The notes: a model not told the origin generated them from the letters alone. A DNA stretch of 32,000 nt from an uncultured Chloroflexia bacterium (GCA_963704755.1 OY969938.1:3060001-3092000); one strand, 5' to 3'; shown: positions 1-32,000, counted from the first letter of the stretch. Program-made: numbers and translations.

Positions 1-57
1 TTACCAATGCACCCCGCATCTCTTTTCTTATCCACCGAGGGGAATTTTAATAAACTC

Positions 58-101
58 TGAAGAGCGGCCTCGGCCGAGGGTCGCGAGGGACCGGGCCGGT
101 C
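58..101. repeat. 44-nt GC-rich intergenic repeat, copy 1 of 2
   Basis: TGAAGAGCGGCCTCGGCCGAGGGTCGCGAGGGACCGGGCCGGTC is 41/44 identical to 275-318. It contains the 12-bp palindrome CCTCGGCCGAGG (68-79). Confidence 0.8.
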
Positions 102-274
102 CACTACTAACCCGCACAACCAAAGGTGTTCGAAAAATACCCGTTCTATTGTCGGGTTACGGGCAAGGTTTTGAGCGGCACACGTTTCGCCGGATGCCAG
201 GGTTATGGAAGAGCCCTAACCCGACCTACGCCGGCTAATTGATTTTGCCCCTTGGCGATAATTTCGATGGGCCT

Positions 275-318
275 TGAAGTGCGGCCTCGGCCGAGGGTTG
301 CGAGGGACCGGGCCGATC
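275..318. repeat. 44-nt GC-rich intergenic repeat, copy 2 of 2
   Basis: TGAAGTGCGGCCTCGGCCGAGGGTTGCGAGGGACCGGGCCGATC, a direct repeat of 58-101 lying 217 bp downstream. Confidence 0.8.
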
Positions 319-374
319 TGCTTTCAACCATGCCTATGATTACTAAATAGCGTCGCGCCATTTCCGTAGTTCCT

Positions 375-437
375 TGACACCTGACACTTGACACTCGACA
401 CCTGATGCTTGCCACCTGACACCTGACACCTGACACT
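375..437. repeat. Tandem heptamer array, 9 units of TGACACC-like sequence
   Basis: Units read in register: TGACACC TGACACT TGACACT CGACACC TGATGCT TGCCACC TGACACC TGACACC TGACACT. The array ends 4 nt from the stop codon of the 442..1332 gene. Confidence 0.85.
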
Positions 438-441
438 TTTC

Positions 442-1332
442 TTATTGCGTGAATGTCAAACTCAACCCCCCGGTGTAACTGCCGCCGGAATCGCCGGTGC
501 AGGATGGCGCATTGAGGCCATCTAGAGTAGCGCCGTTGCCGCCGATGCGCAGGCTGTAGGACACTCCGGCGGTCATCTGGAAATCGGCGTAGCCGGCATC
601 GATGGAGGGATGCAGGCCGGTATAGAACGTATCCAGCCCACCGTTCCAGGCCACGCTGATTTCCACGCCCGGAACCGGCTGGCCGTTGGCGTCCGCCAAC
701 TCGATCTGCATCAACCCGGCCGGCAGGCTGGGGTCACAGACCGATTGCTGGCTTTGCAGGGTGAAGGGCGTGCCCACGGTCGGCGCCTGGGTCGGCTGGC
801 GTGGAGTAAACGTGGGCTGCGGGGTCGCGCTGGGGCTGGGCAAGAGCGTGGCGGTCTGCACCGACTGAGAAAGGTCGAGGGTGGTGAATGGCTGGGGTGT
901 GTTGGTCAGAGATCCATCCGGCGGAACGGCCGCACCGCCGGTACTGATCGGCGGCGTCGCTGTGACCGGCGCACTGAGCGCCGCGGCCAGGGCGGCCAAC
1001 TGGCGGGCCGCCTCTTCCCCGTTCGGGTCGCTGACCAATTGCTGCGCCTGGGCGGTCAAGGCGTCCAGGGAATTGGCGTCGTCCAGCAAAGCCAGCCGCT
1101 GGCGCGCGCGCACCAGGTCCCCATCCGACTGGTACGCCTGCGCGATCAACAGGCGGTAGCTGTCCTTATATTGGGCGGACAGCGAGGCCGGAGATGTGTC
1201 CACATAGCGGATCGGGCTGAGCACCAGCGATATCAGCAGTCCCAATCCCAGGCCGAGCACCAGCCCGGTAAGCAGGTAAATAGGCGGCTGGCGCGGCCCT
1301 TCGTCTTCTTCCAGGTATTCGTCGACGCTCAT
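442..1332 (-). CDS. Membrane-anchored protein of unknown function (296 aa): N-terminal TM helix, Pro/Thr/Ser/Ala-rich linker, Cys-containing C-terminal domain
   Basis: The 442..1986 track ORF is trimmed to the internal ATG at 1332. Its upstream part overlaps hutU out of frame and is Arg/Pro-rich junk. An ATGA overlap joins it to the stop of the 1329..1712 ORF. TM segment IYLLTGLVLGLGLGLLISLVL. The N-terminal ~90 aa are paralogous to the upstream ORF. No family recognised. Confidence 0.7.
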   Translation of the reverse strand: MSVDEYLEEDEGPRQPPIYLLTGLVLGLGLGLLISLVLSPIRYVDTSPASLSAQYKDSYRLLIAQAYQSDGDLVRARQRLALLDDANSLDALTAQAQQLVSDPNGEEAARQLAALAAALSAPVTATPPISTGGAAVPPDGSLTNTPQPFTTLDLSQSVQTATLLPSPSATPQPTFTPRQPTQAPTVGTPFTLQSQQSVCDPSLPAGLMQIELADANGQPVPGVEISVAWNGGLDTFYTGLHPSIDAGYADFQMTAGVSYSLRIGGNGATLDGLNAPSCTGDSGGSYTGGLSLTFTQ

Positions 1333-1712
1333 GGGGTGGGGGTAACCTCGGAAGTAGGAGTAAGCCCGGGGGTAGCGGTCCAGTTCTGCAAGGCCTGGAA
1401 AAGCTGGCCAAGGCGGTCGATATCCTGGTGCGAATAGCCCACCTGCTGGCCGGTCAAAATGGCCTGCTGTACCTGGCGTACGGGCGAGGTCTTTTCCAGC
1501 GCCGCCAGCCGTTCGGCCGCGGCAGCCGGGTCGCCCTCGCTCTGGTAGGTCTCGGCCACCATCAAGACGTAGTCGGCCTTGTAATCCGCGCGCAATGAAA
1601 CCGGGCTGGTATTCTGGTAGCGGGCCGGGCTGAACACCCAACCGTATAGCAGACCGGCACCCAGGCCGATCAGGATGGTGAAGACGAACCAGATGACACG
1701 GCGCAGGCGCAC
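1329..1712 (-). CDS. Small membrane-anchored protein (127 aa), paralogue of the N-terminal module of the 442..1332 product
   Basis: GTG start at 1712, 6 nt after the hutU stop. TM helix VIWFVFTILIGLGAGLLYGWVF. Shared motif SPxRYxxTSPxSLxAxYKxxYxLxxAxxYQSxGDxxxAxxRLAxL with the downstream gene. 4-nt ATGA overlap with it. Confidence 0.65.
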   Translation of the reverse strand: MRLRRVIWFVFTILIGLGAGLLYGWVFSPARYQNTSPVSLRADYKADYVLMVAETYQSEGDPAAAAERLAALEKTSPVRQVQQAILTGQQVGYSHQDIDRLGQLFQALQNWTATPGLTPTSEVTPTP

Positions 1713-1718
1713 CGGGAC

Positions 1719-3374
1719 CTATCCTTTCAGCATCGGCATGCGGATGCCGTTGCGTTTGGCCGCGTCGATCGCTTCGGGGTAGCCGGCGTCGGCGTGGCGG
1801 ACGATGCCCAGGCCCGGGTCGGTGGTCAGCACCCGCTCCAGGCGTTTGGCAGCGGCCGGGCTGCCATCGGCCACAATGACCATACCGGCGTGCTGGCTGT
1901 AGCCAATGCCCACCCCGCCGCCGTGGTGGAAGGACACCCAGGTAGCCCCACCGGCGGCATTGATCAACGCGTTGAGGATCGGCCAATCCGAGACGGCATC
2001 GGTGCCGTCCAGCATACCCTCGGTCTCGCGGTTAGGCGAGGCCACCGAGCCGGCGTCCAGGTGATCGCGGCCGATCACGATCGGCGCTTTGAGGGTGCCA
2101 TCGGCCACCATCTGGTTGAACTTCAGCCCGGCGCGGGCGCGCTCGCCGTAGCCCAGCCAGCAGATCCGCGAGGGCAGCCCCTGAAAGGGCACTTTCTCGC
2201 GGGCCAGCTTCAGCCAGCGGTGCAGATGTTCGTCCTCTGGGAAAAGCTCCATGACGGCCTGGTCGGTTTTGTAAATGTCCTCGGGGTCGCCGGAGAGGGC
2301 CACCCAGCGGAAGGGGCCTTTGCCTTCGCAAAACAGCGGGCGGATGTAGGCCGGCACGAAGCCGGGGAAATCAAACGCGTCGCGGACGCCCTGGTCGAAG
2401 GCGCGCTGGCGCAGGTTGTTGCCGTAATCGAACACCTCGGCGCCTCGTTTTTGAAATTCGAGCATGGCCTGCACGTGGCTGGCCATCGATTCCATCGAGC
2501 GGCGCTGGTAAGCCTGCGGGTCGGATTTGCGCAGGGCATCGGCTTCGGCCACACTCAAGCCGACCGGCACGTAGCTGAGCACGTCGTGGGCCGGGGTCTG
2601 GTCTGTGACCACATCCGGGATGACGCCGCGGATGACCAGCTCGGGGTACAGCTCGGCGGCATTGGCCACCAGCCCAATCGAGCGCGGTGTGCCGTTTTTG
2701 ACGTTTTCTTCCACCAGGGTCATGGCCTCTTCCAGGGTGTCGACCACCACGTCCACGTAGCCGATTTCCTGGCGGCGGCGCGCGCGGGCCGGGTCCACTT
2801 CGACGATCAGCCCGACGCCCCCGTTCATGGTGATGGCCAGGGGTTGAGCGCCGCCCATGCCTCCCAGGCCGGCGGTGAGTACGAATTTGCCCTTGAGCGA
2901 AGGCCAGCCTTTTTGGACGGCCAACGAAGCCAGGGTCTCGTAGGTGCCCTGCAAAATGCCCTGGGTGCCGATATAAATCCACGAGCCGGCCGTCATCTGG
3001 CCATACATGATCAGGCCTTTGGCGGCCAGGTCATCGAAATGCTCCTGGGTGGCCCAATGCGGCACCAGGTTGGAGTTGGCGATCAGTACCCGGGGCGCAT
3101 CCGGGTGCGATTTGAACACCGCCACCGGTTTGCCGGACTGTACCAGCAAGGTTTCGTCGTCTTCCAGCTCGCGCAGGCTGGCCAGGATAGCGTCGAAAGC
3201 CTCCCAACTGCGTGCTGCCTGTCCGCGCCCGCCGTATACCACCAGGTCCTGGGGACGTTCGGCTACCTCCGGATCCAGGTTGTTTTGAATCATACGGTAA
3301 GGGGCCTCGGTCAGCCAGGATTTACAGGTAAGCTGCGTGCCCCGCGGCGCGCGAACGGTGCGAGCATCAGACAT
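1719..3374 (-). CDS. hutU: Urocanate hydratase (urocanase)
   Basis: 551 aa, full length. Characteristic urocanase sequence throughout, e.g. [93 protein letters not shown]. Confidence 0.97.
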
Positions 3375-3502
3375 AGAAATACCTCCATGAATTGAAATAG
3401 AAAGGGCCAGGGTTATTTTACTGCAAGTGAGGGATGGGGTGTTACTATGATTCGGTGTTGGCGTGCCGGCATGGCTGGTGGCATGGATCTGATGTCGGGA
3501 AT

Positions 3503-5594
3503 TTATTTAAAATCCTTATGGTTGTTGAGCACCAAAAAAAACTGGTCCACGATCTTTGGATCGAAATTCTTCCCGGATTGTTCACGTAGATAAGCCAGAA
3601 CCTTTTCTTCAGGCCAGGCCTTTCGGTAGGGACGGTCTGAACGGAGGGCGTCCCACACATCCACGATCGCGAACATGCGCGCCGCCAGGGGAATCTCTTC
3701 GGCTTTCAGGCCACGCGGGTACCCGGTTCCATCCCACTTTTCATGATGGCAATAAGGAATATCCAGCGCGGACCGTAAGTATTTGATGGGGTGCAACATT
3801 TCGAAAGCAATTTCAGGATGCCTGCGCATGATGATCCATTCCTCATCATTGAGGGGCCCGGGTTTCAACAAAATCGCATCCGGCACGCCTAATTTGCCAA
3901 GGTCATGCAACAATGCCCCCCGCCGTATCGCCACGATCCTTTCGCTGTCAAAGCCCAGTCGCTCTGCCAGGCGGATCGTCATTTCGGTAACCCGTTGTGT
4001 GTGACCTTCTGTTTCTTTATCCCGCAGATCCATCGCTCGCGACCAGCCATCGATGGTCGCATCATAGGCGATGCTCAAATCGATATTTGACCGCAGTAAA
4101 TTGTTATACATCCGGCTGTTGTCGATTGCGATGGATGCCTGCTCTGCCAGGGTCACAAAAAAGTCGATCCAATCCGGATCTGGGTCGAAAGAGTTCGCGC
4201 AAAAAAACTTCCAGAACCCCGACCGCATCGCCTTTGGAGATCAACGGCATGGCAAAATAGGTTTCAAACCCCTCTTTTGCCCACATCGCTTTGAATTCGG
4301 GCGTGACCTCTTGATATGTCAATCCTTTTGCGCGAACGAGGCTGCGCTCGATCACTGCTTTTTTATCGAGGCTTTTTCCCTTGCGAAGGTTCATGCCCTT
4401 GATCTCGCGGGTGACGAACCCACGCCCGGCAAAATATTCGAACGCAGACGAATTCGGTTGAGCAAGCAAAACGTCCACGGCATCCACTTTGAGTTGCGCA
4501 GCGACGTGTTCCACAAAGATGTTGAGGGTGGTTTTGAGGTCCATGCTGCTGTTGATGGCTAAATCGATATTGTGTAATGCTGAGATATGGGCGAGTTGCT
4601 TTTTAGCCAGTAACTGGTTGTGGTTGTTATCGATCGCAATGGCCAGGTTGTTGGCTAACGAGCCGATATCGCGTTCATCTTCTTCGGTGAAGGCGTTGGT
4701 TTCCTGGCTGAATAAACCGATCACGCCCAGCAGTGCATCTTCGCAACGAACGGACGTGAATAAAGCCGACTTGATGGATGGGTCAAGGTTGACCCAGTCA
4801 GGCTCTTTGGATGTGTCGCCAATATTAATGGTTTGGCCATTTTGAGCAACCAGGCCGGCCAAACCCTTTTTGTCGCCCGGATAGAAATCGAATTTTTCTT
4901 TGATATTCTTCGAAGTTTCTTCAGAGAACCCGACAGAGGACAGCAAATTCAATTTTTTCTGGCTGGCATCGAAGCTAAAATAATTCGCCGCTTGATATCC
5001 GGGGATTTCAATGATGGACCGTAAAATTAAATCGATCAGGTCCGGTAAGGATTTTATAGCATGCAAATTACTGCTTACCTGGTAAAGAGCGGCCAGTCGC
5101 TTATTGGATTTCTGCAATTGCATCATTTTATCTTCGAGTTTACGAATGAGGGTTTGGTTATACTCTTTATAAAACTCAGCTTTTGCTTCGTTTGTCTCTT
5201 CTTGAAGAGCAGGCCTCTTGATCTCCTGCTGCGTGAGAATTTCTTGCAATGTATCCCAAAAAGTATTTTCGTCGATAGGTTTTTCCAGAAAACGATCTGC
5301 ACCCAAACTCAAAGCGAATTTCTCATCTCTGACATCGTTGTAGGTGGCGGTTAAAAAGACAAAAGGAATTTGGCTGAGGAGTTCGTCGGCCTTCCAGGCG
5401 CGGCACAAGTTGAAGCCATCCATTCCCGGCATAAGTATGTCAGAAATGACCATGTCGGGCGGGTTTTTGCGGGCCAGGCTCAGCGCATCAATTCCATTTT
5501 CGGCCTTTTGCACCTGGTAACCATGGGTCTTCAGCATGACTTCCAGTAAATACAGATTTTGTGGAATGTCATCCACAATCAGCAACGTTTTCAT
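3503..5594 (-). pseudogene. REC-GAF-GAF-HD-GYP response regulator (c-di-GMP phosphodiesterase type), split by a 1-nt frameshift in an A7/T7 run at 4201-4207
   Basis: Track ORFs 4104..5690 and 3503..4228 are two halves of one gene. The upstream frame reads ...PLISKGDAVGVLEVF. After dropping one T of the run it continues CANSFDPDPDWIDFFVTLAEQASIAIDNSRMY, a typical GAF C-terminus. HD-GYP motifs follow: HDLGKLGVPD, HHEKWDGTGYPRGL. The likely start MKTLLIVDD at 5594 makes an ATGA overlap with the upstream CheY gene. 2092 nt minus 1 gives 697 codons. Confidence 0.8.
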
Positions 5595-5983
5595 AGCGAA
5601 GTATCCCTGGCAGCGCGAGCATCTAAAAATTCTTTGATCTGGAGGATGAAAGTATCCGGGTTGATCGGTTTCTCGATATATCCGGAACAACCGGCTTCCA
5701 GGGCTTGTTCGCGGTCCCCGGGCATGGCATAAGAAGTTATGGCAATAATCGGCGTTTTGGCCAATTCTTTATCCTTTTGTAATTCCCGTGTAACCGCATA
5801 GCCATCCATGATGGGAAGCTGGATATCCAACAGGATCAGATCCGGTTTTTCTGTTTGTACCAGGGTTATCCCTTCCAGCCCATTTCGCGCCTGGATGACC
5901 TGATAACCGTATTTCTCTAAAATAAAGGTAACCAGGTATATGTTTTGCGCGTTATCTTCGATAATAAGGATCTTAGTTTTCAT
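5591..5983 (-). CDS. Single-domain CheY-like response regulator receiver
   Basis: MKTKILIIEDN...PDLILLDIQLPIMDGY...IIAITSYAMPGD...GYIEKP shows the canonical Asp, Thr/Ser and Lys receiver positions. ATG at 5983 is preferred (the track uses GTG at 5992). It overlaps the kinase stop (5973) by 11 nt. Confidence 0.9.
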   Translation of the reverse strand: MKTKILIIEDNAQNIYLVTFILEKYGYQVIQARNGLEGITLVQTEKPDLILLDIQLPIMDGYAVTRELQKDKELAKTPIIAITSYAMPGDREQALEAGCSGYIEKPINPDTFILQIKEFLDARAARDTSL

Positions 5984-8354
5984 TTTTCCCACTTTTTAAT
6001 GGCAGATCAAAGGAAAAGGTACTGCCTTCTCCCCACTTGCTCTCGACTCGAATCTGGCCGCCCAGCAGCTCCACCAGCCGTTTGCAGATCGAAAGGCCCA
6101 GGCCAGTTCCTTCATATTGTCGAGAAATACCTGTATCGATTTGCTGGAATGGCTTAAACAAGATTTGCAGGTCTTCTGGTTTAATCCCGATGCCGGTATC
6201 GCTTACCTGCGTAACCAGACAGCCATTCTCTAGCTTGCATTCCAGGCGTACCTCGCCTTGTTCGGTGAATTTAACGGCATTATTAAGCAAATTGAGCAGA
6301 ATTTGCTCCACCCGGCGGCGGTCGCTGAAAATGTCAATTTTCTCGGGAGTAATCGAAGTCGAGATTTTGAGGTTCTTCATTTGCGCCATCGGGGTAATTT
6401 TATCCACGCTTTTGCGGATGGCGGTCCCCATATCGAACAATTCGGGAAAGACAACGACCTGCCCCGCCTCGATTTTCGAGATATCCAACACATCGTTAAT
6501 CAACTCGAGCAAATGAAGCGCGCTGCCCTTTACCATCGTCAGTTGCTTTTCCTGCTCTTCGTTTAGCGGGCCTACCAGTTTTTGCAGCAAGATGCCGGTG
6601 AAACCGATAATAGAATTCAGGGGAGTGCGCAGCTCGTGGGACATAGTGGCGAGGAACGCCGATTTAAGCCTGTCGGCGCTTTCTGCCCGGATTACCGCTG
6701 CTTTTAAATCTTCTACTTTTTTCCGAACGGTGATATCGGTGATTGTTCCCACAAACCCGATGACCTGGTTGTCAGAATTCACTTCGGGAACAGCCTGGCC
6801 GATTACCCAGGATATCGATCCATCCGGATGGACAAAACGATAGTCCGCTGTGGAAGTGGATTTTTGATGCGCGGATTCTTGCCAGTTTGTCGATAGGCGC
6901 TCGCGATCCTCCGGGTGGACCGCTTTGAGCCAACCGTTCCCGAGCGCTTCCTTCTCGCTTAGCCCGGAAATTTGACACCAGGTTGGGTTAACGTAAGTGG
7001 TAAGCCCTTCGCTATTTGTGTGAAAGATGCCCACCGGAGCGACGCTGGTCAGCGTTTGGTAGCGCTTTTCACTTTCGGACAACTGCTTCTCGGCTTGTTT
7101 GCGGGTGGTGATATCCCGAACAATGACAATAGCTTCGTCCTTTCCCGTGGGAGTGAAACGCGCTTCGTAATCCCGGTTTTCATCATCGAGCGGCAACGAA
7201 TATTCAATGGTTTGAATCTCATTAGATTCGATAGCGGTTTTGACATTATCCAGGGCGGTGTCTGACAAATTTTTGGGGAGTACATCCACTACATTTTTTC
7301 CAAGGTACTCCTCCGACAATGGGTGCAGGGAATTATTGAATGCGGAATGGTAATTGAGCAGAATGCCCTCTTTGCTCAAGCGCAAAATTTGGTCGGGGTT
7401 GTTTTCCAGCAAAGCTCGATTACGCGCTTCGCTCGCGCGCAGTCTGGCCGTTTGTTGGCGAATTTGCCTGCGGGCGGTAATGGAAATCACCAGCAAGAAA
7501 AGGATAATGATTGCGCTATTTATGAACAGTACGTAAACCCAGGCGGGAATAATATCGATGATTGTTTTTTGCTGTTTCGCTCCCAGGTATTGATCCAAAG
7601 CCTGGTAGTAGACCGAGTTGGGATCGCTCTTCAGGGCTTTCATATCCGCATCGATAGTTTGGACGAGATAAGGCGTCAATTCCGCGTCTTTGGGAAAGGC
7701 AAAGCGTAGGTTCATCGGTTGGATGAGAATGGAGGTCTTGACGACATCGAATTGATTTTCATAAAGATCGCCGAAATCTTTATTAATTACCCCAGCATCC
7801 ACTTCTTTGTTTTGCAGCGCGTTGAATATATCCAGATAGCTATCCAGTCCAACAAAGGTGGCTTGAATCCCAAGCTTTTCCGTCAGGTTTTTGATACCAT
7901 CCGGGCCATCGAAGTTGATGCTGCCGGTCAGCCCGCCAACTTTTTTGCCTTCCAAATCCAGGATTGTTTCGATGGATGACCCTTTGGTGACGTATAACCG
8001 TGACCAACTGGACAGCACGGTGTCGGATGAAAAAGCGAATTCCTGGCTCCGCTCTTCGGTCCAACCTGTATCAGGCAAAATATCGATCTGATTTGCCTGC
8101 AGCTTATTCATCACCTCGATCCATGTGCCGGGCACCCAGACGATTTCCCAATTTTCTTTTTGGGCAATGGACTTAATAATTTCAGGCCAAAACCCGGTAA
8201 CTTCCCCGCTGCTATCCGTATATATTTTTGGTGGATTTTCGTAAACGCCTACGCGGATCACTCTCCGTACTTGAGGCTGAGTCCAACCTTCCATACAAAG
8301 GCATGCGATCGAGAAAATCAGTAAAAACAAATTTCGCCGCATATTCATCCCCAT
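5973..8354 (-). CDS. Sensor histidine kinase with periplasmic solute-binding (SBP_bac_3-like) domain, TM, two PAS domains, HisKA and HATPase_c
   Basis: 793 aa. N-terminal hydrophobic signal/TM. SBP-like RVGVYENPPKIYTDSSGEVTGFWPEI...DILPDTGWTEERS. TM AWVYVLFINSAIIILFLLVISI. PAS regions. H-box MSHELRTPLNSI. N/G boxes LLNNAVKF, DTGIGI, GTGLGLSI. Confidence 0.9.
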   Translation of the reverse strand: MGMNMRRNLFLLIFSIACLCMEGWTQPQVRRVIRVGVYENPPKIYTDSSGEVTGFWPEIIKSIAQKENWEIVWVPGTWIEVMNKLQANQIDILPDTGWTEERSQEFAFSSDTVLSSWSRLYVTKGSSIETILDLEGKKVGGLTGSINFDGPDGIKNLTEKLGIQATFVGLDSYLDIFNALQNKEVDAGVINKDFGDLYENQFDVVKTSILIQPMNLRFAFPKDAELTPYLVQTIDADMKALKSDPNSVYYQALDQYLGAKQQKTIIDIIPAWVYVLFINSAIIILFLLVISITARRQIRQQTARLRASEARNRALLENNPDQILRLSKEGILLNYHSAFNNSLHPLSEEYLGKNVVDVLPKNLSDTALDNVKTAIESNEIQTIEYSLPLDDENRDYEARFTPTGKDEAIVIVRDITTRKQAEKQLSESEKRYQTLTSVAPVGIFHTNSEGLTTYVNPTWCQISGLSEKEALGNGWLKAVHPEDRERLSTNWQESAHQKSTSTADYRFVHPDGSISWVIGQAVPEVNSDNQVIGFVGTITDITVRKKVEDLKAAVIRAESADRLKSAFLATMSHELRTPLNSIIGFTGILLQKLVGPLNEEQEKQLTMVKGSALHLLELINDVLDISKIEAGQVVVFPELFDMGTAIRKSVDKITPMAQMKNLKISTSITPEKIDIFSDRRRVEQILLNLLNNAVKFTEQGEVRLECKLENGCLVTQVSDTGIGIKPEDLQILFKPFQQIDTGISRQYEGTGLGLSICKRLVELLGGQIRVESKWGEGSTFSFDLPLKSGKNEN

Positions 8355-8528
8355 GAATCCGGTTACTCAGTCAGTATGGAATTTACAAGAAATTGGCAGG
8401 ACGAGGGAAAGGGGTGATGGGCGATGCAGTGAAGCCGCCTGGCCGGCTTTGAAATACCTGCCTAAATCTCGACGTTCTTCAGTTACCCATCTGGTTTTGA
8501 GCTAAATAAATGTAACTACTCAAGCACA

Positions 8529-8588
8529 GGTAAGAAGCTTCCGAATTTGAGGTATTGGGCGGCAACTCCGCCAAACACTTCGAGTTCG
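8529..8588. repeat. Imperfect long hairpin, degenerate copy of the 31131-31197 hairpin family
   Basis: GGTAAGAAgctTCCGAATTTGAGGTATTGGGCGG-CAACT-CCGCCAAACACTTCGAGTTCG. The 21 stem positions have 2 mismatches and 3 pairs that are G-T only on the + strand. It shares GGTAAGAA..TCCGAATTTGAGGT and CTCCGC.AAACAC.TC.A.TTCG with 31131-31197. Confidence 0.65.
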
Positions 8589-8750
8589 ATGTTTTACCCA
8601 TTGGGCTGAACAGTTATTAATAGCCATGAATTTATTATACAACTTTGGTTTGGCGCCGAATAATTTCTACGATCATCGATTTTGTTAAGTTGTCCGCGGG
8701 CATTTACGAAATCGGATCGATAAATAAACTGCCAGGGAGAATGAGCCTGG

Positions 8751-9455
8751 TTAATCCCCCGTCTGCACATACTCCGCTTCATAGTACTTGCACCACTCCT
8801 TGACCGGGCAGTCAGGGCAATCCGGCTTGCGCGCATGGCAGACCTCACGGCCCAGGCGGATCAGATTCAAATGGGCCGGGCCGTATTCCTCGGGCGGGAA
8901 AAGCTGCGCCAGGTAGGCGTGGGCCTGCTCGACGTTCATTTTTTCGGGACGCAGGCCAATCCGCCCGCTGACCCGGTAGATGTGCGTATCCACCGGAAAG
9001 GCCGGCATACCCAGCGAGAACTGCAGCACGATGGCGGCGGTCTTCAGCCCGACCCCCTTGAAGCGGGTCAGCCAGGCGTGGGCTTCTTCGGCCGGCCATT
9101 CTTTGAGGAAGTTCAAATCTAACGAGCCGCGTTCATCCGTGATCTGGCGCAGCACTTCCTGGATGCGCGCGCCTTTCTGGTTGCCCAGCCCGGCCGGGCG
9201 GATGGCCTCGATCACCTCGGCCAGGGGTGCATCCCGCACTGCCTCCCAGGTAGGCAAGCGCCGCTTGAGGGCGTAAAAAGCTACGTCGCGGTTCCTGTCG
9301 TTGGTGTTCTGCGAGAGGATGGTGGAGACCAGCTCATCCAGGGCCGGCAGCGGCTCGCGCCATTCGGCGTAGCCAAATACTTCCAACAGTCGGTTGTGGA
9401 CGGCCAGCGCACGGCGCAGCAAGTCAGGATCAGGCGGTGTAAGGAGTTCGGGCAT
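8751..9455 (-). CDS. nth: Endonuclease III family DNA glycosylase (HhH-GPD with 4Fe-4S cluster loop)
   Basis: HhH-GPD core: LSQNTNDRN..., KGVGLKTAAIVL, PVDTHIYRV. Cluster motif C-x6-C-x2-C-x5-C (CHARKPDCPDCPVKEWC). ATG at 9455 with AAGGA 7 nt upstream is preferred over the track start at 9503. Confidence 0.85.
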   Translation of the reverse strand: MPELLTPPDPDLLRRALAVHNRLLEVFGYAEWREPLPALDELVSTILSQNTNDRNRDVAFYALKRRLPTWEAVRDAPLAEVIEAIRPAGLGNQKGARIQEVLRQITDERGSLDLNFLKEWPAEEAHAWLTRFKGVGLKTAAIVLQFSLGMPAFPVDTHIYRVSGRIGLRPEKMNVEQAHAYLAQLFPPEEYGPAHLNLIRLGREVCHARKPDCPDCPVKEWCKYYEAEYVQTGD

Positions 9456-9570
9456 GGAGAATCCTTGAGGTAAAAGCCGGGCATGAGGATGTGCCCCGGC
9501 CAAAAGAATTTTATACTAAATTATAAATAGGGGGACTGCTCTTCCCTGGTTGCCTCATCAACTCATTGAC

Positions 9571-9602
9571 TTGTTGCCTTGTCGCCTTGTTGCCTTGTTG
9601 CC
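9571..9602. repeat. Tandem octamer array (TTGTTGCC x4)
   Basis: TTGTTGCC TTGTCGCC TTGTTGCC TTGTTGCC. The last base is the first base of the stop-codon triplet of the 9602..10672 gene. Confidence 0.8.
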
Positions 9603-10672
9603 TATCCTCCAACCCCTATTTTCTCCCACAACTTCAGCTCGAAGGCCGGGCGGATTTCGCCGACCTCCAGGCCGCGCCAGTTATTCACCGGGCGGGCGGC
9701 CAGCTGCGCCAGTGAGGCCTTGATTTGCTCGTCGTTGAGCAGTCCCAGCCTGCGCAGCAGTTCAACCGCGATGACCGGGCGGGCGCGTCCATTGACGTCC
9801 CCGTCCACCACCTTGTAGGTGATGCCCAGGGCCGGGCTGTCCGGGCCTAAAGCGCCCGGCAGAATTGCCAGGGCCTGGTAGCCCTCGGCCCCGCCCTTGC
9901 TGACGATCTTGCCCTGTCCGATTTCCATGATGATCGTGTCGAAGCGGCCCGGGCCGGCCACCATAAAAGGCGTCGCGGTCATAGCGTGGGTAATTTTCCG
10001 GCAGGCGGCGGCCCGCGCTTCGGGCAGGCCGCTTGGGTCGGCCAGGCGGGCAAACCCCAGGGCGGCGTTGTAGAGCGGGACGGCGAAAACCGGCGCCGAA
10101 CAGCCGTCCACGCCAATGGCGATCTGGTCGGCCGGGTAGCCGGTCATTTCGGCAAAAGTCTGGATGACCGTTTGCTGTACGGGGTGGTGCGGGTTGATGT
10201 AATCTTCTTTTGAAAAACCGCGCAACAAGGCGTGAGCCAGAAAGCCGGTGTGTTTTCCGGAGCAGTTGTTGCGGTTAGGCCCGGGCTCTTCGCCGCGCAG
10301 CAGCATGGCTTTGGCGGTAGGTGCGTGGCTGGAGGGCTGCGGCCCGCACAACAGGTCGCTTTCGTGAATGCCCAGCTTGGCCTGAATGCCTTCGACGGCG
10401 GCCACGTGCTCATCGGTGCCGGAGTGCGAGGCGCACAGCAAGGCCACCTCGGCGTCGGTCAGGCCGAATTTTTCGGCCCCGCCGCGTTCGATGAACGGCA
10501 GCACCTGCATGGGCTTGGAGGACGAGCGCAGGTAAGTGACGAAATTGGGATCGCCCAGGCTGGCAACCAGCCTTCCCTGTGCATCCACAACGGCCAGGGC
10601 CCCATAGTGGATCGATTCCACCAGCGGCCCACGGGTAACTTCGACTAATTTTTCAAAAGGAAAATCGCTCAT
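9602..10672 (-). CDS. Asparaginase-II family protein (PF06089-like)
   Basis: 356 aa. The N-terminus (VTRGPLVESIHYGALAVVDAQGRLVASLGDPNFVTYLRSSSKPMQVLPFIERG, LLCASHSGTDEHV, NNCSGKHTGFLA) matches my memory of the Rhizobium-type asparaginase II family. Not verified by search. Confidence 0.65.
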   Translation of the reverse strand: MSDFPFEKLVEVTRGPLVESIHYGALAVVDAQGRLVASLGDPNFVTYLRSSSKPMQVLPFIERGGAEKFGLTDAEVALLCASHSGTDEHVAAVEGIQAKLGIHESDLLCGPQPSSHAPTAKAMLLRGEEPGPNRNNCSGKHTGFLAHALLRGFSKEDYINPHHPVQQTVIQTFAEMTGYPADQIAIGVDGCSAPVFAVPLYNAALGFARLADPSGLPEARAAACRKITHAMTATPFMVAGPGRFDTIIMEIGQGKIVSKGGAEGYQALAILPGALGPDSPALGITYKVVDGDVNGRARPVIAVELLRRLGLLNDEQIKASLAQLAARPVNNWRGLEVGEIRPAFELKLWEKIGVGG

Positions 10673-10687
10673 AAACTGTCCTGTGCT

Positions 10688-11545
10688 TCAGGCGTCGATT
10701 TCTTCAGCATCTCCCAGAAAATGGCGCGTATAGTAATGGGAAAGACCCCATTTCAGCCGGGTGGTGAAGCGCTCTTTGTCCTGGTCGTTGACCGCCAGCT
10801 TTTTCAGGAGGTCCGGGATCAAGACAGCCGTGTCTTCGGGGGTACTTTTTGTTTCTACCAGCGCAGCCAATTTCTGCTGAACGTTCTTGAGCAGGTCGAT
10901 TTGCTGCTGGACGTCCTTTTGGGTCACCAGGCCGCTGCGGCCGCTGACCAGGGTATAGTCCTGGTAGCGCGGTGACTGGAGCAGCGCGAGCGTTTCCAGC
11001 CAGGCCGGGATGTCGGCGTTGGCCAGGAAAGGCGGCTGGTTCACCACGACCGTATCGCCGATAAAGCCCACTTTTTGGTCGGGGATGACGACCCAGATGG
11101 CCCCGGTGGAGGGGCCGGGATGATATTCCAGGGCCAGGGGTTTTTCGTTCCAGTAGATCTGCATCACCTCGGTAAAAGTAATTTCGGGCGGCGCCCAACG
11201 GATGCTGCCCAGCCCGTTGTAGAGCTCCCAATCGGCGCCGGTTTCACCGGCCTGGGCTTTGAATGTCACCGGGCGATTGCGGAAGACCTGGGCAATCTGC
11301 TCATGACCTACCACGGTGCATTCCATGGCGCGGGCTCCCAGGGTACGGTCGGCGTGCACGTCCAGGTTGACCATCATTCTTTCGGCGCTGGCGCCCAGGT
11401 TGAACAGGGCCGCCCGCCAGGAGCGCACGTCGTCCGCGCGGAAGGGCGCGTCGATCAAAATTAATCCATGGGGCCAGTTGACCGCGCCCAGGGTAACCCC
11501 TGGAAAGGCGCGCTCAATATAAACATGCTCAGAAATCTCCTGCAT
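10688..11545 (-). CDS. MBL-fold (metallo-beta-lactamase-like) protein with degenerate metal-binding motifs
   Basis: 285 aa. MBL-like layout: VNWPHGLILIDAP ... NLDVHADRTLG ... YHPGPSTGAIWVV ... GDTVV. The canonical HxHxDH is reduced to VHADR. Confidence 0.5.
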   Translation of the reverse strand: MQEISEHVYIERAFPGVTLGAVNWPHGLILIDAPFRADDVRSWRAALFNLGASAERMMVNLDVHADRTLGARAMECTVVGHEQIAQVFRNRPVTFKAQAGETGADWELYNGLGSIRWAPPEITFTEVMQIYWNEKPLALEYHPGPSTGAIWVVIPDQKVGFIGDTVVVNQPPFLANADIPAWLETLALLQSPRYQDYTLVSGRSGLVTQKDVQQQIDLLKNVQQKLAALVETKSTPEDTAVLIPDLLKKLAVNDQDKERFTTRLKWGLSHYYTRHFLGDAEEIDA

Positions 11546-11582
11546 TTGGTTTCCTTAGAAATATTGAATAGTAGGGGCTGGG

Positions 11583-13145
11583 TCAGGCTGCCGGCAGCTC
11601 AAACAGGAACGTGCTGCCCTGGCCGGGTTGACTCTCCACCCAGATTTTACCACCATGCGCCTGCACTGCCAGCCGGCAGAAGGAGAGCCCCAACCCAAAC
11701 CCTTTGGGGTAACGTTCGCTTTGCAGGCGCATAAATTTTTCAAAGATCACCTCGCGGGCTTCCTCGGATATGCCCGGTCCGCTGTCGTTGACCGCAACGC
11801 GCAGGGCCGTCCCCTCGTTCAGGGCCGCACTGATGCGGATGGCGCCGCCCAGGGGCGAGAATTTGATCGCGTTTTCCAGCAAATTGATCAGCACCCGCCG
11901 GATCATATCCGGGTCTACAAAAATTTTGGGCAGCGATTCGGCCAGCTCGCTGGTCAGGGTCTGGCGTTTGCTTTCCACCAGCGGCTGGACGGCATCGACC
12001 GCATCGGCGATCAATTCGGAAAGTTCGACGAGTTGCTTGTTGGTGATGGCCTGGCCGGCTTCCAGGCGGTTGATGTCCAGCAGCGAGCTGATCAGGCGCT
12101 GCAAGCGGTCGGTGGCGCGGGTGGCGATCTGGAAGACCGGCGTCAGGTTGGCGGCCGCTTCTTCCGGCAGCAGGGAGTTGAGGATATCCAGCGCGGAAAT
12201 CAGGTTGGCCAGGGGAGAGCGCAGGTCGTGGTAGATCATGGCCGAGAGATCGTCGCGCAGGCTGTCCAGCTTCTTGCGTTCGCTGATGTCGCGCAGGATC
12301 CACTGCAAGGTCTCGGTGTCGCCAAAGAAGACCTTGCGCGCATAAACCTCCACCGGGGTGGTGGAGCCATCTTTGTGAAGCAACTCGCTTTCGTAGCTGA
12401 TCGTTTGCCCGTCCCGCAGGTTGGCGAAATCTACGCCCAGGGTTTCGTCCTGGGGTTTGTGCAGGTCCAAAACAGTGTACCCGGCCAGCTCCCCGGCGCT
12501 GTAGCCGCTGACGCGTACCGCCTGGCGGTTGCCCTCCAGAATGGTGCCCTGCCAATCGGTGATCAGGATGGGATCGATACTGTCTTCGAACAGTTCGTGA
12601 TAGCGCCGCTGGGCTTCCTGGACGTTGCTGTACAGGTTGGCATTGCGCACAGCGATGGCGGCCAGGTCGGCAATACCCTGGAGCAGCTGCAAATGGTCGG
12701 GTGTGAAAAAGCCGGTCTGGGCGTGCACCAGGGTCAGCACGCCGATCAGGTCGTTGTGGGCCAGCAAGGGCATACAGATAGCGGATTTGCTGCCGGTATG
12801 CCGGTTGTCGTCGTCCGGGCGGTGGGCCCAGCGATCGTCGAGGCTGGTATCGGGAACGAGGGCCGGTTCACGGGTATTGGCCACCCAGCCGGCCAATCCG
12901 TGGGCCAGGATGGTCTGCATCTCGCTCAAAGTGGGATGCAGGGTTTTGTGGTTAACGTTAATCGCCGCCTCGACCGGCTGTCCAGTGGGGCTGATCACGA
13001 TCAGCGAGCCGCGTTCGGCGCCTACATTGGAAGTGGAAAGGGAAAGGACTCGGGCCAGAACGGTTTGCAAATCCAGGCTGCCGGCCAACTCGCGGCTGAC
13101 GCTAAGCAGTAATTCCAGCGAAGAGCGGGTTTGATCTTGGACCAT
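11583..13145 (-). CDS. Cytoplasmic GAF-PAS sensor histidine kinase
   Basis: 520 aa with no TM segment. GAF (LELLLSVSRELAGSLDLQTVL...ICMPLLAHNDLIGVLTLVH). PAS (LFEDSIDPILITDWQGTILEGN). H-box IYHDLRSPLANL. LLENAIKF, DSGPGI, GFGLGLS. Confidence 0.9.
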   Translation of the reverse strand: MVQDQTRSSLELLLSVSRELAGSLDLQTVLARVLSLSTSNVGAERGSLIVISPTGQPVEAAINVNHKTLHPTLSEMQTILAHGLAGWVANTREPALVPDTSLDDRWAHRPDDDNRHTGSKSAICMPLLAHNDLIGVLTLVHAQTGFFTPDHLQLLQGIADLAAIAVRNANLYSNVQEAQRRYHELFEDSIDPILITDWQGTILEGNRQAVRVSGYSAGELAGYTVLDLHKPQDETLGVDFANLRDGQTISYESELLHKDGSTTPVEVYARKVFFGDTETLQWILRDISERKKLDSLRDDLSAMIYHDLRSPLANLISALDILNSLLPEEAAANLTPVFQIATRATDRLQRLISSLLDINRLEAGQAITNKQLVELSELIADAVDAVQPLVESKRQTLTSELAESLPKIFVDPDMIRRVLINLLENAIKFSPLGGAIRISAALNEGTALRVAVNDSGPGISEEAREVIFEKFMRLQSERYPKGFGLGLSFCRLAVQAHGGKIWVESQPGQGSTFLFELPAA

Positions 13146-13306
13146 GCCGGTTTGAATTCTGGCTCCGGAAAGTACAGGTAAAATTTGCCAACCAGGGCAC
13201 AGGCCCCGGTCACATCGTCTTTGAGTATAGCATAAAGTGGAGGGGGAATGAGGCCGGCCCGAGAAGTGTCAGGCAGATGTAGAGTCTGGGGGCGCGGCCG
13301 GCGCTA

Positions 13307-13357
13307 CCGTTCTGAACCCCTCTCCCGCTTCTGGGAGAGGGGTTGGGGTGAGGGAGG
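13307..13357 (-). repeat. GC-rich palindromic repeat (CCTCACCCC..CCCCTCTCCC-loop-GGGAGAGGGG type), copy 1
   Basis: Hairpin CCCCTCTCCC (13317-13326) / GCTTCT / GGGAGAGGGG (13333-13342), followed by TTGGGGTGAGGGAGG. Near-identical to 13495-13546. Confidence 0.8.
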
Positions 13358-13494
13358 ATGCAGCCGGCGGGCCAATACCCCGGCCGATTGGCGCAGGCCC
13401 TCATCCCGGCCTCCCCCACGCTTCGCGGAAGGGGAAGGAGCAAGAACCGGAAAGGCGCATCCGGCGGGCAAGGGCCTGGGTCGGCCTGCGCTCG

Positions 13495-13546
13495 CCGTTC
13501 TGGGCCCCTCTCCCGTTTCTGGGAGAGGGGTTGGGGTAGGGGAGAG
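13495..13546 (-). repeat. GC-rich palindromic repeat, copy 2
   Basis: CCGTTCTGGGCCCCTCTCCC-GTTTCT-GGGAGAGGGGTTGGGGTAGGGGAGAG. Hairpin arms at 13505-13514 and 13521-13530. Confidence 0.8.
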
Positions 13547-13697
13547 CGCCGAGGATGCCCGCCGCCGGCCAGGGAAAAGCCCGCAGCCCCACGTCTTTTG
13601 GGTTTGCGTGGATGGTGGGTTACAGGCAAAGCCCGGTAACACCAAAACCTCTCCGAGCTCTGGCGTAATAAAAAAGCCCTCCACCTACCCTACGCCA

Positions 13698-13753
13698 GCT
13701 AATCGCTAACTGCTAAAAGCCAATCGCTAAAAGCTAATCGCTTAGCGCTAACA
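13698..13753. repeat. Tandem heptamer array, 8 units of GCTAATC-like sequence
   Basis: GCTAATC GCTAACT GCTAAAA GCCAATC GCTAAAA GCTAATC GCTTAGC GCTAACA, immediately 5' of the putative MarR promoter. Confidence 0.8.
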
Positions 13754-13759
13754 CCCCCC

Positions 13760-13788
13760 TTGACTTTTGCTCTGAAACGTTATAAATT
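13760..13788 (+). promoter_or_regulatory. Candidate sigma70-type promoter of the MarR gene
   Basis: TTGACT (13760-13765), then TATAAA/TAAATT (13781-13788) with a 15-17 nt spacer. It lies 33 nt upstream of the ATG at 13821. Sequence pattern only. Confidence 0.4.
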
Positions 13789-13820
13789 TAACCCCACTTA
13801 ATTAATAAGAAACTTTAACT

Positions 13821-14315
13821 ATGACAAATGAAGTCGGATTAGATGAAACCATTCGCCGCTGGGCTGAGATATTTTCTCGGCGAAATATCGATGAGTTCAA
13901 GCACCTGATTGGTGCCACGGAACTCAGTCCCACCCAGGTGATTGCCCTTTACCAGCTCCATTTCCGCAAGAGCAGCTCGGTTTCAGAGATTGCCAGCAAA
14001 CTGGGTGTTTCGATCGCAGCGGCCAGCCAAATGATCGACCGCCTGGTCCAGTTTGGGATGGTCAACCGCAGCGAAAATCCCAGTGACAGGCGGGCAAAGA
14101 TGTTGGTGCTTTCCCCCAAGGGGCAAGAACTGGTCTCCCAAAATCTCTTGATGCAAAGTAGCTGGATCTCCGGCCTGGCGGACCAGTTCACGGTCGAGCA
14201 GCAAACACAGATCGCAGCCAGCCTGCACATGCTCATCGAGGCGGCCCAGAATATGCCGGCCGATTCGGCGGATAGCCCGCTCGACGACGAAGAACCCCTG
14301 GCAGAAGCCGGGTAG
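13821..14315 (+). CDS. MarR family transcriptional regulator
   Basis: 164 aa. Winged-helix region LSPTQVIALYQLHFRKSSSVSEIASKLGVSIAAASQMIDRLVQFGMVNRSENPSDRRAKMLVLSPKG. Confidence 0.85.
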   Translation: MTNEVGLDETIRRWAEIFSRRNIDEFKHLIGATELSPTQVIALYQLHFRKSSSVSEIASKLGVSIAAASQMIDRLVQFGMVNRSENPSDRRAKMLVLSPKGQELVSQNLLMQSSWISGLADQFTVEQQTQIAASLHMLIEAAQNMPADSADSPLDDEEPLAEAG

Positions 14316-14368
14316 GCCCGAAAATCAACCGGTTCCGGCCCCGTCCTGCAGATGCAGCAGGATACCCC

Positions 14369-14398
14369 GGACTGAGACTGGATAAGTCCTTTTTTTTT
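14369..14398 (+). terminator. Possible weak intrinsic terminator after MarR
   Basis: GGACT-10 nt-AGTCC followed by a T9 run (14390-14398). The stem is short, so the call is tentative. Confidence 0.3.
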
Positions 14399-14550
14399 GC
14401 CAGTAAATCGTACATAATCTACCCGTATAATCAAATACTCGCGAGCAAATGAGCTGGCATCAGGCAGACGTTGGTCTGTTTCCATAAATGAGTTCCTTAC
14501 TCCTGAAAAGATGCTTTTCAGGTGAACCATACTTTTATCGGAGTTTGTCG

Positions 14551-16509
14551 ATGCAAAGTAATCCCCCAATCACCCAGGGCCGTGTAAGCCGGACCCGTCC
14601 GAAAAACCCTTCCAGCGGCGTGATGAAGAGAGCCATCAAATACCTGTTCAATATCGGCGGGCAGGCGATCTTGCCTTATCTGTTTTTGATCGTGGCTACC
14701 GTTTCACAACTGGCCGTGCCGCACCTGGTCAGCAACGTGATCGATGCGGTGACCAATGGGGTCATTGCCAAGACTTTGCTGAATGCCTTACCCCAGATTC
14801 CTTCCGCTTTCGTGGGCCAGGCCTTGCCTAAAATCCTTTCCTACCTCAACCTGCCGGCCGATTGGAATCTAAGCCAGCTCAGCGATCACCTGACCGGCCA
14901 GCAGAACGGCGCTCCCAATGCCATTATTCAGGCCGGCCTGACCATCCTCGGTTTTGCCGCCGCGCGGGCCTTATTCGCCTTCTTACAGGCCTTTTGGGCC
15001 GAAAAGAATTCGCAGAACGTGGCCTTTCAAATACGCAACGACCTGTACGCCAAGATCCAGCGCCTGTCGTTCTCTTATCACGACCAGAACCAGACCGGCC
15101 AACTGATGGTGCGTGCCACCGACGATGTCGAAAAAGTGCGCCTCTTCCTCGGCCAGGGGCTGCTGCAACTGCTCAGCGCGGTTATCCTGTTGAGCGGCAC
15201 GCTGATTATCATGTTCAGCGTCAACGCCCACCTGGCTCTGTACACCCTCTGGCTGCTGCCGGTGGCGATGGTGCTGTTCACTATCTTCAGCACTATCGCC
15301 CGGCCGTTGTTCACCAAGATCCAGCAAAAGCTTTCTTCGCTCAATACCGTCTTGCAGGAAAACCTGGCCGGGATCAAGGTGGTCAAGGCTTTTACCCGCG
15401 AACGCAACGAGCAGGTAAAGTTCAACCAGGCAGCCGACGAATTGCTCGTCCAGCAGATCAACATTGCCCGCCTGTTTTCCTTCCTGTTCCCGGTGGTATT
15501 CCTGATCGCCAACCTGGGCCAGGCGACCATCCTCAACGTGGGCGGGCACCAGATTATCCTGGGCTCACTGACCCTGGGTGAATGGCAGGAGTTCAGCCTG
15601 TACCTGATCTATCTTTTCCTGCCGATTGCCCAGTTTGGCTTCATCATCACCCAATCCAGCCAGGCGGCCGCTTCGGCCACCCGTATTTTCGAGATCCTGG
15701 ACGCGAAATCCGACGTAACCGATAAGCCGGATGCGATCCACTTGTCCGGGGTGGCCGGCCACGTGGTGTTCGAGGATGTGACCTTCCGCTACTTCAGCGG
15801 GGGCGAGCCGGTGCTCAACCGGGTTAGCTTCGAAGCCACCCCCGGGCAGACGGTAGCGCTGTTAGGCGCGACCGGGTCGGGCAAAACCACCATCATCAAC
15901 CTGATCCCACGTTTCTATGACCCTACCGAAGGCCGCATTACCATCGATGGCCACGATTTACGCGACGTAACCCTGGAATCGCTGCGGACCGATATCGGCA
16001 TCGTCTTGCAGGAAACCACCCTGTTCAGCGGCACGATCCGTGACAATATCGCTTTCGGCCGCCCGGACGCTACCCAGGCAGAGGTCGTGGCGGTCGCCAA
16101 AGCCGCTGCGGCCGACGATTTCATCCGCTCCTTCCCTCAGGGCTACGACACGCCGGTCGGCGAACGCGGAACCACCCTATCGGGCGGGCAGAAACAGCGC
16201 ATCGCCATTGCCCGGGCGCTTTTGCTCGACCCGCACATCCTTATCCTGGATGATTCGACCAGTTCGGTTGACCTGACCACGGAAGCCCAGATCCAGGAAG
16301 CCCTGGATAAGTTAATGAAGGGCCGCACCAGTTTTGTCATTGCCCAACGTATAACCACCGTTATGAATGCCGACCAGATCCTGGTGATGGAAAAGGGCCA
16401 GATTGTGGCCCGCGGCAAGCACGCCGAGTTGTTGGAAGAAAACGAAATCTATGCCGAGATTTACAATTCGCAGCTTTTAGGCGAAGAAAAAGCAGAGATC
16501 CGAGGGTAA
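14551..16509 (+). CDS. ABC exporter, fused permease/ATPase subunit 1 (MdlA/type I exporter-like)
   Basis: ATG at 14551 with GGAG 7 nt upstream is preferred over the track start at 14488. Six TM segments. Walker A GATGSGKTT, signature LSGGQKQR, Walker B ILILDDSTS. Confidence 0.9.
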   Translation: MQSNPPITQGRVSRTRPKNPSSGVMKRAIKYLFNIGGQAILPYLFLIVATVSQLAVPHLVSNVIDAVTNGVIAKTLLNALPQIPSAFVGQALPKILSYLNLPADWNLSQLSDHLTGQQNGAPNAIIQAGLTILGFAAARALFAFLQAFWAEKNSQNVAFQIRNDLYAKIQRLSFSYHDQNQTGQLMVRATDDVEKVRLFLGQGLLQLLSAVILLSGTLIIMFSVNAHLALYTLWLLPVAMVLFTIFSTIARPLFTKIQQKLSSLNTVLQENLAGIKVVKAFTRERNEQVKFNQAADELLVQQINIARLFSFLFPVVFLIANLGQATILNVGGHQIILGSLTLGEWQEFSLYLIYLFLPIAQFGFIITQSSQAAASATRIFEILDAKSDVTDKPDAIHLSGVAGHVVFEDVTFRYFSGGEPVLNRVSFEATPGQTVALLGATGSGKTTIINLIPRFYDPTEGRITIDGHDLRDVTLESLRTDIGIVLQETTLFSGTIRDNIAFGRPDATQAEVVAVAKAAAADDFIRSFPQGYDTPVGERGTTLSGGQKQRIAIARALLLDPHILILDDSTSSVDLTTEAQIQEALDKLMKGRTSFVIAQRITTVMNADQILVMEKGQIVARGKHAELLEENEIYAEIYNSQLLGEEKAEIRG

Positions 16510-16538
16510 TCACGGCTTCCCTCGTTAAGGAGTGAATT

Positions 16539-18576
16539 ATGTTCGGTGGACCACGAATGATGTTGACCCAGGATACCCTCAAGGCGCGCAATACAAGCGC
16601 GACTCTGCTCCGCTTTGGGGCCAAGTTTAAGCCTTACTGGTGGGTGGGGGTCCTGATTTTGTTCCTGGTGACGTTTTCTACCTGGGCGCAGGTGACCAGC
16701 CCGGACTTGATGGGCCAGATCGTAGATTGCTACCTGACGCCGACCACAGCCGGTACGGATACCAGCGTCCTGGGCAGCTTCAAATCTGGCCGGCAGCTCG
16801 AAAGTCAATTGCTGGTTGAGCCAGGAACCCGGCGGGTTCACCCACACGGTGATCCGGAGCCTGTTGACGATCGGCAATTTCAAGGTGCCGGTCCTGGACG
16901 GTTCGATGACCCAGGACGACCGGTTCGCCGGCCTGGGCCGGCTTGTGCTGATCCTGATCGGCCTGTACGTGGGCTCGGCCCTGACGACCGGGCTGATGTT
17001 CTACACGATGACCTGGGCCGGCCAGCACGTATTGCGTGACCTGCGCATCGACGTTTTCAAACACCTGCACCGGCTGCACCTGGGCTATTATAGCGAGCAC
17101 GAGGCCGGCGACCTGATGAGCCGCATCACCAACGATACCGAGGCTATCGGCCAGGCGGTCAACTTTGCCTTGTTGAACGTATTAACCGGGGTAGTCCTGC
17201 TGGTCTGGATCATTTACACCATGCTGGCGCGCAACCTGGCTTTCGCCTTGCTCAGCATGGCCGTGACTCCGCTGATGGTGGTTGCCACGGTCTGGTTTTC
17301 CACCCAGGCACGCCGGGCCTTCCGCAAGACGCGCACCGAGATGGGCAACATCAACGCCGAACTGCAGGAAAGCATTTCGGCCGTACGCGAGGTACAGGCC
17401 TTCAACCGGGCCGAGGAAAATATCGAAAACTTCCGGGTGGTCAATGCCGCCAACCGGGATGCCAACGTCCGCGCAGTGGCCTTTACCAGCGCGCTTTCGC
17501 CGCTGCTGGAGGCCCTGGGCTATGTTGCCCTGGCCATCGTCACCTGCGTGGGTGGCCTGGCTCTGCTGGGCAAGATCAGCCTGCCGGGTGAAGCGGTCTC
17601 GCTGGGCCTGGTGGTGACCTTTCTGGGCTACGTCCAGCGCTTCAACCAGCCTATCCAGCAAATCTCGGTCCTGTGGACCAACATCCAGAACGCCATCGCC
17701 GGAGCCGAACGGATCTTCGGTTTGCTGGACGAAAAAGCCGAAGTCCAGGACGTACCCGGGGCCGGATCGATCGCGGCCATTCAGGGCCGGGTAGAGCTGC
17801 GCGACGTCAGCGCGGAATATCTCAAGGGCCAGCCGGTGTTGTGTCACGTCAGCTTCACGGCCGAACCGGGCCAGACTGTGGCCATCGTCGGACCGACCGG
17901 CGCCGGCAAGACCACCATCATCAACCTGATCCCGCGTTTCTACGATGTAACCGAGGGCGCCGTACTGGTGGATGGCGTCGACGTACGTTCCGTGACGGCC
18001 GAGAGCCTGCGCAGCCAGATCGGTATCGTTTTGCAGGATACCTTCCTCTTCAGCACCACGGTGAAAGAGAACATACGCTTTGGGCGCCTGGACGCCAGCG
18101 ATGAGGATGTTTATGCGGCCGCCCGGCTGGCTTACGCGGATACGTTCATCGATCGTCTGACCCAGGGGTATGATACCGTTCTGGGCGAGCGCGGCAGCGG
18201 GCTTTCGCAGGGCCAGCGCCAGTTGCTGGCCATCGCCCGGGCCGCTTTAGCCGATCCGCGCATCCTGATCCTGGACGAGGCCACCTCCAGCGTGGATACC
18301 CGCACCGAGCGCCTGATCCAGAAAGCGCTCGAAAAGCTGCTGCACGGGCGTACCTCCTTCGTGATCGCCCACCGCCTGAGCACCATCCGCAACGCCGACC
18401 AGGTTTTGGTGGTCAACGATGGCGAGATCATCGAGCGCGGTAAGCACGACGAGTTATTAGCCCAGCGGGGCTTCTATTACAACCTGTATATGAGCCAGTT
18501 CCGCAGTGAACCTGAATATGACCAGGCCCTGCGCAACGCCGGCCACGGCACCTCCACCCAGCCGGCCACAGGCTGA
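16539..18576 (+). pseudogene. ABC exporter, fused permease/ATPase subunit 2, interrupted by an apparent +1 frameshift between about 16738 and 16840
   Basis: ORF 16539..17039 (AAGGAG 6 nt upstream of its ATG) encodes the N-terminus and TM1 (LLRFGAKFKPYWWVGVLILFLVTFSTWAQV), then turns into Arg/Pro junk. ORF 16816..18576 (TTG start in the track) lacks TM1 but has TM2-6 plus the NBD (GPTGAGKTT, LSQGQRQL, ILILDEATS). The downstream frame is open from 16738. 2038 nt minus 1 gives 679 codons. Confidence 0.75.
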
Positions 18577-18580
18577 TGGT

Positions 18581-18633
18581 CTTAATTAAAGGTGTTGGCC
18601 TGGGCTTCGCTCAGGCCAACACCTTTAATTAAG
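18581..18633. terminator. 22-bp perfect-stem hairpin between convergent genes (possible bidirectional terminator)
   Basis: CTTAATTAAAGGTGTTGGCCTG (18581-18602) / 9-nt loop / CAGGCCAACACCTTTAATTAAG (18612-18633). The right arm overlaps the kinase stop codon. No clear T-tracts. Confidence 0.45.
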
Positions 18634-20230
18634 AATTCAAACGGCGGTAAAGCCCCTTCATCTGCTGGTAAATCTGCTTGAAGACCGCGAATTTTTCCTC
18701 GTAGATCGCCCGGTTTTGTGGATCGGGCGTGTAGCTCTGCTTGAAGGACACCAGACCGGGAATATCGTCGAATGAAATTTCACCCAGGCCCACGGCGGCA
18801 ATCCAGGCCGCGCCGCGTGCATTGGCATAAATGGGATCGGCGACCTGCTTGATTTCCACACCCATAACGTCGGCGAAAATCTGGCACCAGATATCCGATT
18901 GGGCTCCGCCGCCGGCAATGTGGATCGTTTCGACCTTCCTGCCCATAAACTTCTGCATCGGGGCGAGCAGCCAGCGTGAGTTGAAAGCAATCCCTTCCAG
19001 CATCGCGCGGATGATGTCTTCACGGGTATTGTGCAGAGACAGGTTATAGAGCCCGGCGCGAATGGTTTTGTCGTCGATCGGGGCCCTTTCGCCCCAAATC
19101 CAGGGGGTGTAGATCACCCCGTCGCTGCCGGCCGGTACACGGGCAGCGATTTGGTCGAGCACTTTGAAAATATCGGGTACGTCGGCTTCTTGCAGGAGCT
19201 CGTCTTTGTGATAGAGGATGTTGTCGCGCAGGAAAGTGAGGTTACCCCCGGCGGTGGCCTGGAGGGCGGTCAGTAAATAGCGCCCGGGCAAGGCACAGGG
19301 CACAGAAGCCAGCGAGGTGGCCACGTCGGTCTTTTTGAAGGGGACGTGCGCCGCCAGCCAGGAAGAGGTGCCGATGTACATATGGGTGGCGTAATCCTGT
19401 ACTGCTCCGGAGCCGACGGCGGAGGCTGTATTGTCGATGGCCCCGGCGACAACCTTAACGTTACGGGATAGTCCCAGGGCGGCGGCGACTTCGGTCTTGA
19501 GCGGGCCTAAGACGCTGGTGCAGGGCACGATCTCGGGGAACTTATCGGCCTCGATGCCGCATTCGCGTACCAGGGCAGGGTGGTAATGAACCGCGTCCGG
19601 CGAGCGATTATCGCTGACCCAGGAGGTAAGAATCGAGTCATAGGTGGCCACAAAGCGGCCGGTCAGGCGCAGGTTGAGATAATCCAGAACGTTCAGGAAT
19701 TTATAGGTTTTGGCATAGATTTGCGGGTACCGGTCGCGGATCAAGAGCATGTGCGCCGCCGGGTCTTTGCCGGTCAAAGAGGGCATTCCGCCGGTCAATG
19801 CAATCCATTGGAAGGTTTTGAAAAGGCTGACCCCACCGAGGTTGATCAACCCGTGGAACTGCTTGTGCAGGTGAGACGCCCCGCGCATGTCCATCCACAG
19901 GACGCAATTCATCAAAGCCCGGCCATCCCGGTCGACCGGTACGGTTCCTTCGCCCTGGGTGGAGGCGCAGACGGCATACACCTGCTTGCGCGCCTGCGGA
20001 TAGCGGTTGAACAGCCGGCTGGTCGCGCTAATAAAGGCGGTCCACCATTCTTCGGGGGATTGCTCGGCCCCGCCCTCGGTATTCAGGTACAGTTGGGTGG
20101 CCTGGTTTTCCCAGCCAAGCACTTGCCCACTCACCTGGATCAAGGCGACCTTCATACCGGAAGTGCCCAGATCGAGGGATAGGATGAGCGGTTCAGCGAT
20201 CAAATTGGAAGTGTCGTGCGATTCAGGCAT
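18629..20230 (-). CDS. FGGY-family carbohydrate kinase
   Basis: N-terminal LILSLDLGTSGMKVALI, plus FGGY N- and C-domain features (GTSSWL, IHIAGGGAQSDIWCQIFADV). ATG at 20230 is preferred (the track TTG at 20236 is 2 codons upstream). It overlaps the MFS stop by 8 nt. Confidence 0.85.
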   Translation of the reverse strand: MPESHDTSNLIAEPLILSLDLGTSGMKVALIQVSGQVLGWENQATQLYLNTEGGAEQSPEEWWTAFISATSRLFNRYPQARKQVYAVCASTQGEGTVPVDRDGRALMNCVLWMDMRGASHLHKQFHGLINLGGVSLFKTFQWIALTGGMPSLTGKDPAAHMLLIRDRYPQIYAKTYKFLNVLDYLNLRLTGRFVATYDSILTSWVSDNRSPDAVHYHPALVRECGIEADKFPEIVPCTSVLGPLKTEVAAALGLSRNVKVVAGAIDNTASAVGSGAVQDYATHMYIGTSSWLAAHVPFKKTDVATSLASVPCALPGRYLLTALQATAGGNLTFLRDNILYHKDELLQEADVPDIFKVLDQIAARVPAGSDGVIYTPWIWGERAPIDDKTIRAGLYNLSLHNTREDIIRAMLEGIAFNSRWLLAPMQKFMGRKVETIHIAGGGAQSDIWCQIFADVMGVEIKQVADPIYANARGAAWIAAVGLGEISFDDIPGLVSFKQSYTPDPQNRAIYEEKFAVFKQIYQQMKGLYRRLNS

Positions 20231-21431
20231 GGGCAATTTGTGGATCCTTTAGCCGGGTAATGAGTACGATTTCAACCAACAGCAGCCCCAGGGCCAGCAG
20301 CAGCGCCGGGGTAAACGACCCGTCCGGCGCTTTGACTGCTTCCATAATATAGACGAAAACGACCGAGGCCTGTCCAAACAACTGGATCAAGCCGTTCGAG
20401 GTGCCTTCGGGGGTGGGATGCGTGATTTCGGCCGCATATTGCATCCCCACCGGCATGGTGCTGGTCAGGAAGAAGCCCAATCCAAATGCGGAGACAAATA
20501 AAACCCACAAGGTCGTGGCATAGGTTAATCCCAGCAGGAAGGGGATGGTCATAGCAAAACCCAGCAGGATGTAGCGCTGGCGCTTGTGCTGGCGGTCCGA
20601 GAAGGGCGGGATAACCACCGCTCCGATTACACCGCCGATGAGCATCAACGCGCCGAGCGTACCGGCGTCGGTAGGGGTGAATCCGCGCGGGCGGATGATG
20701 TTTTCTACCCAGGTGGTAATGCCGTTGAAAATCCCCAGGCCGATGAACGCCACTGCCAGGTAAAACCAGAACCGCCGGTTTTTCAGCGCGGTCTTCAAGC
20801 CGTCCAGCATCAGCGCCCGCACTTCCTGGCCGGCCGGGCAAGGCGGCGTGGCCGGTTTTTCGCGCGAAAGCAGGACGAACAGCACCGCGGAAAAGGCGGC
20901 CACAGCCCCATAGATTAATTGGATGTTGGAGATGGGCATGCTTTCGATCAAGATGGGTGTGAGCACCATGCCCAGGGCCGTACCCACCAGGTTGGCCAGG
21001 GTGACCAGGCCTACGGCCGTGGCGCGCTCTTCGACGGCAAACCAGTTGGCGGGCACCTTGGTCCAGGCGTTGAGCAAAAAAGGCTGGGCGGCGGCGATGC
21101 CAACGGTGGCCAGCAGGACACCCAAATAGCTCGTTCCAACCAGCCCGCGCAGCAAGCCGAAAAAGCCCATGGCCACGGCGCCAATACTCACCGCCAGGCG
21201 AAACCCATAGGTATCGATCACCCACGAAACCGGGATGGCCAGCGGGATGAAGGCCACCATGAACGACATGGCCAGCCAGCCAATTTTTAGATCGGTGACG
21301 CCATAAAAACTGGCTGCCAGGCCGGTGACGGGAGCGTAACTGATCCAGAGGATCTGGATGGTCAGGTTGATGAACATGAACACACCCAAAACCACCCAAC
21401 GGTAGGGATAGAGCTTGTATTGATCGGTCAT
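20223..21431 (-). CDS. MFS transporter
   Basis: 402 aa with about 12 hydrophobic helices and typical MFS N-terminal topology (YRWVVLGVFMFINLTIQILW...). Confidence 0.85.
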   Translation of the reverse strand: MTDQYKLYPYRWVVLGVFMFINLTIQILWISYAPVTGLAASFYGVTDLKIGWLAMSFMVAFIPLAIPVSWVIDTYGFRLAVSIGAVAMGFFGLLRGLVGTSYLGVLLATVGIAAAQPFLLNAWTKVPANWFAVEERATAVGLVTLANLVGTALGMVLTPILIESMPISNIQLIYGAVAAFSAVLFVLLSREKPATPPCPAGQEVRALMLDGLKTALKNRRFWFYLAVAFIGLGIFNGITTWVENIIRPRGFTPTDAGTLGALMLIGGVIGAVVIPPFSDRQHKRQRYILLGFAMTIPFLLGLTYATTLWVLFVSAFGLGFFLTSTMPVGMQYAAEITHPTPEGTSNGLIQLFGQASVVFVYIMEAVKAPDGSFTPALLLALGLLLVEIVLITRLKDPQIAHA

Positions 21432-21535
21432 GGGGCACCCCTTGGCAACGGAAGGAATTAGAAGTTAAGTAATTCGGGTTTCACACTTATCAGGTCAGGC
21501 AGTTACGGGAATCATTCATTGGCAGAAAATGCGCG

Positions 21536-21563
21536 CCAGCCCACCGCTGATCCGGTGGGCTGG
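21536..21563 (-). terminator. 11-bp stem hairpin between the aminotransferase and MFS genes (possible internal terminator/attenuator)
   Basis: CCAGCCCACCG / CTGATC / CGGTGGGCTGG. It is flanked by an A-rich run and a T-rich run (TGTTTTTCTCT on the + strand, CATTTTCTG on the - strand). Confidence 0.45.
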
Positions 21564-21576
21564 TGTTTTTCTCTCG

Positions 21577-23022
21577 TTATACGCACTCGCTCAATACATT
21601 TTCGAACTGGCTCAAGGCGTCGTCGATCACTTCGTCGGTATCCGCCATGGAGGTGTACATACGCGAACCGGCCAGGGTGATCAACCCATTGGCCATGTAA
21701 GCCGCACCCATCTCTTCGATCATTTGCTTACGCGGCTTGAGCTCCCGCGCCAGGCGCAAGGGGTTGCGCAGGTCCAGCAGCATCACCCCCGAGGTCTCCA
21801 AATGGACGATCGAGCCCTGGTTGAAGGCTACAAAAGGCAACCCGTATTTATCGATGATGGCATTTAACCCACGGGTGAGCCGGTCCCCGGCCTGCCCGGC
21901 GATGACCGGGGCGTTGGTGCGCTCCATTTCACGCAAGGCATGGTAGCCGGCCACGCAAGAAAGCGGGTTGGCCGAAAGGGTGCCGCCCACGTAAGCGCGC
22001 TCACCGGTGCCGCCGATGCCGGCCGCAAAGCCCATGATCACCTCCCGCCGGCCGCCCACCCCGCCCGCCATCGGGTAGCCGCCGGTGACGCACTTGCCGA
22101 ACACGGTCAAGTCGGGTTTGACGCCGAAGTAGCCCTGGGCGCTGCCCATCCCCAGGCGGAAGCCGGTCACGACCTCATCGAAGATGAGCAGCGCGCCGAA
22201 TTCATCGCACAATTCACGGATCTTCTGGTTGAAATCAAACGGCACCGGCCGGGTACCGCTTTCCGGCCCAACCGGCTCGACGATGACCGCCGCCGTGCCC
22301 CCGCGCAGCCGGTTGAGTACCAGGTGGCGCTTCAAAGCGCTCAGGCTGTTGGGAAAAAACTCTTCGGTGGAGCCGCTGGCTCCCCGCGGAATGCCTTTCG
22401 ATTCCAGCCGGCCGGTACCGGGCACGTGCAGGCCGTAAACCATCTGGTCGCTCCAGCCATGGTAGGCCCCGCCGACCTTGATGACATATTTCTTTTTGGT
22501 GAACACCCGCGCCGCACGGATGGCGGCCATCACGCCCTCGGTCCCGGACCCCAACATGCGGAACATTTCAACCGCGGGCATGTATTGATTGATGAGCTGG
22601 GCCAGTTTTAGCTCGTATTCGTGGAACAGCCCGGTCACCGGGCCGCACGATTGCAGCATTTCGAAAACTTTTTCGCGCACCGGGGCGTAGTTGCTGCCCA
22701 GGACGGTTGGCCCACCGGCTTGCAGAAAGTCAATGTAGCGGTTGCCATCGGCATCCCACAGGTAGGCCCCCTCGGCTTTCTCGATGGCGATGGGGAAAGG
22801 ATAGTTGAAAGCCAGGTTATGCTGCACGCCGCCGGGGATAAACTGCTTGGCTTCATCGGTCAGTGCTTTCGAACGGGTGCATTTAGTTTCAAAGTAATCC
22901 AGGTAGGACTGCATTTTTTCGGGATGCACCGGCCGCAGCGGCTGGCGGACCAGCTTATCCAGCCTGGCGTAAACTTCTTTGACATCGGGATATTCGCTAA
23001 TGGCATATTTTTGATCGGTCAT
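21577..23022 (-). CDS. Class-III (GSA-aminomutase-like) PLP-dependent aminotransferase
   Basis: 481 aa. GSGTEGVMAAIRAAR, GGAYHGW, LIFDEVVTGFRLG, FGKCVTGGYPMAG (PLP-lysine context). Confidence 0.85.
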   Translation of the reverse strand: MTDQKYAISEYPDVKEVYARLDKLVRQPLRPVHPEKMQSYLDYFETKCTRSKALTDEAKQFIPGGVQHNLAFNYPFPIAIEKAEGAYLWDADGNRYIDFLQAGGPTVLGSNYAPVREKVFEMLQSCGPVTGLFHEYELKLAQLINQYMPAVEMFRMLGSGTEGVMAAIRAARVFTKKKYVIKVGGAYHGWSDQMVYGLHVPGTGRLESKGIPRGASGSTEEFFPNSLSALKRHLVLNRLRGGTAAVIVEPVGPESGTRPVPFDFNQKIRELCDEFGALLIFDEVVTGFRLGMGSAQGYFGVKPDLTVFGKCVTGGYPMAGGVGGRREVIMGFAAGIGGTGERAYVGGTLSANPLSCVAGYHALREMERTNAPVIAGQAGDRLTRGLNAIIDKYGLPFVAFNQGSIVHLETSGVMLLDLRNPLRLARELKPRKQMIEEMGAAYMANGLITLAGSRMYTSMADTDEVIDDALSQFENVLSECV

Positions 23023-23034
23023 GATGATCTCCTG

Positions 23035-23721
23035 CTATTCACCTTTTGTAGCCGGCAGGCCACTTTCGACATTTTTCTGGTCTTTGCGTAATTTGGAGAA
23101 GGCGATCTCGCGTACGGCCAGGGGGATTTTGCTCACTTTACGCTCGCTGCACAGCGCCAACAGGTAGGCCAGCGCGCACTTTTCCAGGACCTCGACGTTA
23201 TGCAAGGCACGCTCCATGTCGTCGCCAAACACCAGGGCGCCGTGGTTCTGCATCATAAAGGCATTGTTGTGATTTTTGACGTGTTTGGCCACTTGATTTT
23301 TGAGCATGCCCGTTCCCGACGGCGCGTAGGGGATGATTTCCACACTGCGACCCAAGAATCGCGCCTGTTCATCGAACAGGGCCGGGATGGGCGCCTTGAT
23401 CAGCGTCAATGCGCTGGTATAAACCTGGTGGGTGTGGATGATGGCGTTCACATCGCCGCGGACCTGGTAAATGGCGCAGTGCATGGCCGATTCAACCGAA
23501 GGCTTTAACTGACCTTCCAGCGGGTTCAGGTTGAAATCCAGTACACAGACGTCTTCAGGCGTCATTTTTAGATAATCGAAATCGGAGGGTGTTACAGCGA
23601 AGGCGTTCTGCCCGGGGATGCGCAGCGAGACATTTCCGCCCGTCGCCATGAGATAGCCTTTGGCTACCAATTGCTGGCACGAAGCTATAATTTGCTGTTT
23701 ATAGAGATCAAAGTTGCCCAT
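23035..23721 (-). CDS. Class II aldolase/adducin-family protein (fuculose-phosphate aldolase / ribulose-5-P epimerase-like)
   Basis: 228 aa. ATGGNVSLR, PSVESAMHCAIY, AIIHTHQVY, MQNHGALVFG. Lies 12 nt upstream of the aminotransferase gene. Confidence 0.85.
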   Translation of the reverse strand: MGNFDLYKQQIIASCQQLVAKGYLMATGGNVSLRIPGQNAFAVTPSDFDYLKMTPEDVCVLDFNLNPLEGQLKPSVESAMHCAIYQVRGDVNAIIHTHQVYTSALTLIKAPIPALFDEQARFLGRSVEIIPYAPSGTGMLKNQVAKHVKNHNNAFMMQNHGALVFGDDMERALHNVEVLEKCALAYLLALCSERKVSKIPLAVREIAFSKLRKDQKNVESGLPATKGE

Positions 23722-23789
23722 ATTGACCTGTTTTTAGAGGGAATTTTGGTGGGAGAGCCGGTAGTTAAGAAAACGATATACCCAAATCG

Positions 23790-23805
23790 GATAAGCGCGC
23801 TTATC
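23790..23805. promoter_or_regulatory. Perfect 16-bp palindrome, candidate operator in the divergent aldolase/TetR intergenic region
   Basis: GATAAGCGCGCTTATC. Confidence 0.45.
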
Positions 23806-23831
23806 TAGACACTGTAAAGATTCTAGAACAC

Positions 23832-23852
23832 AATCTTGACAATGTCAAGATT
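23832..23852. promoter_or_regulatory. Perfect 21-bp palindrome (10+1+10), candidate TetR operator overlapping the tetR promoter
   Basis: AATCTTGACA-A-TGTCAAGATT. It covers the TTGACA -35 hexamer and ends 19 nt before the tetR ATG. Confidence 0.6.
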
Positions 23853-23864
23853 TAACAATAAGAT
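23836..23864 (+). promoter_or_regulatory. Candidate promoter of the TetR gene, predicting a leaderless mRNA
   Basis: TTGACA (23836-23841), 17-nt spacer, TAAGAT (23859-23864). The ATG at 23871 sits 7 nt after the -10 and has no Shine-Dalgarno. Confidence 0.45.
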
Positions 23865-23870
23865 TGGTCC

Positions 23871-24506
23871 ATGCCCGGCCAAAAATACCATCATGGGGAT
23901 TTGAAAAACGCGCTGATTAAAGCCGGGATAGAAATATTGTCCAGGGAAGGTGTAGGCGCGCTCAGCCTGCGCAAAGTGGCCCAACGGGCGGGGGTGAGTC
24001 ACGCCGCGCCATACGCGCATTTTACCGATAAGCAGGCCCTGATCGCAGCCATATCCACCGAGGGCTACCGGATGCTCTATGAAAAGCTGGAGACCGCCCG
24101 GCAGCGCTACGCGGGCGATCCGCTGCGCCAACTGGTGGAAGCGGCCTGGGCGTACACCCGTTTTGCCCTGGATGACCCCGACCATTTCAAGATCACTTTT
24201 TCGGGGTCGGTGGAAAAAGAGAAAGATTACCCGGCCTTTGTGGAAATGTCGCAGAAGAGTTTTGCCCTGGTGACGGAATTGGTAGGCAACTGCCAGGAAG
24301 CCGGCATTCTCGAGGCCGGGCCATTGGACGCGATGACGGTCAGCGTATGGAGCCTGGTGCACGGGTATGTGTCGCTGCTGCTCGAAAGCCAGATATCTCA
24401 CACCCTCACCGAGCGAATGTCGGTGCGTGAGATGTTAATTTTTGTCTTGAGCCGCATGACGATCCGAGAGATCCCGGCCGAATTTCGGCTTCCGCCAACC
24501 TCGTAG
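23871..24506 (+). CDS. TetR/AcrR family transcriptional regulator
   Basis: 211 aa. N-terminal HTH: HGDLKNALIKAGIEILSREGVGALSLRKVAQRAGVSHAAPYAHF. The TAG stop (24504-24506) lies inside repeat copy A. Confidence 0.9.
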   Translation: MPGQKYHHGDLKNALIKAGIEILSREGVGALSLRKVAQRAGVSHAAPYAHFTDKQALIAAISTEGYRMLYEKLETARQRYAGDPLRQLVEAAWAYTRFALDDPDHFKITFSGSVEKEKDYPAFVEMSQKSFALVTELVGNCQEAGILEAGPLDAMTVSVWSLVHGYVSLLLESQISHTLTERMSVREMLIFVLSRMTIREIPAEFRLPPTS

Positions 24507-24640
24507 CCCGGCTTTCAAAGCCGGGAATACGTTCGGCCTATGCATCTCCGCGGTTGACAACCGGTGCTTCGTTACCCAACCGGCAGCTGAAGCTGCACCT
24601 ACGAAAGCACAAAGACCCACCCGCGTGGGTCTCTCTTTTG
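24504..24640 (+). repeat. 137-nt structured module, copy A
   Basis: (G)TAG + CCCGGCTTT-C-AAAGCCGGG (24507-24525); invariant core GCATCTCCGCGGTTGACAACCGGTGCTTCGTTACCCAACCGGCAGCT; GCAGCTGAAGCTGC; GACCCAC-CCGC-GTGGGTC (24614-24631) + TCTCTTTTG. Confidence 0.9.
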
Positions 24641-24704
24641 CCGAAGCCTGATTCCCAGCAGTGGGATCAGGCCCGCCGAATAATTCCCCTCACCCCGGCC
24701 CTCT

Positions 24705-24738
24705 CCCAGCGGCCGAGGCTGGGCTTCGTGTTTTTGTT
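24705..24738 (+). terminator. Terminator-like hairpin plus T-run in the linker between copies A and B
   Basis: CCCAGC-GGCCGAG-GCTGGG followed by CTTCGTGTTTTTGTT. The positional equivalent at 27951-27982 has a different stem. Confidence 0.45.
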
Positions 24739-24784
24739 GCTGCGACCTCGGTCGCGGGCAGCGCCGCCCGGTCCTGTAGTCCTG

Positions 24785-24921
24785 TAGCCCGGCTTTCAAA
24801 GCCGGGTAAACGTTCGGCCTATGCATCTCCGCGGTTGACAACCGGTGCTTCGTTACCCAACCGGCAGCTGAAGCTGCACCTACAAATACACAAAGACCCA
24901 CGAAAGTGGGTCTCCTTTTCG
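24785..24921 (+). repeat. 137-nt structured module, copy B
   Basis: Same architecture as copy A. Terminal hairpin GACCCAC-GAAA-GTGGGTC (24895-24912) + TCCTTTTCG. Linker ACAAATACAC replaces ACGAAAGCAC. Confidence 0.9.
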
Positions 24922-24992
24922 ACCAGGCCTGATTCCATAGACGAAACGGGGCGGATGATTGCCCTCACCCCTTCCCTGCCTTTTCACCTACC

Positions 24993-25036
24993 GGGTTGTT
25001 GAAGCAAACGGCGTATGCCGTTTGCTTCAACAACCC
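24993..25036. terminator. 20-bp perfect-stem hairpin 14 nt downstream of the lipoprotein gene stop
   Basis: GGGTTGTTGAAGCAAACGGC / GTAT / GCCGTTTGCTTCAACAACCC. On the transcribed (-) strand the T-run precedes the stem rather than following it, so it is not a canonical terminator. Confidence 0.4.
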
Positions 25037-25049
25037 AAAAATATTCAGA

Positions 25050-25970
25050 TCAAGCCGGTGGCTGGACCTGGTCACCGCTGGGGCTGACCAGGAACCATTT
25101 GCCGGAAACGCCCTCGCCGTTGGTATCGCCAGGCTTGGTATCGCTGGCAAAGTGATACAGCGGCCAGCCATTATAGGTGACCTGGGTGCTGCCGTCGGCG
25201 CGAGTGATGGTGCCCAGCATGGTGCTATCCGCCTGACCACCCGCAGCAGGCGAGCCGCTGACCGTCAGTGGCGGCCAGTTCTGCGCACAGGTATCCGCGC
25301 AGGTGCTGGTGTTGGGGGAATCACTGGCGAAGAGGTACAGGCTCATCCCGGCCGAGTCGACCAGGAAGGTTCCCAGGTCGCTCGAACTGGTCATGACGGT
25401 GGGCGTGGTAGTGGCCATCGTCGTGGCCTCAGCGGTGGGCATGCTGGTCGATCCGCTGGCCGGCGCAGCAGCCGTCCCGCCGGCCGCCTCGACTTTTTCG
25501 CCTGCGGGGGAAATGGCAAACCACACCCCGTTTTTACCCTCACCATTGGTATCGCCAGGTTGGCTGTCGCCCGCAAAATAATACAGCGGCCAGCCGTTAT
25601 AGGTCACCTGGGTGCTGCCATCGCTGCGGGTAGTGGTGCCCAGCCGGCTGGCGTCCGCGCCGGTATCGGCCATGGCTGCACCGGTGGTCAGCAGCGGCGG
25701 CCAGTTTTGCGCACAGGTATCGGTGCAGGTGCTGGTGTTAGGCGTATCGTTGGTGTACAGGTAAAGGGTCATCCCTTTTGAATCGACCAGGATGGTTCCC
25801 AATTGGGCGTTCAAGGTGGACATCAGTGCGACCTGGCCTGTTCCGCTGGTCGCGCTGGCTTCTGGCATAGCGGTTGGCACGACCGTGGCGGTAGCCGTAG
25901 CCGGCGCGCTGCAGGCTGCCAGGGCCATTGCCAGAATGAACAAGGTAGAATATAGGATTTTTGGTTTCAT
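25050..25970 (-). CDS. Secreted lipoprotein with two copies of a conserved ~100-aa repeat (resembles the PF03640/COG4315 secreted repeat family)
   Basis: ATG at 25970 with AGGAG 5 nt upstream; the track start at 26177 is rejected. Signal peptide and lipobox MKPKILYSTLFILAMALAAC. Internal duplication: LGT(I/F)LVDS.GM.LYL...D.PNTSTC.DTCAQNWPPL ... DGSTQVTYNGWPLY.FA.D..PGDTNGEG. Confidence 0.75.
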   Translation of the reverse strand: MKPKILYSTLFILAMALAACSAPATATATVVPTAMPEASATSGTGQVALMSTLNAQLGTILVDSKGMTLYLYTNDTPNTSTCTDTCAQNWPPLLTTGAAMADTGADASRLGTTTRSDGSTQVTYNGWPLYYFAGDSQPGDTNGEGKNGVWFAISPAGEKVEAAGGTAAAPASGSTSMPTAEATTMATTTPTVMTSSSDLGTFLVDSAGMSLYLFASDSPNTSTCADTCAQNWPPLTVSGSPAAGGQADSTMLGTITRADGSTQVTYNGWPLYHFASDTKPGDTNGEGVSGKWFLVSPSGDQVQPPA

Positions 25971-26056
25971 CTTTTCTCCTAAGGCGTTCAAGGTTTGACG
26001 TACATATAAAGAAATACGCCAGGAGAAGCCAAATTGGATGTTCTTTATCTTTATTA

Positions 26057-26109
26057 TTTTGAATGTTTTGTTGTGGACGGTTTCACTGCCCACAACAAAA
26101 CATTCAAAA
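26057..26109. other. 20-bp perfect-stem hairpin in the AT-rich spacer between the anti-sigma and lipoprotein genes
   Basis: TTTTGAATGTTTTGTTGTGG (26057-26076) / 13-nt loop / CCACAACAAAACATTCAAAA (26090-26109). The right arm contains the anti-sigma stop codon (26104-26106). Confidence 0.7.
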
Positions 26110-26841
26110 ATCCACCTTAAGTACCCTGGATCCGGTTGGACCCGGGCTGCCCCCGGCCGGCTCATCGGTGACCCCAATCCCTACGTAATCGCCAACCGCG
26201 CCGCTGATTTGGAAAGGTACGGTGGTATATAACTGCCCCGGTGTGGGCTGGAATAACCCGGCGCTGGTACGCTGGCCTTGTGCGTTGACCAGCCAGATCT
26301 GGTAGGTGCGGTTTGTGGGTAAGTCCGGCAGGTTCCACAGGATCAAGGCAGCCACATTGCGTTCGCGGTCCAGCAGCAGGCTGCCGGCCAGGTTATCCCC
26401 CTCGACTGGCAGCGATTCGGTGCTGGGATAGGCCAGCATGGCCATGGCCGTTTGGCCGGTTTGCAGTTGGGCCGCCAGGGCGGTCTGCTGGCGTTCGACG
26501 ATGCGCAGGGCAGCCAGAGTATAGAAGTTCGCCACCAATAAAGCGATAAATACTACCCCCAAGGCGATCTGGCCGGTGGAAATCTGCCAGCCCGGCTTGA
26601 ACAGGTTGGGCGTGGGACGAATGCTGCGAACCAACTGGCGGCGCAGGCGAGCGGGCGGCTGGCGTGGGGGAACGGCTTCCAACAGGCCCAGGCTGAGGCT
26701 GCGGTATTCAGTCAGCTCTCGCTGGCAGTCCGCACAGGATTGCAGGTGCTCTTTCAGCGCTGTGGTTTCATCTACATCCAAAGCGCCGATAGCAAAAGCG
26801 GCCAGATTTTCACGAAACGGTGTACAGCGCTCTGCTCCCAT
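26104..26841 (-). CDS. Anti-sigma factor: zf-HC2 N-terminal domain, one TM, RskA-like extracytoplasmic domain
   Basis: 245 aa. HLQSCADC (HxxxCxxC). TM GQIALGVVFIALLVANFYTLAAL. C-terminal YQIWLVNAQGQRTSAGLF...GVTDEPAGGS resembles the anti-sigma-K RskA C-domain. Confidence 0.8.
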   Translation of the reverse strand: MGAERCTPFRENLAAFAIGALDVDETTALKEHLQSCADCQRELTEYRSLSLGLLEAVPPRQPPARLRRQLVRSIRPTPNLFKPGWQISTGQIALGVVFIALLVANFYTLAALRIVERQQTALAAQLQTGQTAMAMLAYPSTESLPVEGDNLAGSLLLDRERNVAALILWNLPDLPTNRTYQIWLVNAQGQRTSAGLFQPTPGQLYTTVPFQISGAVGDYVGIGVTDEPAGGSPGPTGSRVLKVDF

Positions 26842-26896
26842 CCACTCACTCCCTCCAATAATTAATACGTTGCCGCTTGCCCATTTGGATTAACCC

Positions 26897-27454
26897 TTAC
26901 TCGTCTTTCAGCCAGACCTGGCGCAGCGTGTCCATGGCCGTGCGCAGGCGGGTTTTGACCGTGCCTAACGGCCAGCCCAGCGTTTCGGCAATTTCGCGCT
27001 GGCTGAGTCCCTGGAAATAAGCCAGTTCGAGCACCTGGCGGTGCTCATTGGACAGGTTTTGCAGGCACAACGACAGGCTGCGCCAGCGCAATTCCTCGGC
27101 CAGCGAAGCGCCATCCGGAATGGTTTGCCAGATATTCTCGGGGTCGTCGCCGCCAGAAAGAGCCGGCCGGCGATTTTCCAGGCGCAGCCGGTCGAGGGCG
27201 GTATTGCGGGTGATCACCAGCAGCCAACCCAGCAGCGGACCGCGTTCGGCCAGGTACTGGCGCGAGCAACTCCACAATTTGAGAAAAGTATCCTGGGTCA
27301 CTTCTTCGGCCAGCATGTTATCCGCCAGGATCTTGTAGGCCAGTCCGAAGACCCGGCTGGCATAGCGGTCGTACAACGCCAGAAAGGCACGCTGGTCGCC
27401 GCGTGCGATCTTTCCCGCCAGGTCCTGATCGGATGGATAATCTGACAATGTCAC
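26897..27454 (-). CDS. ECF (group IV) sigma-70 family RNA polymerase sigma factor
   Basis: Region 2 (FLALYDRYASRVFGLAYKIL...AEEVTQDTFLKLW) and region 4 (VLELAYFQGLSQREIAETLGWPLGTVKTRLRTAM). The track start is GTG at 27454. TTG at 27448 fits the AAGGAG at 27454-27459 better. Confidence 0.9.
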   Translation of the reverse strand: MTLSDYPSDQDLAGKIARGDQRAFLALYDRYASRVFGLAYKILADNMLAEEVTQDTFLKLWSCSRQYLAERGPLLGWLLVITRNTALDRLRLENRRPALSGGDDPENIWQTIPDGASLAEELRWRSLSLCLQNLSNEHRQVLELAYFQGLSQREIAETLGWPLGTVKTRLRTAMDTLRQVWLKDE

Positions 27455-27547
27455 TCCTTATGATTTATTATAAGGGACTGCGGGGTAATTCTATAAGAGG
27501 TTCCCAAATCTGGGATATTTGCGGTCGAAACCACATGCCTGACCGGG

Positions 27548-27722
27548 GCAAAGAATCCCCCCAACCCCCCTTGCGGAGGATGTGAAGAACATTCAGACAC
27601 GCTTTCATTGCCATGAATTACCCGGTTTTCACGAATTGGTCGCGTATCGGTAATTCTTCACATCCTCCAAGGGGGGAATGTGTTTCTTGCCCCCCCTTTC
27701 GAAAGAGGGGGGGATTCTTTGC
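27548..27722. repeat. Nested inverted repeat with C6/C6/G6/C7/G7 homopolymer runs, upstream of the ECF sigma gene
   Basis: Left arm GCAAAGAATCCCCCCAACCCCCCTTGCGGAGGATGTGAAGAA (27548-27589). Right arm TTCTTCACATCCTCCAAGGGGGG...GGGGGGGATTCTTTGC (27654-27722) carries an extra internal hairpin CCCCCCCTTTC/GAAAGAGGGGGGG. The arms flank a 64-bp AT-richer core. Confidence 0.75.
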
Positions 27723-27745
27723 GTTCGCCAGGACAGGCTGCAAGG

Positions 27746-27883
27746 TTTCCCGGCTTTCAAAGCCGGGGATACGTTTGGCCTCTGCATCTCCGCGGTTGAC
27801 AACCGGTGCTTCGTTACCCAACCGGCAGCTAAAGCTGCACCTACGAAAGCACAAAGACCCACCTGCGTGGGTCTCCCTTTTGG
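27746..27883 (+). repeat. 137-nt structured module, copy C
   Basis: Head is GTTT instead of GTAG. Palindrome at 27749-27767. Identical 47-nt core. GCAGCTAAAGCTGC. GACCCAC-CTGC-GTGGGTC (27856-27873) + TCCCTTTTGG. Confidence 0.9.
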
Positions 27884-27950
27884 CGAAGCTTAAATCCGTA
27901 GCCGAAAACAGACTTGGCAGGCCGGACAATTACCCCCACCCCATCCCTGA

Positions 27951-27982
27951 GCCCGGCCTACGCCGGGCTTTGTGTTTTTGTT
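27951..27982 (+). terminator. Terminator-like hairpin plus T-run in the linker between copies C and D
   Basis: GCCCGGC-CTAC-GCCGGGC followed by TTTGTGTTTTTGTT. Confidence 0.45.
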
Positions 27983-28020
27983 GCTGCGACCTCGGTCGCC
28001 GGCAGCGCCGCCCGGTTCCG

Positions 28021-28158
28021 TAGCCCGGCTTTCAAAGCCGGGGATACGTTTGGCCTATGCATCTCCGCGGTTGACAACCGGTGCTTCGTTACCCAACCGG
28101 CAGCTAAAGCTGCACCTACGAAAGCACAAAGACCCACCTGCGTGGGTCTTCTTTTTAG
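28021..28158 (+). repeat. 137-nt structured module, copy D
   Basis: GTAG head (28020-28023). Same core. GACCCAC-CTGC-GTGGGTC (28131-28148) + TTCTTTTTAG. Confidence 0.9.
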
Positions 28159-28348
28159 CAAGGCTCGTTTACAGAGCCGAAATTCTGCCTGGCAAACCGA
28201 GATTGTGCCCGCTCCTTTGGCTTCTTTTCCCCGCCCCACCAGATTAGAAAAACCAACCCAGGCGCCATTTAGCGGGGAGGGGGCAGGGGGTGGGGCGGCA
28301 TAGCACCGGTGAATTCCGGCCGGGCGCAGGAATGCCCCTAAAACCTGT

Positions 28349-29326
28349 TTACCTGCATCCTTTGGCCAATAAAACCAAAACCCGGGTGCTCCAATCGACT
28401 TTGCGCTGCAGCGGATGGCGCCAATCGACCGAAAGAGGGAAATAATAACCCTGCGGATCCCGCGGACCCAGGTCCCACAGGCCGTCGGGCCGGCACTGCG
28501 CCCAGAGCCAGGCCAGAGCCGGCCCGGCGGCCTCGCGGAAACTACGGAAACGGGCCAGGGTCTCCAGTGATTGCAGCCACAGTTCCAGACGGGTGGCAGT
28601 CAACGATGCCGGCCGGGTTGCGAGGGGCACGCCCATATAGCCCAATCCCTCGCGGCGTTCCCAGGCCCAGCGGACGATGGCGGCATCCAGGTCCGCGGAC
28701 AGGCACTCCGGCCGGGCCGAAAGCAGCCAGAGGGTGTATTTATTTTTCATCAAGAAGAACTGCGGGCCAAACAGCACTCCGCTGCTCAGTTCACGCAGGG
28801 CTTCGACTTCACGTTGAAGATGGTAAACACCCCCGCTGAAGATGTGTTCTGCAGCCGCCAGCCAGGCGCTGTGCAGCTCGTCCAGGGCCAGATGATATGG
28901 CGAAACACAGGCCAGGGTCCCGGCGGTGATGGTACTCATCACCAGTGGCCAGCGCGGATTCTTCTCGGCCGGGTCGCTCCACTGGCACTCGCCTCGCAGT
29001 ACCCCGGCCATAAACGCAGTCGCCCGCCGCAATGGATCGGCCTCCTGGTCCAGTCCCAGCGCCAGCAGGCGCTGGATGGCCCATTCGCTGGTGAGCACCG
29101 GGCCGGGGTGAGCCGAATCGCGCGAATGAAATCGTCCCCACGAGCCATCCGGCTGCTGAACAGCGCTTATTGGAGTCACTTGTGGTGCCTGCGAGACGTC
29201 AGCCGGACCGGTTGGCAGCAATCGCACTTCGCGTTGCAAGCGTGCCTTAACCAGCGGTTCGCTGCATACTGCCAGCACGTGCATGGCCGCCTGGTTTATT
29301 TCCCCTGCGTCAGGAAGATCGAACAT
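28349..29326 (-). CDS. Hypothetical protein (325 aa), Trp/Leu/Ala-rich, possibly an alpha-helical repeat (alpha/alpha-toroid-like) fold
   Basis: Long ORF with ATG at 29326 and a purine-rich stretch upstream. Codon usage looks like neighbouring genes. Recurrent xPDGxWG/WD motifs (QQPDGSWGRF, RPDGLWDLG) recall prenyltransferase/terpene-cyclase-type repeats. No firm family assignment. Confidence 0.6.
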   Translation of the reverse strand: MFDLPDAGEINQAAMHVLAVCSEPLVKARLQREVRLLPTGPADVSQAPQVTPISAVQQPDGSWGRFHSRDSAHPGPVLTSEWAIQRLLALGLDQEADPLRRATAFMAGVLRGECQWSDPAEKNPRWPLVMSTITAGTLACVSPYHLALDELHSAWLAAAEHIFSGGVYHLQREVEALRELSSGVLFGPQFFLMKNKYTLWLLSARPECLSADLDAAIVRWAWERREGLGYMGVPLATRPASLTATRLELWLQSLETLARFRSFREAAGPALAWLWAQCRPDGLWDLGPRDPQGYYFPLSVDWRHPLQRKVDWSTRVLVLLAKGCR

Positions 29327-29455
29327 AGCCCACCCCTTTCAGGGATCCGCCATTTTTGCAATGGTTGAGGAACTAACAGGATTGGTCCTACCGGTTTAAT
29401 TGTATTATGTACATGGCAATCGCATCATGCCAATTTAGTCCCAACAGAGAGATAA

Positions 29456-29500
29456 TTTTGAGTGTTATTGTGGGGCTACGCCCCACAATAACACTCAAAA
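29456..29500. repeat. 45-nt perfect palindrome (21-bp stem, 3-nt loop) in a divergent intergenic region
   Basis: TTTTGAGTGTTATTGTGGGGC-TAC-GCCCCACAATAACACTCAAAA. The T-run is 5' and the A-run 3', so it is not a canonical terminator on either strand. Confidence 0.8.
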
Positions 29501-29620
29501 AGCCATTCTTTGGGGGATTGCCCCCGAAAAGCAGGCAGGCTGCAATCGCCCTGGTATTATGTACCGGGCAACGTGCAATTGAATCTCAAAACGGGTATGA
29601 TTAACCCGATTGGAGGTGGT

Positions 29621-30127
29621 ATGCGACCTGACGGTTTGATCGTTATGGGGGTATCGGGCTGTGGCAAGACCAGCGTCGGTAAAGCGCTGGCCGATCATCT
29701 GGGCTGGGATTTTTACGACGCGGACGATTTTCACCCGGCTGCAAACGTGGCCAAGATGGCTGCCGGCATTCCGCTCACCGACGCCGACCGGGCCCCCTGG
29801 CTGCAAACCCTGCACGACAAGCTCGCCGAGGTTTTACGAGCCGGGCGCCACCCGGTGCTGGCCTGTTCGGCGCTCAAGCGAAGTTACCGGGCCGAATTGC
29901 TGGCCGGCAACACCGGCCTGAGCGTGGTCTATCTCAAGGGCAGCTTCGACTTGATCTGGTCGCGGATGGAAGCGCGCAAGGGTCATTACATGAAAGCTGA
30001 TATGCTGCAAAGCCAGTTTGCTGCTTTGGAAGAACCGCCGGATGCTTTTACGGTGGATATCACCCCGCCGGTAGAAGAAATCGTCAAGCAGATTTTGGCC
30101 GGTTTGTTCGCTCAACAAGCGGGATAA
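29621..30127 (+). CDS. gntK: Gluconokinase (thermoresistant gluconate kinase family)
   Basis: ATG at 29621 with GGAGGTG at 29612-29618; the track start at 29510 is rejected. P-loop GVSGCGKTSVG, DADDFHP..N..KM..G.PLTD.DR.PWL, ACSALKRSYR. Confidence 0.85.
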   Translation: MRPDGLIVMGVSGCGKTSVGKALADHLGWDFYDADDFHPAANVAKMAAGIPLTDADRAPWLQTLHDKLAEVLRAGRHPVLACSALKRSYRAELLAGNTGLSVVYLKGSFDLIWSRMEARKGHYMKADMLQSQFAALEEPPDAFTVDITPPVEEIVKQILAGLFAQQAG

Positions 30128-30174
30128 ATTTTGTTGGGTCTGTAATTGGGAAGATTTGCCAAAGGAGGATTACG

Positions 30175-31089
30175 ATGAAAGTTGCCGTTATTGGTCTGGG
30201 AAAAATGGGTTTGAATATCTCTCACCGGCTGATGAATGCCGGCCATACTGTAGTTGCTTTTGATATTAATTCAGATGCGGTCAAAGCCGCTGCAGAATTG
30301 GGTGCGCAGGGAGCGGACAGCCTGGAAAAAGCCGTGACGCTGCTCGAACAGCCGCGTGTGTTTTGGGTTATGCTGCCGGCCGGAAAAATTACCGATGATA
30401 CCCTGGATACGCTCTCCGGGTATCTGGCAGCCGGGGACATCCTTATCGACGGAGGTAATTCCAATTACAAGGATTCCATGCAGCAGGCGCAGAAACTGGC
30501 TCAAAAGGGGATCACTTTGCTGGACGTGGGGGTCAGTGGTGGGGTGTGGGGCCTGAGCGAGGGCTACAGCATGATGGTCGGCGGGCCGGATGAGGCTGTG
30601 GCGCACTGCCGGCCGCTGTTCGAGACCCTGGCGCCGGCGCCGGACCAGGGTTGGGCTCACGTGGGTCCGTCCGGATCCGGGCATTACGTCAAGATGGTGC
30701 ATAACGGCATCGAATACGGCCTTATGCAGGCCTACGCCGAGGGGTTCGAGGTGCTCAAGACCCGCCAGGAATTTGGCCTGGACCTGCACCAGGTGGCCGA
30801 GGTCTGGCGCTTTGGCAGCGTCATCCGCTCCTGGCTGCTGGATCTGGTCAGCGAAACCCTGGCGGATGAGAAGACCCTGTCTGAGATCCAGCCCTGGGTG
30901 CCGGATTCGGGTGAAGGCCGCTGGACGGCCGCCGAAGCCATCGACCTGGGCGTGCCGGCCCCGGTGATCACCCTGGCGCTGCAGATGCGCTTCGCCTCCC
31001 GCGACGAGAAGAACTTCTCGGCCGTATTGGTGGCCGCCATGCGCAACAAGTTTGGCGGGCATGCCGTAAAAACCAATCCAGAGGCTTAG
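30175..31089 (+). CDS. gnd: 6-phosphogluconate dehydrogenase, decarboxylating, short (~300 aa) form
   Basis: MKVAVIGLGKMGLNISHRL (Rossmann), IDGGNSNY, LDVGVSGGVWG, GSGHYVKMVHNGIEYG. AAAGGAGG lies upstream of the start. Confidence 0.9.
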   Translation: MKVAVIGLGKMGLNISHRLMNAGHTVVAFDINSDAVKAAAELGAQGADSLEKAVTLLEQPRVFWVMLPAGKITDDTLDTLSGYLAAGDILIDGGNSNYKDSMQQAQKLAQKGITLLDVGVSGGVWGLSEGYSMMVGGPDEAVAHCRPLFETLAPAPDQGWAHVGPSGSGHYVKMVHNGIEYGLMQAYAEGFEVLKTRQEFGLDLHQVAEVWRFGSVIRSWLLDLVSETLADEKTLSEIQPWVPDSGEGRWTAAEAIDLGVPAPVITLALQMRFASRDEKNFSAVLVAAMRNKFGGHAVKTNPEA

Positions 31090-31140
31090 TTTTCATAAAG
31101 CGATGAATCCGAGGCAACCGCTCTGCCGAATGGGTAAGAA

Positions 31141-31197
31141 TCCCGAATTTGAGGTGTTTGCAGAGGCAAAGCCTCCGCAAACACCTCAAATTCGGGA
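31141..31197. terminator. 27-bp stem hairpin (1 mismatch) downstream of gnd; member of the same repeat family as 8529-8588
   Basis: TCCCGAATTTGAGGTGTTTGCAGAGGC-AAA-GCCTCCGCAAACACCTCAAATTCGGGA, preceded by GGTAAGAA as in the 8.5-kb copy. Confidence 0.5.
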
Positions 31198-31315
31198 ACT
31201 TTCTAACAAGAGCCTGAATAGTTACCCAAAAACAATAAAAGCTCCCGCATCTTCTGAACCTGCCTGAGCAGTTGCAATCCAAGTTCATTCTTGAGTTGCA
31301 TTTTCTTGTATCTGT

Positions 31316-31348
31316 TTGACAATTTTGCAGTTTATCTGTAAAATTGTC
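31316..31348 (+). promoter_or_regulatory. Strong sigma70-like promoter embedded in a 13-bp inverted repeat (candidate operator)
   Basis: TTGACA (31316-31321), 17-nt spacer, TAAAAT (31339-31344). The inverted repeat GACAATTTTGCAG (31318-31330) / CTGTAAAATTGTC (31336-31348) is 12/13 complementary and overlaps both hexamers. Confidence 0.6.
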
Positions 31349-31368
31349 GTATAGATCAGGAGAATCTC

Positions 31369-32000
31369 ATGTTAATCGAATTCCGGCTCAAGAATGTATT
31401 TTGTTTTAAAGACGAACAGGTCTTTTCGCTGGTAGCCACGAAAGATAAAAGCTTGACCGAAAACGTCATCTCTAAAGGTGGCGGCAATAAATTAAATTTG
31501 CTTCGCAGCGCTGTGGTTTATGGCGCCAATGCCTCAGGAAAAACCAAGTTAATTTGGGCTTTATACGGAATGGCGAAATTCGTCGCCGATTCTGCAACCC
31601 AGAAGGCCGATTACAATCCGTTTATTGCTCCGTTCATATTTGATCAGGAAACAGGCACATCCCCTTCTGAAATCGAAATCACCTTTGTTAACCAGGGAAT
31701 TCGCTATCAATACGGATTTTCCTTCGTCCGCGGAAAGGTGATCCAGGAATACCTGAATGCGGCACCCCGTGGTGTTACTGTGCCCTATTTTCAAAGAACT
31801 TTCGATGAAGCCGCCGAGAACAGCCAATACCAATTTGGGGCCTCATTTAAGAAGAACGATTATTTACCAAAGGCTACCAAAAACAACGCCTTGTTTTTAT
31901 CGATTGGCGGTGTTTTCGAACACCCCCAGCTTAAACCGGCTTTCGACTGGTTTCAAAAGTTGAATATTTTTCCCAGCCCCCATTACAACAATTGGGCCAC
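31369..32000 (+). CDS. P-loop ATPase, AAA_15/AAA_21 (ABC-like, COG1106-type); 5' partial, runs off the window
   Basis: My own translation; the ORF is absent from the track because it has no stop in the window. AGGAG (31358-31362) lies 6 nt before the ATG. MLIEFRLKNVFCFKDEQVFSLVATKDKSLTENVI...LLRSAVVYGANASGKTKLIWALYGMAKFV (Walker A), open for 210 codons to position 32000. Confidence 0.7.
   Translation, partial: MLIEFRLKNVFCFKDEQVFSLVATKDKSLTENVISKGGGNKLNLLRSAVVYGANASGKTKLIWALYGMAKFVADSATQKADYNPFIAPFIFDQETGTSPSEIEITFVNQGIRYQYGFSFVRGKVIQEYLNAAPRGVTVPYFQRTFDEAAENSQYQFGASFKKNDYLPKATKNNALFLSIGGVFEHPQLKPAFDWFQKLNIFPSPHYNNWA

Follow-up and report, generated by a model that had tools for sequence, protein, structure and literature searches.

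Pneumococcal BOX and Neisseria Correia elements are multi-part intergenic repeats of ~100 to 200 nt in which hairpin modules occur in variable combinations, and mosaic repeats of this type can carry terminators or promoters. Correia elements possess terminal inverted repeats (TIRs) and a TA duplication, and BOX elements have no GTAG tags. The modules described here are comparable to both as modular intergenic mosaics but have no sequence relationship with either. GTAG REPs are already known in Chloroflexi, where those of GTAG-23 in Thermomicrobium roseum are clustered in blocks, and typical REP sites immediately follow a stop codon or separate convergent or unidirectional genes (PMC3733652). 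In E. coli, REPs are imperfect palindromes, and a mismatch in the stem is required for binding by TnpA-REP (PMC3333891). The spacers of REPINs keep their length and no two are identical in sequence; they have been described as less conserved, not as unrelated (PMC3337134).

The window, i.e., the whole 32-kb stretch of DNA analyzed, contains four direct copies (A to D) of a 138-nt module on the plus strand, arranged as two tandem pairs (A/B and C/D) around an operon encoding an ECF sigma factor, an anti-sigma factor, and a lipoprotein (Table 1). Start-to-start spacings are 281, 2961, and 275 nt. A previous sequence-only reading had described four near-identical copies in two tandem pairs, and this was borne out by alignment and by a search with a 32-nt core pattern that tolerated as many as 3 mismatches and returned 4 matches against 0 expected. 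The copies are thus real, but their starts had been placed one base late, as is evident from the positions of GTAG (or GTTT) and the adjoining palindrome in Table 1. Pairwise identity over 138 nt ranges from 88 to 96%, and copies are most alike within a pair (99% over 126 nt by blastn for D and C). As that reading had also noted, substitutions are confined to loops and linkers: none of the 19 variable columns of the alignment falls within the 56 stem positions (hypergeometric P of 2e-5, a value to be read with the caution that columns are not independent events and that counting by events gives ~1e-2 to 1e-3). The junctions leading from the TetR gene into A and from B through the operon into C are supported by independent short-read contigs of run ERR11571143, and the contigs of this run break at the invariant block. 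Three open reading frames (ORFs) run through the module, and no Pfam match was obtained for any ORF across the modules.

Table 1. Positions of the modules, their parts, and the surrounding genes in the window
Feature	Position	Strand	Description
Module A	24503-24640	+	138 nt; GTAG overlaps TetR stop codon TAG at 24504-24506
Module B	24784-24921	+	Most diverged copy, 88-91% identity to the others; terminal loop GAAA
Module C	27745-27882	+	Head GTTT in place of GTAG
Module D	28020-28157	+	Identity to C 95.7% over 138 nt
REP1	24503-24525	+	GTAG tag and perfect palindrome CCCGGCTTT-C-AAAGCCGGG, 9-bp stem
REP1, other copies	24784-24806; 27745-27767 (tag GTTT); 28020-28042	+	Tag and palindrome
REP2	24583-24602	-	GTAG-GT-GCAGCTtcAGCTGC; 6-bp stem, 2-nt loop
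REP2, other copies	24864-24883; 27825-27844; 28100-28119	-	
Invariant block, 48 nt	24541-24588	+	Contains palindrome CGGTTGaCAACCG (24551-24563)
Invariant block, other copies	24822-24869; 27783-27830; 28058-28105	+	Identical in all four
Terminal hairpin GACCCAC-N4-GTGGGTC	24614-24640		T tract 3' on plus strand, TTTGTGCTTTCG 3' on minus strand
Terminal hairpin, other copies	24895-24921; 27856-27882; 28131-28157		
Linker unit U(+), A-B	24705-24761	+	Hairpin CCCAGC/GCTGGG, then TTCGTGTTTTTGTTG, then palindrome CTGCGACCTCGGTCGCGGGCAG with GTTG tag
Linker unit U(+), C-D	27950-28005	+	Hairpin AGCCCGGC/GCCGGGCT
8-nt tandem duplication	24772-24787	+	TCCTGTAG-TCCTGTAG at module B tag; read directly
Post-core motif CGRATRATTnCCCYCACCCCnnCCCT (~28 nt)	24677-24702	+	After A
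Post-core motif, other copies	24949-24977; 27920-27948		After B; after C
TetR/AcrR gene	23871-24506	+	Stop codon inside module A GTAG
Bracketed operon	25050-27448	-	Three genes
SigK-like ECF sigma gene	26897-27448	-	Probable TTG start
RskA-type anti-sigma gene	26104-26841	-	
Lipoprotein_15/SCO0930-type lipoprotein gene	25050-25971	-	Probable ATG start

Each module carries two tagged palindromes. REP1 reads GTAG-CCCGGCTTTCAAAGCCGGG on the plus strand of the module, and REP2 reads GTAG-GT-GCAGCTnnAGCTGC on the minus strand, so that CTAC follows GCAGCTnnAGCTGC in the plus-strand view. Together they form, in every module, a head-to-head dimer with the tags outside and a spacer of 57 nt. The two palindromes are unrelated to each other in sequence, and each is perfect in every one of the four copies; the unpaired GTAG at the foot is present in three of the four copies of REP1 and in all four of REP2. 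The suggestion of a REP, made from GTAG and the palindrome that follows it, consequently holds and is stronger than was seen at the time, when the minus-strand REP2 had been missed. It had also been objected that a 137-nt unit is far larger than a REP. With the second GTAG-tagged palindrome, this seemingly oversized unit resolves into a head-to-head dimer of REPs of 23 nt (REP1) and 20 nt (REP2), within the 20- to 40-nt REP range, plus a terminator-like hairpin. Throughout the window, GTAG ties as the commonest tetranucleotide 0 to 2 nt 5' of perfect hairpins, occurring there 10 times against a mean of 2.5, with 7 of the 10 inside modules; in related genomes, it preceded hairpins 0, 0, and 1 times in 44 kb.

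The modules resemble the GTAG REP families of Di Nocera et al. (2013, PMC3733652) in having short palindromes with 6- to 9-bp stems and 1- to 2-nt loops, an unpaired GTAG at one foot, head-to-head dimers 20 to 100 bp apart, clusters of dimers reiterated in tandem with flanking DNA, and a location after coding regions and between convergent or unidirectional genes; those families, too, are often species-specific, and some of their units adjoin unrelated stem-loops. The modules differ from them in their unrelated dimer partners, in the local invariance of the 48-nt spacer, and in the terminator-like third hairpin as an integral part. E. coli BIMEs (Ton-Hoang et al. 2012, PMC3333891) likewise combine a REP, an inverted REP, and a linker in tandem arrays, with GTAG 5' of the foot, and at REP2 the CC/TAC context (GCACC-TACG) is similar to that of the iREP type II cleavage site (PMC3333891). 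The inverse orientation, 57-nt linker, and tandem reiteration of the BIME layout are all present in the modules, but the y and z REPs of BIMEs are versions of a single sequence, unlike the unrelated REP1 and REP2, and the module stems are perfect in every copy, at odds with the stem mismatch of E. coli REPs. Inverted-unit doublets with a spacer of constant length and varying sequence, tandem arrays as the commonest higher-order arrangement, and vertical, lineage-specific inheritance are features shared with REPINs (Bertels and Rainey 2011, PMC3116915, PMC3337134). In a REPIN, however, a single REP is present in two copies that form one long hairpin, whereas REP1 and REP2 differ; inverted similarity is limited to the linker unit and the module's 3' part, and it is weak (64 to 68% identity).

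Beyond the dimer, the modules end in a hairpin whose stem is invariant and whose loops are CCGC (A), GAAA (B), CTGC (C), and CTGC (D), in agreement with the earlier description. With a T tract 3' of its stem on the plus strand and TTTGTGCTTTCG 3' of it on the minus strand, this GC-rich terminal hairpin looks like a bidirectional intrinsic terminator. A consensus terminator scan flagged it in A and D on the plus strand and in B on the minus strand, together with both linker hairpins. The identical block between the palindromes, initially given as 47 nt, was measured at 48 nt and is indeed invariant in A to D: none of about 11 substitution events falls within it, against ~4 expected. Invariance is nevertheless a property of this locus, not of the family, as the block is replaced by another sequence or missing in copies elsewhere in the genome. 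At least eight further copies are read through by four spurious ORFs (P0121 to P0124) on the same 4,871,623-nt contig of the 4.87-Mb genome, a count that is a lower bound because only copies with an ORF call across them contribute to it. Additional copies in the genome, which had been proposed as the mark of a dispersed element, are thus present. They keep REP1, REP2, the terminal hairpin, and the linker motif, and back-translation suggests that the peptides of most are compatible with GTAG tags, while their middle block is either different at equal length or absent. No copy was detected in GTDB species genomes, JGI metagenomes, viral contigs, plasmids, or phages.

Placement of the modules is extragenic. 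Pair A/B lies between the convergent TetR (+) and lipoprotein (-) genes and is sense to TetR; pair C/D lies between the unidirectional ORF at 28349-29326 (-) and sigma gene (-) and is antisense to both. The TetR ORF ends within the GTAG of module A, which had correctly been said to provide its TAG stop, and the TetR C terminus is of normal length compared to 11 homologues. The TetR loci of relatives are without both modules and operon; synteny is lost there, so this absence says little.

With the anatomy of the modules, their dispersal within the genome and absence elsewhere, and the constraint on stems and local spacer established, we read them as a lineage-specific REP/BIME-like mosaic repeat, probably serving as a terminator or insulator, and give this reading a probability of about 0.6. 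As a family, they look most like genome-specific, clustered, extragenic GTAG-tagged palindromic repeats of the REP/BIME type that incorporate terminator hairpins and belong to an Anaerolineaceae (Chloroflexota) chromosome, i.e., bacterial repeats of an ordinary kind whose form is unusually elaborate and previously undescribed. In favor of this reading are the two GTAG-tagged perfect palindromes per module with tags outside, the placement after a stop codon and between convergent or unidirectional genes as for typical REPs (PMC3733652), the same-genome copies that appear to keep hairpins and tags while the middle varies, and the terminator-like features on both strands along with one compensatory linker change and no variable stem column. 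Against it stand the lack in the window of a PF01797-like Y1 HUH (RAYT) transposase gene, which in REP-RAYT systems is flanked by the same REPs, dimer palindromes that are unrelated, unlike the identical or similar REPs paired in BIMEs and REPINs, perfect stems as opposed to the mismatch needed by E. coli TnpA-REP (PMC3333891), a number of extra copies that is only a lower bound, and a constraint on the 48-nt spacer that is unexpectedly strong for a mere spacer. The family could have spread through a Y1/HUH RAYT-type enzyme that recognizes its hairpins in single-stranded DNA, with recombination as the fallback explanation. The four local copies may have arisen via local tandem amplification or gene conversion, which would account for their identical 48-nt spacer. 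A/B would act as bidirectional transcription terminators and 3'-end stabilizers between TetR and the convergent lipoprotein gene, and C/D would have the same role between the upstream ORF and the sigma operon. As direct repeats of 131 to 141 bp with 95 to 97% identity lying 3.2 kb apart, the modules could also mediate RecA-dependent loss or duplication of the operon.

We also considered that the modules are genes or 3'-untranslated segments of a structured small RNA, in which three hairpins and an intrinsic terminator would make up the scaffold, with the 48-nt block acting as a functional region (seed or binding) peculiar to this locus. Folding of the plus strand is more favorable than that of shuffled sequences (z of -4.0), the terminator-like end lies on this strand, substitutions avoid both stems and block, and two P0124 copies imply by back-translation GCAGTT/AGCTGC, a G-U-compatible change. 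Taken as a whole, this is nonetheless unlikely. A search of the window against Rfam gave no match at gathering thresholds, consistent with the initial impression that no named RNA family is present, and at E<=10 only noise on the modules (COG3860 RNA, E of 9.5). No promoter-like site occurs upstream of or inside any module, and conservation begins exactly at GTAG, the sequence upstream being unrelated. The two pairs are oriented oppositely relative to flanking transcription, the only long-range helix (GUGCUUCGU/ACGAAAGCAC) is broken in B by three uncompensated changes, and the parts conserved across the family are short perfect palindromes whose GTAG tags lie on opposite strands. Database searches found no homologue in any other genome. 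These observations weigh against the discrete RNA gene that had been suggested earlier. It is improbable, too, that the 48-nt block is a payload, i.e., a protein-binding or promoter cassette that the REP-like hairpins carry to both sides of the operon, with CGGTTGaCAACCG as an operator or GGGTAAC-N17-CCGC as a minus-strand ECF-type promoter. The latter resembles, by eye, GGGAAC-N16-CCGC upstream of the sigma gene, and its orientation would aim C and D toward that gene, but this resemblance is a weak one, and promoters in A and B would be directed antisense into TetR. Similarly, the CGGTTGaCAACCG palindrome occurs only in the modules and the block is free of changes, but the operator-like palindrome of the TetR gene itself, TCTTGACAaTGTCAAGA, is different. 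Other members are missing the block, and the family is therefore not built around it.

That the modules are non-autonomous transposable elements (MITEs or IS200/IS605-derived PATEs), mobilized by an IS-encoded transposase elsewhere, would fit copies dispersed in one genome, a hairpin at each end, and short-read assemblies that break at modules. This proposal, put forward in the sequence-only reading, is quite doubtful: the left (CCCGGCTTT) and right (GACCCAC) hairpins are unrelated, module ends have neither TIRs nor a target-site duplication, and in other copies the interior is not conserved but missing or exchanged for another. Moreover, the elements occur in modular tandem arrays, no plasmid or phage match was obtained, and the window contains no transposase, as had been observed before. 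A local segmental duplication flanking the operon, without any repeat family, would explain the private block common to A to D and the greater likeness within pairs, but it is very improbable because P0121 to P0124, elsewhere in the same chromosome, share the hairpins, tags, and linker motif with other middles.

The linkers within the pairs are themselves repeated (24710-24782 versus 27954-28026, 89%), and a whole unit of ~275 to 281 nt is reiterated in tandem. Relative to the A-B linker, the hairpin of the C-D linker has one compensatory change, from A-T to G-C. The linker unit (hairpin, T-rich stretch, and tagged palindrome) is a diverged inverted counterpart of the modules' 3' part; U(+) and U(-) share 64 to 68% identity, and the inverted similarity is significant (p of 0.001 to 0.05). 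With this oppositely oriented unit in the linkers, B and D lie within imperfect inverted doublets of ~200 nt, and long-range pairing was seen in the fold of copy B only. A hybrid unit in P0122, comprising the GACCCAC hairpin, TTTGCGTTTTTGTTG, and CAGCGACCTCGGTCGCC, connects the linker unit with the module's 3' part. The post-core motif occurs after every module except D. Finally, part of the difference between the 281- and 275-nt periods is explained by the 8-nt duplication at the module B tag.

Four 138-nt direct repeats, modules A to D, lie on the plus strand in two pairs that flank the minus-strand ECF sigma/anti-sigma/lipoprotein operon. They are real and well defined, and they represent a new, unusual composite build within a known class of bacterial repeats. 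The best fit is to GTAG-tagged extragenic palindromes that occur in clusters and form a family specific to the lineage. The sequence-only reading had located all four copies, with starts placed one base too late. By direct reading, each module opens with a tag followed by the palindrome CCCGGCTTTCAAAGCCGGG (REP1). A 32-nt core pattern matched four times in the window (0 expected), identity among the copies was 88 to 96% over 138 nt, and a block of 48 nt was invariant among them. The 56 stem positions contained not one of the 19 variable columns, in keeping with the earlier remark that substitutions avoid the stems; the hypergeometric P of 2e-5 overstates this, since adjacent columns are non-independent, and counting ~11 events gives roughly 1e-2 to 1e-3. 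As had also been proposed, the TAG within module A's GTAG is the stop codon of the TetR gene, whose length is normal compared with 11 homologues. The module junctions are not assembly artefacts, since they are independently covered by two short-read contigs of run ERR11571143, taken from the same population; both contigs end within modules.

Coordinates of the modules and other features (window positions)
Feature	Position	Strand	Description
Module A	24503 (start)	plus	tag GTAG
Module B	24784 (start)	plus	tag GTAG
Module C	27745 (start)	plus	tag GTTT
Module D	28020 (start)	plus	tag GTAG
Tandem duplication	24772-24787		8 nt, TCCTGTAG-TCCTGTAG, exactly at module B's GTAG tag
Short-read contigs	22472-24532; 24872-27778		run ERR11571143
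Nested inverted repeat	27548-27722		~175 nt, between module C and sigma gene start
Long perfect hairpin	24990-25039		just past lipoprotein stop
Long perfect hairpin	26057-26109		within 132-nt gap from anti-sigma stop to lipoprotein start
Sigma ORF, mechanical	26897-27454	minus	most likely start TTG 27448
Lipoprotein ORF, mechanical	25050-26177	minus	most likely start ATG 25971
Perfect palindrome	23825-23850		TCTTGACAaTGTCAAGA, between aldolase and TetR genes
Direct repeat	43-112; 260-329		70 nt, 79% identity
Tagged perfect palindrome	88-107	minus	GTAG-T-GGACCGG-C-CCGGTCC
Hairpin repeat	13307-13356; 13495-13544		50 nt, 90% identity
Short tandem arrays	375-436; 13698-13750		intergenic
Low-GC stretch	3500-9000		GC 0.44-0.51 vs about 0.6 elsewhere

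One GTAG-tagged palindrome per module had been noticed; the palindrome is present, and the actual count is two. In all four copies a small hairpin, GCAGCTnnAGCTGC, is followed by AC-CTAC on the plus strand and thus reads GTAG-GT-GCAGCTnnAGCTGC on the minus strand (REP2), so that each module is a head-to-head pair of tagged palindromes, with the tags outside and a 57-nt spacer. The pair is followed by a hairpin, GACCCAC-N4-GTGGGTC, with a plus-strand T tract and a minus-strand TTTGTGCTTTCG, and a consensus scan rates this hairpin terminator-like on both strands. The linkers between A and B and between C and D are repeated as well (89% over 73 nt), and each contains a GC hairpin, TT(C/T)GTGTTTTTGTTG and a GTTG-tagged palindrome, CTGCGACCTCGGTCGCnGGCAG. 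This is the layout of the minus strand of the module 3′ part, to which the linkers show modest but significant inverted similarity (p 0.001-0.05), strongest with copy B. A compensatory A-T to G-C change distinguishes the two linker hairpins. A post-core motif of ~28 nt containing CCCTCACCCC is present 3′ of A, B and C; this flank was judged by a score test, as global identity is uninformative here, shuffles scoring equally high. The 8-nt duplication at module B's tag may have been left by cleavage and rejoining at the tag or, alternatively, by slippage. When linkers, post-core motif and duplication are counted with the modules, the repeating unit is ~275-281 nt, present 1.6 times per site.

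TetR homologues place the window in the Anaerolineaceae, the best named matches being Leptolinea tardivitalis (77%) and an Anaerolineaceae MAG (79%). Since three reading frames are open through the module, its translations were searched against protein databases. A word-indexed search returned only P0121, P0122 and P0123, and a full HMMER search of 1.84 billion representatives recovered P0121 again and added P0124 and one unrelated tandem-repeat ORF. P0121 to P0124 are spurious ORFs, all four of them singletons, and lie on the same 4,871,623-nt contig as the exact TetR protein. Mapped onto the window's frames, they read through at least eight further copies, in which REP1, REP2, the terminal hairpin and the linker motif are kept; both GTAG tags are compatible with most of these copies, and P0121 also keeps the post-core region. 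The middle block is replaced in P0121 by other sequence of equal length, is partly related to the window's block in P0123, and is missing from P0122 and from the third copy of P0124. The ORF P0124 reads across three units that recur about every 175 nt. Hairpins and tags therefore define the repeat family, being kept while the middle block changes, and the 48-nt block is private to the window's locus. In P0122, a hybrid unit joins the GACCCAC hairpin to a linker-type tail, which makes the linker unit and the module 3′ part one family. P0125, a 375-aa ORF from ENA on a 2.48-Mb contig of another organism, was rejected as a member, as it matched weakly and solely via LHLHQQNDPP-like repeats; it consists of about five tandem ~80-aa repeats (…VLWLHLHQQNDPPLFPAKW…), and an unrelated tandem DNA repeat probably gave rise to it as a spurious ORF.

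Exact searches returned no match to an invariant-block 22-mer in 185,579 species genomes, JGI metagenomes and viral contigs, to GTAG plus REP1 in the same species genomes, or to the REP2-to-terminal-hairpin pattern in JGI metagenomes. Plasmids and phages gave no blastn match to the unit. In the relatives' TetR loci L002-L007, no core copy was found by nhmmer or blastn. Downstream of TetR, relatives have other genes and no module, and in 44 kb of related genomes GTAG-tagged hairpins were not in excess (0, 0 and 1 vs 10 in the window). The window contains no tRNA or tmRNA, and no sizeable ORF in it carries a transposase domain, as the sequence-only reading had stated. Its view that this is not a named RNA family also held, Rfam giving nothing at gathering thresholds and noise alone at E<=10. 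Module sequence strings had no match in a literature text search.

To our knowledge, what is known of REP/BIME/REPIN biology comes almost wholly from Proteobacteria. The modules resemble surveyed REPs in tag, palindrome size, head-to-head dimers, tandem reiteration, location and lineage specificity. Published surveys describe REPs as 20-40-nt stem-loops with an unpaired GTAG, commonly in head-to-head dimers 20-100 bp apart, often reiterated in tandem along with flanking DNA, and located mostly after genes, between convergent or unidirectional ORFs; families are often species-specific, some adjoin unrelated stem-loops, and one is known in Chloroflexi, in Thermomicrobium roseum (PMC3733652). REPIN spacers keep their length while no two are identical in sequence, and tandem arrays are common (PMC3337134). 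The earlier REP lead was thus sound as to the GTAG-tagged palindrome and the further copies in the same genome. [quoted passage not shown] Because of these two differences, and with the copy number a lower bound, we call the modules REP/BIME-like rather than members of a RAYT-REP system. Judged from sequence, layout and the further copies, they would work like a REP/BIME cluster.

Small RNA genes, the structured-RNA option of the sequence-only reading, are a weak alternative: the modules fold well (z -4.0) and include a terminator, yet no promoter was found at them, pairs A/B and C/D are oppositely oriented relative to neighbouring transcription, the sole long helix is broken in copy B, and what is conserved at family level is tagged palindromes on both strands. 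The suggested MITE or PATE identity fails, as there are no TIRs and no TSD, the ends are dissimilar and the interior is variable. A purely local duplication is contradicted by the copies in P0121 to P0124. The complete invariance of the 48-nt block would be explained if it were cargo, either through CGGTTGaCAACCG, a palindrome resembling an operator, or through an ECF-like minus-strand -35/-10, but the motif resemblance is weak. That a REP-type scaffold carries locus-specific ~48-nt cargo, or alternatively that these are new genome-specific structured RNAs with a variable internal segment, seems improbable to us; a more specific role via the invariant block or an RNA product is likewise doubtful, at long odds. 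If the cargo reading were true, both flanks of the ECF sigma operon would have received, for example, a binding site or ECF-dependent promoter; the repeat family would spread regulatory or insulating cassettes, and its direct-repeat pairs would allow the operon to be excised or amplified as a unit.

Several other identities were considered and rejected. An attC/integron cassette site would be an imperfect palindrome over its whole length, with R/L boxes, which the module is not; its flanking hairpins are unlike each other, arguing against a CRISPR-like repeat-spacer; no RT, IS110 or TnpB gene is adjacent, as for a retron, bridge RNA or omega RNA; as to a small protein gene, the three open frames have no consistent start or stop and no Pfam match; and the palindrome at the TetR promoter differs from that of the module, unlike in a TetR operator array.

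The modules would probably act as bidirectional terminators and 3′-end protectors, A/B serving TetR and the convergent lipoprotein operon, and C/D acting as an insulator that separates the upstream ORF and the sigma operon. Local tandem amplification and conversion most likely produced the four copies found here, since within-pair copies are most alike and a private spacer is common to all four. The direct repeats (131-141 bp, 95-97% identity, 3.2 kb apart) are candidate substrates adequate for homologous recombination, with operon deletion or duplication as the predicted outcome, and hence candidate sites at which a stress-response sigma operon may be lost or amplified. In practice, short-read assemblies break at the modules of this locus, a stop codon is supplied by one of them, and the repeats give rise to spurious ORF calls (P0121-P0124). 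An Anaerolineae composite family with two different GTAG-tagged palindromes and a bidirectional terminator would widen the known range and architecture of REP-type elements, and offers a concrete substrate for the question of RAYT-type enzymes in Chloroflexota, while altering no major open question.

Further features surround the operon. The nested inverted repeat has outer arms GCAAAGAATCCCCCC/GGGGGGATTCTTTGC and inner arms GGAGGATGTGAAGAA/TTCTTCACATCCTCC, folds at -95 kcal/mol (z -7.8), and could be a MITE-like insertion or an ECF operon leader structure. The lipoprotein gene lies between the two long perfect hairpins, whose stems are about 19 bp; no clear T tract comes after either of them on the minus strand. 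The mechanical starts of the sigma and lipoprotein ORFs are probably too long; the most likely sigma start has AAGGAG 5 nt upstream and agrees with the 183-aa gene on L008, where the lipoprotein has 306 aa. The perfect palindrome upstream of TetR overlaps divergent TTGACA -35 boxes and probably serves as the TetR operator; it has no relation to the palindrome of the modules.

Elsewhere in the window, the tagged perfect palindrome within the first copy of the 70-nt direct repeat suggests a second tagged-palindrome family in this genome. The 50-nt repeat consists of a hairpin, CCCCTCTCCC...GGGAGAGGGG, and then GGGGTGAGGG, a tail whose reverse complement is the CCCTCACCCC motif seen 3′ of modules A to C. 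The short tandem arrays comprise CACCTGA/CACTTGA heptamers and GCTAATCGCTAA-type units. The low-GC stretch, which may have been horizontally acquired, holds two-component genes, encoding a sensor kinase (SBP_bac_3 and PAS domains), a pair of response regulators, of which one has GAF, and an HD-domain protein.
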